A DNA stretch of 61,080 nucleotides, filler included, from Fonticula-like sp. SCN 57-25 (Eukaryota), in the NCBI GenBank assembly GCA_001724245.1. It is 7 parts of 7 records of this genome, joined end to end, with 100 filler letters (N's around TTAATTAATTAA, not from the genome) between each part and the next. Parts side by side here need not be neighbours in the genome. Positions count along the whole stretch, not along the records: positions 1 to 7,063 come from MEDX01000398.1; 6 more parts are not named here. One strand, written 5' to 3'. A program made the translations under genes and the position numbers. This document shows positions 1-61,080 of this stretch, piece after piece. Position 1 is the stretch's first letter, and every line of letters begins with the position of its first letter. The notes under the pieces are model-generated. The model was not told the origin of the DNA and did no database searches. It saw only the letters and a list, made by a program, of their open reading frames with translations.

Positions 1-13
1 AATCACGTGACTC

Positions 14-1275
14 TTAGTCTCTGTTCCTGACGAGTGGCGCGATTGCGACGGCGATAAAGATGAGAAAGCCGACCCACGAGAGCGCCATCTTGACCCACAT
101 CGTGGCCTCACCCTGATCGGGCGCGATCAGCTCCCGCCCATCTTCGCCTTCCCACCACACAGTCAGCAAATTCCAGTCGCTGCTGATCATCCCGAGGTAA
201 AGTGCGCCGGATGCCATCAGCTGATGAAACTTTGTAAAGCTGTACGGCTCTTCACCTTGTGATGGCGATGATGCCGATCGTGATGATCCGGTCGTGTCAA
301 TGTCGGATGCGCTCATGACGAGCGGCGTCGCTTCCTCGCTCGAGTCGCCCTGGCTGAACGCAATGTTCCACAGGGCGATCAGCAGGAATCCCCCGCTCAC
401 CACACGCACGGCAATCTCCATCGCATTCTGCGTCTCCCAAATAGGAAAATCGCATGCGATTTCTGAGCCATCATCTTGGGGCGCGGCGATGATGGCGCTC
501 CACATGAGGAAGGAGACAAAGGCGCCGATGAGCGCCGCGTGAAAGAGGCCGAGCTGCGGCCGGCCTTGCTGCACGCGCGGCGACAGCGAGATCACGATGA
601 GCATCACGACGAGCCCGACAGTGACGCCCGCGAACGCGAGATTGCGCGCGCATCCCCCGTACATCACAAAGATGAGCGCGATCATGGCGGCGCAGAGCGA
701 AAAGAAGAGGAAAGAGGCGAGCAGCAGCAGCGCAAAGGCGGCGCGATCGCCGTCATCGCTGATGCGCTGCTGGTAAGGCGCGACAAACAGATCCGCAAAC
801 TCAAAGAGGAGCGCGACCTGTGCGAGCGAAAATGCCGCCGCGCCCGAAAGGGAGATCGTGCTAAAGGCGCCGAAAAAGGTGTTGGGGATGAACCAGCAGG
901 CAAAGAAGAGCGCGATGACGAGCAGCATCTTGACGGGCCATTTTGATACATGGAGACCGCCGCGGGGATGGCGGCTGTCGGTGGCGCCGACCGTGAGGAT
1001 GGCGAGGATGGCGTGGTAGAGAAAGAGGGAGAGGGAGAGCTTGAAGACGGAGAGGAGGCCGTAGGTGATGCAGGTGGACGAGGGATCGCACAGCCACACT
1101 TCATCAAGCGTCACCGATGCTAGGAATGGCTGAAGTGATGGACTGAAAAGATCAGATTAGAAACAAAGATGACAAATAAAATGTAACTATCGTACATGCG
1201 GGCGACGCCGCAGAGAATGGCAAAGAGGATGTAGCCGAGGCAGTAAAAGAGACGCGTGCGCGTCGAGAGGAGCAT
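14..1275 (-). CDS. SERINC: Serine incorporator (SERINC/Tms1) family multi-pass membrane protein, 2 exons
   Basis: Exon 1 MLLSTRTRLFYCLGYILF from ATG 1275, GT-AG intron 1195-1143, then the long ORF. Family-like segments SRHPRGGLHVSKWPVK, QVALLFEFA, YSFTKFHQLMASGALY..MISSDW, MWVKMALSW; many hydrophobic helices. Confidence 0.85.
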
Positions 1276-1354
1276 GACGGGGGATGCCCGCAGGCCAGCA
1301 AAACACTGTGGTCACGTGATCTGTGTTCAAACCCGTTATCGATTGAACGTAAAC

Positions 1355-2290
1355 GGGTTGTGCGTTCGAGTCCCTCGAACACACGGGCACCTTTGTTGGG
1401 CTGGCTATCAGGGCTCGGATCCACGAGTCCGGCTGTCGGACCTGCATTCAAACCTCCATATATTCTACACTCCTCTATCCATACATAATTACTACAAAAC
1501 AAATACTCTGCTATCTATTTCACAATAAAACATAACTGGCCAGCTCCGCCAATCTTGCCTCCTCCGCCAACCGCATCTCGAAAGGTCTGTGCTGATCTTG
1601 ATGTGCATCAAGCGCAGGCGAAAGTAAGAAAGAGGTCGGAGCGCTTCCGCATGCGAGCTATGGCCATAAACGCCAGCGCAGGGGTCCGTTTAGGGTTCAG
1701 GTAAATGACGACCACGTCAAGCGTCTTCCGTGGATGGTGACCCCCCAGTCCCCCACCAGCATCAGCGAAACTTTCCGCACGTGGAAACACCACCTTCAGG
1801 ACCCGCTCTTCACCCTCTGCGCTTCCTCTACGCTCGAGATTGTCAGACAGTGTGGTTCAGGTAAATGCCACATGACCATTTACAGACTACTTATTCTACA
1901 GTAGCGTGGCGCGCGCGCTGCGCGCGCATGCCCGCGCGTGAAATGGTGAAGTGGCAATTCTGCCTGACGACGCCAGTCGCGCTGCAAACAGTTTTAATGA
2001 TCGCTGAAATGTACGCGTGTGCGGGAATATGGTAATTTAATATATGAATTACCTGGACAGAAGGTGGGGTACGGATGGCGACGATCGATGCGTGTTCACC
2101 CACCGTGCCGCCCAGCGGCCCGGGCCTACATCCGATTCAACGGCGCGCGCTGCCGCTCTCGCAACTTTGTAAGAATTGTGTCGTGCAAGCATGCCAGCCG
2201 CCCCATATGTGGTGCTCATTCATATACACCAATGCCGCTTATGCCGTCAGTCGATCGTGCCCACCCTGATCCCTGATAGCCACAACAATA
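1355..2290 (-). mobile_element. Putative non-autonomous Helentron/Helitron2-like element (internal-deletion derivative)
   Basis: 12-bp perfect inverted repeats tggctatcaggg (1402-1413) and ccctgatagcca (2271-2282). An 11-bp stem-loop at 1360-1384 lies just outside one repeat, and a decayed Pif1-family helicase 3' end points toward it. Ends are approximate. Confidence 0.55.
1520..1850 (-). pseudogene. Frameshifted C-terminal fragment of a Pif1-family (SF1B) helicase
   Basis: Reads RKVSLMLVGDWGVTIH / (G)KTLDVVVIYLNPKRTPALAFMAIARMRKRSDLFL / EMRLAEEARLAELAS across frameshifts. This resembles Pif1 motifs V-VI (PLxLAWAxTIHKSQGxTLD..VIxL..LAYVAxSR). Confidence 0.65.
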
Positions 2291-2444
2291 TGATTCCATA
2301 CGAAATCCACCGCGGTCAATCTACAATAAAGAACCATGTAGGCTGAGTGGCGCCAGGCATTGTTGTGTACGGCGACGACCCATTTGTGCGCGGTGCTCGT
2401 TGGTGCTAGATCGGCGTCAGGGTAGGGTTCTCAGCGCAGGTTTG

Positions 2445-2621
2445 GCGTCTTCTGGTGTCCCTGCGTCTGTCCTGCGTTTCCCTGGCGTTTCCTGGGCGTT
2501 TCCCGCTGGTTTCCCGCGTTTTCGAGAATCGCATCGATTGACAAAAACTGTCATGACGCACATGACCAATCCGTTGGCCAATCATCATTGGCCAATCTCC
2601 ACCAATCATGAGCAACCCAAT
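2445..2621 (+). promoter_or_regulatory. Repetitive promoter-like block: 11-bp-period GCGTTTCC units, then a CCAAT-box cluster
   Basis: GCGTTTCC at 2474, 2485, 2496 with degenerate flanking copies. CCAAT at 2566, 2578, 2592, 2602, 2617 and ATTGG at 2587. Lies about 80 bp upstream of ATG 2704. Confidence 0.5.
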
Positions 2622-2703
2622 GTCAACTCATGAGTTGACGTGTCCGTTATCGTTTGCCCATTTCGAATTTTTCCGAGACTCGCGCGCGACTCGACCTGCG
2701 AAG

Positions 2704-4689
2704 ATGGCTGAACCGCTGGATGCGCAGTTTGATACCTTGGGTCTCAATGACCCTTCGCCCCCGAGAGTGAGCACTGCCAGCGGTAACGAGGCAGACATCA
2801 TTGCGCAGTTGTGGGAGAGAGTGAGAGTGTCAGAGGAGCAGGCGAAGACTGAGAGGGAGGGGCGTCTGGCTGATAAACTGGCTGCCGAGGAAAAGGTGAA
2901 GAAAGAGGCGGAAGCGCGACAGGCTGCCGAGGAAAAGGCGAAGAACGAGGCGGAAGCGCGACAGGCGGCAGAGGAAGCGCGACAGGTTGCAGTGGAGAAG
3001 TTGGAGAAAGAACTAGCGAAGTATCCTGTTTTGATGGAAGCCGGCTTTCCCAAGCTCGGAGACCATGCTCGACCGGCTCAAACGCGCGAGTCTGATGCCA
3101 ACTTGAAAATGAAGCCTGGAATCTTAGGGGAGTGCTCATTTGAGAACTTTGAAAATCGCTTTCAACAAACTACTGAATTCAAGTCGACATCCGCCAGCGC
3201 TCCTGTCGATGGCGAAAGTACCTTGCAAGGATTGGTCACCTCGCTCATAAAAGAGCTGCTGGGAATCATGAAACTTTCGCAGTTCACGACATTGAGCGAG
3301 CCGACACTATCGCTTTTAACGCCCCCAAGCGCCTCACTAGCGGGAGTCGGAAGTGGCAAAACTACAGGATCCGGTTTGGGCAGGCGGGTGGCTCCAGACG
3401 CAACTGTGGTTACCATCAACGGCAAGCCGATAGTCTGTGTGGAGGTTAAATTGCCGCCTGCGGACAATTCTGATGGAGAAGCATTGCAGGCGAGCCACTT
3501 GCGGATTCAGGCGCGCGACTACATGGAGGCCGTCTACCTGGCGTCCGGCGTGAAGGCGCAGTTTGCTGTTATGACAAACTACAAGTACGTGGCATTCCTT
3601 TGGACGGAGGAGGCAAATGAGCTTGCGCAGGCCACCCTTGACATTACGAGTGAGCGGCTGCAAAGCTGGGCGACTGCTGCTGCGCGCTTTCATCCAGAGC
3701 CCTTCCTGAACGTGCACCCTAGCATCAGTACGTCTTCTTTGGCCAAGGGTGCTACCTCTTCTGCAAAGAAAGCGAATGGAGGCACGCCCGTAGAACCAGA
3801 GAGCGGGGTCGAATTTTTTTCGCAAGAGGAAGAGAAGAAGCGGTTTGACTTGGGGAACATGTATGCGTCAGAGTCATATCGCACGGAGGAGGACCCCAAA
3901 GGGGTGAGGATGCTATGCTCGGTGCTGATTAAGGCGATTATTGGCTTCATCTCACCGTACGTCCAGTTCAAGGACGTTGTCAATTATGACCTTGCGACCG
4001 TAGATGGTGTGCCCGTAGATGATGTGCCCGTCTCGGCTCCCCGTGTTTTGTCGAATTTTTCGATAAAACGAGCATTTTTGCAGTTATCCTCGTCGTACCG
4101 TCCATGTATGACACGACAGGAGTACCCCACACAGTTTGACTATGCCCAAATAGTCGATGCACAGACATCCAACTTTGTTGCGTTTTGGTACTTTCACGCG
4201 GGCGCTGACGGACGAACTGTGCTGGCATTCCACAAATCTAGTGTGGGCGTTTTCAAGTTTTGTGTGTTGAAGATACCTTACAAGGTCGGGGACAGTGCCG
4301 ATAACATGGCCAAGGTGGAGGTGGAGCGCTGGAATCGTCTGTACAGCGACGTCTGGCCGAGACAGGACCCAGCGTTTGTGGTGTCGCTGAAAATTCTGGA
4401 AGGTACCACGGTCAGCTGTGCTGCCTTGCCGTATGTCGGCCCTGTGGACAAAAATATGCGCAGCAAGCCCGAGTTCCAGGCGGCCCTCGATAAGGCCATT
4501 GAAAATACTGCACACAAAGGCTTGCTTCACCAAGACCTTCATTGGCGCCATGTCGGGCTTGTTTTCCGCGACGGTGTGATGCGTGTCATCCTCTTTGATT
4601 TGTCGCGAATGGAGGAGTTTGACGCGAACGACACGGACAAGGTTGAAAGCGCTGTGAAGAATATGCGCGATCAGTTGGGATTGGAGTAA
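2704..4689 (+). CDS. Coiled-coil + PD-(D/E)xK (REase-fold) domain + atypical protein kinase; Crinkler/CR-effector-like, intronless
   Basis: Uninterrupted ORF (ATG 2608 or 2704). Nuclease-fold motifs E(STLQ)...APD...VCVEVK...QARDYM. Kinase motifs AGADG, CVLK, EVERW, HQDLHWRHVG, ILFDLS. Confidence 0.75.
   Translation: MAEPLDAQFDTLGLNDPSPPRVSTASGNEADIIAQLWERVRVSEEQAKTEREGRLADKLAAEEKVKKEAEARQAAEEKAKNEAEARQAAEEARQVAVEKLEKELAKYPVLMEAGFPKLGDHARPAQTRESDANLKMKPGILGECSFENFENRFQQTTEFKSTSASAPVDGESTLQGLVTSLIKELLGIMKLSQFTTLSEPTLSLLTPPSASLAGVGSGKTTGSGLGRRVAPDATVVTINGKPIVCVEVKLPPADNSDGEALQASHLRIQARDYMEAVYLASGVKAQFAVMTNYKYVAFLWTEEANELAQATLDITSERLQSWATAAARFHPEPFLNVHPSISTSSLAKGATSSAKKANGGTPVEPESGVEFFSQEEEKKRFDLGNMYASESYRTEEDPKGVRMLCSVLIKAIIGFISPYVQFKDVVNYDLATVDGVPVDDVPVSAPRVLSNFSIKRAFLQLSSSYRPCMTRQEYPTQFDYAQIVDAQTSNFVAFWYFHAGADGRTVLAFHKSSVGVFKFCVLKIPYKVGDSADNMAKVEVERWNRLYSDVWPRQDPAFVVSLKILEGTTVSCAALPYVGPVDKNMRSKPEFQAALDKAIENTAHKGLLHQDLHWRHVGLVFRDGVMRVILFDLSRMEEFDANDTDKVESAVKNMRDQLGLE
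2881..2985 (+). repeat. In-frame tandem repeat (2 x 42 bp plus a 21-bp partial) encoding AAEEKxKxEAEARQ coiled coil
   Basis: gctgccgaggaaaagg(t/c)gaagaa(a/c)gaggcggaagcgcgacag occurs twice, followed by gcggcagaggaagcgcgacag. Confidence 0.9.
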
Positions 4690-4859
4690 AGTACATTGAC
4701 AATGAAACCTAGTAGGGATCGTGCCAGATACCCGCATTTATTGATAGTATTATGAGAGTGACAATAATGAATAAAACCTGTATCCATAGCGCTTGACCGA
4801 TTTTTTATTATGAGAACAACACGAGAAGGGTGCTACCTTGAGGTCAGGAAAAATCTAAA

Positions 4860-5700
4860 AGAAATGTACTGTACGTCGTTGTAATACAAGCATATTATTG
4901 TACTATGGTATACTATAGTACCACAAGTGGCAGTAGTATACTGTATAGTATGTCATAGTATATGACATTGTCCACATGGCATATGGTCCATACCACTTTT
5001 CCTTATCATCATAGTACCTACTGTATACATATGATATGATATTATCATATTATCATATCATATCATATAAATATCATAACTGTATTGATGATGTGAAAGA
5101 AAAGGTCCGAATACAAAACACCCTCGCGGGCAGGCGACACGCACGGCATAAATGTCTAGTGCAATAGTAGTACTAATAATAGTGTAACAGTAGGTAGATA
5201 CAAAAGGCACAGTCACGGTATTGTCACGTGATATTTTACGTGATTATATGGGGGTAGGATGGCATTGGGTCGCCGACGCCGCCGCTGGAACGCTGACGCT
5301 TTGGTGGCTAAAAAGAAAAGTAATAGAAGGTAATAGAAGGTGATAGAAGGAAAAGGAAAGAAAAGGTCAGTAATATGAACAATATGAGCAGCAGTAACTT
5401 GTACCGTATGGTCGTCACGTGATTTTAATAAGGGGCCGGGGGAGATGATGCCCGTGCTCGGTCGCTTGGCAAGGCGCGCCTCTGATATGGTCACGTGAGC
5501 ATTAACAGTATACGTGATAATGAGGAATATGAGACCACGTGGGAAATATTTAGAACAAGAGACACTTCTCATACTACCTCATGATCACGCCCGAACACTA
5601 TAGCGATCTACACTAAAGTCATCTATAATGCACTCTACACTGAACTACACTACACTACATTGTACTATACTCTACTACACTATACATCACTAAACTGCAC
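4860..5700. repeat. AT-rich low-complexity tract with degenerate (ATATC)n, tagta/tacta and (TACAC)n microsatellite-like runs
   Basis: atgatatgatattatcatattatcatatcatatcat at about 5031-5066 and ctacactacactaca at about 5645-5660. Composition is far more AT-rich than the genic DNA. Confidence 0.75.
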
Positions 5701-6826
5701 ATTGTACCATCACTCGGTCATGATCACCCCCACCATCATCCCCAACCAACATCCCCCACCTATCCCTCAACCTTTCCACCCCTAACGTACCTGGCGATGA
5801 GCATGGCGTCGGTGCAATTCTCGTCCCAAATGCATCCACGTGGCCGACTTCCTCCTGGTCGCATGCCGTGTACCGACCCTCCCACGTGGACACCTCTGCC
5901 TCGTCAATGTCGTCCAGGCGCGGGATCCCGGCAAAGTCCATGCTCGCCGATCGCCGATGGCAAAAGCACGCGCACGCTGACGTGGGCGGTGGTGAGGCGC
6001 CGTCCGTTGCGCAGCAGGAACACTGTGCGAAAGAGAAAAGCTGTGAGAAGGCGGTGGGGAGCGATGACGGGGGGAAAAGTTTCGCAGGGGGGCGTACGAA
6101 AGGGGATCGAGGCCGAGATGTTGATGGCCGGTGCAGGTGGTGCGCCCAGGTGTCCGCGTTGGCAGCGAGCGACAGCCGCAGCTCTTAACAAAGAAAGTGA
6201 GCGCGCAGCACAGGCGGGGCGGCGGTTCGCGAGGCGTACCGGCATCAGCCGACCACACGGATGCTGACGTCGTTGGCGCCACGCTCGATACCGACATTCT
6301 GATCTCTATAAAATCGCTTCGTCTCTAGCTCGCGCGCGCGCACGCTTGCTCGTCACCTTTTCTCTTCTTTTCCTCCTTCTCTCTTGCTCGCGCTCGCGCT
6401 GTCTCTCGCTCACTTCGCCGCGGTGATCGCCCTTTGCACGGCCCCTCTTTCCCTCGGCCGTCACCGTTCGCACACCGTGGTCGGCGGGCCCAAGTGAACT
6501 TGGCTCACTATGTCACTTTGTATCATATGGCGGTTAATGGCATTTAGCTAGATCACGTGACCGATTTGGGGTGCTGACGTCATCGGCGAGCGACGTCATC
6601 CGTGACGTCATCGCGTTTGGCAGCACGCTGTGGCGGCGGGACAATCCGGTGGGGACGCTTCTCGGTGCTTCGACGCCCGCTTGGTCATCAGTGCCGCTGC
6701 GTAGAGGCGACAGGACTTGCTGTGCTTGATCTTTCACGTGCGCTGAGCAGCACTCGCCGGCGGCATTTCTAACGTGAATCTTTGCAGAAGCGCCGTTTTC
6801 CCTTTTCTTTCGTTGTTGTTCTTACC

Positions 6827-7063
6827 ATGGGTGATGCCATGGTGGACCAGTACGTGATCCCCCTCATCTTTCCGCTCTTTCCCTTTTTATACACCGTTGA
6901 CTGACGCGGTGTCCGCTCGCCAGGTGCATTGCACTGCTGCGGGATCTCAAGACCGTCCCCGAGAAGGATGTCAAGGAGCTCTGCAACCGCGCCCGCGAGA
7001 TCCTGATCGAGGAGAGCAACGTCCAGATTGTCGATCCCCCGGTCGTCGTGCGTCTTTCTCTCT
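6827..7063 (+). CDS. PPP4C: PP2A-family Ser/Thr phosphatase catalytic subunit, most like PP4; 5' part only
   Basis: Spliced reading MGDAMVDQ|CIALLRDLKTVPEKDVKELCNRAREILIEESNVQIVDPPVV. GT donors at 6850 and 7048; truncated by the contig end. Confidence 0.7.
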
Positions 7064-7163
7064 NNNNNNNNNNNNNNNNNNNNNNNNNNNNNNNNNNNNN
7101 NNNNNNNTTAATTAATTAANNNNNNNNNNNNNNNNNNNNNNNNNNNNNNNNNNNNNNNNNNNN
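7064..7163. other. Artificial contig linker
   Basis: N-run with central TTAATTAATTAA, 100 bp. Confidence 0.98.
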
Positions 7164-10100
7164 ACTCACCGTGTTGTAGGCCATTTTCCTGTCGGAAACG
7201 GGCAAGAACGCCATCACGCGCGACTTTGGTGCGACCGTGTCGCCGCTCGGGTCAAAGTCCATGATTCCCTTTGCGCGGCCGCTCGCCTTCAAGCGCACCA
7301 ACGCCAAAAAGTTCCTCTTCAAGGCCGAGGAGTGCGTCTCGCACATCTGCTCTACCACGCTCTACCAGACGGAGGATTCCGGCGCCACGTTCAAGGCCAT
7401 CAACACGTACGTGTACGATTGCTTCTACGCCGATTCGCAGCAGCTCGTCATCCGGGACCGGTCTGCGATCTACTGCACCGTGTCAAAGTCCAAGCGGGGC
7501 GACATTTACGAGCTGAGCGACTTTGGCCTCATGTACTCGAGCGACGACTTTGCCACTGCCAAGGAGGCGCTCAAGGATAGCATGTTTGCGATGGCCACCG
7601 GCCAATACGCCGTCGCGGTCTCGGTTCGTACCAGGCGCTTTGATATTAGTGGCTTACTGATGCGTCCCAGAACGGAGGCAAGTTTTTCGTCAGCGAGGAT
7701 GGCGAGATGTTTGCAGAGGCGCAGCTCCCCGAGGAGGCATCGTTTATCCCGAGCGTACGGATGCATTTTTGCGTAACTAGTCGTTTGCTAAAGCAGAGTA
7801 GTCTGTTTCGGTGCACGCGACGTCGACTTCGACTGTCCTGTTCATCAGCATGGAGACATTTGTGCGCCAATCGGGCGACCAGGGCTTTGGCGTGCTCCTC
7901 AAGTCAAACGGCAACGGCACCATCTTTGCCGCCTCGCTGCCCATGCTCGACTTTATCGGCTACGATGCGCAGACGTCGCGCATCGAGTCGCTCGAGGGCC
8001 ACCTTATCAGCAACAAGATTGTCAACAAGCAAGAGTTCCTTACCACGGGCGAAAAGAAGATTCAGACTGTGTTTTCCTTTGACGACGGAGCCCGCTGGCG
8101 CCCGCTCATCGCGCCCGAGGCGGACTCGCGCGGCAAGCCGTACCCCTGCGGCGCCAAGACGTGCTCGCTCCACCTTCACTCGGAGCTCACGCGCGCGGCT
8201 GACGCGTACGCACGCTTGCTTAAAACGCGGGGTAAACTAATGCGTGTGGCGTAGGAACGGCTTTTCGGCGGAAACCGCTGTCGGCGTCTTCATGGCCAAC
8301 GGTAATGTCGGCGAGCACCTGTCGGACTACGCTTCGTCGAGTACTTTTTTGACCACGGACGGTGGCATTTCGTGGTCCGAAGTCCGTAGCGGCCCGCACC
8401 GCTTTGAGATTGGCGACCGCGGCGCCATTCTCATGACTGTCAACGACAAGGATGCGACGACGCACGTGAGGTACGCGACGCGCTTTTTGAAATTTCCCCG
8501 GTCTGACTGTGCGCAGATATTCGTTTGACAATGGCAAGAACTGGTACGAGCACAAGTTCTCCGAGACGCCGGTCAAGGTCAAGTGGCTCACCACCGTGCC
8601 CGACTCGACGACGCGCAAGTTTTTGCTCTTTGGCAAGGCTGACGACGAGTACGTGGCTGTCCAGATCGACCTCACGCGTCTCGATGCGCCTCAGTGTACG
8701 CACGCATGCTTTATTACCTTTTTTATTAATGCTTGTGCAGGCACGGCCGACGATTTCGAGTACTGGGTCCCGCCGGCCACCGATGACCAGTGCATTCTCG
8801 GCCATGAAGTGCGCCTTTCTTTCAACCCCGCTTTTTCCTAATGATCCGCAGGTTGCGTACCACCGCCGGAAGGCAGCGTCGTCGTGCATCATCGACGAGC
8901 CGTTTACCGACGTTCGCACAAAGGTGGAGCACTGCGAGTGCACGGCCAACGACTTTGAATGGTGCGCGGTGACCACTTGTCATTTGCGCTGACATGTCGC
9001 AGCGATTTCGGCTTTGAGTGGGACCTTTTTGGCGACGCGTGCGTTCCTGCCGAAGGCTACGTTCCGTACTGCGAACCGGGCACCGTCTATTACGCGCCCT
9101 CGGGCTACCGCATGATTGCCGGCGACACGTGCGAGGGCGGCCTCGAGCTCGACAAGCCTGTCCTTAAAGAGTGTGACCTCGGCGGCGGCTCGGACCCGAA
9201 CCCGACGGTCCCGCCTGGCCAGGTCGGCGTCTCCAAGGTACGCGCATCCATTTTATCTACGTTTGCTGACACTCCACAGACGGTTTTTGATTCTCCTGTG
9301 GTTTCGCGCGTCGAGTTTGACAACTCGAATGTGCTTGTGTGGCTGCTCAAGAATGGCGACGTGATGCGCAGCGACACGCAGGGCATCATGTGGCACAAGT
9401 GCGAGATTGGCGGCTACAGCGCTGACGGCAAGGTTATGTTTGCGGTGCCGAACCGCATCGGCGCGCTCTTACGTCCCGCTGGACGTTGACATCAAGACGC
9501 GCGCCCCCGAGGCGAGCTTCCTCGTCCACCCCAAGGACGAGTCTCAGTGGCTCTTTTCCGGCTCGAGCTGTACCGGCAGCCGCTGCCGCACCGACGTCTA
9601 CTACACCGCCAACAAGGGCGGCACGTGGCGCTCGCTCGCAGAAAACGCGCCCAGCTGCGTGTGGACGGCGGTCGCCATCCCGTCGGCCACGGCGGACACG
9701 ATCCACTGCGTCGTCGACGGCTCTCTGCAGCGGTACACCGGGTCGCGCCTGGCGGAAACCATCATGGACAAGGCCTTGGCTATCGTGCCGGGCGACGGCT
9801 ACGTGGNCAGTCAACGGGCGACGAGGCGTCCGACTTTTTCCTGTCGTCCGACGGGCGCAAGTTCATGGATGCCGAGCTTCCCAAGGATGTTTCCATCGAC
9901 AACAAGGTGCGCTAGCCGATGGCCGACTTTATATAGATTATTCCTAACACACCCAAAGTACTACGTGTTCCCGCGGTCGACCACCGGGTCCATCTTTTTG
10001 AGCGTTCTCGCAAAGCCGAGCTACAATGTGGGCACGCTCCTGTCGGCGTACTCGCGCGGCGATCACTATTACTTTTCAAAGTCGCTCGCCAACACGCACC

Positions 10101-11693
10101 GCACGCAGTACGCTCGCTCGATTTCCTCCTCGTGTCTCACCGCTTTGATAGGGACAAGCTTGACCACGAACAGCTGCGCAACCTCGAGGGCGTCATCATT
10201 GCCAACCGCGTGAGCAACAGCAAGGGCGTCCTGTCCGACAAGGAGTCGCCCGTCTTGCAGACGCTCGTGACGTTTGACAATGGTACGCGCGGCTGCTTTT
10301 CTAATTAGTTTTCTAAATATTTTGCGCAGGCGACAGGTGGCTTCCTCTCACTGCGCCGACGCGCGACGTGAACGGCAACCCGATCAAGTGCTACACGACG
10401 AGCGGCTGCTCTCTCCACCTGCACGGCGCCGCGTCTCCCAATGTGCAGCCCAACTTTGAGATGGCGAACCCGTCTGCGCCCGGCCTCGCCATGGCGGTGG
10501 GCAACACGGGCGCTTCGCTGAGCGCGTACGACCAGGGCGACACGTACCTGACCAACGACGCTGGCCTGACGTGGCGCATGGTGCGCAAGGGCGCGCACAT
10601 GCACGCGTTTGGCGACCACGGCGCCGTCGTCGTCATCGTCAACGACGAGGACCCGACGAGCCACGTCCGCTACTCGTGGGACATGGGCCAGACATGGGCC
10701 AACTTTGACTTTTTGGACGGCGACAAGGTGCGCTCAATCTCATGCTGAACGTACATTATACTGACGCGTATTTACCCCACAGATGCGCGTGTCGACGGTG
10801 CGCCACCGCAAGAATTCGACGTCGCTCATCTTCCAGCTGACGGGCACGCTCCAGTCGTCGTCCAAGCTCGCCATGATTGCGGTCGACCTGTCGTCCACCG
10901 CGCCGGACGCGTGCGCCAAGTCGGACTTTGAGGAGTGGAACCCGGCCGAGTTTACGAGCTCGCGCTGCCTGCTCGGCCACGAGCTCACGTACCAGCGCAG
11001 GAAGGCGTCCAGCGCGTGCTTTATCACCGACGCGTTCCTCCCCGCCAAGCCGGTCGTTACACACTGCCTCTGCGTCCTCGACGACTTTGAATGGTTCGCC
11101 ATTGAGTGGTGTTTGGACCATCTGCTAACGCGTTGCCATGCAGTGATATCGGCTTTGAGTACAACACCGAGGGCCTCTGCGTGCCGTCCGACTCGTACGT
11201 GGCCCCGGAGCAGCCCGAGGGGTGCGAAACGGGCGAGCCTTACAACGTGCCGTCGGGGTACGCATACCTGTTCTTTCTTTGGTTGCTTATTTACGTTTTT
11301 GCGTGCAGCTACCACAAGAACCCAATTGACACGTGCGAGGGCGGGCACGACTATGCGGCGCCGGTCGTCCGCTACTGCAACATTGACGCGGCGCCCACTG
11401 ATGCCGCGCCGGGGACAAGCGAAGGCGGTCTCAGCGGCGGCGCGATTGCGGCGCTCGTGCTTGTCCCGCTGGCAATCGTGGGTGTCGCTGCGGCCGGCTG
11501 GTACTGGGTGACGCAGCGCTCGCGCCAGCGGCGGTCATGGGACTTTGACAGCGACATGTGCAGGTGCGAGGGCATTTTTTGCATGGTTTTTTATTTGCTC
11601 ACGGTGGCGTGCAGCGGCTGTTCATGGCCGTCGTGGATGCCGTTCTGCGGCAAGAGCCGCGACCCGACCGATCTACTGATGGACGACTACTAG
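7164..11693 (+). CDS. VPS10: Vps10/sortilin vacuolar sorting receptor with two Vps10 domains, TM helix and short tail; 5' truncated, many introns
   Basis: Asp-box/BNR motifs (SFDDGARW, TTDGGISW, TNDAGLTW, SWDMGQTW). Two copies of CSLHLH..A.G..MA.GN.G and of the 10-Cys module (CxCxxxDFExDxGFE...GY....DTCEGG). TM AIAALVLVPLAIVGVAAAGWYW; tail ends DPTDLLMDDY. Confidence 0.93.
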
Positions 11694-11815
11694 CTCAACA
11701 ATTTCAATAATGCACAGTGGAATGTAGAACGTAGGTAGTTTCGCAGGTATCGCTGCGCGAATAGAACAGTAAAATAAAATTGAAAGATAATTACAAATAA
11801 GAATCAAAAGCATAG

Positions 11816-12572
11816 CTACCTGCGGCGCTTGCGCGGCTGGTCGTCGCGCTCCTCGACCGCCGTTGTTGTGAGGGTGACCGCCTCGGAAGGAGCCGGCCGC
11901 CCCTTGGACTTGACCGGCGAATTGGCCGCCAAGGTCTGAAGCGAAGGCTCCACCACCTGAATGGTGGCCCACATTTCTTCCACCGCCAGCTACCGCAAAA
12001 TGCACGTTAGCCCACCGCACCAAGGTCCATTGGAAGCGAACCTTTTCCGACGCCTCGGCCGCCTTGAGAAGCACATTAGACGCGTCAGCGTGCCGCTTCA
12101 TTGTCTTTTCCATGCCTGTCATAATACCCGTAATCTGCGTCGCCATAGCCTCGTTTGACTTTGTAATATTCTTGAGCTTTTCCGAGACGAGGGCGATCAT
12201 TGCGCGGCGGGATGCCAGCGTGGCAGCGGCTACGCGCTCCCCGGCATCGAGCGAATCCCAGGATGACTTGCCGCCGGTCTTGGCTGCACCGCTCCCAGTC
12301 GAATGTGCCGTAACAAGCGCATCCATATCGTTTAGCCGCTCGATCAGCCTATGCTCCGCCGCAATGTTGTCAAACTCTTCCAGCGTGCTCTCGCGCAGGA
12401 ACGAATTGATCTCCTTCATCGCGCCATTCAGTTGCGTGCGGGAAATCTCTTTGGGAAAGCAGTCTGCCACCGCATCGGCCGTGCAGCTCTTGAGCATCGT
12501 GTCAATCATCTTGCCGAGCGCCTCGCGCATCTTTTTGGCGCGCGGCCCAGGCACCACCTCGGCTTCCGACAT
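11816..12572 (-). CDS. NNF1: Kinetochore Mis12-complex subunit Nnf1/PMF1
   Basis: RAKKMREAL...DCFP...FLRESTLEEFDNIAAEHRLIERLNDMDALV pattern followed by coiled coil. One intron near 12040-11990; ends QPRKRRR*. Confidence 0.7.
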
Positions 12573-12599
12573 GATGTTTGATTTGGCGGCGTAGAGGGA

Positions 12600-12611
12600 T
12601 TTCGCGCCAAA
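12600..12611. promoter_or_regulatory. Overlapping double E2F-type site TTTCGCGCCAAA
   Basis: Exact 12-mer 28 bp upstream of the NNF1 ATG, in a 98-bp divergent intergenic gap that also has a CCAAT box. Confidence 0.55.
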
Positions 12612-12670
12612 AAAAACGAACGCCAATCAGCTCGGCGTCAGCAAATCAGACGAATCAGAAGAAATCAGTC

Positions 12671-13954
12671 ATGGCGGCGGCACCTGTCGCGCGGCAGTGC
12701 GCGCTGTCGGCGGCGCAATCTGAGGAGGTTTTTGAAAAGTTGCTACCTCAGGAGCGCCTGGTGCTCAGCGAATGGTGTGCCGAACAGGTGCGCCAGGGAA
12801 ATATACGCGCGTTGCTGGAGAACCGCGGGCGGCCGACGCGGTGGCTGGTGCGGACGCTCGACACCGGCCGCTGGCGCCCGTTCGTGTGGCGCGGCGTTCA
12901 CGTCCGCTTTGTCCCAGAGGCGCCCAACCAAGAGTCCATGTTTCAAGTACGCCATATTACCTGATACGGTTATTGGTTTAACGCGCGCCTGCCTGCTGCA
13001 GATGGCCACATCTCTCCTTCGCGACTGCGCGGTACAGCTGAGCATGCTGCTCGCCATGTTTGAGAACGTCGCGCAGGCGCACGTACTTGTTACGCAGGTG
13101 CCGCTAGAGTGCCTAAAGGCGTTCATTGAAACGCAATCGTCTCAAAACGTCGCGCCGGACGCGTCCCTGCAGGGAAAGCTAAAGGCGTCGTGGGCGGCCG
13201 CGGGCGTCCCCGAGGAGCAGTTTCAATCATTCGCGCACGCGCTCCTCAAGCTTCGAGCCGACCACGACCCGCCGTATATCTTGCTGTTTTCACGCGTGGA
13301 CAAGGCAGCGCTTATTGTTGTCTGCCGTCACGAAGCGCAGCTCGGTTCCTATCAGAGCTCAATGCCAGGGATCGCCCGGATGGTGCGCAAAAACACCTGG
13401 TAGTGTGGTCGCTCACTTTGCCGCCCAGCCATTACTGCCGTGGGCAATCCTAGAGCATGCTGCCAGCACCGAGGTCCCGCGCGTTCTCTGCCAGGCACAG
13501 TGCGTTTCTTTTATTTTTGCCTTTGTGAACTAATTGGCCCAGGGGGTGCAACAAGGGCTCGCCGGCGGCTGCGGCCTTGATGACCACGTTCGAGTCGCAC
13601 AAGGGGCCGCGCGAGCGGAATGCCAAGGCCGCCGCGGAGCGCCGCGCCCGCGAAAAGTGGGACAGCGAGCTTGGGGCGGCGATGCAGGCCGAGCTGAACG
13701 CCACGCCTGGTTCGCATTGTTGACTGCTGTTTGTCCTCTAATGCATGGTATCAGAAAATGACCAGGATGCGGCCAATGCCATCCAGGAGCGCTACTCGGA
13801 TATGATTGACAGCCTGGAGGCCACGCTAGAATCGGAAGAGCTCGCCAGCACGCACGCGTCGCTCTTCAACTGCAGCGCCTGCAAGAGTGCGGGCTACTGT
13901 TCGCGCGCATGCCAAGCGTCCGACTGGGCTCGCCATAAGCCTTTCTGTGCATAG
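12671..13954 (+). CDS. MYND-type zinc finger protein, multi-exon
   Basis: C-terminal CSACKSAGYCSRACQASDWARHKPFC*. Four short GT-AG introns join the listed ORF pieces in frame. Confidence 0.8.
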
Positions 13955-14091
13955 ATTTCTGAATTGACGCATTCAATAAACCATACATTTATGTGGGGCT
14001 GCATCTTTCTACAACATAATAACATGCTAATCACATCATGGCACCCCACGCACAGTCGCTCTGTATATACACGCAAATATAACTAATCAGG

Positions 14092-14958
14092 CTACCGAAA
14101 GCCACCCGTCGAGTGGGACACCCCGCGGTTCTTTGAAAGGCGCACCTTTTTCGATATCAAAAGCCACCGCTGCCGCACGCGATAGTACTTGTACGCCTTC
14201 CAAATGCGCGCGGCGGCGACGGTCCTGCCAGCCTGCCTCACGGCGCGGCTCCGCCTCATCATCGAGCGCCACACATCGTTGTCCCAAATATTGTTGCGCT
14301 CAGTGTGGCGGGAGACCAAGCCAAGCAAGTGCGAAAGGCTGTCTTCCGCAAAAGTAGCAGAGGTGGTAAACAGCGGGCTGTCCTCGTCGTCCGGCTGAGC
14401 GCCTCTCTGGCCTGGGGGCGACGCGCCCCTAGCAGTCACGATAAAACTGCCGAGTTCGTCGTCTTCACCTCGGGCCGAGAAAAAGTAAGGAGCAATCGGG
14501 GGAAACTGGCGATCATTGGAATCAGAAGGCTGGGGAGGCTGCCGCGTTTGTTGCTCCAGTCCAGTGTTGAGGATGAACCCGCTGGTGGCAGACGGTTCGC
14601 CACCAAGATCAATGCCGCGCCGCCGTAAACGGGGCCGCGGACGAACAGGTAATTCCGACCCCTCCCCTAACGACGGCGGAAAGGTAAACTCGGGAGGCAC
14701 AATAATTCGCCTCTCAGAGCCGGTGTTATTTGTGCCCTCGGGCGCCTGCTCGACGCGAACGCTCGTCCCGTCATCGTTGCCCCGGCGGTCGGGAACGCCG
14801 CCCAAGCGATGCGCAAGAACGAGCGCGGCCCGCCGCTCCAGATCGCCTCGCGAGCGCAAATTTAAGCTAGAACTCATCGGCTCGTGAAACAGCGCAGCCG
14901 CCAATCGCCGGCGCTCCAGGCTCGACAGGCTTTGTTGGTCCTCGAATGCCTGAGGCAT
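14092..14958 (-). CDS. Hypothetical largely disordered protein with a C-terminal IQ-like motif
   Basis: 288-aa ORF; AAARIWKAYKYYRVRQR resembles an IQ motif. Start is uncertain and an upstream exon is possible. Confidence 0.55.
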   Translation of the reverse strand: MPQAFEDQQSLSSLERRRLAAALFHEPMSSSLNLRSRGDLERRAALVLAHRLGGVPDRRGNDDGTSVRVEQAPEGTNNTGSERRIIVPPEFTFPPSLGEGSELPVRPRPRLRRRGIDLGGEPSATSGFILNTGLEQQTRQPPQPSDSNDRQFPPIAPYFFSARGEDDELGSFIVTARGASPPGQRGAQPDDEDSPLFTTSATFAEDSLSHLLGLVSRHTERNNIWDNDVWRSMMRRSRAVRQAGRTVAAARIWKAYKYYRVRQRWLLISKKVRLSKNRGVSHSTGGFR

Positions 14959-15174
14959 CGTCGTCCTACAAGCAGACTGCTACAGGGTTGCCACAAGATT
15001 GTGGTAGGTGTACGTAGCAGCCGCGACGCGAGTGTGCCGGAGCGCGGTACGCCGCGGAGCACAGAGAAAGCGGGCGGTACGTGTAGTAATTGAAGTAAGC
15101 AGACCCGGTCAGACGCGTTTTTAGCTCGCTGAATGCGCGGCTGCACTGCACACTTCCGTCTATAGTCAGCAGCA

Positions 15175-15189
15175 CGCGCGAAATTTGAA
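15175..15189 (+). promoter_or_regulatory. CDE/CHR-like (E2F + TTTGAA) tandem element
   Basis: CGCGC-GAAA-TTTGAA: GC box, 4-nt spacer, CHR hexamer; 60 bp upstream of the TRIM37 ATG. Confidence 0.5.
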
Positions 15190-15249
15190 AAATTTGATCC
15201 AAATCCATCAAGTTTGACACATTGAAACGGTCCGACCGCGGGCACGGGG

Positions 15250-16886
15250 ATGGACGAGGACGTCCCGGTGGTGCAGTGCTTTGTGTGCTATGGCGGCGTG
15301 GTACAGGCACACGCCTGCCCGTCGTGCGGCCAGGTGGCGTGCGAATTGTGCATAAAAGTACGATTGTGTCGAGTCACTGGCGCTTGCTCATTGGAGGATG
15401 GCATAGACTTGGCTGCGGGACCACTCGACATGTCCGCATTGCCGCGCGATGCTTCGCTTGTCGCAGCTAATACGACTTCCATTCCTCGAAGACGTTCAAT
15501 TGGTGCGTGAGCTTGTTTTGATGGTGTTATGGCTGCTCATCGTCGTCGCGCAGAACATCCGGCAGCTGAGCGAGGCGCACCGCAAGCTGCAGCATGCCTC
15601 GCGTGTTCAGCTGGCCGAGCAGTGCCCCGCCCACAATACGCCTTACTATTACTATTGCCATAATTGCAAGGAAGCGGCGTGTCCCGACTGCGTCACGATG
15701 GATGGCAAGCACCGCGACCACTCGCTCGCGCACTTGCGCGCCCTTTTCGCAGCCAATCAGCAGCAGCTGCAGGCGGTGATCCACACCGCCGACGCGCGGC
15801 GGCAGTCGTTGCTCGACAAGGTACAGCACGCTGAACGATGCGCGGCGCGACTGAGAGAGAGCCGCGACGATGCCATTTCAGAGCTCCACGAGACGACAGA
15901 GCTCGCCGTCCAAGCCCTCCAAATGGACTATTCAAAGCGGCACACGCGGCTTCACGAGTATGCCACAAGGCACGCGTCGCGCGCGGCTTCACTGCTCCAG
16001 ACAATCAATGACCAGCAGCGCTCGCTTTCGCGGCTCCCGGTCCTCCAGGTCGTTGCGTCGCTGCCGACGCTGACGAAAGAGCTCGAGCAAAAGGTACGCT
16101 ATCGGTTGTGAGCGCCCGGATGGCTGACGATGGGGGCCTAGCTTATGCTACAAGTATCTGACGAGCCGCTGCCTGCCGACCTTGTGCGGTTTGACGGCGA
16201 GAGCTGCCTCGCGCCAGCCTTTCATATCATGGAGGTGGCCATTCCCGTAGGGAGCTCTGCCGTCACATACAGCGACACAATCACGCGGGACGGGCTGCAA
16301 TGGCGGCTTAAGGTGTACCCTCGCGGGAACGAAATGGCGATGCCGGGGTTTGTTTCAGTGTTTCTCGAGTGCCTTGAATCCTACCCGAACCAGCCCGCTG
16401 CAAACTGCCAGTACCGGCTGGAATTGGTGCGCTCCCTGCGCGCCGCCGCCAAATGCTCACCCACGCATTCTTCAGCTGCATTCAAAAGACCCCACGTTGC
16501 GCATTGTGCGGTCATTTACATCGCGCTTTGTGGCCGGCGATTGCTGGGGTTCAAACCGGCTAGCACAGATTGACCAGCTGGTACGTACGGCGTCATGACT
16601 CTTTTGGTGCTGACGAATGGGCAGCGAGCGCAGGGGTTTGTGTTTCCCGATGGAACGCTGCGCTGCGAATGTCACATGCGACCGGCGTCCTACAAGGCGA
16701 GGTGCGAGGACATGGAAGCGTACGTTTTGTCTACTATTGTGCATACACGGGCGCTCACAGTGGTCGCGTAGGTATATCAAGCACCTAGAGGAAAGACTGG
16801 CGCATGCGGACCGCGTAGCCCCGCCCGAAGAAATGCCTGAACAGGCGGCGCGCGCGTCACTGGGGAGCACGGCGCCACCGAGCGAG
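15250..16886 (+). CDS. TRIM37: TRIM37-like E3 ligase (RING, B-box, coiled coil, MATH); 3' truncated
   Basis: RING CFVC..CPSC..ACELCIK|..WL....CPHCR; B-box CPAH..YYCHNC..ACPDC..HRDH; coiled coil; MATH WRLKVYPRGN..VSVFLE..F..GDCWG. Confidence 0.85.
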
Positions 16887-16986
16887 NNNNNNNNNNNNNN
16901 NNNNNNNNNNNNNNNNNNNNNNNNNNNNNNTTAATTAATTAANNNNNNNNNNNNNNNNNNNNNNNNNNNNNNNNNNNNNNNNNNNN
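16887..16986. other. Artificial contig linker
   Basis: N-run with central TTAATTAATTAA. Confidence 0.98.
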
Positions 16987-17147
16987 AAGCCGCCATTCAC
17001 CGAGGCAATTCCGATGGGCTTAAAGTCTCTCCGGAAGAGTTGGGCGAGCGCGAGATCCTCGGTCGCCTGCTTCTTGCTCTTCACCTCTTGCACGTGACGG
17101 CGACCCCCGCCGCCTCGCCCTAGGCGCTGCTCGCGGATCCGATCCAT
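16987..17147 (-). CDS. 5' fragment of an unidentified protein (MDRIREQRLG...)
   Basis: Open frame from ATG 17147 to the contig end, divergent from NAA80 with typical spacing. Product not recognised. Confidence 0.45.
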
Positions 17148-17247
17148 CGCGCCCGACTGCGCCGAGGACCGCAAAGGCGCCCCCCGCCCCGTCCACCGCG
17201 AAGCAGCAGACGCGGCCAGCCAGCGCACCGATCCGTGGCGCGCAAGC

Positions 17248-17909
17248 ATGGCGGCCGGTTCGTTGCAGGTGGTGCCGGTCCACAATGCGAGTGACGCGAT
17301 CGCACTCGAAACAGCCGAGCTGTTGAGCAGCGAATGGAAGCGGTCGATCGAGGCACGGCTCTATTCGCTCAGGCAGTCCACAGACGGGCTGCCGGCCTGT
17401 CTCGCCGGGAGCCTCGATGACAGAGTCGTTGCGCACGCGCGCGTCAGCAGAATCACCCTGCCATCAGCCAATGTCGCCATCCTCATCGAGTCAGGTATGT
17501 GATCCTCTCTTGCGTCGAGCCTTTGCTCACGGCGCTTGCAGTTGTGGTGCATGCGAGCCTGCGAGGCCAGGGAATAGGGCGCCGCATCATGGAGGCCGCC
17601 GAGGCGTACGCGGCCCGGGCCGTCCCCGATGCGACCGCGTTTTACCTCAGCACGCCCGACATGCAGGCTTTCTATTCGCGTTTGGGGTACACCGAGTGCG
17701 AGCAGCCAACCTTTGCAAAGGCTGGCGGTCTATTTGAGGCCATGCACAGCGAGCAGCCGACATTCGCTGTCGCTGAGGAGCCGGCAGTGTCCACGCCCGA
17801 GGAGCCCGTCGTGGGGCGAACCGCTGCGCCCCCACCGCCCCCGCCGCCCCCGCTCGCGCCCGCCTTGCCGCAGGAGCCTCCTCACCAGTGGTTTACAAAG
17901 ACCATATAG
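17248..17909 (+). CDS. NAA80: NAA80/NAT6 actin N-terminal acetyltransferase (GNAT fold), 2 exons
   Basis: EWKRSIEARLYSLRQSTDGLP, VVAHARVSRI, ESVVVHASLRGQGIGRRIM, YLSTPDMQAFYSRLGY, a poly-Pro run and terminal WFTKTI; same motif order as animal NAA80. Confidence 0.88.
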
Positions 17910-17961
17910 CATTGTATTATACGCATAAACACAAGGGAAACAATAAAGAAAGTGCATTCCG

Positions 17962-19204
17962 TCACCGCCGGCCTCCGCGCATCGATCCGCCCGACTTGGG
18001 CTTCTTGTTCTTATCGTTGGCCTTGGCCGGAGCCGGGCGCTTGGCGCCGCCAGAGCTGCCCGTCGAAGGCGTCACCGTAAAGAAGCCGTCCAGGCGACCC
18101 TGCGCCGCCGAGCCGCGCGTCTTTTCGATGCGCTGCACCGTGTTGCGCACGCGAGCCTCGCTATGGGAGCAATGGTCAGAAGTGGGGACATCTTGCGGTC
18201 CAGACGTACCTAAAGCCCTTTTCCTTGACCAAAAAGTCGACGAGGCCTTCCTCGTCCGGCGCGCCCCACTTTAGCTGCACAGAGTGTAAGGCAACATTAG
18301 CGCTCTAGGGTGCACGCACATCTATCGTCTCGGGATCGGTCACCTCGGGGTTGACAAAGAGCGCGCGGGCCTCAGTGTACGGCCACGAGTCCGGCACGAT
18401 AAACTTGGTGTCCTCGAGGTTCTTGATGACCTCTTCAATGGTCGAAAACTTTTTGATATAGTCGAGCGCCTTCTTGGGACCGATGCCCGAGATGGAATCG
18501 CAGTAGTCGCAGCCAAGAAGAATGCAGAGGTCGATGAACTGGTTCATCTCCATCCCGAGCCCCTCCAGAACCTTGGCCAGGTGCACCTCTACGATCGGTT
18601 CCTTGCGCGCCTCGCTAAACGTAAGGTGACGCAGCAGGACCGGCGAGCCGAATGTGAGCGAGTCCATGTCCTCCGAGCCCGTGGCGTAGACCTTGCCGGC
18701 CTTGCACAGGGCGGCGCACTGCGCCTCGGCCTCTCCCGGCGCCTCGACGTACGGGACGCCCATGAGCGTCAGCAGGCGCTTGCAGTCATCGTTGTGCTCG
18801 CGCGTCACGCGGACAGTGCGGCGGCTGAACTTGTCCATGTCGGCCGCGTCGCCGGCCTCGGTCGCCTTCTCAAGCGACTCCTCGGCCTCGCGGCGCTTCT
18901 CCGTGCGCTTCAGCAGCTCGCCAGACTTCATCGTCGGCGGCTTGCCATCAAACACGTACACCGGCTTAATGCCGTTCTCCATCATGCGCACGGTGCGGTA
19001 GAGCATGCCCATCAGGTGACTCGTCGTCTCGCCCGCCTCGTTCGTCAGGACATTGCCCTCTGAGCGCACCGCAATCAGAAACTGATAGATGCTCATCGAC
19101 GCGTCAATGGCGACCTTGCGGTTAAAGTACGCCTTGATGTCATTGTTCTTCATCGCGTTGCCCGCGGCATCCGCGATCACCTTGCTCAGCTGCTTGATGC
19201 CCAT
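17962..19204 (-). CDS. FEN1: Flap endonuclease 1, 3 exons
   Basis: [42 protein letters not shown] and PIP box QGRLDGFF. Confidence 0.98.
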
Positions 19205-19331
19205 CCTCGCAGAAGCCCGGTCAGAAAAAAAGCGCGCCAATCTTTCAAACTCAGGGTGGTAAAATTACCCACCCTTGAGCGTATGGGCGAAAGACAAGGT
19301 AGCTTGAATATACTCCTCTCGATTGTTTTCG

Positions 19332-19343
19332 TTTTGGCGGGAA
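19332..19343. promoter_or_regulatory. E2F-type site TTTTGGCGGGAA
   Basis: In the FEN1/VMA16 divergent gap about 130 bp upstream of FEN1. A second near-match (GCGCGCCAA) lies near 19232. Confidence 0.5.
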
Positions 19344-19485
19344 GGTTCACAGCCCTGCTGCATCCTTGTTAGAATCGGGGTGCGTTTTTTGACCCACCAT
19401 GCTTGTCAATGGGTGGTGCCCACCCTGTGACTAAAAACCTGTCTCTTTTCGCTTGTGTCTTGTGCTCGGACGGAAACCACCGGCG

Positions 19486-20205
19486 ATGGGCTACTACTTG
19501 TACGGCTACTCGGCGGCGGTGCTTTTTACGGCCGTCGTCGTCGCCCTTTACCTTGTCGTTACCGGCCAGGGAACCTACTTTGATGTCGGCAACTTTTTGC
19601 TCGTAACGTCCCCGTACATGTGGGCGCTTTTGGGCATTGCGCTCTGCATCACCTTGTCGGTGATCGGTGCTGCCTGGGGTATCTTTTTCATCGGCTCCTC
19701 CATTCTCGGTGGTTCCGTGAAGGTGCCGCGCATTCGTACCAAGAACTTGCTCTCGTGCGCTCTCTTCTTTTTTTCTTTTATTTTTTCGTGCATCACTGAC
19801 GGTTCCTCGTCAGGATTGTTTTCTGCGAGGCCGTTGCCATCTACGGCATTATTCTCTCGATCGTGTTCAGCCAGCGCCTCTACGCCTGCACTGATCCCAC
19901 TGGCTTCTCGCGCGAGGACTATTTCACCGGCTACAGCTTCTTCTGGGCCGGCGTGACTGTCGGTCTTGCCAACCTCGTCTGCGGTGTGAGCGTCGGTCTG
20001 ACCGGCAGTGCCACTGCCCTCGCTGATGCCCAGGATGGCGTGCTGTTCGTCAAGATTCTTGTCGTGCAGATTTTCGCCTCCGCTATCGGTCTGTTCGGTC
20101 TTATCGTCGGTCTCTTGCAGGTGCGCAAAAGAGCATACTCGCTTGTTTCGCGGTCTTACAAGTGGTTTCCCACAGTCCGGCAAGGCTACCGACTTTTGCG
20201 CATAG
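19486..20205 (+). CDS. VMA16: V-ATPase V0 proteolipid subunit c''
   Basis: [54 protein letters not shown]; two introns. Confidence 0.95.
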
Positions 20206-20457
20206 TGTTGCCGAAGCGGCATTGTACAGCAATCTTTTGTTTTTGCTTTTAAACATATGCGGTTTCCTTGGCCTAGGACGCGCGTCGTTCCCTTTGCGGT
20301 GCGTGCGCGATTCACGGCCTTGGAGCATGCATCTAGATCAAAATTTCTACCTCTTTCGTTTTCTACACTTTGTCCCTTTCCTCTATTCTTTTAATCAATG
20401 AACGGTGAGTTGGGTAACCTCCTGCGGTTTATTGAAGCGCCGGCTGTAGACATTGCT

Positions 20458-21553
20458 CTATGCGAAATAAAAAAGGTCGACGCCCTCCTGCAATCGCCGC
20501 TGCGCAATATGCTCCTCCAGCTCACCGCCCGAAAGCCCGCGCTTTACACACATGACAATGGGCGCGGCGAGCTGCGAAAAGTGCACGATGGGCACGGCAG
20601 GGTACCCGCGCTCGCGAAAGAAGCCCTCCTTGAGCAGCGTGGCCTTGACGTCGCCAAACATGGTCACTTTGCCGCGCGCCGCATCCGAAAGCATCTTGTA
20701 GAATCGCTTGCCGGTCTTGCCGGCGCCCCATATCGAAAAGGCCGGGATGCTGTCTAGTACTTGGCGCTCCAGCGCGCGCACGCGGTGCGTCATGATCGTC
20801 TGCTCGGTGACGGACAGCGACGTTGCGTGCGCGTGGTACCGATACACCGTCAGGGGCCGCGGGACCTTGCACAGCCGCGCGCCCAGCTCTATGGCGCGGT
20901 AGTAGAACATGAGGTCCTCGGGCACGCCTCGGCCGCCTTCGTCAAAGGGGCCGGCCAGATCAAAGAGCTGGCGCCACATGAACCAGCATGGCTTGGCAAG
21001 CGTGCACTCGACAAAACGCTGCGACATGAGCTGATCTGCAAAGACAGACTTAGCCGCTGGCACAGAGACAGCGCCGCGCACCTTCACTGAGCGATGTGAG
21101 CCAGTCAATGTACCGCGCCGTAGATCCCGGCGGGTCGCGAACGAGATCGGACCCCACTAGCCACATTGGCCCGCGCTCGCGTGCCAGGGCAACTTGTTCC
21201 ACAACGCGCTCCGGCTTCATCTCGTCGTCGGCGTCCAAGAAACACAACAATGGCGCACTAGACAGCTCGACTGCGCGGTTGGACGCGTAGCCGCATCCGC
21301 GCGCCGCGGTCCCTGCCGGGGCGCCGCCTATTACGAGGTCAATGTCGCGCTGGGCCAGCCGAGCTCGCCACGCCTCTAACATCGCGAGCGACGAATCTGT
21401 GCTCGCATCATCATACACGCACAGCTCCATCGGCTCACTGAATGTCTGCTCTGCTATCGAACTCACCGTCGCGTCTATAAAGGAGGCCGCGTTGTGCATA
21501 GGCATTACCACGGACACGGCTCGCCCCGCCGTCCGGGCGTCTCCCGCCATCAT
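20458..21553 (-). CDS. B3GNTL1: B3GNTL1/QTGAL-like GT2 glycosyltransferase (queuosine-tRNA galactosyltransferase family)
   Basis: GT2 core VSVVMP..DDASTD..CFLDADD. Family-specific GPFDEGGRGVPEDLMF, YRYH, IWGAGKTGKR, PIVHF, CVKRGLSGGELE, LQEGVD. One intron. Confidence 0.9.
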
Positions 21554-21746
21554 GCAACGACCAGTTTGCAGTTTGCAGATTTGTGGTCCTTTGTCGACCT
21601 GACGCGTCCTTTTTTGCAAGAGGGGGTGGCGAGGTAGACCTGCCAACGCCGCCCTTTGGCTTTATTCGCCGACCCTTTGTTCAGGTATTGCTGTGTTCTC
21701 TTCCTTTCTGCCAAGTGGCACGGGGCCTTTTTAGTGGGCACACGCC

Positions 21747-24556
21747 ATGCGGTTGACGGTCGACAAAATCAGCGCCAAGGTTGGCAAGGTACGCACCTCT
21801 GGTTGCCGTCTCCCCACAAGGCGTTTTGTTAACACGTTGATGTGCGTTTTTGTAGACAACAGACGCACGAACGATACGGAAACTTGACCTTTCGCGCAAG
21901 CAAGTAGACGAGGTAGGAAGTTTTTCTAATTGCTTAAAGCTGCGAGTAGTAGACTTTAGTGACAATCGATTCCGGACGCTTCGTCATATTGACGGACTTT
22001 TTGATGCCCCCACAATCCGAGAGCTAAACTTTACCGGTTGCCCTGTGTGCAAGGTTCATGGATACCGAGCTTACGTCATTGCTCATCTCCCGCGCCTGCG
22101 TCTGCTTGATGGTAAGCCCATCACGGCTGCCGAGCGCGGTGAGGCCTACGCGCAGCATCCCGAAATGATGCCGGCGACGTGGCGCGGCGTGCTCCCCGAC
22201 GATACCGATAGCGATCCCGGAGATGATAGCGACGGCGAGGCGGCGGCTGACGGAGCTTCCGCGGATAAATCCGGCGGCGAGGTTGACCCGCAGGCGTCGA
22301 TAGACAAGCTTGCCGAGCTGGCGGGCGTTCGCTCACTGACAGGAAGCGCGTTGGCACAGGCGGCGGAAAAGTCAGGGGCCGACGACGAAATCGCCACTGA
22401 CGAGACAGAAGCACCGGCGGAGCAGGAAGAGGAGGCGCCGTCCGCCCCGGCGTCCCTCCTAGACGACGACGACTCGATCTTTCGCGGCCGCCGTAGCACG
22501 CCGACCATCTTCTCCGACCCGTCGGGGACCCAATCAAAGCGGTCGTCGGTCGTGATTCAGCCGCGCAAGCCGTCCAAGAAGAATAATACTTTTGATGCCC
22601 TTTTCGACGACGATGACATTTTTGGCGCTTCGCCAAAGTCCGCCACTCGGCCAGCCGCCTCATCCGCGTCGCACTCGCCTTCAACGCCTACCGCGAGCGC
22701 CCCGGTATTAACAACGACTCCTCCGACGCCAGTTTCTGCCGCGGCGACGCCAACGGCCGCTGCGCCGACACCCGCTGCGTTGAAGCCAGTCGCCGAGCCG
22801 CCGCGCGCTGAAAAGGTCGAGGTCAAGTCGACGCCGCCGTCGCCCCAGGCCCGCCGGCCCTCGATCACGGGGACGACCCATTCGCGCATGCGCAGCGCGT
22901 TGGACTTTGACGACGAGCTCGACGAGCTGCTCGGCGCGTCCACCAAGCCGTCCAGCAAGCCTTCACCAAAGCCGAGCCCGGTCGCGACGCGCCCCACGTT
23001 GCCCATCCCTGCACCGATCGCCCAGCCCGCCGCCGCTTCTCCGGCCCAGCCGGCTGCCGCTTCACCGGCCACCGAGGCGCCAGCGTCCAAGCCTGCCGCC
23101 GCGCCCAAGCCAGCGGCCGTCCCTCCCAAGCCGGTGCAGAAGCCGGCGATGCCCGTCCCAATGTCGGTACCGCGGCCGATTCACCCGCAGCCGCCGGCAA
23201 CGAGGCCCGTCGTGGCGACGGCCAAGGCGGCCCCCGTCACGGCCACTCTAAATACCGCCACGGCCTTGTCAAGTCCGACCGCCGCGTCTGCGTCGGCTGC
23301 TCCTGCTGCCGCTCCGCGCGGGAAAGAGTCTGCGGCGCTCGCGCTGTTCTCGGCTGCCAAGGCCGCCGCCGCCGCTGGCGATGCGCAGGCTGCGCCCGGT
23401 AGACCCAGCGGACCAGTTCGACCTGCCGCCCCAGCGGGACTGCCGGCGGCCGCGAGGCCACCCGCTGCAGCGCCTGCTACTGCAGCCAAGCCTGCTCCTG
23501 CAGCGGCCAAGCCTGCGGCTCCAGTAGCAGCGGCCAAGCCCACAGTCCCTGCCACTGCGGCCAGGCCAGCCCCTGCTACTGCTGCCAAGCCAGCCCCGCC
23601 CGCGACTGCGGCCAAGCCTGCTGCCCCTACCGTCAATCCCGCCCTTGCGGTTGACACACGGCCGGCGACTTTGTCTACGGCTGGCGTCGCGCCTGCTGCT
23701 GATGCTGGTCATCAAGCAGCGTTCGTGGACGCTGGCCCGGCGGTGCACGACCCGTGGAAGGCGCCGGTGGCGAAGAAGGTACAAAAGGCACCCAAGGCGC
23801 TGCCCGTCGTCGCCGAGAGCAACCCGTGGGGCAACACGACAATTTTGCCGACGACGCTTCCTGCGTGGCAGTGCGCACACCCGCTTTAGTTTTGTGCATA
23901 TACTCATAATTGGTTTAGGAACACGCCCAATATCTCGCCCGCCGACGCGGACAACCCGTGGGCCAAGGAGGAGAGCTCGCGGTCGCACGCGCCCCCGGCC
24001 GCCGCCCCGAAGCCCGCCCCGACGCGTCCGCTCGCTCGTCGACGCGCCCAAGCCAAAGCCCGTCGTCGCCCCCAAGGCTGCCCCCGCGTCAGTGGTGGCG
24101 CCGGCAGCAGTCGCCGCACCGGTAGTTGCCGCTCCTGTGGCCGTACCAGTGGCCGCGCCCACCGCCGCTCCTGCAGCCGTACCAAAGCCAGCACCGGTGG
24201 CCGCGCCTGCGGTCAGTGCTCATGTGCCTGCCCCTGTGGCTACCGTGGTGGCGCCTCTTCGCGAGCCCGAGCCTGCTTTCCAGACCCGCCCGGCCCCTGC
24301 GGCGGTTGCCGCAGTGGTGGCGCCCGCCCTGGCCGCGGAAATGAACCCGTGGGGTGCAGAGGCGAGCAGCGACCCGTGGAAGACGGACGCTCCCGCGCGT
24401 AGCAAGCCTCTCGTCGTCCCGAGTGTGCCGCCGGTGCACGCCGCGCTGCCGGATGACGTGCTGAACCCCTGGGGAACGCCCCAGTCGGTCAAGTCTGCCG
24501 GGCTCTCAAGCAGCAAGGCAGCCCTTCTGGACGATTTGGACCCGTGGAAGACGTGA
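21747..24556 (+). CDS. N-terminal LRR/LRRcap protein with a long acidic and Pro/Ala-rich tail bearing DPW/NPW motifs
   Basis: IRKLDLSRKQV..LRVVDFSDNRF..IRELNFTGCPV..YRAYVIAHLPRLRLLDG. Introns near 21780 and 23871; apparent 1-nt frameshift near 24030. Confidence 0.75.
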
Positions 24557-24761
24557 TGGCCCGCGTTACCGGCCCTGCAATGTGTACCCTAAGTATCCCC
24601 ACCAGTTTTTGCGTCGCATGTACATTTTGCTATCCCCCTAAATTGATCAATGAAACACAATAGTGTAATGTGTGCGGGTGCAGGTATGTAACAAGTCAAA
24701 TTTGAAATATAAAGGAACATGTACAACGTTGACGAGAAGCAGTTTTCCACAGTGCGACTGC

Positions 24762-25326
24762 CTAGTAGCGATCGCGACCACGGTCTCTGTCACGGTCGCT
24801 CCTGTGGTGGTCCCTGTCGCGGTCACGGTCGCGGTCACGGTCACGGTCACGGTCGCGATCCCTCTCGCGGTCACGGTCACGGTCACGATCCCTTTCGCGG
24901 TCACGGTCGCGGTCACGATCCCTGTCGCGGTCACGGTCGCGGTCGCGATCCCGGCTGTCACGGTAGCGGTCGCGGTCCGAGTCGCGGTACCGATCGCGGT
25001 CGCGATCCGAGTCGCGGTATCTGTCGCAATCGCGGTCGGAGCGGTCGCTGTAAGACGACGTCTCCACCTCGCGGCCAGAGTGGCGCTGGTTGACGTCAGG
25101 CCCGCCTTTCCTTGTGTAACCGAGCCCGCCACCGAGGCGGCGAGGCTTGAATCCCTTGACGGTGCGGCCGCGCTCAACGTCAACAACACACCGCCGGTTA
25201 TCAATCTTGCGGCCATCACCGGCCTTGTATGCAACTAAGCGACAAGTGCGCGTTAGCTATCAAGAAGAGCCCAAAAAGATCCCTCGTACTCTTCATGTCT
25301 TTCTCATGTTCAAACTCGATGAAGCA
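24762..25326 (-). CDS. SNRNP70: U1 snRNP 70K, 3' part (RRM end and RD-repeat tail)
   Basis: [49 protein letters not shown], then (RD)n. Confidence 0.95.
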
Positions 25327-25426
25327 NNNNNNNNNNNNNNNNNNNNNNNNNNNNNNNNNNNNNNNNNNNNTTAATTAATTAANNNNNNNNNNNNNNNNNN
25401 NNNNNNNNNNNNNNNNNNNNNNNNNN
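25327..25426. other. Artificial contig linker
   Basis: N-run with central TTAATTAATTAA. Confidence 0.98.
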
Positions 25427-26142
25427 ATCCCCAGCGCGTACATTGACCCATCAAGCAAGCAGGTGCGCAATGCCAACCTCCAGGACAGCGAATTTATGAA
25501 GGTGCCCGAGAACCGTTCCGCGAGCGGCTTTGGCATCACGTACGCAATCCATTCGATGCATTTTCCCGTCATTTTCCAAACCTTTATTGACTTTTGTTAT
25601 TCAGGTTCGCGCCCACTGTCCTCCACCCTCACAGCATCGGCGAGCTCCGCCTCAAGTCCAACGACCCCCTGGCGGACCCCATCATCGATGACCGCTGCCT
25701 CTCGGACCCGCGCGACGTGGAGGTGCTCGTGCGCGGCCTGCGCCTGGCACGCAAGATGGCCGCCTCGGACGCCTTCAAGGGAAAGATCAGGAGCGAGCTC
25801 TACGACTCGTCGATCCCCTTTGACCCCAGCACCGACGAGTACCTCGAGCAGTACGCGCGCCGTATCACGGTGACCGTCTACCACCCCGTGGGCACTTGCA
25901 AGATGGGCGTAGAGTCGGACTCAATGGCCGTTGTGTGCCGTACGAACAGCTCTTTACCTCTCTATTCATCAGGCTAATGCATTGCGCGTGTTGCAGCGGA
26001 ACTGCGCGTGCGTGGCATCCGCAACCTGCGTGTGGTGGACGCTAGCGTGATGCCCACGCTTACCAGCGGCAACACCAACGCGCCGGTGATCGCAATGGCC
26101 GAGCGCGCGGCCGACCTTATCCGTGGAATCATTCGTAACTAA
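25427..26142 (+). CDS. GMC oxidoreductase, C-terminal part
   Basis: [69 protein letters not shown]. Confidence 0.93.
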
Positions 26143-26341
26143 AGTGGAAAATAATGAAGCGAAACAGAAAATATTATTATATACAAAGGGGCCATAAAGG
26201 AAAGAGAAGTGAGGAGGAAACAACATGCGGGAGACTAGCATACAAAGTGAATAACGAGAAGGAAAGCAGCGCATGGTTTCCGGCATAAAGACGTGCTCGG
26301 CGTTATTCAGCATTCTTGTCGCACAAAACACACAAACTCAA

Positions 26342-27455
26342 TTAGGCCTTCGAAAGCTCCTTCTTCTTGGGGTTCTTGCGCGGGGGCGTGACCGGCTTGC
26401 CGCTTTGCCCGTACGCGTACTTCTGCTTCTTCTCAGCGGGCTTGAGAATCTGGAACGAGCACATAAGAGTCTCGTCGACGCTCATCATGGCGCCGGCATT
26501 GTCGAATTCACCGCAATAGTTGGGCGCCGAGAAAAGAGTGACAAGCTGACGCTTGGCAAAGAACTCATAGCCGTCCTCAACGACCTGGTGAGCACGGCAG
26601 ATAAGATCCATATCGTGCTTCTGCAAAAACTTGTTGACCACATCGGGGCCAAAGGTGAACGAAACACCACGGTCATTGTCACCCCAGCCGACAATGTCCT
26701 TGTCGGGGTCGGACCAGAGAAGATCGCAAAGAAGACCAGTGTCCGGCACGTCGGTCGGGCGCATCACGCGGCGAATCTGCTCCATCGACTGGAGGTCGGG
26801 GGAAAGACCACCGTGCATGCCAAAGATCTTCTCGTCAATGATGGCGGCAATCGGGAGGCAGTTGAAGCAGTCGGTGAAGGTCTTCCACAGCTTGATGTTG
26901 TAGCGACGCTTGCCTGCATTAAAGTGTCAGTTTGCGCAAACTGAACAAAGTAAAAAAGCGTACACTCGTCATAGAAACCATAGATGCGGTTGATGCTGGC
27001 GCATTCGTGGTTACCGCGGAGAATGAAAAAGTTCTCCGGGTACTTGATCTTGTACGCAAGGAGAAGGCATATCGTCTCCATGCTCTGCTTTCCGCGGTCG
27101 ACATAGTCGCCGAGGAACAGGTAGTTCGAGTCCGGCGGGAAGCCACCGTACTCGAAAAGACGCAAAAGGTCGTAGTACTGACCGTGAATGTCGCCTAAAA
27201 GTGACACGTCCCCAATGTTGGCATAAAGGAAACATAAAAACAAAAAAGAGGCGTACCGCAAATCTTGATGGGCGCCTCGAGCTCCAAAAGAATCGGCTGG
27301 CTGATGAAAATATCGCGAGCCTTGGTGCAAAGGAAGCGAATTTCGTGCTCAGCAAGCGAGACCTGCTTTCCGGGGCGGCTGCCGCGGACTTCCAAAAGAC
27401 GGGTGATCACATCGTCGATATCGACGGGAGCGTTCGCGTCAACGGGAGTAGTCAT
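26342..27455 (-). CDS. GLC7: Protein phosphatase 1 catalytic subunit, 3 exons
   Basis: [27 protein letters not shown]; canonical PP1 sequence. Confidence 0.98.
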
Positions 27456-27893
27456 ATTGGATACCTCTAACAAAGAGAGCCATATGTTAGTTCCACTGCA
27501 AATGACCTTAGGAATGGCGGATGCAGAGAACAGGCCGCGGATGCACAGAGAAACACCTCCCAAGCGTTTGGATGCTGACCAACGGATGCATCCGTTGCAA
27601 ACTCAGGGCATCCATCGGCCCGCCAACACATCCATAGCTCAAATCCCCTCAAAAAGCTCAGCGTACCGTTAGCTACGCGCGGAAACAGGAACTGGTCCCC
27701 ACGAGCGTCTCTACCAAGGATGAAGAGGAGGTCAACGCCTGGAACGGATGCCGGGCGATGGTTGACTGGGTCGCACTACTACAAGAGCCGTTGTTTGTTT
27801 TGAATTCGTTGCGCGATTTGATTGGCCAATCTCTACAACCTTGTGCACAGGGCCACAGGCACAGAGTGCGTGCCTGCTTGGTTCTCCGCACCC

Positions 27894-29318
27894 ATGCTGT
27901 TGGTGGGCCGCGCGGCGGCCGTGGCCGCTTTGCTGGTATGCATATTCTTGTCGACCAGCAGGCTGCTCTTTGTAGAGCAAGCGAACGGACCAACGATGCG
28001 GGAGATGGTTCTGGCTGAGCCGGGACCCATCGGCGCGTTCAAGGCAACCTCCGCGCCCGACCAACCGAGCGAGCCCCCAAAGGCGCCAGCTACGCTGAAA
28101 AGTAACATGAAAGTGAATGGTCTTGGCCAGGACGTCATTGAGGCGATGGCATTTCTCGAGTCAAGCATGATCGAACGGCAAGCTCGCTATTTGAAGGATC
28201 CCATGGCGGACGATGCCAAGTTTGTCATTTATCACTGTGATAGTAGCTCACCCTTGTGCGGCGGTTTCGGCGATCGCATGAACGGGCTGGTCACTGCGTT
28301 TGCATTTGCTGTCACCACGGAGCGCGCACTGCTTATTAGCTGGTCGCGGTACACGCCGCTGACCTTGTTCCTTGAGCAGAATTTGCTCGACTGGGAGGCG
28401 ACGCCCGAAGTGCTTGCGTCTTTGCCCGACAGCCAGCGAACGATCGCCTGCCTGGACGGATGCGACACGATGCTGTACGAGGCCGACGTTGACTATCCGG
28501 AACGCGTGCTGCATATTCGCACCAATGTGCAAATCGGCGGCGCGCTCCTGCACAACCCGCACCCCAACAATGCAAAGTACAAGGTGAACCTGATCGACCA
28601 GCGCGACGGTCTCTTCTTCCGGTTCATGTTCCATGTTTTGTTCAAGCCGTCGCCGCCCCTTGAGGCCCTTTTCAAACCGTACTTGTCAATGATAAGCTCT
28701 GAAGTCTCAGTGATTGGCATGCATATTCGCACCGGTGGGGACGGCGGGTGGTATGACCCGCAGTTCAACACCGCCAGCATGCTTGACACATACAAGCTGT
28801 ACGCTAAACTTTTGCATTCGAGTGTCCCGCATCTTTCGGCGCGGCCCATGCGTCTGCTCCTCGTGACAGACTCGGGAAAGCTGCTCGAGTCGGCTCGCGC
28901 GGTCGACGGCGACATCATTTCATCTGAAGGCTCGGGATTGCCAATCAGCCACCTCGACAGGACGGGGGCGAATTCTTTCGAAGGGCACGCCCGCACATTC
29001 TTGGACTTGCTGCTGCTCGTGCACGCGGACGGTCTTGTTATCCCGCGAAGCGGTTTCAGCGAGTACTCGTCGGCGATTTCCTGCGCGCCCACCATCGTTG
29101 TCAACGCTCTCATGAACGAAGGCCGCGCCTACCGAGGCGATGTTACAAACATGCTTACACACGGTCTGTGCCACATGTTGCCGCACAGGGAGCGCGGCAA
29201 TATCGGAGGGCTTCCGCCGGACTTTTACGCCGACATGCTGGTCACGGCCAAGCAGGCGAAGGAGGCCTCAAGCCAAGGCGAGGACTTGTTCCTTCCTGGT
29301 GCATTCAAGTACTATTAA
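27894..29318 (+). CDS. Type II membrane GT-B glycosyltransferase of the alpha-1,2/1,6/O-fucosyltransferase superfamily, intronless
   Basis: N-terminal signal anchor; GGFGDRMNGL, IGMHIRTG, LLVTDS, DLLLL..AD....SGFS motifs. Confidence 0.75.
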   Translation: MLLVGRAAAVAALLVCIFLSTSRLLFVEQANGPTMREMVLAEPGPIGAFKATSAPDQPSEPPKAPATLKSNMKVNGLGQDVIEAMAFLESSMIERQARYLKDPMADDAKFVIYHCDSSSPLCGGFGDRMNGLVTAFAFAVTTERALLISWSRYTPLTLFLEQNLLDWEATPEVLASLPDSQRTIACLDGCDTMLYEADVDYPERVLHIRTNVQIGGALLHNPHPNNAKYKVNLIDQRDGLFFRFMFHVLFKPSPPLEALFKPYLSMISSEVSVIGMHIRTGGDGGWYDPQFNTASMLDTYKLYAKLLHSSVPHLSARPMRLLLVTDSGKLLESARAVDGDIISSEGSGLPISHLDRTGANSFEGHARTFLDLLLLVHADGLVIPRSGFSEYSSAISCAPTIVVNALMNEGRAYRGDVTNMLTHGLCHMLPHRERGNIGGLPPDFYADMLVTAKQAKEASSQGEDLFLPGAFKYY

Positions 29319-29494
29319 TTTTACCAATATTTTTTGTGGACTGTATATTAATCACCTGTACAATGTACTATTATATATAATGCAAGCTTTATATTCAACA
29401 TCTCAACTCAGAAGTCTAGGATGTCAACAACAGATAATTCTACTAAAGCACAGTAAACACAACTACATAAAAAGGGCAGTTACAGAGAGTAAAA

Positions 29495-30204
29495 TTACAG
29501 CAACATGCAGGGATTCCTGGACGATGCATTTGGGCGCTGGCTGAGCGCTTCAAACCTGCGAATCTCGCGAACAAGCTCGAAAAAAGCTTCATCGACGTTG
29601 ATCCGCTCCCTCACGGTCGTTTCAATAAACTTGCAGCCCAACGTCTGGGCAAGGTCCATGCCCTGCTGCTCGGTGATGACGCGATCATTCTCGGACTTGC
29701 TATCCAGCTTGTTGCCGACAATGACGACCGGAAAAGTCTCACGGTCCTTGATACGCAAAATTTCCTTGTGGGTACTTGTCACTTCGGTAAAAGTGTCTCT
29801 GTTATCAATCCCATAAACAATGAGAAAGCCTTGCCCAACGCGCAAGACCTGTTCGCGCATGGCGCTGTTCCTCTCCTGGCTTGCAGTGTCGATTACTTCA
29901 AGTAGGGCAACCTGGTCGTCGATCACGCACTGCTTCCGGTACGAGTCTGACCGAACCACAGTAAGACCTTGAGGTAAAACAAAAGAATGACCCGCCTTGC
30001 TTCAGCACATACCCTCAATTGTTGGATCATAGTCGCCTTCAACGTCTACTCGAATAAACTGAAGGACAATCCCCGTCTTGCGAGTACTTGCGATACATGG
30101 AGTAGTTGAGCCGCAAAGTGCAAATTCTATTAAAACCGGGGCGTACTGGTATCGCCAAGAACAACGAGCTTGTACTCGCGCATGTACTGCGTCTTGGAAG
30201 TCAT
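29495..30204 (-). CDS. Ras1-like small GTPase paralogue with degenerate G-boxes (possible pseudo-GTPase or pseudogene)
   Basis: REYKLVVLG, YDPTIEDSYRKQCVIDD, GNKLD and CAAX CMLL are present. G1 is GDTSTRKT, G3 DTASQ, G5 ETTVR, and intron 1 lacks a normal-length in-frame AG. Confidence 0.8.
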
Positions 30205-30355
30205 GGGAAGGATAGATAACAGCACGGCGCCGCTGCAGACCCCCTGACGGTAACCTTCGCCGCGGCACAAATGGTGACACACGTTTGTGGGATCGTCCCG
30301 CGTTGTCATCGGTGTTGGTCACGCTTCCCAAACCTTGGCTCGTCTGTGGTAAGCG

Positions 30356-31257
30356 ATGCCGGCTGTTGGGTGGACGAAAGCGCTGAAAGAGGCGCGCGAG
30401 TATGCTTCTGCATGCAAGCAGACACCAGCGACCTTGCGCGACGCCTTCTGCAAAGTGGATCCCGACGAGGATAACGCGTCCGTCGACTTTTCGACCGTCC
30501 AGGCTTTGTCAAAGTGGCTGAAATCGCGTCCCGAGGCTGATCGCCCTGGTGCGAGCCACGCTTCTCATTGTCTCTTATTGCTTACAGTTGACTTAGCTGC
30601 TGTTTATATTCACGAGCTATTGAAAGGAAGCTGTCTTGTTTTCCCGGTGGTCGAGCCGCCGCCACGCGTACGCTCGCCTGTTCCCATGATGAAATAACCA
30701 ACACTGGCGCAGAACCCTGAGCTTGTTGAGCGGCTGAAGCGTTTGAAATATGAGCAGGACGAGAAAGAATACCAGCAAATGATTACTGGCTCGTCGAAGC
30801 GAATTGTGGTGAATAGCAAGGCGTGGAACGAGGATATCCGCGAAGTGCGCAAGGACATGAACGCAATGAGCGACGTTGCCAACGTGCTCTTCTCCGTCGG
30901 CGGCGTTTTCACCGCCGCGTACGTCGCGTCCGTAAGTTTCACTCACGATGTCGGACTGGTGCGTGCCCCCGTTCGCGCGACGCTTGTGCTCACTTTATTC
31001 TCCAGCGACTGTTGTTTGCACTTGCGTGCGGGCTCGTGGTGCTCTTTGCCGACCTCTACCTGTATACCAAGTATGGCTACCTTGGTTTTGCACATGACAA
31101 GGACGCTCTCCGTGCTGCTGCCGCTTCTCGCAAGCCCAAGCCTGTTGACCGAAAGATTATTGCGTCGTTCTCGACGGCCGACCAGGGCGAAATCAATTTG
31201 GAGGGCCTCGAGGTTAAGGCAGCGACCAAGCGACCCGTTTTGAAAGAGGCGTTGTAG
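30356..31257 (+). CDS. VMA12: V-ATPase assembly factor Vma12/TMEM199
   Basis: YIHELLKGS..PPPR|NPELVERLKRLK..EYQQM; two TM helices (NVLFSVGGVF..; ADLYLY). Confidence 0.85.
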
Positions 31258-31398
31258 TCAAGTCTTGCCTTTTTTGTTGTATAGAGAGGCGCAATATGTC
31301 CCATTTTTAATATAGAGTGAGCCGCCTGCACTTTGCTTCCACATTTGGGGGGTTGCCGATCCGTCCCCCCAGTGCACTGTCATCCTTTCACCGTCGCG

Positions 31399-31969
31399 AT
31401 GTCGTCCAAGAAATCGCGCTCGAGCGGTGGAGGCGCCCGCCCTCTCGTAATCAAGGTTTGTGCCAGTGGTTAATATAACGGGGAGCTAACCTGTATCTTT
31501 TTGTTTCAGGCGGTTGTTGCGCCGAAAGATGAGGATGGTGAGTCTGGTCCCGCGGCGACCAAGCCATTCAAGAATCCCGCCTACAAGCGCGTTTCCGGCG
31601 CAGGGAGGAGGAAGAACCTTAAGCAGGTCCTTGCCGCTGAAAAGTATCATTTGTGGCCCGTGGACGTTCCTAATTGTGCGTGTATTCCCATTCCATCCGC
31701 GCCATCTAACTGTTTTATAGATGTTTCCATCGCGGCGCCGCCGCCATTGCTGCCCGCCAAAAAGTACTGCGACATCACTGGCTTGCCGGTACGCCCTTTA
31801 TTTTTACATGGCATCTGTAGTTCTTACAGTTTACTAGGCTCCCTACCTGGATCCCAAGACGCAGTTGCGGTACCATAATACCGAGATTTACGCATATCTG
31901 AACTCGCTAGCTCCTGCCAACGTACAGGCCCTGCTTGGGCTGCGCAATGCTGCGGTGAAGCTCAGCTAA
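31399..31969 (+). CDS. IES6: INO80 complex subunit Ies6/INO80C
   Basis: PFKNP..KNLKQ..SIAAPPPLLPAKKYCDITGLP|APYLDPKTQLRYHN..LRNA (YL1_C domain). Confidence 0.92.
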
Positions 31970-32027
31970 ATGTCACAATATTGATTATTTGTTATGCCAT
32001 ACTGTACAATGTATAATTCATATAATT

Positions 32028-32948
32028 CTATTTCTTCTTATTTTGGAGCCGCTCTTGCTCTTGTTCCTCCAGCTCCAACTCTTCCAACAATTCGTCTAGC
32101 TCGACTGTTTCCTCGTCCTTTTCGTCATGAAGCACGGGCCTAGGAGCTGATTTCCTGCTGTGGCTAGACGATGCCGCTGAGTTGGGCACATAGCCAATGA
32201 GGTCTTGCGGTAGCATCGGCGGTAGCCCATGTGCCAAGCGCGAAACAGTCGGGACCCCGTGGCTGTCCTTGTCGACAGGCACGCGATACAGGAATTGTCT
32301 ATAGTGTCGACGCCACACTCGCGATAGCTTTGGGTCCGACCTATGCGTACACAAGCATTAGACTCATCGTACACACAAACTGCGACGCGCACGCTTTCCG
32401 CTCCAGCCATTGGAGGTATTCCGGGGGCACCGGCGGCAGTGCGGCCAGTTCAGCTGCAGACGGAATGCTGACGGAATGCTGCCGCTCGTTTTCGGCTTTT
32501 TGTTTGGCAGGCGGTTCTTGGCTACATCTTCCAGTGAAGTGTCGCCCGAAAGCTAGTCGATCCTGTTCTTAGCACAGCCACGTGCGAGGGCGAGAGTGCG
32601 CACGCGGTAAAACACATGCTTGACAGGGCCGCTCCTCCCAAACGCAATATTAAACACCCGCATTACTGCCGACCGCTCCGCCGCAACGGCATGAGCCACG
32701 CGCCGCGCACCCTGACGCGCTGCCGCCACATGGCGCGTCACCGCGATCGGGTCAGTCACCTTGCTACCCCGCCGAAACATCTCGCGGCATCGAACGCGAA
32801 TCGCAAGCCTAGCGCGCACGATTCAGTCAAATGTACCATTCAAAAGATATTGCCCGCACGCTCCAACATCGTCGGGAAACAGATCTGCGAGCCTCAGGAT
32901 TCGCCTATAGCAATGCAGGACCTGCTCGCGCTGCTGCGCCGCAAGCAT
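32028..32948 (-). CDS. LYR-motif (Complex1_LYR-like) protein, probably mitochondrial, multi-exon
   Basis: VLHCYRRILRLA..FPD...R..FR....TDP pattern at the N-terminus, then AFGRSGPVKH. Confidence 0.55.
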
Positions 32949-33012
32949 CGCTGGTGGTTCAACTTTGCAGTTTGCGCGCCAACGCACAGGTGACGTAATC
33001 ATACAGTTGCAA

Positions 33013-33356
33013 ATGGCACCTTCCCGTCCGATGGAGGCGGGCAAGCCGCACGCCCCAGCTGCCGCCGAGCCGGCGCCGCTGCTCAAGTTTGACAAGGGCA
33101 AATGGTTAGGCGCGGCTCGACGCACGCTCTGGGGAGCGATTCTGATTGGGACGTTCGTCGCCATCATTTTGGCCGGGCATGCGTATCTCATGGCGCTCGT
33201 GCTTGCAATTCAAGCGGCTGCCTTTTACGAGATCGTGCGCATTGCCCACGAGCCAGGGAAGGAGCGCAAGCTGCCATATGCATGGTACCTAAATTGGTCG
33301 TTCTTTCTGACGGCCAACTTTTACCTATACGGCGAGGCGTTGCTGCACTTTTTTAA
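33013..33356 (+). CDS. CDS1: Phosphatidate cytidylyltransferase (CDP-DAG synthase), 5' part
   Basis: KW....RTLW..ILI..F..II.AGH...LV.AIQ...FYEI..I....LP....LNW.FF...FYLYGE. Confidence 0.88.
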
Positions 33357-33456
33357 NNNNNNNNNNNNNNNNNNNNNNNNNNNNNNNNNNNNNNNNNNNN
33401 TTAATTAATTAANNNNNNNNNNNNNNNNNNNNNNNNNNNNNNNNNNNNNNNNNNNN
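33357..33456. other. Artificial contig linker
   Basis: N-run with central TTAATTAATTAA. Confidence 0.98.
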
Positions 33457-33788
33457 GAGTGGAAAAAACGACAAGAAAAAGTCCGATGCCCCAAGTGAAT
33501 AGGTAATCCTATGTTACTTTGGTCCCAGCTACCAGGAAGCGCACGCGGGGTGGTTGCAGATGCCACCTTCTTTGAAAGTCGGAGGGGAAGGAATGCACAC
33601 CCCCGCAATAAATTTGGGAATGTCCAATAGTGGTGAGTCATCGTTGCTCCTCGCTCTTTGTGCGAGCTTTGCCGTCTGTTTGCGGTGCGAGGGATCGACT
33701 CTGTCTGCTGCTGCCTTTTGGCCTTGTACGCGTGTTAAGCAAAGGAAGCGCTTGTTGCTAATGTTCATTTTTAGGATTGTGGGCCGTC

Positions 33789-34169
33789 ATGTCAAATGTG
33801 TGCGTCGTGTGCAAGGAGGAGATCGTTGCGAGCCAGTTTGTGAGCGTCCCCGGCGGCGGGATCCACACCGAGTGCTTCTACTGCCCCGTATGCAAGAAGA
33901 ACCTGGCCAACGAGAAGGGCTACTTGCCGTTCAAGGGCAACTTTTTGTGCAATGTCCGGTGCCGCGCCGCGGCTATGCGTGACCCCGATGTGCTGCTGCA
34001 GAACACGCTCCACTGGAAAGTCACGCAGGACGCCAAGGGCGGATGGGAGAGGCAGGACGGCAAGGAGGCCGAGCCCGTCGGCGACGACGCTGGCAACCGC
34101 TCGGACCCCACTATGCAGCCGAAGCTAGCGGAGGAGGCCGCCAACATTGCCGCTTCAAAATCAAACTAG
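33789..34169 (+). CDS. Small single-LIM-domain protein
   Basis: CVVC..HTECFYCPVC..FLC zinc-ligand spacing. A probable in-frame intron after LCN brings a His close as the last ligand. Confidence 0.75.
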   Translation: MSNVCVVCKEEIVASQFVSVPGGGIHTECFYCPVCKKNLANEKGYLPFKGNFLCNVRCRAAAMRDPDVLLQNTLHWKVTQDAKGGWERQDGKEAEPVGDDAGNRSDPTMQPKLAEEAANIAASKSN

Positions 34170-34293
34170 CAACCTTCTTTTGTGTCATTGTCTATTGTGA
34201 ACTTGTATGTTACAACTCAAAAATCCATTGCATCATTCCTTAATAATACTTTTTAAATGGAGCATAAAGAGCCTTCTCTCCTGATCCTCGCTC

Positions 34294-35226
34294 CTAGCCG
34301 TCTATTGTGGCCGGAGCCCGCACCGCCGGCTGTCCCCCGGCGTTGTACTCTTCCACCTGCCTAATGTTCATATTTATCCGATTTATCCTGACGTAGTCGT
34401 TGATGCGGCTGTCGGGCGCGTCAGGGTTGTCCCAGAGCTCCTGCGGCGTCGTTCCGGCAAAGATCTTTGGCACGCCGTGGTAGGCGAGCCGCGCCTTCCC
34501 ACGCATGACAACGCAGTCGCCCGATCTGAGAAGAAGCGCGGCCGGCTCCACGTCGCGCGTTAGGCCTCCCACCAGGAACACGGCCGCGTTCCCAAGACTA
34601 AACGACAGGAGTGGCGCCACGTGGTCTCGCTCGCTGTAGTCGACGTGACCGCTCAGTGTGTCTTTCGGACCGTAAAAGTTGATGATTGCGGCTTCGGCGG
34701 CGTAGGTGTCGTGCCCAAGCGCGCGCGCAAAGCGGACGCAGAGGTCAGCGAGGTCGTCGGGGAACGGCTCTTCGTCGCCGGGCGTGTACGCGTGCGCCGT
34801 CCAGTCGTAGTGGTACCCTAGCGTCGTCCACCGAAGACGACGCATCAGATCTGCATACGTCGCGGAAGGACGACCAGGCTTCGGAACAGCCTCAACGTCT
34901 TTTTGCGACAGCGCCCACAAACTAGAGTCGCCCCGCATAGGAAGAACGTACTCGGCATGAAGGTTTGAGCGGCTTCCCGAGTACCGCGTGAGGCATGCCG
35001 CTGTCCACGCACGCTGCTCTTGCATCGAGAGAGCATCCGGGATCAGCACGACGCCTGGAAATGCAACCAGCTCATACGCCACGAGGTCAAGGCCGATCAG
35101 CGGCAAGGGAGTCGCAACGGAGGGGTCAAGTGGCCCACGCCGCGGATCAAGAAGCGATGGCGGGGCAGACTCGAGCGATACACCTCGGTACAGACGTTCC
35201 GCCGCCCGGAACGCCGTGCCCGCCAT
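34294..35226 (-). CDS. ALKBH1: AlkB-family Fe/2OG dioxygenase ALKBH1
   Basis: LRWTTLGYHYDW, AEAAIINFY, SGHVDYSE, LRSGD, YHGVPKI, RINMNIRQV. Confidence 0.95.
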   Translation of the reverse strand: MAGTAFRAAERLYRGVSLESAPPSLLDPRRGPLDPSVATPLPLIGLDLVAYELVAFPGVVLIPDALSMQEQRAWTAACLTRYSGSRSNLHAEYVLPMRGDSSLWALSQKDVEAVPKPGRPSATYADLMRRLRWTTLGYHYDWTAHAYTPGDEEPFPDDLADLCVRFARALGHDTYAAEAAIINFYGPKDTLSGHVDYSERDHVAPLLSFSLGNAAVFLVGGLTRDVEPAALLLRSGDCVVMRGKARLAYHGVPKIFAGTTPQELWDNPDAPDSRINDYVRINRINMNIRQVEEYNAGGQPAVRAPATIDG

Positions 35227-35532
35227 GATGACACGCAAACTGCAAACTGAAATCGGATGTCTGCAAACCACAGAAGTGACACTGTCACACTTGCTTCTGC
35301 CATGCTGTAGAACGAGTTGTAAAGCACATTAAATAACTCCCTTTTAGCGTGTGGTTGATAGACAGTGACCTTTTTGGCCAAATGCATTTTGCGGTCTGGT
35401 CGGACAATACTCTCAAGCAAGCATGTGATAAATATCCATTTGTAACATAATAAATGAGCTTGATGCGAATATACAGGATTCAATGACAAAACAGACTGGA
35501 ACAACAAAAAAAAACGAGCAATCAGCGCGCCG

Positions 35533-36765
35533 TTATATCGACAGGTCGTATGAGCTTTGAATCGGTTGCAGCTCAATGCCTGTCTGACTCGGCGCTGTCA
35601 CTGGCGTCTGAGCTGTCACCGGCGACTGTGCGGTCACCGGCGTCTGCGCGCTCGTGTCGGCCTGCTCGCTCTCTTCCTGCTCTACCGCCGCGGGCAGAAC
35701 CGGCGGCCCGGGCTCTAAGGGCGTGTGGAGGTACGAGAGCGTCGAGGCGACCCCCATCGTCGGCGGCATCGGCTCGGTGGGCGTGTGGAGGTACGACGGG
35801 TCCGCCACGAGGTCCGACTGCGGAAGCTCGGCCAGCGAGAACGGCGGAGGGGGCACGGTGTCGATGGCAAGCACGGTGTGCCCCGTGGGCATTGGCGGCG
35901 GCGGGGGCAGCGGCTGCTCGCGCTCGCGCTGCCGGCGGACGCGCAGCGGCCGCGTGTCCAGTAACGCCTGCGTGTACCCGGGCAGCTGGTCTTCCAGGCG
36001 CTCACCTTCCAGCTTGACGACGCCAGCCTTGGCCACCCGCCGCGCAACGCAGATCTCGTCAGAGAACGAGTTGCTCAGCCTATGCAGGACAACCAGCGCT
36101 CCGCAGCTCATCGCAATAGACACGATCGCAAGGAAGAAGGCAAGTTCAAAGGAAATGCAGGCAAAGACAATGGAAATCACGGACAGGACTATCGCCGTGC
36201 GCATGCGCCCCTTGACGAGGGCGGAGCGCTTGGCGAACAGAGGATCGATGATGACCGCCCACTCGCGATGGGTCAGCGGGAACGTCGACGACCACGCCAG
36301 CTGGCCGTTCAGCGCAACAAACTTGGACAGCTTGTACATAAACACAAAATGCACAATGCAGTACAAGATCGCGCCCAGGGCTGACAAGAGACCGATGCCG
36401 GCAAACACGCACAGGGCAATAAACGCCTGGAGGCCAATGTTGTCCACCCAAGGGGTCTGAACGCACTGATCGCCCGAGTTGCAGGTCGACGAAGTGCAGC
36501 ACGTGCCCGACGGGCAGGCACCGCCATTCGGGCAGCAATCATACGACGACGGGGAGGACGACCCAGTGCCGTGGCAGCCGTCGGGGCAGCAAAGGGAAGA
36601 TGATGCAGAGAGGCTGCAGCAACCAGTGACGGGGCAGCACGACAAGGAGCCAGCAGAACAGGTAACCGTCGAATTGGAGCTATTAATATGACATTGGCTC
36701 ACGCTCGCCGACGCTAGCACGGCAAGGTGAACCAGCACCACCACAAAGAGCGCGCGCCTGGCCAT
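35533..36765 (-). CDS. Signal peptide + Cys-rich ectodomain + about 3 TM helices + Pro-rich repeat tail; unknown membrane protein
   Basis: Intronless ORF; 16 Cys including five CC doublets in about 80 aa; hydrophobic segments; tail repeats SYLHTPxEP x2 and AQ(T/S)PVT x3. Confidence 0.7.
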   Translation of the reverse strand: MARRALFVVVLVHLAVLASASVSQCHINSSNSTVTCSAGSLSCCPVTGCCSLSASSSLCCPDGCHGTGSSSPSSYDCCPNGGACPSGTCCTSSTCNSGDQCVQTPWVDNIGLQAFIALCVFAGIGLLSALGAILYCIVHFVFMYKLSKFVALNGQLAWSSTFPLTHREWAVIIDPLFAKRSALVKGRMRTAIVLSVISIVFACISFELAFFLAIVSIAMSCGALVVLHRLSNSFSDEICVARRVAKAGVVKLEGERLEDQLPGYTQALLDTRPLRVRRQREREQPLPPPPPMPTGHTVLAIDTVPPPPFSLAELPQSDLVADPSYLHTPTEPMPPTMGVASTLSYLHTPLEPGPPVLPAAVEQEESEQADTSAQTPVTAQSPVTAQTPVTAPSQTGIELQPIQSSYDLSI

Positions 36766-36905
36766 GTTGACCACAGTAGATCGGCACTGGATCGGCAGCA
36801 CGCTTCCAAGCGTTTCAACGAACTTGAGCGACCAATCAGAGCGGCCAGACTCCACCCCAGATCAAGTAGTTTGCAGTTTGCCTGTTCAGCCCACGGTGGT
36901 GGAAA

Positions 36906-37423
36906 ATGTCGATGCTGCAGGCGGCCTTTGGTCGCGTGGTCAGCTCGCTGCGGCCTTCCCCGTCACGTACGCCGCCGCTCTTTAGTTGTATTTGTTGCAG
37001 TGCTTTTTATCTTTTGTTTTCGTTTTTTATTTGTCTTTTTTGGTTCCGTTGTTACCATTTTCGACACTTTTTTTTCTGACATTATGCGCCTCAGTTCTTT
37101 TCATGAATGAGTCTCGGCGATGGGCCACGAAGAAGGCCGGAGGTTCGACAAAGAACGGGCGCGACTCTCCCGGCCAGCGCCTTGGCGTCAAAAAGTTTGG
37201 CGGCGAGGAGGTGATTCCCGGAAATATCATCATTCGCCAGCGCGGCACGCGGTACCATCCCGGCGAGAACGTCGGGCTCGGGAGGGACCACACCATTTTC
37301 GCCAAGGTGCACGGGCATGTGCAATTTGCCTTTAACGAGAGACGCCAGCGCTACTTTATCAATGTTGTGCCAAAGACGATCGCTCGCGAGGACGTTGTGT
37401 TCGCCGCGCCGCCTGCCTTTTAG
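36906..37423 (+). CDS. MRPL27: Mitochondrial ribosomal protein bL27m
   Basis: Presequence exon [12 protein letters not shown], then [44 protein letters not shown]. Confidence 0.95.
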
Positions 37424-37795
37424 CTTACAATTATTCTCTTTTGTAATTAAATACTAGAATCAATTCGAAAAACTGCAAGAATATGCCCCATAGCAAATGG
37501 TCTTTTGCGCTCCACCTCAAACCCGGTCTTTCAGAGAGCAAGCATAAAGTTTCAATCAAAATTACTCTTTTTATGTGATGGTGAATGCAGGCGCGTCTGC
37601 CCCTCGGGCAAAGCGCTACAAAGAATCAAGCATGATTGTCGAGGATACCGCAAAAAGTAAAACAAAGGCGCAGTCGCTCTCCTATATATACATGTCCCGC
37701 CCCCTAGTTCTCGACCATTCTCATGTCTTTTCCCTCCTCTTGAGTCGTCCTCTTTTCCTGCTGATGATAGAATACAAGTACTGCTTTCCGCGGCC

Positions 37796-40154
37796 TCACT
37801 GCGACCCGGCGACAGCCGCCTGGGGGACGATGGCCATTGGCTCCTCCTCGCCCGCCGAACCGGCCGCGTCCGTGACGCTGTCGACGATCATTGCGTCGTC
37901 GTCGTCTGCCTGCCCCGCGCCGCTGCTGTTGCTGGCGGTCCCCCTCTCGCCGCCGCTCTCCTCCCGCTCGACGCCGTCGGGCGAAAGGTCGCCTGGCGAC
38001 TCTGCTTTCCGCTTTGTCCGCTGGCTCGGTGGGTGTTGGCCGGCCATCGGCGGGAGCGGCGGCAGACCCGCTGCCGCTGCCGCCGCCGCGGTCATGGCCG
38101 CCTGGTGCTGCGGCGGGACGCTCTTTGGCACCGTCGCGGCTCCGGCCGTTCCCGCCGCGGCCGCCTTGGCGCCGACGACGCGCCGCTGCAGCATCGTCTT
38201 GAGCGGCATTGCGCTGAGCTTGAACTGCTGCGTGCGCTGGTGCGCGAGAACGGCGGCAGCAACGTCGTTCGAACCGGCGAGGCCAGTGGTGTTGGCCTGG
38301 GCGCCGCTCTGCGCTGCCGAGCCGCTGCCCGACTGCTCCATGGCGGCGTCGGCGCTGCCGCGGATGAGCTCCGCGCCGACCTTGCTGATATCCCTGAGGT
38401 TGATCATGTCCTTGTTGTCGCGCAGGAAGGCGGGCGACGCGAGCGGGAGGTTGAGGTCCTGCTTGTTGCGGAGCCACGAGTGCGAGAGCACCTGGTTGAT
38501 CGTGTAGCGGAGGCGCGCGTCGACCTGCAGGCACTTTGTGATCAGGTCCTTGGCCTCCTCGCTGACCGTCGCGCCGGCCTCATTACCCTTGGGGAACGAA
38601 TAGCGGCCGTGGCGGATCTTGTCCTTGATCGACATCATGTTGCCGTTGCGGTCGTCCTCGTCGTTGTAGAACGGGAAGCGACCAAACAGTACGATAAAGA
38701 TCAGGCAGCCAAGCGCCCACACGTCGACAGCCATCGTGTACTCGGGGCTGCGCTCAAACATCTCGGGAGCCATGTACTCTTTCGTGCCGCACGGCGTCAC
38801 AGCGACGCCGTTCGTCAGCAGGCGCGCGAGGCCAAAGTCGCCAATCTTGACAGTGTCGTCGTCGCGGCTCAAAAACATCAAATTCTCAATCTTGATATCG
38901 CGGTGCGCGACGCCGCGGCTGTGCATGTACGAGATGCCGCCTGCAGTAGGCGATAAGCAAGAGAAAAAAAAAAGAAAAAAAAGGCGTACGTGCTACTTGC
39001 AAGATGATGCGACGGCCGTCCTCTTCGGTAAAGAATGACTACGCACACATGTCAGTTTTCGTTCGCGCCCCATTTCGCGCGCGCACCTTTTCCGAGATCC
39101 TGTCAAAGAGATCGCCTCCCTTCATGAGTTCCATGACGAGGACAAAGTACTGCGGCGTGACAATGTACTCGTGGAGCGCGACAATATTCTTGTCGTCGAG
39201 CATTCCGAGGATGCGCGCCTCTGTCTGGACATTCTCGACCTGCCTCTGGGAGAGCTTTGCGCGCTCGACAACCTTGATTGCGTACTGGATCTTTGTGTTG
39301 ACGTCGACGCCGCAGTACACGCGTCCAAAATACCCGCTGTTGATCTCGCGGAGCAACCGGTAGCGCTCAACGCCCGGCAGCACATTCACCTGAAGGCGGC
39401 TCGTGAGCGACATGATGGTCGTCGGGGGGCCGGGAAGCGGCGGTCCTTCGGGCCAAAACTCGACCGGCGGCGACGGTGCAGGCGACGGCCGGCGGGCAGA
39501 TGCGACCCGGGTGACTGACGCGGTGACGAGAAGCGGCGGCGACGACGCAGCGGAAAGCAGGTAGCGGCCCTGCTCCGAGTCGACGCAGCGGACGTTCAAG
39601 TGTGGGTGGCGCGCGCGCGGCTCGGCAGAAACCGATACAAGAACGGGATCCTGCTGCTGCTGGTCGCGGGGGACGGCTACCCAGTAGGGGCCGTGCTGCG
39701 TATCAATGCAGCGGAGGCCGAGGCTGCGGGCTCCTGGCGACGGCTGCTGCTGCTGAAGGTACGACGAGTATGAGCAATCAATGTCACACACACCATAACT
39801 TCTCACAATCCCTTCCCCATCCCCTTCTTCCTCTTCCTTCTCGCCGTCGGCACAAAACGACCCATACATGGTGGCCGCGCTGCCCTTCCTCCCACCCGCG
39901 TCCGTGCCGACCGGGCGCTTCTCCGGCCGGCACCCCTCCTCGCCAATCACAACAAGCTCAAATGAAAGCGAGTCAAGCGAGAAGGAGGGCGGAGTGCACG
40001 TGGACGCCAAAGACGACGGCGGCCGCGATGCGGCCCCGGCGCGGCCAAACAAGCCGTCGTCGGGACCCGCGGAGCCATCGCTCGACGTCCCACGCGCACT
40101 CGCCGCAGACGCACCACCTCGGTGGGGGCGAGGGCAGCAGATCGACCCAAACAT
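37796..40154 (-). CDS. CAMK-group Ser/Thr kinase (Rck2/Srk1/CaMK1-like) with long N- and C-terminal extensions
   Basis: SGYFGRV, YAIK, MELMKGGDLFDRI, HRDIKIEN, DFG, TPCGT.EYMAPE, DVWALG; two introns around 38940-39090. Start uncertain. Confidence 0.9.
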
Positions 40155-41797
40155 CACACGATCCTCTCAGCACCTCGGCAAATCAAGCACAAGGGCCGAT
40201 CGGCATGCGCACACGCCAACCAGCGGCGGCGGCAGCCACAGACAAAATCGCAGCTGCGGCGGCCAGCAACAGCGGCGCGCACGGTAAACACACGAAGCAG
40301 GCGTCACACGCACACACAGAGAGAGAGCGGAAACAACACACTAGCCCCTTGACGAAACAACCAACCGATCCCCTGACGCATGCGCATCCCTCCCCGCCAT
40401 CGATGCGTCCCACAGTCACAGGGGAAACACATGCACAAACAATGCGAAAAGAGCGCGAAAAAACAGCCGACGGCGCATTGCCCACACGATCCCCTGGTGG
40501 CACGATCCCCTTCGACCCCCCCCCCCCCCCCCCCCCCCCCAACCACNCCCCCCTGCAGGCACGTACTTGGAACGGGTCAAAGACGCCGATCGACGCCGCG
40601 GATCTCGCAGAGGATGCCGCAGACGAGACAGCAGAGAGATAGATGCGCGGCGGGGAAGCGGGCCTAGCTTCGCACAAGGTGTCTGCTTGCAAAGCTGACA
40701 GAGCCATGGCGTTTCACGATGGTCAACGCCCGCAATCAAGGCAATGGGAGAAAAAAGTCTGATGGGAGAGAGAGAACAAGACAAGCAGAGCAGGAATTAA
40801 AGCACTCCTGAAATACAGCGCACAGCCACACACACACACAGTAAACAAAGACGGTCACGAAAGGAACTTTTCGAGCGGCGAGATCGTGCGCAACGACGGT
40901 CGTCACGGGAAATATTCCGGGAGCAAAGTGAGGGGGCATGGGACGACAAATATGCACGCTATGACTCGTTACAGCCCAAAGTTGCGGAATAGCAACTTCT
41001 TAATTCTTAACACAGAGCGATTTGCACGGAAACGGGCGAGCAAGGGCGGCAGTCAACTTTCACCTGATTCCTTGCAACACCGCACTCCCGCGGCAGACAA
41101 AATACGACACAAGCAGGGGACACGAATAATGGTGCGCAACAAATTTCCACAAGAGGAAAGCTTAACTACGACCCACGCCCACTTTTGAAGCTAAAGAACG
41201 AAAAGATCTAGTACCTTTTACCTCCCTGCCGAGAAAAGTCGCCGGATGCGCAGCGCAGTTGCTGCTTACCAAGAGCGCGCCAGTCAAGAACCAGGGTGCA
41301 CACCACCGTTCCACTCGATTAGTTGTAAAATTCTGGAGGGGTGGTTGTTTTTGTCCCCCCGCATCAAGTGATTAAAAATAAAACGTGACAAGCAGACACA
41401 AACATGGTTACGCAACGATGTGTGGCGGTGAAAGAAGAGCTCCAAGTCTTGTTCTCTGCATTGCTTCTAAATTTTACATGTAATTTCAATGGCTAGAGCC
41501 ACTGTTGCAACTGAAAATTGTCAATTTGGAGGCAGCGGAACGGAGAGCCGTGCGTTTTAGCGAAACAACGCAAAGCAGCAAAGACTATAGCATGCAGCGG
41601 ACTCTGTGTGCTCGCCTCTAAGCGCGTCGAGTTGACTGGCTGGTATTTGGCCATTTGCGGTTTCTCTGGGGACACACTATAAAAGGCATTGCTGCATATG
41701 GGGAGGCCTCAAGTTAAAATGCGGAACAATCCAATCGATCCTCATTTTGCCAGAGCCAATAAATCAAAAATTGCAAACTGCCGTGCAAAATCCCAGT

Positions 41798-41897
41798 NNN
41801 NNNNNNNNNNNNNNNNNNNNNNNNNNNNNNNNNNNNNNNNNTTAATTAATTAANNNNNNNNNNNNNNNNNNNNNNNNNNNNNNNNNNNNNNNNNNNN
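41798..41897. other. Artificial contig linker
   Basis: N-run with central TTAATTAATTAA. Confidence 0.98.
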
Positions 41898-43090
41898 GTG
41901 TCCACGTACCTTGTCCTTTTCTGCCTGCGCCTCGAGTGCCTCTACCTGCGCCGTCAGCTGTGCAATGCGCTGCTGCGTCCGCTTCTCGAGATTAGCGACG
42001 CTCACCTGATTCTCGACGGTGATCTGACCGACGGCGGCCTCCAGGTTGGCGTTGATGGCCTCTGTCTCGCGCAGCTTTTGTGTCGCCGCGTCGAGGTCGC
42101 GCATGAGCTGCTCCGGGTCAATGTCGAGCTTGTTGATTGGCCGGTTGGAAAGCTCCTCGACGTGGCGCGCCGCCATGTCGGCCATGGCGCCCTCGAGCTC
42201 CTTGATGCGCGCGTCCTGGCGGAGCAGGTCGTCTGCCGTCTGCTCGCCCTGCTGCACCAGGTGGCTGCGAAGGCGCGCGAGCTCGCTGTTGCGCTTCTCG
42301 GCCTCGGCAGCCAGCTTGGCGTTCTCGGCGGTTGCTTCGAGAAGCTGCTGGCGAACAGCAGCAAACTCGGCTTGGACGGTCGCGAGCGTCGCGTGAGCAA
42401 CGGCAAGCTCCTCGCCGCGCTCCTCGAGCGCCTGGGCAGCGGCAGGGTCGGCGGCGGGTGGGGGGGCCGTCGCGTGCTGGCCATGCGCGGCCTCTAAACG
42501 CTGCAGAATTTCACTCTTTTCTTCCGCCATCCGCAGCATCAGCGACTCGAGATTGCTTACTTCTCCAGCGAGACGCGCGCGATCTGCCATGCAGGGTTAA
42601 AAACTAAAGAAGCCGCAGAGAACAGCGCACCTTGCTCCAGCGCGGCAATCTTTGCAGAGTCGTCTGACTGCGGCTCGTTTAAGGCGCGTAGCGTTGCACG
42701 CGCAAGCGCCTTTAGCTGATCCTGGGTGCCCGCGGCCCCTTGAACCGTCGACAGAGCGGCGGCATCTCCCCCGCAGTCAGTCAGCGCCTTTGACAGTACT
42801 TCTTGAAGTGTCAACACCGGCGGCGTTACCGTCGGTGCCGGCTTGCTCTTCAGCTGCTGCACAAGCGCTTGCAGCTCCTCCTGGTGCGCACTGTCGAGCT
42901 CCTCGAGGGTCGCACGAAGTCGCTGCACCTCCTCACGAAGCGCCTCTTCTTCCTTGATGTCATCGTTCGAATCCAGCAGCGCTTCGGAGGCCTTTCGTAG
43001 CTCAACCGTCCCTGCCGATATTTGTGTCGATATCTGCGTAGCAATGCTACCCAGCGGCTCCCTGAGCTGCTGAGTTAGCCACTGCTCCAT
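41898..43090 (-). CDS. Coiled-coil golgin, GMAP-210/Rud3/GC3-like; 3' truncated
   Basis: Amphipathic N-terminus MEQWL..LGSIATQIS; ELARLRSHL and NLEAAVGQ recall GMAP-210 ELERLRNHL and NLQMVLEHF. A GRAB domain is not reached within the contig. Confidence 0.6.
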
Positions 43091-43197
43091 CGCTCCTGCC
43101 GCCGCTGTAACGCCCGACGCTGCAGGAGAGATTGCGGGTCAGTTTGCAGGTCAGTTTGCAGTTTGCACTCGGCGGCAGCGTCAGCGCGCCAAGAGAC

Positions 43198-44267
43198 ATG
43201 GAGGGGGCGGACAGAGGCGGCAAGCGGGCCGAGCAGGGCAGGAAAGGTACGCGTGGCGGTGTGGGTCATGCTAAAGGCTTACTCAATGTTTGCACAGCCA
43301 AGAGCAAGCAATCTGGTCGTTCAACAGAGGAGCCCCGCGAGCAGCAGGAGCAACTGCAGGATCAGATCCCATTGACAGTAAAAGAGCTGTACGGACCCTG
43401 CCGCGCGTGTCTCGAGGTAGCTCACCGCATACTGTCTATAGCCACATATCATATAACTGGTGGGTGCTAGTCGTGCACATTTGGATACTGTACTACTTGC
43501 TATCATCACTGACCGTCTTGAGCGATCTGACGGTTCGGACATTTGCGCACTACGTGTGGGTGCTCGTCGCCGCTACCATGCTATTATTCGTCGCAGCGAG
43601 GTGGTTTCCTGATCTAGAAATTGCTCTAATTAGACATGTCGTTGTGCCATTACAAGGGTTGTTATGGGTGCTATTTTGGACCGTACGCCGCGCCCCCCCC
43701 CCTGTGCGTTTCGAGTATCTAAAACCCCGACTTAGGCCCTTCTTGGCACCTCGCCAAATGACCTGTATGCACAGGGCGGCGACGTTTTCATTCCCTTTAC
43801 GAAACTGGGGACATTTACATCTATTGTATATCCATTAATCTTTCTTAATCTCTTCACGTTTTTACGGCGCAATCTGTTCTGCATCGTCATAAGGGACTTT
43901 GACATTACCATGTCCACTGCTTCCCACTACATGTGGCACATTTCCAACTCATTAACGTACGCCTTTTCATTGGTATTACGTGATCATAATCTTATTTTTG
44001 CACCGCAGAACGCTCGCGTTTGTCATTGCGTGGGACTGGCTCGTCCGGCCAGAGTACCCCTGCCAAGGCTGCATCGACATGTTCCAGCCACCAAGTACTT
44101 TCCTTATTCTTTTCATTGCGACAGTTCACAATTTCCTATTCTCAATGCTTTTGCTTGCCGGCGGCATTGGCCTCGTCATGCCTGTGTACTGGGAGACATT
44201 GCTGCAAAACGGCATGGGCGTGTGGGTCCTGCCGGATTCGCAGCCGATGGTGTACGTTTTTTCGTAA
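43198..44267 (+). CDS. Hypothetical multi-pass membrane protein, multi-exon
   Basis: Several hydrophobic exons separated by short GT-AG introns. 3' end uncertain; family not recognised. Confidence 0.5.
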
Positions 44268-44318
44268 GGGGTCGTGTAAGAATAATAATAATGCTTTGAG
44301 CAGTACAGTGTTAAATTT

Positions 44319-45523
44319 TCATATTTGTTCATCATTTATCGGAAGACACGGGCAGTCTAGCTGCTCAAAGCAGTCTGGATACCAGCGGGCAACTTTTGAT
44401 CTAAGATATCGAAAGGTGAGCGCGCTGCAAAGCGAAAAGGAAAAAGAGACGCACCAGCGTTGGTTTCCCATTGATGCAAAAGCGCAGTAAAATCTCCAAG
44501 CAATTTCCTGAAGAAAAGTTAGATATAGATCGTGCATGATCGGCGATGCATACTCTGTGGCTTCCGGCGATTCCTTGATCTTCATGATGAGCCGCGACGT
44601 CCACTGCGGGAGGTCGTCGGTGGTCGGCGACAAAATGGTACTACATTTGTCATGAGGACAGGCAAAACAAAACCCTTACTGCGTACTTGTTGGGCAGCTT
44701 GTAGAGCTCGACGGCCTGGGTCAACGAGTCGAGCGTGCCGGCATTCACGTACGCGCGGATAAGAAGCGACAGAGCAAATGGCGTCGGCTCGTATCCGTAA
44801 TCATTCAAAAGCGCATACGATTTCGTGGCTGTTCGAAGGGATTAGCACGCGCGGATGCCTCGCGATCGATGCACGCACCCTTCTCGGCGGCCTCTGGCTT
44901 TGTGGCGGCCTCGATGGCGAAGCGGAAGAGCAGCAAGTGCAGTGTGTGCCTCGAGGGGAAGAGCGCATATGTGGGGCGGTTAGCAAAAAACATGAGCGCA
45001 GAGTCGGCGGCGTTGGCGCGGAAGCACGCCTTGACGACATGCGTCGCGGTCGACTCCCGCGTGGGCGTGTGCTTGTTGCGGTAGCTAGCAAATCCAACGA
45101 TTAATAAGCGCACAATTAGGCGCACAGATAAAGGCGTACAGCTTGAGCGCGTCAGATAGCAAGCGGGTGTGTGCCTCCTCGTTGACCGAGGCGCAGAGGC
45201 TGTGCAGCATTGAGATCGGCGGGGTCTTTCCCTTGCCGGCCCTCTGCTGGATCTCGTGGAACAGCTGCCCAACGGGGACAGTGCCCGAGGCGGGATCCGA
45301 CTTGACAGGCTTGGCCGGCGGGGGCGTCTGCTTCTTTTCGGGCGCGCCTTCTACGTGCCAAAAGGCAGGGCTAAATTGGCGAGATCCGGCCACCGGGACC
45401 GTCACATGCAGCGAGCGGGTCGCCGACTGCGAGGCCGGCGATACTGCCAGTCGCCGCGCAAACGAGCTGAAAGTAGCAACAGAGCAGAGGCAAGAGAAAG
45501 AGAAACACGCATGAGTACACCAT
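44319..45523 (-). CDS. Putative mitochondrial helical-repeat (PPR/mS27-like) protein
   Basis: Arg/Ser-rich presequence SFARRLAVS..RSLH; helical segments TATHVVKACFRANAADSALMFF..YALFP; several introns. Confidence 0.45.
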
Positions 45524-46167
45524 TGGTAAAAATGAATAGGCCCGCGAGGGATTGCGGGCCGCGTAAAATCACGTACCCCAGCATCCTCCTTTTGTATGCA
45601 CGCGGGCTGTGTGGTAGGAAAGGCAAGGGAATTTAGGCCAAAATTCACCAGCAGATTGCCTGTATGATTCTCTGTGAATGCACGGTTCAATCCACAGTGA
45701 ACCAACCCGACCAAACCAACCGTGACCTACCGAGACCACCAAAACCAACCTCGCCTGTCAAATTTCCGTCAACCAAATTAGAAAGAAAAATTTCAATCAA
45801 AAACTTCCTTGGCTTTGCATGCTCGGGGGGACAAATATGTGCCAACCCAACTTTGCGGTATGTATTACCCCCCCAAAAAAGCCCCTCGAGGTAGCCAAAA
45901 GTGCCCTACCCGATCGCTGGGGCCGTTACTGCGCGCGAAATCCCCCCTTTGGTCCTATTCGAAATCGAGGGGCGACCACTTTAGGGTGAGGAGGAAAAAA
46001 AAAATTCTTCGTGGTGGACGCCGGGCATATTTGCTAGGAGGGCTATAAAGAGGGAGCTGGCAAAAGGAAAAAAAGAGGCGGACTCGGTGGTCAAGGGAGC
46101 GACGGGGCGTCGAGTAGGGATCCAGTGTCTTTTCAGTGGATAGTCAAGAAATCAAACGACAAAAGTC

Positions 46168-48065
46168 ATGAGCAGCAAGTCGCTGAGAACGTGCGTAGAA
46201 CATGCCAGGTGGCCGATGCGCCGACCATCGGAAGCTGATGCGGGTGTAATTTTAGGAGGCAGAGGAGTGTCGGGCCAAAGCTCGATACGTCGGTGAGCAC
46301 GCTCGGTCGCCAGTCGTCCAACAGCAAGTTTTCGGCATATGATTCGCCTAGCTTTGATTCGGAAAACTGGCCCACGCCGCCCCTTTCCGTAGCAGGCACG
46401 CCGTCCAAGACGGCCGCCTCGCCCACAATGGATTTTTTCAGCTCTCTTTCCATGTACGTATTTTTTCTTTCGATTTCCTGTATCCTAATGCGACATTCCC
46501 AAAAGCAATTCGCCGATGGCGCCGCGTGGTGTCCCCACCCCTGTGTACGTCTTCCTTTCCACACGTGCATTGATCGCGAACATCAAGCTAATCCACCTTT
46601 TTTCCTGCAGATCATTTAGCGGATTCCCCAATTCCTCCACTCCTATGGCTGATGGATCAGCCCAGGAGGTTTCGCGCCCTCCGCTTCGCACCCAGCAGTG
46701 CGCCACCGCCACGCCCGCATGCCATCGCAACTGACACGTGACCTCTAGCCGCTCCGCCCCGGAAAGCACCCTTGTGCGCGCTGCTTCCATGTCTGCCGCT
46801 GTACGCACCCCCCCCATTTTACCGCTTTCTGAATTCTGACGCGGTGTCTCATGCGATGCAGGGCCGCAACCTTTTCTCGAGCCGCAGCGCGACCACCAGC
46901 CGCCGCTCGTCCATTGAAATGTCTGGCGAAGAGTCCGGCCGCACTTTGCCGATGATCATGACGCGCGGCCGCTCCAACTCTGTCGACCTGACCACGCCCG
47001 ACGGCGAGCGCCCCAAGCGCCTGCGTGTGCCCTCGTTTGAGCTCTACCGCACCTCGACGAGGGACTCTGACACCACCTCCAACTCTGTCTCAAGCGACCT
47101 TGGCATCTTTGACGACCCGCTCGAGGACGACGACGAGGACACTGACTCGCTCTCGCCGCTGCGCTCGCAGTCGAGCTCGTCGTCGTTCCGGCTGAGCAGC
47201 GCCTCTGGCGACCTGTCGACGCCGTCGCTGAGCCAGGCCTTTGGCCAGTCGATGAGCCAGTCGCCCAACCAGTCGCTGAGCCAGTCGCTGAGCCAGTCGC
47301 TCACGGAGCCGCTCAGCCAGACGTGCCTCGAGGAGACACAGGTGCTCGAGAGCGAGTCGTCGTCGCTGTTTTCGCAGTCGGGCGACGACGACGAAGGGCG
47401 GCCGATGCTGTCAGAGTCGTTCAACGAGGACAAGGGGCGCATGATCACGGCAGAGACGCTCCAAAAGATTCTCACCAACCAGCACGAGCACTCGACGTAC
47501 TACTCGGAGGTGGTCATTGTGGACTGCCGGTACAAGTACGAGTACGAGGGCGGCCACATTAAGAACGCCATCAACATCAACTCGGAAGAGGTGGCGAGGG
47601 AGACGTTCTTCTCGTCGCTCACCTTTGATGAAGGCTCGAGGGAGCGCACCAGGAAGAAGCTCATTGTGCTGCACTGTGAGTTTTCGTCGATTCGGGCGCC
47701 CACAATGTGCGTTTTTTTTGTGTGTGTGTTTGTGGCTGGATGCTGACGAAGGTTGATGTAGGTTCAAGTTCATTCGTCAGATGGATCGTGACGAAAACTT
47801 CAAGCACAACCAGTCGTATGGCTTCAACTCTCTGTTTTACCCCGAGATGTACGTTCTCAAGGGCGGCTACTGCAACTGGTACAAGGGCAACGACAATACG
47901 GTGCGCACAGCGTTTAGGTGTTGTTTGCCATGCTCACGCGACTTGCAGGGTTTGTGCGAGCCCAACAGTTACCAGCCCTGCCTTACGGTACCCGACAAGA
48001 AGAACGGCCGCATGAAGCGCACGGCGTCTTATTGTGCACCTATGCCTCAGCAGCTTATGTTGTAG
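46168..48065 (+). CDS. CDC25: Cdc25 M-phase inducer phosphatase
   Basis: Ser-rich regulatory region; IVDCRYKYEYEGGHIKNAIN; catalytic HCEFSSIRAP; DR..N..LFYPEMYVLKGGY. Confidence 0.95.
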
Positions 48066-48383
48066 TACTATAGCTGTTTGCATCTGTTGGATAGTGTGTT
48101 TGTTTTTGTTCGGTTAGCAAATTGGCACGAATTTTTATCATTGATGTCTGCGGTTTTTTCCTATTATGATTTTGTTTTTAATATTATTATATTCAGCATA
48201 ATTACCTCACGCAAAGGCCATGCTATTCTTATTTGTTCACTGCGCCAGTGTCGGCCATCGCTGCGCGATGCTTGTGCAAATTGAATCAGGTTTGCTCGAA
48301 TGTTGTGTCATCATTTTGGCATTGCCCGCCAATTTTGATGCGGGCGACGCCGTGCGCATCAGCATTCGGCTTTGCTCGCCGGC

Positions 48384-48919
48384 ATGGAGCCGCTTTCCGT
48401 GTGCATACAGTGTGTTGATTTTGTTAGCCGGCCACCAATACCGGGATGCGATGACACCACGGGATGGAGAGGCGCGGTCTTTGGCCGGGTGCCGGTGTTG
48501 AGGGTGTTTGGTCGCGCGACCAACGGGGAGAGCGTCTGCGTGCATGTGCACAAGGTGTATCCCTACTTTTACATTCCCTATAGTGGCGGCATTGAGGACG
48601 AGGAGGGTTCGTGTAGTGATCGTGGTCGTTGATGCGGATGTCTAACTTTTCTACGTGCAGTGCAAGCATTCCTGCATCAGCTGTTCGTGTCGACCAACCA
48701 TGCCGCCAACATCGGCCGCGGACGCCCCATGCTGCACATTGCGGGGCTCGAGCTTGTCCAGGCGCACAATGTGTACGGATACTCGCCGTCGAGCCAGTTT
48801 TTCGTCAAAGTCAAGCTGTTGTCTTCATACATGGCGCGCAAGATCGCCAACCTGCTCGAGAGCGGCGCCGTGATGGGCACCCAATTTCAGCCCTTTGAGG
48901 TACCTTTTCTCCACATACA
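48384..48919 (+). CDS. REV3: DNA polymerase zeta catalytic subunit, 5' part
   Basis: VPVLRVFG..GESVCVHVHKVYPYFYIPY, YGY..FVKV, LLESGAVMGTQFQPFE. Confidence 0.92.
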
Positions 48920-49019
48920 NNNNNNNNNNNNNNNNNNNNNNNNNNNNNNNNNNNNNNNNNNNNTTAATTAATTAANNNNNNNNNNNNNNNNNNNNNNNNN
49001 NNNNNNNNNNNNNNNNNNN
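48920..49019. other. Artificial contig linker
   Basis: N-run with central TTAATTAATTAA. Confidence 0.98.
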
Positions 49020-49144
49020 TGTATTTTTACTCTGTACAATCGTCTCTATATATTCTATGAATGAACCGGCCATTATTAACTTCTCTCTGTAAAGGTCTCT
49101 TAAAACAAGCACTGTAAATACTCTACAAATGAACCGTTCATTAT

Positions 49145-49254
49145 TCGATGACACTTAACCTTAAGTGTCATCGACGTTTTGTGACAAATTTCGATGACAC
49201 AGTCTAAGTGTCATCGATGACACATAACCTAAGTGTCATCGATGACACTTAGAC
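49145..49254. repeat. Nested inverted-repeat array built from GATGACAC/GTGTCATC
   Basis: 14-bp perfect hairpin 49145-49174; GTGTCATCGATGACAC palindromes at 49208 and 49233; 24-bp perfect palindrome 49229-49252. Confidence 0.92.
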
Positions 49255-50467
49255 CTACCCAAAAGGGAATGGCATTCAAATTGACCGGTCTGCTATGTTC
49301 GACGAGCCGCGGCGCAATTGTCTGCTCCCGCTTGCAGTGTACTAAACGTTTCCAAAACGTTTTATTTTTCGAAGCAAGAAGACGGCCATGTCCCGACGAC
49401 TCGATAACAACAATACGGAAACAACGACACAATTGCACTAATGAGGGGTGCCAAGGGGTCGCATCGCTTGGCGACAGCATTTAAGGGACGTTTGAATTGG
49501 AGACTGATCTCCCTTGGTAATGACTGACGACGGCTGCGCTTCAATCAAGACCGGTCACTATTTGCGAGATCAATCTAGGACCATACGAGGAACGTGGCGC
49601 CCCCCCGCCCCCCCCCCTGCTTTCTGGTCTGAATTACAGCAGCAGAATGGCCTACCAGCTTCACGGTGGTGATCGTGCTTACCGCCTCGAGGTCAGTGAA
49701 ACCCACCTGAAGCCCTACGTGGCAAGTGAATCCCAATAAAGAGTTTTCCGTCTCCTGTCGAAGTGTTTTGTGGTTTGCAAAAAAGCATCTTTTTGTATTG
49801 AACAAATTGGCCAAGTGTATCATTTGAAGCAGTCGGTTGATAATGTGGACATGTCAGGAGCCACCCCCACTCCCCCCACATCCTCCTGCACCGCGCGCAT
49901 CGCTCACTTGAGAGCGGTATCATTCAACTCGAGCTCTCAAACGCACCCTGAACTTTACGACACGCATTTGCGGATGTATGAGTACCCGCCGCTATATGTG
50001 CGATCAAGACCAATCCCTTCAATTATCGGTCAGGACGACGCCCTTCGACCGAGTCAACACCGTCGCTGGCCCGCAAGGCACACGCGCACACACGTGCAGC
50101 GCTTATTCGAATGCTTACACGTAGGACCAATGGCGCGCACTGTAGCTGGCTGGCAGGGGACACCCACGCCAATAGGACAGACAACGAACACGCTTCGCAG
50201 CTTGCTCTCCGACTTTTTTTGTATAGTAGTGTTGAATTTGCCTCGTGGCACTGTTCTTTTCTGTTCTTTCCCTTGGGATATAATACAAGCCCGGGCACAC
50301 TCTCACACGTCTGTGCATTCACTGTTATTCTACTTCGTGCATGGTGTCGTGCCACATATTGTCACATCAATAATTAATGTATTGGTAAGTATATAGTATA
50401 CAAGGTTTAGCAAATCTCCATCGAAACACTTCCCATCGAACATAACGATACAGCATCACACAGACGC

Positions 50468-52894
50468 TCAATGGGCCGGTAGTTTTCCTTGCTCGTAAAA
50501 GTCAGGCCTGCAATCTCATCGTTAGTTGCGCCTAAATTCGTTTAATAACAACAACGCACGCAAGTTCGCGCAGCCACTCCCGCTCTATAACAGTCACGTC
50601 GCGCATGAATGCCTTAGTTGTCACAACGACCTCTTGGTAAATGACCCATTCAGGGGCTCTCTCAAACAACACGGAGTTTGGGTGGATCGACAAAGCGACA
50701 CTGTTTGCCCCTCTCATATCTCGAACGTTACGATACGTTCCGTCCGGCATAAGCTTGGCAGCTCTCGCAAACAGACCAGAAACAAGAGCCTTTCGAATGT
50801 TTTCATGCGCGCCGTCCACGCCAGAGCAGGAAACCAAGGCAACACCTGCCCGCTCAAGATACCGAAACAGCTGCTTTCTAACAGCACTCGCGCGCACAAG
50901 AGCCTTGTAGTTAACGAGATATTTTTCGCACCACTGGGCACTGCGTCCATTTGCATCAAACGCCGCAAGAACGTTTAGCAAGGTCGCGTGGTCACCTTCG
51001 AGCACAGCAAAGCGGCGTCGATGCGTCTCTGCCTCTCGCCTACGAGAAGGCGGAAACACAAACACATTCTGCACAGAAAGCATTGCAGCGATTGCAGCGA
51101 TCTCTCGCGTGCAGCCAAATTCATCGGCACTCAACAGCTATGCAGCAACAAATCAGTCAAACTACACACACCGACAAGAACATCAACGTACTGCTTTGGT
51201 TAACAGTGGATCAAGTGGAAACTCGGCCAAACGAACGCCAACGGAATCTGTCAGACGACCTTCCTGGTCCAAGGCACCAAGCGCAGCAAGAAGCTAGCAA
51301 AGGCGCCACACATTAGCACACATCGTCAGCAAGGAAAGAAAATACCTCTACGCTTCGGACAACGAGCTCGGCTGGCGGAGGCGCCATGAAATCGAATCGA
51401 GCGATGTTGTCAATCCCAAGTGCTTTTAATTGCAAAACGACGTTTGTAAGCGAAGTGCGCTGCACCTCAGGAACGTTGGCGTTATTCAGAGCGTTGAACG
51501 ACTCTTCCGTGTATAAACGGTAGGCCTTTCCGGGCCTCGTTCTACCGGCACGGCCAGCCCGCTGCGTCGCCGAGGCCTTTGACAAAGGAACCACAACGAG
51601 GGCGTCGACGCCACTCAAAGGATCATAAGCGCGAACCTTGACAAATCCGCAATCGACCACATACACAACGCCGTCAATTGTCACCGACGACTCGGCAATA
51701 TTTGTTGCCACAATCACTTTGCGCGAACCCGGCGGTGCAGGATCAAACACGAGCGACTGCTGATCACTGGGCAAGCCCGCATACAGTGGTAGACAGTACA
51801 AACGAGGAGCACGAGAGTCCTTTTGACGGCTGCAAAACAAAAAACCGTCAACGATTTGCCAACGATCTATCAAGGTCGTCACGTACTCTCCTTCCAGCTC
51901 AGTGATTAGCCCGACCAGAGTCTCAATTTCATCCTGACCGGTGAGGAAAACCAGAATATCTCCATGCGATGCTTCCATCGTATTTATCGACACGACCGTC
52001 TCGAAAGCAGCGCGGACGTAATCGCGACAGGGCTCGTCCAAGAATAAGATTTCTGACTTTCAAGTTAGAATGATTGTGGTCGCAACCAAAACACGTACCC
52101 ACAGGAAACATCCGTCCTTCAACGGACAGAATGCCAACACCACCTTCAGCAACACCCTTGTAGTACTCCTTGAACGCAAGCGCGTCGACACTTGCGCTTG
52201 AAATAATGAGGCGAAGATCCTTCCTCTTTTGCAGTAGTTTCTTGACTAGCGCAACGAGGAGGTCACTCGCCACGCTCCGCTCATGCGCCTCATCAATCAT
52301 AATCACTGAATAGGATGATAACAGAGGGTCCATCATCATTTCACGCAGTAGCATTCCGTCCGTGAGAAACTTTAGCCGCGTGACGCCCGGTGTCCAGTCG
52401 TCGTCAAAACGAACAGAGTACCCAACAACAGCAGCGACAGTGCCCGGAGCAGACGCCAGCATCTCGCTGCGCACACGCTGACAAACCGAGGTCGCCGCCA
52501 CTCGACGCGGCTGCGTGCAACCGACCATGCGGTTCGGCCCAGTTGTCCAGCCCACCTCATCCAAGTACTGCGGAATCTCTATTGCAAACATGAGTAAACA
52601 CCACACTATCATCAAGTACACGCACGCGTCGTTTTGCCAGAGCCCGTCTGTCCCACCACAATGACAACCTGATGCTTTTCAAGCAGTGCCAAGAAAGCCA
52701 GTTCTACGAGATGTTGTGAGCGTTTTTCGGTCGGCTCGAGTTGCGGGCGTACTGTGCTCGTAGATTGGCAAGAGTGTCCGTTGGTCCGTAATCGGAAGAA
52801 CAGATGCGGCGTACGGCTGCACGCTTTCTTCCTCTCCTCGTTCAATATTGACACCCGGAGCAACGGTCCCCGGTTTCCAGAATAGCGACGACAT
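50468..52894 (-). CDS. DHX35: DEAH-box RNA helicase DHX35
   Basis: N-terminal FWKPGT, GQTGSGKTT, TQPRRVAA, DEAHER, FLTGQDEI, QRAGRAGR, IHPNSVL. Confidence 0.93.
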
Positions 52895-53211
52895 TATTCG
52901 GTCCAATCCCGATGCTGCAACGTAGCAACCGCGCCTGGTACTTGTATAATCTCGGACAAAGCACTCACCACGTCAAGTGCGACGTGCACGACACTGCTGC
53001 TTCGTCAACAGCAGGTGCTCGACGACTGCTCGACGATGGCTGACGCGGTGATGCTGCGCGGGAGGCTGCGCGGGACGCAATGCGATTGGTTGGAACTTGT
53101 AGTTCATGTATCCTGATTGGTCACAACTAGATACCAAGTTTTGGGTGACAGAGTTGTGGGTTGAGCGCCGATCGAGGCGTCGCAAGCTCAGCTGCTGCCG
53201 TTTCCGGGGAT

Positions 53212-54280
53212 ATGTTCAACAAGGCCAACTTTTATGTTATTATTTTATGTGTACTTGTGCCGTACTTGTTAAATTGGGCCCGCACGCGAGATGCAGCCGA
53301 TCATCCTGCCGCTCCACGTACGTTAGATCTTCGTCCATCGCTGTCTCATGGTGGTTGGTAGCGCTGCGCTTTGCGGTAGTACTGCCGTTTATAGAATCCG
53401 AGTTGGATGCCATAGAGCGCCACATTAAGCGCTGGGAAGGTCTTCCTCCGTGGGGTTCCGAGGAACGGCCAACCGTGCCTGGCGACCAGATAGACTTTGT
53501 GTTCTACTGGAGCAAGGGTCTGACGTCTGCCTCAACAGCACTAATGTCGCGAGTAAAGCAGTGTATGTCTGTCTGTTACATTTAAGAACATGTCAACTGA
53601 TTGGTTTCATCACAGTGCAGTCACTTGTTTCTGCTAGCGGCGCGTTTGACAATGTTTACTTTTATGGCGCCAACCTGCTTCCGTCAGAAGATCAATACCC
53701 CATCGGGGCGTCGCTCATGTTTTTTCGGTTATTTCACCACCGGCGCATTGGGGGCGTTTACGATGTCATTTTTTTGATGGAGTCTGACTGTCATATCTGC
53801 CAAGGCAACTGGCTTCGCGCACTAACCTCGCGAGCGCGCACAGCCAGCGGCGTCGGTGCAGCGGGCGAGCATATTGTCGAACAGTATGCTCACGCGTCCT
53901 CGCCGTCCGCGGCTTGGTGGATGATGGGGACAATCACGCGCACCGGCGACGAGCTACTTTCAACGTATACTTTTGCTGATCACTTGAACGGGAATGCGCT
54001 CTATCACGTTGGCGACAAGGACTTTGCCAACTTTATAGCTCGCCTCGAAGCCGATTTTCTGGAGGATCCGGCCAAGTACGTGCACTGTTATGACATTGCG
54101 CTCTACAATTTCCGACGCGATCGAAGCGTGTTCTCGTTCAAGGAGTATGGGGACACTCTGCACAAATTTGTCTACACGAACCTGGTGCAAAACTACTTTA
54201 GAACGGAAGTAAGCGCAGAGCAAGTGTGCCGCGAATCGCCCGAGACGTACTTTGTGCATGGACGAAATGTGATTGTATAG
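53212..54280 (+). CDS. Type II membrane protein, putative GT-A glycosyltransferase-like
   Basis: Signal anchor FYVIILCVLVPYLL; AVVLPF; YP.G...MF; IFLMESD (ExD in a DxD-like position); HLNGNALY; YD. Two introns. Confidence 0.55.
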
Positions 54281-54617
54281 AGTAAGATAATCTTTAATTT
54301 ATTAATTGAACAGGCAGCAAAAACTGGGCAGCTGCGTCTAAGAGATGTGGTGATCATGAAAACAAAACAAGCAAAGCAACAAAAGAAAGCCGAAAACAAG
54401 CACATGAAGCGGCGGCCTCTCCCAAGAGAAAGGCAAAAACATCAACATGCGGAGAAATCAGAAAATTAATTATTTTTGTAGAATCCTTGTATCCGTGGAG
54501 GTCCCCCCTCTATCCTGTTTGATTCTCTACCAGCAAGAAGCAAAAAAGCGCAAGAAAACCCGAACACCCGCCAACTGAGCATAAAAATGCCCACCCCACG
54601 GGAACACAGCATGACAT

Positions 54618-55700
54618 CTAGGCTGCCACCAGCGTCTTCGACTTTGACTTCTTCTTGGAGCCGGTGTCAAGATCGAGCTCCTTCGCCGACAAGGTGACAT
54701 TTCGCCGGGCCATCTGCGCCTGCGTGGTAGCGGACATGCCGATCGGGCGCAACGTTCCGCTCTGGCTTTTGGCCGGGCCAATGGCGGACGCGGACGATGA
54801 CTTCATCGTCTTGGCATCTGAAGCAGACATGGTCATCGAGCGAGATTTGGTCGGGGTTGCCGAGTCGTCATCAAGTGCAGGAGAAGACGAAGCGCGGAAA
54901 GTGCCACTGATGGAGCGCGTCCGGCCGAGGGCGTCGGTCGATTGGCTCCGGAACTTGTCGTACTTGTCCGTCGGCTTGGCTGCAAGGTTTCCAGCACTGG
55001 CGCTGGTCTCCACCTCCTCGACCTCCTCGCTCTTCTTCCTTCCTTTGAGGGTAAAGCCCTTCTTGCCCGGGCCCATCGTCGCACTCCTATTAATCTGCGG
55101 CTCCGACGGGAAAGTGCCGAACAACGACATGGGGTCAGCCAGAGCCAAGAGAATTTGCTTGAGCTCCGCCTCCGCCTCTTCCGACTGGTCCTCGGTGATC
55201 TGGCCCGTGATCATATCAGTGATCTCCTGCTGCAACGCGGCGGCCTCGGCATTTTGATTGAGGAGCTTCTCGATATCGTCCACGGACATAAAGCTGTTAA
55301 GGTCTTCGAGAGCCTCCTTGCCCTCCCTGATCGAGTTAAACACGCTGTTTTGCAGTTTCGAGAACTCGATCGAGTTGACCTAAAGGGCCAAACAGAGTGA
55401 GTAAACAGGCAGCCAGCTCAATGGGGCGTTTCGCCGAGTGCGCACCAGCGAATTAATGTTGTCGAGCATTTTCTCTACCTCTGCAACGCGGTTCAGCTGG
55501 TACCGCTTGCGCTTCAAGCACAAAAGTGCGCGGTCACGCCGCCCCGACCTCGCCAGCTCGCGGGCAACGTCAATTTCACGCGCAATAGCCTCGTCCATGC
55601 GCTTGCGCGCCTGAACCAGCTTGTCCCGCTGAAGCTTCAGCTCGAGGACAGCGCGGTCTTGCTGCGTGACGATCCGAACCTTGCTGCCACCCAGACCCAT
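54618..55700 (-). CDS. VPS20: ESCRT-III subunit Vps20/CHMP6 with long C-terminal insertion
   Basis: MGxxxS myristoylation start, QDRAVLELKLQRDKL, RALLCLKRKRYQ, NSIEF..LQ..VF..IREG. Confidence 0.92.
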
Positions 55701-56079
55701 GACGTCAAAAGTCAACGCTTGGACGAAAGGGGCTCAACAGAAAAGAAATATAAAACCCAACTCCTACGGGAACGTGCTACGGTGTTTCGTGTATCGGCGT
55801 GGGAGGAGACCTCGGCGCACGCAGAATCACGATGGCCCTGCAGCTACTGTCACTACACAAACCACACCACCTGGCAAGAAAAAAAGCCAGGCTAAGAATA
55901 GAATTGATGATTAGGTAATATGAGAATCGTCCGGTGAAGCGGCCATGGTATTGGTCGATCTTTCGTTTTGTTCCTTCGAAAAGGCCAAAGTCGGTTTCGT
56001 CGGGGTTTCGTCGGTTTGTATGATGACACACGGTTTTGGCCTTCACAAATACTGCGCGGGGCAGGAGCGTCGGGCAGCA

Positions 56080-58754
56080 ATGGCGACGACGCTGACCCGG
56101 CAGCTTGACTTTACAAAGCTATGGACACGGTTCGAAAAGGTGGCGCTGCGCTTGCTGAGCAACGAGGCGTTTGAGCTTCGTAGTGGAGTAGATTACCAAA
56201 CGTTCGTTTCACTTAACTACCAGCTGGGGCGCTCACGCGGTATCTGTCGTAGGGATATCTACCGCTCGTTCAGTCTAAAATCAGAGAACGCAGTTCGCCT
56301 TCACGACAGTCTCAAAGGCCTCTTTACTCAACACTGTCGTTCAACGTTGCAGGTGCGATTCTGATCGCCGTACTCGCCCCGTTTCCTTGCCGCTCACTTG
56401 GCTTTCCAGCTGATCATGGAGAAGGAGGACATCTTAAGCGGCTACTCTGAATGGTGGCTCAAGTACGAGCTGGGTGCCCGGTCAATTAACACGCTGTGTA
56501 TTCCGCTCAATCGGTACTTTTTGGACTACAAGGAGATGATGGCGGACTATCAAGACATTTACACGGTATGTCGTTGCTGCGACCCCTGAGTGAATGGTCT
56601 CTCACTCTTACCCTCTACAGCTTTCAATTTGCACCTGGCGCGAGCAGCTTTTTGAGCCTTTGCGCGCGAGCTATGGCAACAGGCTTATGTCCCAAATATT
56701 TTTACAAATCAACGCCGACCGTCTCGGTGAAACGGCAAACATGGCTTGTGTTGCTGTCGCGGTGCACTCCATCAGTGCGCACCGCTGTCGCACTACATTG
56801 ACAAACACTAACAATGTAATGTTTGTATAGCCGTTTTGCAATCGATGGGAAGTCGCCACGGCCAACGGGACACGTACATTGATGCGTTCGAGACCCCGCT
56901 GTTGATGCTCACGCGCGAGTTCTACGCCCGCGAAGGTGCGCAGCTCATTGCGCAGTACTCGCTATCAGAGTACATGCGGCGCGTGGAGAAGCGCTTGAAC
57001 GAGGAGCGGACGCGCGCGCTGCGCATCTGCGACGACCAGACGAATGAAAAGATTCTGAAGGAATGCTACGTGCAATTGCTGGATGCCCATATCGATCGTT
57101 TCAACAACGAGTTTAGGTCTATGATTGAAAACGAGCAGTACGAAGGTGATACACGCATTCATATTTGCACTTTTACCAACGTGTCTTCTAGATCTCCGGC
57201 GAATGCACTCTCTTCTCAAGAACGCGTCACTCGGCCCGGCCACGATGACGAGATCCTTCCAGGATCATGTAGTAGACGTGTGCTTTACAAGCGTAGATCG
57301 TCTGGGCGCAGCTGCCATTCTAAAAGACCCGCGCGACTACGTCGAGGCGCTGCTGGCAGCGCACCACAGCAGCCTGCGCTTGGTCGACTCAATATTCGAA
57401 AGCGACGTGCTGTTCGTCACGTCAGTGGACAAGGCGTTTCGCGTTGTCGTTAATGATACGTCGCGGCATCAGCAGATCCGCAGTGCCGAAGTGCTGGCGC
57501 GGTACTGTGACATGCTGCTGAGGAAGGGGGCCACAAAGCTGGTAGCCAGCGAGGTCGAGGTCGAGGACAAGCTTAACAAAGTGGTACGTACCGTCTCACT
57601 TTATCATCTAGTGCGCTCACGCAGCCGCTTGCCCTTGCAGATTACCTTGTTCAAGTACCTTGACGAAAAGGATCTTTTCCAAAAGCACTTTACTCGGATG
57701 TTTGGCAGGCGCCTTATCCAAGCCGCTTCGATTTCCGAAGACGCAGAGGCCAACATGATTGCCAGACTAAAGGTATGCAAGAGCGTTTTGTGATTGCGCA
57801 TGCTAAAGCAGAGCACAGACGGCCTGCGGGTTTGAATACACCAGCAAACTCCAAAGGATGTTTACCGATTTGAACATTAGCCAGGATCTATCAAAGAGAT
57901 ACGAGCAGAGTCCGGAGCGTCGAGCCGGCGAGCGTGCGTGTTTTTTAAGTGTTCTTTTTTATATCTAACTCGTTGCCTCCTCAGTCGAGCTGTCGGCGCT
58001 CATTCTTACTGCCGGGTCATGGCCGATCACCGAATCAACGTCGTCCTTTGCCCCTCCCTCGGAGATCTTGGACAGCGTGTCCTCATTCCAAGCGTTCTAT
58101 CTCAAGCTGCACAATGGTCGCCGAATCACGTGGCTGTTCCCTCTTTCGCGAGCCGAGCTGCGTGCCACGTTTGGCGGCAGGCGGTATGAGCTCCAGGTTA
58201 CTGTTCCGCAGCTTGCCATGCTGCTGCCCTTTAATTCTGCCGACAAGGTGACTGTTGGTGAGCTGTGTGAGATTACTAAAATGCCAATCAACGAGGTAAG
58301 CAAGGTGCTTCGCAGCATTATTGACGCGAAACTTCTTCAAGTCGTGGGCGAGCAGACGGCTGCTTTGACCAAGGACACGGCCTCGGAAGAAGCATTCAGT
58401 ACTAGCGCCGTGATTCGGTACAATTCGCAATTCTCCAGCAAGCGCACCCGTATCAAGCTTTTGGCAGCCGCGGGCGGGTCGGGCGGGGCGGCCGAAGCAC
58501 CGCAGGAACAGCAGGCAATCAAGAAGCAGATGGATGTTGACAGACAACTCTTCCTGCAGGCGCTGGTGGTTCGCTTGATGAAGACGCACAAGTCCATGTC
58601 GCACAATAGGCTGATTGAGTCGGTCATTTCAGAGTCGCGCAGCCGGTACGTTCCGCCGATTGCCGATATCAAAAAGTGCATTGAGTCTTTGCTGGAGAAG
58701 CAGTATCTGGAGCGAGATCGCAACTCAAAGGACACCTACATATATGTGGCTTAA
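56080..58754 (+). CDS. CUL2: Cullin, most similar to CUL2
   Basis: LDFTKLW start; EVLARYCDMLLRKG..EVEDKL..FKYLDEKD.F; ACGFEYTSKLQRMFTD; neddylation site VRLMK; end ISESRSRY.P....IKKCIE.L.EKQY.ER....Y.YVA. Confidence 0.8.
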
Positions 58755-58829
58755 TCCATGTGGGCTTAATTCATGCATCCCTCTATTTTCAAATATAAAT
58801 TATACAGTATAATAGTATCCCCATCAATG

Positions 58830-59963
58830 CTACTCGTAGCCAATTGTCAGCTTGCATTGCTCATGATGAGGTTCAAATGATTGCAAAAGTGGGCGCCACG
58901 TTCGCCTTGTCGAGGGCAGCATCGATGTTTCCCGCGACTCTAGATGGAAGAAGCGCCCGCACGACACGCACGGCGCCTTGAACAAATCATGGTAAGCGTG
59001 TAGCCATCTCTGCAAAAACATCGCCGTGTTAGATCGCGCGGAAATTCAGGCGCGAGCACGTACGACCGCGTCGATCAGTCTCGATCTCCACGCGTGGCCT
59101 TGGACCGCCGCAAATTGCACGCGCGCACGCATCCCAATCTTTTCAAACACCTTGAGCGTGGTGGCTTCTTCGGCCGTGGCGCACTTGGCGTCACCGCTCG
59201 CGACGGGCGCAACGCCAACGTGAGCGATGCCGACGATGCGGCGCGAGTCGCCCGTGCCCCTCCAGCGCATCACGAGCACCGCGCGCAAGACGCCTTCCAC
59301 GGTGATCGTGGCGCGCAGCGTTGCGCCACTGCCACTCAATTGCACTACAGGCGGCGGTGGCGGCATCGTTGCATTCTTGGAAAGAGGCATGCAGCCCGCG
59401 GCCGTCCGCAATGCCCGCTCGAATTCCTCCACCGACCACCCGACGGGCTTGAGCGAAAAGGCGCCGGAAAAGCTGCGCGGTACACCCACGCGACGCAGAG
59501 AAGGCGCCCACGTCCCCTCGGTCTGACTCCCTCCCAAAGATTCTCCAAGAAGTGTTTCGAATGCGCCGCCAAACCTCGATGTGACCCAGCAGTGGTTGTC
59601 CTTGAGATTGCGAAGTGTGAGAAGCTGCCGGCGCGTCTCTTCGGATACGCCGTCAAGGTACATCTCTTCAGGAAAAACCGTTCTCTCCTCGCGCTCAAGC
59701 TGAGCCTCCGCTGGCGTGTCGATCTCCTGGATCTGTTGCACTGTCGACCGCAGCGATCCATGAAAGACGCGAAGAGCCGACTCCAAGCGCGGACGCCAGT
59801 CACCGTTAACCTGTCCAGGTGGTGCCACGCACTGCTCAAGCAGCGCTGTTACATTGGCACGATGACGGTGAAGCTGTGAAACAGCACTGCGAACGTCTTT
59901 CGCGCGCGCGGAAAGCACTGCGGCCGTACTCGCAGCCGAAGGCGATGCTGGCGCGTCCCCCAT
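58830..59963 (-). CDS. MED27: Mediator subunit 27
   Basis: Last exon WLHAYHDLFKAPCVSCGRFF..LPSTRR..HEQC matches the MED27 C-terminal zinc module; KVFEKI lies upstream. Confidence 0.8.
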
Positions 59964-60119
59964 CCTCGCAGGGCAACCGGCAGTATGATTGGCTGATTAT
60001 TCGATGGCGGGCCAATAAAGAAAAATTATTCAATAATACGGACCAATAAGGGGTGGCGCTTCATAGCCGACTTGGCCATCAGACCACTTTGAGAGGCTGC
60101 TGGTGATTGTCAACACACC

Positions 60120-60697
60120 ATGGCGTCGGCGTCTGCGCGCTTCACGGCGTTCCTCAATCACCCTGCAGGTGTGCTCGTTTGTACACATAGTGACGTGTTT
60201 TGACGGTCTTTCCGCTTGATTTCTAGGGCCCAAGACAGTACACTTTTGGGCTCCCGCCATGAAGTGGGTACGTTGTAGATGTGGGTGTAGGACACTTCCT
60301 ACCCCCTGCATTCCCTGCTAAGCTGTACACGATGCTGACGCATTTTTTATAGGCGCTGGTTATTGCCGGTTTGTCCGACATTAACCGCCCGGTTCAGAAT
60401 ATGAGTGAGCTGCAGCAGGGAGGTGCGTCCATCTCGCTTGCTTTCTCTCGATGTTCACACATGCCCCAGGTCTTGCGCTCACTGGCATCATCTGGTCGCG
60501 TTACTCGACTCAGATTACGCCAGTCAACTACAACCTGCTGAGCGTTAACGTGTTTGTGGCGCTCACGGGCCTCTATCAGGTGGGCCGCATTATTAAGTGC
60601 GTATAGTGTTTCCGCCCTCGCCCCCTGTAAAACTCACTGTTCTCCCGCTAGGTATCGTTATGAGCAGCGCGCCCTGCCGCCGTCAGTATCCGCTTGA
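60120..60697 (+). CDS. MPC2: Mitochondrial pyruvate carrier 2, 5 small exons (missed by the ORF track)
   Basis: Spliced NHPA|GPKTVHFWAPAMKW|ALVIAGLSDINRP..|LALTGIIWSRYSTQITPVNYNLLSVNVFV..TGLYQ. Confidence 0.95.
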
Positions 60698-60829
60698 ATT
60701 GAACTCGGAGCTGTCCTATTGAAAGTTCCGTAGGAATTTGCGAATTGTACTATTATCAAACGCAATACACACATAATTGAACTACAATTTATCTATGGTA
60801 CACGGGATGGCGGGCGACACCAAGTCGGG

Positions 60830-61045
60830 TCACCGCTGCGAGAGGCGGCCAATGGATGAGCTCCGCCTATGCACAAACTGAAAGTCAACATGCCGGTTTT
60901 TGCTCTCCTCCTATATCAAACAGTTAGCAGTTCGTCTCGGCAAGCTCGCGGACGCACCTTCTCCCAGGATAGGCTGATGGCCGGCCGCTGCTCGTAAATA
61001 ATGTTGGATTCATCAGTGGAGCCAACCGCTGGCGCCATTGAAACT
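60830..61045 (-). CDS. Last two exons of an unidentified gene entering from the right edge
   Basis: Acceptor at 61046, a gtgcgt..atag intron, and open frame VSMAPAV..SWEK|EESKNRH..RLSQR*. Confidence 0.45.
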
Positions 61046-61080
61046 CTGACAAGTAAAAGGTCAAAAAACGCAAACAAAAA

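Follow-up and report, generated by a model that had tools for sequence, protein, structure and literature searches.

The DNA analysed here, a stretch of 61,080 nucleotides from Fonticula-like sp. SCN 57-25 (hereafter the window), is stitched from pieces by six identical linkers of the form N44-TTAATTAATTAA-N44, one at 7064..7163 and five beyond it, so that only positions 1-7063 are contiguous with the open reading frame under study. This frame, at 2704-4689 on the plus strand, is single and unbroken and encodes a protein designated P0001. The contiguous piece carries the following features:

14..1156, minus strand: Serinc (serine incorporator) gene, a single 380-codon frame (Pfam Serinc, E=1.2e-57, profile positions 46-430 of 434)
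2704..4689, plus strand: coding sequence of P0001, 661 codons plus stop, in a frame already open at 2566 and with two earlier ATGs, at 2608 and 2620
4700..5700, no strand: AT-rich, low-complexity spacer 3′ of the P0001 gene, GC 0.35-0.46
6901..7062, plus strand: beginning of a gene for a Ser/Thr protein phosphatase, cut off at the edge of the piece (Pfam STPPase_N, E=0.002, below the cut-off)
7064..7163, no strand: linker, end of the contiguous piece

The stop-to-stop open frame around the gene (2566-4689, 707 codons) is the longest among the 49 window frames of at least 200 amino acids. In-frame ATGs are found at 2608, 2620, and 2704, each of them a candidate start; a public protein of 689 amino acids, P0002, begins at the 2620 ATG and differs from P0001 at two of 661 residues (G384E and H604L). 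The nearest relative, P0003, aligned to window positions 3025-4686 in the same frame throughout and without a break, which indicated a lack of introns in at least the part of the gene from residue 108 to the end, in agreement with the intronless 2-kb ORF of the preliminary description of this locus.

The same description had placed the ORF in an accessory island among intron-rich housekeeping genes, between a transposon relic and AT-rich DNA, and had suggested its possible mobilisation with rolling-circle elements. The AT-rich DNA is indeed there: GC is 0.35-0.43 across 4501-5500 versus 0.51-0.56 within the ORF, and the spacer at 4700-5700 contains TATAGTA/CATATGA runs, a palindrome at 5005-5092 and four CACGTG motifs, with no Pfam match in its frames. 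The transposon relic was rejected, because neither the scanned upstream and downstream frames gave a transposon-family match nor was a pair of inverted or terminal repeats found bracketing the ORF. Specifically, 19 of the 27 upstream frames of at least 40 amino acids (positions 1157-2565) were scanned against Pfam and returned chance-level matches only, no transposase, Rep/helicase, integrase or reverse-transcriptase match was obtained in the scanned frames flanking the gene, and an Rfam scan of 1-7063 was empty. Rolling-circle mobilisation was likewise not borne out, as no transposon domain was found in these frames, and the proposed check for paralogues sharing inverted repeats was negative, the window holding no second copy of the gene and no such repeat pair. 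Nor did the accessory island survive, since the window is stitched and the actual neighbours are the one-frame Serinc gene and the start of the phosphatase gene.

An origin of the gene as mobile-element cargo or as a giant-virus-derived insertion would explain its lack of introns, its lower GC3 and its AT-rich flank. The 2-kb frame without an intron contrasts with the Sortilin/VPS10 gene on the next stitched piece, which is split into many exons; GC3 is 0.61, compared with 0.62-0.83 in 11 other coding frames; the AT-rich flank measures ~1 kb; and a Pandoravirus protein has the same domain. Against this, no mobile-element match lies on either side and no terminal repeats bracket the gene, the adjoining Serinc gene is likewise one long frame, the GC3 value is near that of Nnf1 (0.62), and the context spans 7 kb only. 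Such an origin is considered very improbable.

Within P0001, the elements below were delineated from the N-terminus to the C-terminus, all on the plus strand:

2788..3015: long predicted helix, residues 29-104, Ala/Glu/Lys/Arg-rich and coiled-coil-like (AlphaFold2, block-mean pLDDT 77-93)
2880..2976: tandem repeat of 42 bp in 2.3 copies, coding part of this helix (TRF, 92% matches, score 166)
3196..3693: predicted PD-(D/E)XK (HsdR-type) nuclease domain, residues 165-330, assigned from the predicted element order, conserved residues, HSDR_N/HSDR_N_2-positive relatives and Foldseek
within 3196..3693: disordered Ser/Thr/Gly-rich insert, residues 201-230, just ahead of the catalytic Asp
3394..3450: catalytic motif P231-D232 ... 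E247-V-K249
3508..3522: QxxxY motif, Q269-A-R-D-Y273
3694..3837: disordered linker, residues 331-378 (pLDDT <50; Ser+Thr 23% versus 13% in the whole protein)
3841..4155: conserved pre-kinase region, residues 380-484, with a helix at 398-415 and short strands, and without a cysteine cluster
4156..4686: minimal protein-kinase-like domain (DUF5898), residues 485-661, ending 29 residues past the DFG-equivalent Asp
4270..4272: beta-3 (VAIK-equivalent) lysine K523 in 'CVLK'
4318..4320: E539, the alpha-C Glu partner of K523
4528..4551: catalytic loop H609-Q-D611-L-H-W-R-H616
4597..4605: DFG equivalent D632-L-S

The N-terminal helix was predicted as a single element of 76 residues, and the copies of the 42-bp repeat inside it were 93% alike in a separate repeat search (D2); the young coiled-coil repeat noticed at first sight thus corresponds to 2880-2976 within the predicted helix. 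Comparable Ala/Glu-rich N-termini were found in P0003, P0006, P0007, P0034, P0061, P0111, and P0144. This repeat-encoded helix probably serves self-association.

The Pfam scan matched DUF5898 to residues 497-619 of P0001 (E=5.5e-11, profile positions 2-108 of 109), and the score of 42.8 bits against a curated cut-off of 28.9 confirmed the family that had been proposed for testing at the outset. The DUF5898 model spans ~109 kinase residues, and the nuclease half lies outside it. In the sequence library, 188 proteins matched P0001 at E≤1e-3, many of them in two or three stretches spanning both halves, and all 139 relatives scanned matched DUF5898 (136 above the cut-off). The P0001 gene is an intact, new and divergent member of this known kind, and its protein ranks among the most divergent, sharing 18-27% identity with all A1 members except P0003. 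Most full-length members share an N-terminal domain of the form (P/A)D...GVVEVK...GQxxDY followed by the kinase signature HxDLxWRHVG...FDL, while the long repeat-encoded helix of P0001 is present in some members only, and its Ser/Thr/Gly-rich insert before the catalytic Asp in few.

For the N-terminal half, the PD..EVK..QxxxY segment seen earlier was located at P231-D232, E247-V-K249 and Q269-x3-Y273, the last of these falling under the DUF5898 family consensus GQxxDY. Across 38 aligned sequences, E247 and K249 are invariant, and E171 and D232 are conserved in at least 90%. The predicted model of the domain (pLDDT 74.8) has the order alpha-beta-beta-beta-alpha-beta-beta, as expected for PD-(D/E)XK, with the D232/E247-K249 motif on strands 233-238 and 241-248 and the upstream acidic E171 in helix 171-188. 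P0001 itself scored below the HSDR_N cut-off (E=0.85, 9.9 versus 25.1 bits). Among its relatives, P0046 exceeds the HSDR_N cut-off (26.1 versus 25.1) and P0025 that of HSDR_N_2 (31.3 versus 25), and the matched stretches could be aligned with residues 212-293 (E=4e-8) and 222-308 (E=2e-10) of P0001, respectively. HSDR_N matches were further obtained in 20 of 38 DUF5898 members at E≤1 and in 19 of 91 at E≤0.01, and NCBIfam gave weak local hsdR matches, in two relatives only.

Foldseek searches of the nuclease domain against solved structures ranked the restriction enzyme BpuSI first (E=0.06, probability 1.00, TM 0.48 over 131 columns), with CinB, BsaXI, lambda exonuclease, Hjc, EcoR124I HsdR (probability 0.28-0.33) and Cas4 at lower ranks; the viral-library list consisted mostly of PD-(D/E)XK nucleases and included a Pandoravirus 'DUF5898 domain-containing protein' (probability 0.99, TM 0.48). 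In neither library did a match reach E≤1e-3, and although many of the matches listed are PD-(D/E)XK enzymes, unrelated folds, family II pyrophosphatases for instance, were intermixed. A nuclease-only profile (A5, 11 rows) gave a best E of 0.52, at chance level, against the sequences of solved structures, and a single-sequence search of P0001 against them gave nothing at E≤1. Of the suggested Foldseek check on each half, the kinase fold came out clearly and the nuclease fold weakly. By transitive sequence homology, with weak agreement from the fold search, the N-terminal half is assigned as an HsdR-type PD-(D/E)XK domain. Like the HsdR N-terminal domain, it has a D...ExK catalytic motif and QxxxY; unlike HsdR, P0001 has no helicase/translocase motor after the nuclease and occurs in a eukaryotic setting.

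In the C-terminal half, L404 and K410 of the pre-kinase region are invariant in alignment A3, and K523, E539, H609, D611, and D632 of the kinase domain are invariant in the 38 aligned sequences, in at least 90% of which R615 is kept as well. The glycine loop contains G500 and G503. When the family profile was compared with the PDB, it matched CaMK1G (E=6.5e-8) in an alignment that runs from the glycine loop to the DFG, placing K523 and E539 on the kinase Lys and Glu and D632 on the DFG of CaMK1G. Foldseek with the kinase domain yielded no fewer than 500 matches at E≤1e-3, kinases throughout among the matches listed. The commonest secondary Pfam match in the family was Kdo, which was found in 13 of 38 members and exceeded its cut-off in P0018. 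The unusual kinase residues pointed out previously, HQDLHWRH and DLS, are present, but they are not specific to this gene, since the DUF5898 consensus itself reads HxDLxWRHVG...FDL. At the D+5 position, P0001 has His616 where some relatives have Asn. After D632, there remain 29 residues forming a single helix, and the canonical activation segment, the APE motif and helices F-I are absent. Because of His616 and this short C-terminus, the kinase is minimal and atypical, and for the same reasons it may not phosphorylate proteins at all. Kdo/WaaP and RIO minimal kinases likewise combine a glycine loop, beta-3 Lys, alpha-C Glu, HxD and a DFG-equivalent Asp with the lack of an activation segment or substrate-binding C-lobe, whereas P0001 differs from them in having His for Asn at D+5 and in the fusion of its kinase to a nuclease.

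Collectively, P0001 belongs to DUF5898 and keeps the domain order and the conserved core catalytic residues in both domains, consistent with the nuclease plus atypical kinase fusion described at the outset, on which the DUF5898 match, the HSDR_N-type relatives and the kinase profile and fold matches agree. At the level of sequence, the alignments demonstrated that full-length DUF5898 members, P0001 included, are nuclease-kinase fusions in which both predicted catalytic centres are conserved.

The family is spread patchily. Named relatives come from Amphimedon (sponge), Balamuthia (amoeba), Rhizophlyctis (chytrid) and Pandoravirus (giant virus), and many other eukaryotic records were found besides. 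In two scans, three peptide patterns were run against 185,579 bacterial and archaeal genomes; of the 35 and 401 stretches matched, none was confirmed, though such scans cover only the chosen patterns and do not prove absence. A word-indexed homologue search with P0001 and alignment A1 returned its own cluster only, the repeat region probably having supplied most of the search words, and the PADLOC defence models matched none of six proteins. With residues 110-335, a language-model search gave as its best look-alike (0.92) a Zoopagomycota cluster with DUF6826 in 31% and Pkinase_fungal in 10% of its members, a weak lead. Pfam files DUF5898 (PF19250) under the protein-kinase clan with no function assigned. 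In the searchable literature, a single paper naming the family was found (PMC9758233), which does so only in a list of clan members, and no measured activity, toxicity or phosphorylation was found for any DUF5898 protein.

One reading of these data is a cellular enzyme that has been domesticated, for instance for DNA repair, recombination or the processing of nucleic acids; its kinase would be a normal regulatory or substrate-priming module, and no conflict role would be involved. The Serinc and phosphatase genes as neighbours with no signs of mobile elements, the retention of all catalytic residues across deep divergence and the near identity of the public variant P0002 are consistent with it. 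It fits less well with the patchy distribution over the named taxa, giant virus included, with the variability of the N-terminal repeat regions across the family, and with a GC3 at the bottom of the range for this DNA. Divergence also argues against it: only one relative is closer than ~35% identity, and the terminal branch of P0001 was the longest of 53 rows (2.67 changes per column) in a quick, unfinished tree. Its rows were picked by a motif pattern, which excluded P0003 and P0092 as well as P0017, P0049, and P0161, three named relatives. A domesticated enzyme is judged unlikely.

The design of P0001 resembles that of the fungal Spok proteins, which have been studied experimentally and which the preliminary description had not taken into account. 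According to the accessible text of PMC6660238, Spok proteins combine nuclease and kinase in one polypeptide, with a coiled coil whose coding sequence contains a variable nucleotide repeat (42 bp in P0001), a PD-(D/E)XK domain that best matches HsdR and carries QxxxY (a motif noted there in both HsdR and Spok3), disordered linkers, and, at the C-terminus, a Kdo/ELK-like kinase carrying a catalytic Asp. Killing by Spok3 is lost on the nuclease substitution K240A, and resistance on the kinase substitution D667A (PMC6660238, same portion); Spok1 with a dead kinase causes DNA fragmentation in both E. coli and yeast, as reported in the available part of PMC9972908. In view of this design and of the place of DUF5898 in the Pfam kinase clan (PMC9758233, as far as accessible), the initial claim of an undescribed system was overstated.

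It was considered whether P0001 is a true distant Spok homologue, acting in its own host either as a meiotic driver that kills gametes or spores or as a vegetative toxin-antidote element. The order of its parts (repeat-encoded coiled coil, nuclease, linker, Kdo-like kinase) is that of Spok3 in the accessible text of PMC6660238, and the top named look-alikes in the whole-protein language-model search, at ranks 2 and 3, were fungal clusters with SPOK2_N in 95-98% of their members (score 0.95, with 196-200 of 256 features shared). However, the Spok cluster C-x3-C-x13-C-x5-H-x7-H, searched as a relaxed pattern, occurs in none of 185 proteins, the six cysteines of P0001 being scattered; SPOK2_N is absent from the precomputed Pfam domains of the 49 relatives for which these were listed and gave no match in the Pfam scan of P0001, for which the release used may predate the model. 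The stretch between helix and nuclease is ~60 residues, compared with ~130 for Spok domain 1, and the kinase ends sooner after the DFG. Furthermore, Spok homologues have been described from Ascomycota only, and the P0001 gene, with one copy in the window, is not embedded in a giant transposon as far as the 7-kb context shows. Homology in this strict sense is unlikely, and the likeness to the Spok proteins is one of language-model features and shared design.

Crinkler/RHS-type (CR) effectors, to which the REase plus kinase pairing was originally compared, offer a second parallel. CRN8-like effectors, like P0001, couple a restriction-endonuclease-fold domain to a kinase. The kinase of CRN8 from Phytophthora is a conventional protein kinase, while that of P0001 is truncated and of DUF5898 type; CR proteins are moreover defined by a header plus a toxin module, and P0001 has no header. 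In the accessible text of PMC5289972, citing Zhang et al. 2016, about one in six CR C-termini is an REase plus kinase module, in which toxicity is ascribed to the nuclease and regulation to the kinase, so that the comparison is a fair one in architecture. P0001 could accordingly be seen as a toxin of this type that lost its header or uses another delivery route into another organism, which was the earlier reader's view. A sub-threshold Crinkler-header match at residues 22-58 of P0092 (E=0.0069) points the same way, but it occurred in one of 139 relatives, scored 17.6 bits versus a cut-off of 24.6, and belongs to an N-terminus with no other relative among 185 proteins. In P0001 itself, a search for the LxLFLAK and HVLVxxP motifs and a Pfam Crinkler search at E≤1 were both empty, as had been anticipated for LxLFLAK, and neither a lineage-specific expansion nor an association with Helitrons was seen in the window or among the near relatives, of which only two clusters at 50% identity lie close to P0001. 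A headerless exported toxin is distinctly unlikely, and the likeness to Crinkler-type proteins is one of architecture.

Since P0001 has no header or visible export signal and its family is patchily spread, we read it as a genetic-conflict gene rather than a housekeeping enzyme. With a probability of roughly 55%, P0001 would be an intracellular, kinase-restrained nuclease that is used in genetic conflict and follows the Spok/Crinkler-type REase plus kinase logic. On this reading, the fixed order of N-terminal helix, HsdR-type PD-(D/E)XK nuclease and minimal Kdo/ELK-like kinase would join two active enzymes. The nuclease would be the damaging activity, acting on nucleic acid within the producing cell or nucleus, and the kinase would restrain it through self-phosphorylation, with candidate sites in the Ser/Thr-rich loop 201-230 and the linker 331-378, or through phosphorylation of its target. 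P0001 would thus be a single-polypeptide 'poison plus restraint', an arrangement shown experimentally in fungal Spok and proposed for Crinkler-type REase plus kinase proteins, and it may serve either in defence against invading DNA or as a selfish toxin-antidote element. That the gene is single-copy in the window and lies between ordinary genes fits a domesticated function equally well.

Because full-length DUF5898 members are nuclease-kinase fusions, the kinase-restrained nuclease provides a concrete hypothesis for the family that can be tested at the bench. A broader proposal, of low probability, is that DUF5898 proteins form a sister lineage of the Spok killers with a wider range, in eukaryotes and giant viruses, in which an HsdR-type nuclease would kill and a minimal kinase would protect. 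If so, Spok-like selfish or defence elements would exist in amoebae, chytrids, sponges and their viruses, with P0001 as a live example. Should the design of P0001 work as in Spok, single-gene poison-and-antidote systems would be far commoner in eukaryotes and giant viruses than the ascomycete cases suggest; if it does not, P0001 would still be a clean case for studying how a minimal kinase controls a restriction-type nuclease.

The 661-residue protein P0001 is encoded within an open frame (2566–4689) that is the longest among the 49 frames of ≥200 aa in the window. The features identified in the window are as follows.

Features of the window (position, strand where assigned, description)
14–1156, minus strand: Serinc family gene (E=1.2e-57, single long frame)
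2704–4689, plus strand: coding sequence of P0001, 661 residues, stop-free translation
2880–2976: tandem repeat, 42-bp unit, 2.3 copies, 92% matches
4700–5700: AT-rich low-complexity spacer of about 1 kb, with TATAGTA/CATATGA runs
6901–7062, plus strand: N-terminal (first) exon of a Ser/Thr protein phosphatase gene, cut off by the piece end
7237–10213, plus strand: Sortilin/VPS10 gene with several short introns
11673–12626, minus strand: Nnf1 kinetochore protein gene
18305–19264, minus strand: XPG/FEN1-type nuclease gene
34294–35328, minus strand: 2OG-Fe(II) oxygenase gene
39039–40166, minus strand: conventional protein kinase N-lobe
46742–47746, plus strand: rhodanese-domain protein gene

The nearest relative, P0003 (838 aa, 44% identity, E=5.7e-106), aligned to window 3025–4686 within one frame, so at least the final 554 codons of the gene contain no intron, in line with the preliminary description of a 2-kb ORF without introns. 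The frame contains in-frame ATGs at 2608, 2620 and 2704. A public protein, P0002, encoded on a 5434-nt contig, begins at the 2620 ATG. Two substitutions separate it from P0001, G384E and H604L, which fall within the C-terminal half, and P0002 probably represents an allelic or strain variant. Four CCAAT motifs spaced by 10–14 nt were found at 2566–2606, abutting the 2608 ATG on its upstream side, and a 14-nt period was detected by TRF in this stretch (2566–2597). The array may be a promoter element, in which case 2704 would be the more likely true start. The gene is genuine and intact, with well-supported domains.

P0001 was assigned to the Pfam family DUF5898 (42.8 bits, cut-off 28.9), the family that the preliminary description had suggested as a check, and the gene is filed under DUF5898 only. 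A set of 1.84 billion representative proteins, searched exhaustively, yielded 188 relatives at E≤1e-3, including 15 at E≤1e-10, and many of the 188 align in two or three stretches that span both halves of the protein. DUF5898 was matched by all 139 family proteins scanned against Pfam, with P0057, P0061 and P0131 falling slightly under the cut-off. The relatives with a named source are from a sponge (Amphimedon queenslandica), an amoeba (Balamuthia mandrillaris), a chytrid (Rhizophlyctis rosea) and a giant virus (Pandoravirus macleodensis); three peptide patterns, within the limits of a pattern search, gave zero confirmed relatives in 185,579 bacterial and archaeal genomes. When 38 full-length members are aligned, E247 and K249 of the N-terminal domain and K523, E539, H609, D611 and D632 of the C-terminal domain are invariant, and E171, D232, G500, G503, W543 and R615 are conserved at ≥90%. 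The motifs noticed earlier are all present, as P231-D232, E247-V-K249, Q269-x3-Y273, H609-Q-D-L-H-W-R-H616 and D632-L-S. The kinase residues described as unusual are likewise there but are not peculiar to this gene: they represent the family signature, because the DUF5898 consensus reads HxDLxWRHVG at the catalytic loop and FDL at the DFG position. At position D+5, P0001 carries His and some family members carry Asn.

P0001 ends in a kinase domain. The DUF5898 family profile matched human CaMK1G at E=6.5e-8, in an alignment spanning the glycine loop, beta-3 lysine, alpha-C glutamate, HxD loop and DFG, and when a full-length AlphaFold2 model (mean pLDDT 73.9) was compared with solved structures, at least 500 matches fell at E≤1e-3, with kinases only among the matches listed; the kinase half of the proposed fusion is thereby supported. 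Kdo/WaaP was the secondary Pfam match, found in 13 of the 38 members at E≤1 and in 14 of 91 at E≤0.01; a single member exceeded its cut-off. Only 29 residues of the domain follow D632, and it therefore has neither the activation segment nor the substrate-binding lobe. We conclude that this kinase is a minimal one of the Kdo/RIO sort, whose substrate need not be protein.

The N-terminal domain is likely a PD-(D/E)XK nuclease, as shown indirectly through relatives. P0001 itself matched HSDR_N only at E=0.85, but this Pfam family recurred among the relatives as the second family, with 20 of 38 reaching E≤1 and 19 of 91 reaching E≤0.01. Two relatives exceeded the curated cut-offs, P0046 for HSDR_N (26.1 vs 25.1) and P0025 for HSDR_N_2 (31.3 vs 25), and their matching stretches align to residues 212–293 (E=4e-8) and 222–308 (E=2e-10) of P0001, respectively. 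In a domain-only model of residues 160–335 (pLDDT 74.8), a helix, three strands, a helix and two strands follow one another in the expected order, and the conserved residues sit on these elements. The fold search with this model was weak, with nothing at E≤1e-3; the best solved match was the type IIG restriction enzyme BpuSI (E=0.06, probability 1.00, TM 0.48, 131 columns), followed by low-probability matches to Wolbachia CinB, BsaXI, lambda exonuclease, Hjc, EcoR124I HsdR and Cas4, interspersed with unrelated folds. No match was found for a nuclease-only sequence profile against solved structures. In a viral structure library, the matches listed were mostly PD-(D/E)XK nucleases, and BFVD entry A0A2U7UEV6 of Pandoravirus macleodensis (536 aa, annotated DUF5898) matched the model with probability 0.99 and TM 0.48, so amoeba-infecting viruses also encode DUF5898 proteins with this N-terminal domain. 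Taken together, these results make the nuclease assignment likely, short of proof. A disordered insert at residues 201–230 (window 3304–3393; 30% Ser+Thr) directly precedes the catalytic Asp232; it is absent from most relatives, and P0003, P0061 and P0136 likewise carry insertions there.

Upstream of the nuclease domain, the 42-bp repeat falls inside a single predicted helix of residues 29–104, which bears out the coiled-coil tandem repeat seen in the first reading. Ala/Glu-rich repeat helices were also found at the start of several other DUF5898 members, a minority of the family.

The genomic setting was reassessed in light of six identical N44-TTAATTAATTAA-N44 spacers (7064–7163, 16887–16986, 25327–25426, 33357–33456, 41798–41897 and 48920–49019), a six-frame-stop linker. 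The window therefore comprises at least seven separate pieces of 7–12 kb (GC 0.529 to 0.621), genes on different pieces are not necessarily neighbours, and the real neighbourhood of the ORF is 1–7063 only. This piece carries, in order, the Serinc gene, the ORF, AT-rich DNA, a GC-rich region in which no gene was recognised, and the phosphatase exon. The next piece, not necessarily adjacent, carries a Sortilin/VPS10 gene that clearly contains introns. The AT-rich DNA reported beside the ORF is indeed there; it holds an imperfect 44-nt palindrome at 5005–5092 and four CACGTG motifs around 5226–5540, and matched no protein or RNA family. A 14-mer, GGTTCAGGTAAATG, which resembles a splice-donor context (CAG|GTAAAT), occurs twice between the Serinc gene and the ORF, at 1694–1707 and 1854–1867, 160 nt apart. 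The preliminary description had placed the ORF in an accessory island beside a transposon relic, possibly mobilised by rolling-circle elements. No transposon family was matched in 19 upstream and 4 downstream frames, no pair of inverted repeats brackets the gene, the 61 kb window holds no second copy, and the flanking genes encode Serinc and a Ser/Thr phosphatase; the mobile-element account, island included, is unsupported. The GC3 of the ORF (0.61) lies at the low edge of that of 11 other coding frames (0.62–0.83), which is suggestive at most.

The design of P0001 was compared with two groups of conflict proteins. Podospora Spok proteins are described as having a repeat-encoded coiled coil, then a PD-(D/E)XK domain that carries QxxxY and has HsdR as its best match, and last a Kdo-like kinase (PMC6660238). 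Killing by Spok3 requires the nuclease lysine and resistance the kinase aspartate (PMC6660238), and Spok1 with a dead kinase causes DNA damage in both E. coli and yeast (PMC9972908). Compared by description and by language-model features, P0001 shares with Spok the repeat-encoded helix, the PD-(D/E)XK domain with QxxxY and the Kdo-like kinase, but lacks the Cys/His cluster, a defining Spok feature. In a whole-protein language-model search with P0001, the second and third places went to fungal SPOK2_N clusters (score 0.95; 196–200 of 256 features in common) and the fourth to a DUF5898 cluster. In Crinkler/RHS-type (CR) effectors, REase and kinase modules make up about one sixth of toxin ends, and the REase is regarded as the toxic component, according to a review (PMC5289972). 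P0001, compared by description, shares this coupling but lacks the defining header; it is headerless, as first described. Among the 139 proteins scanned, P0092 (567 aa) alone gave a Crinkler-header match, at residues 22–58 and under the cut-off (E=0.0069, 17.6 bits vs 24.6), a hint that Crinkler headers can precede nuclease–kinase modules of the DUF5898 type. The N-terminus of P0092 is unique among 185 family-set proteins. By analogy, P0001 resembles both Spok and CR proteins in design, with membership of neither shown.

On the same analogy, the nuclease would act within the cell, where the protein's own kinase would hold it in check. Helix 29–104 would drive self-association, and the Ser/Thr-rich loop 201–230 beside the catalytic Asp and the linker 331–378 are candidate phosphorylation sites. 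We infer this whole mechanism from the Spok and CR precedents; a literature search found no measurement of any of its steps for any DUF5898 protein. Rather than an undescribed system, for which it was first put forward as a candidate, the gene is a new, divergent member of an already catalogued family, and its architecture matches that of known conflict proteins. The finding is chiefly of value because it offers, for an uncharacterised DUF, the testable hypothesis of a nuclease paired with a restraining kinase.
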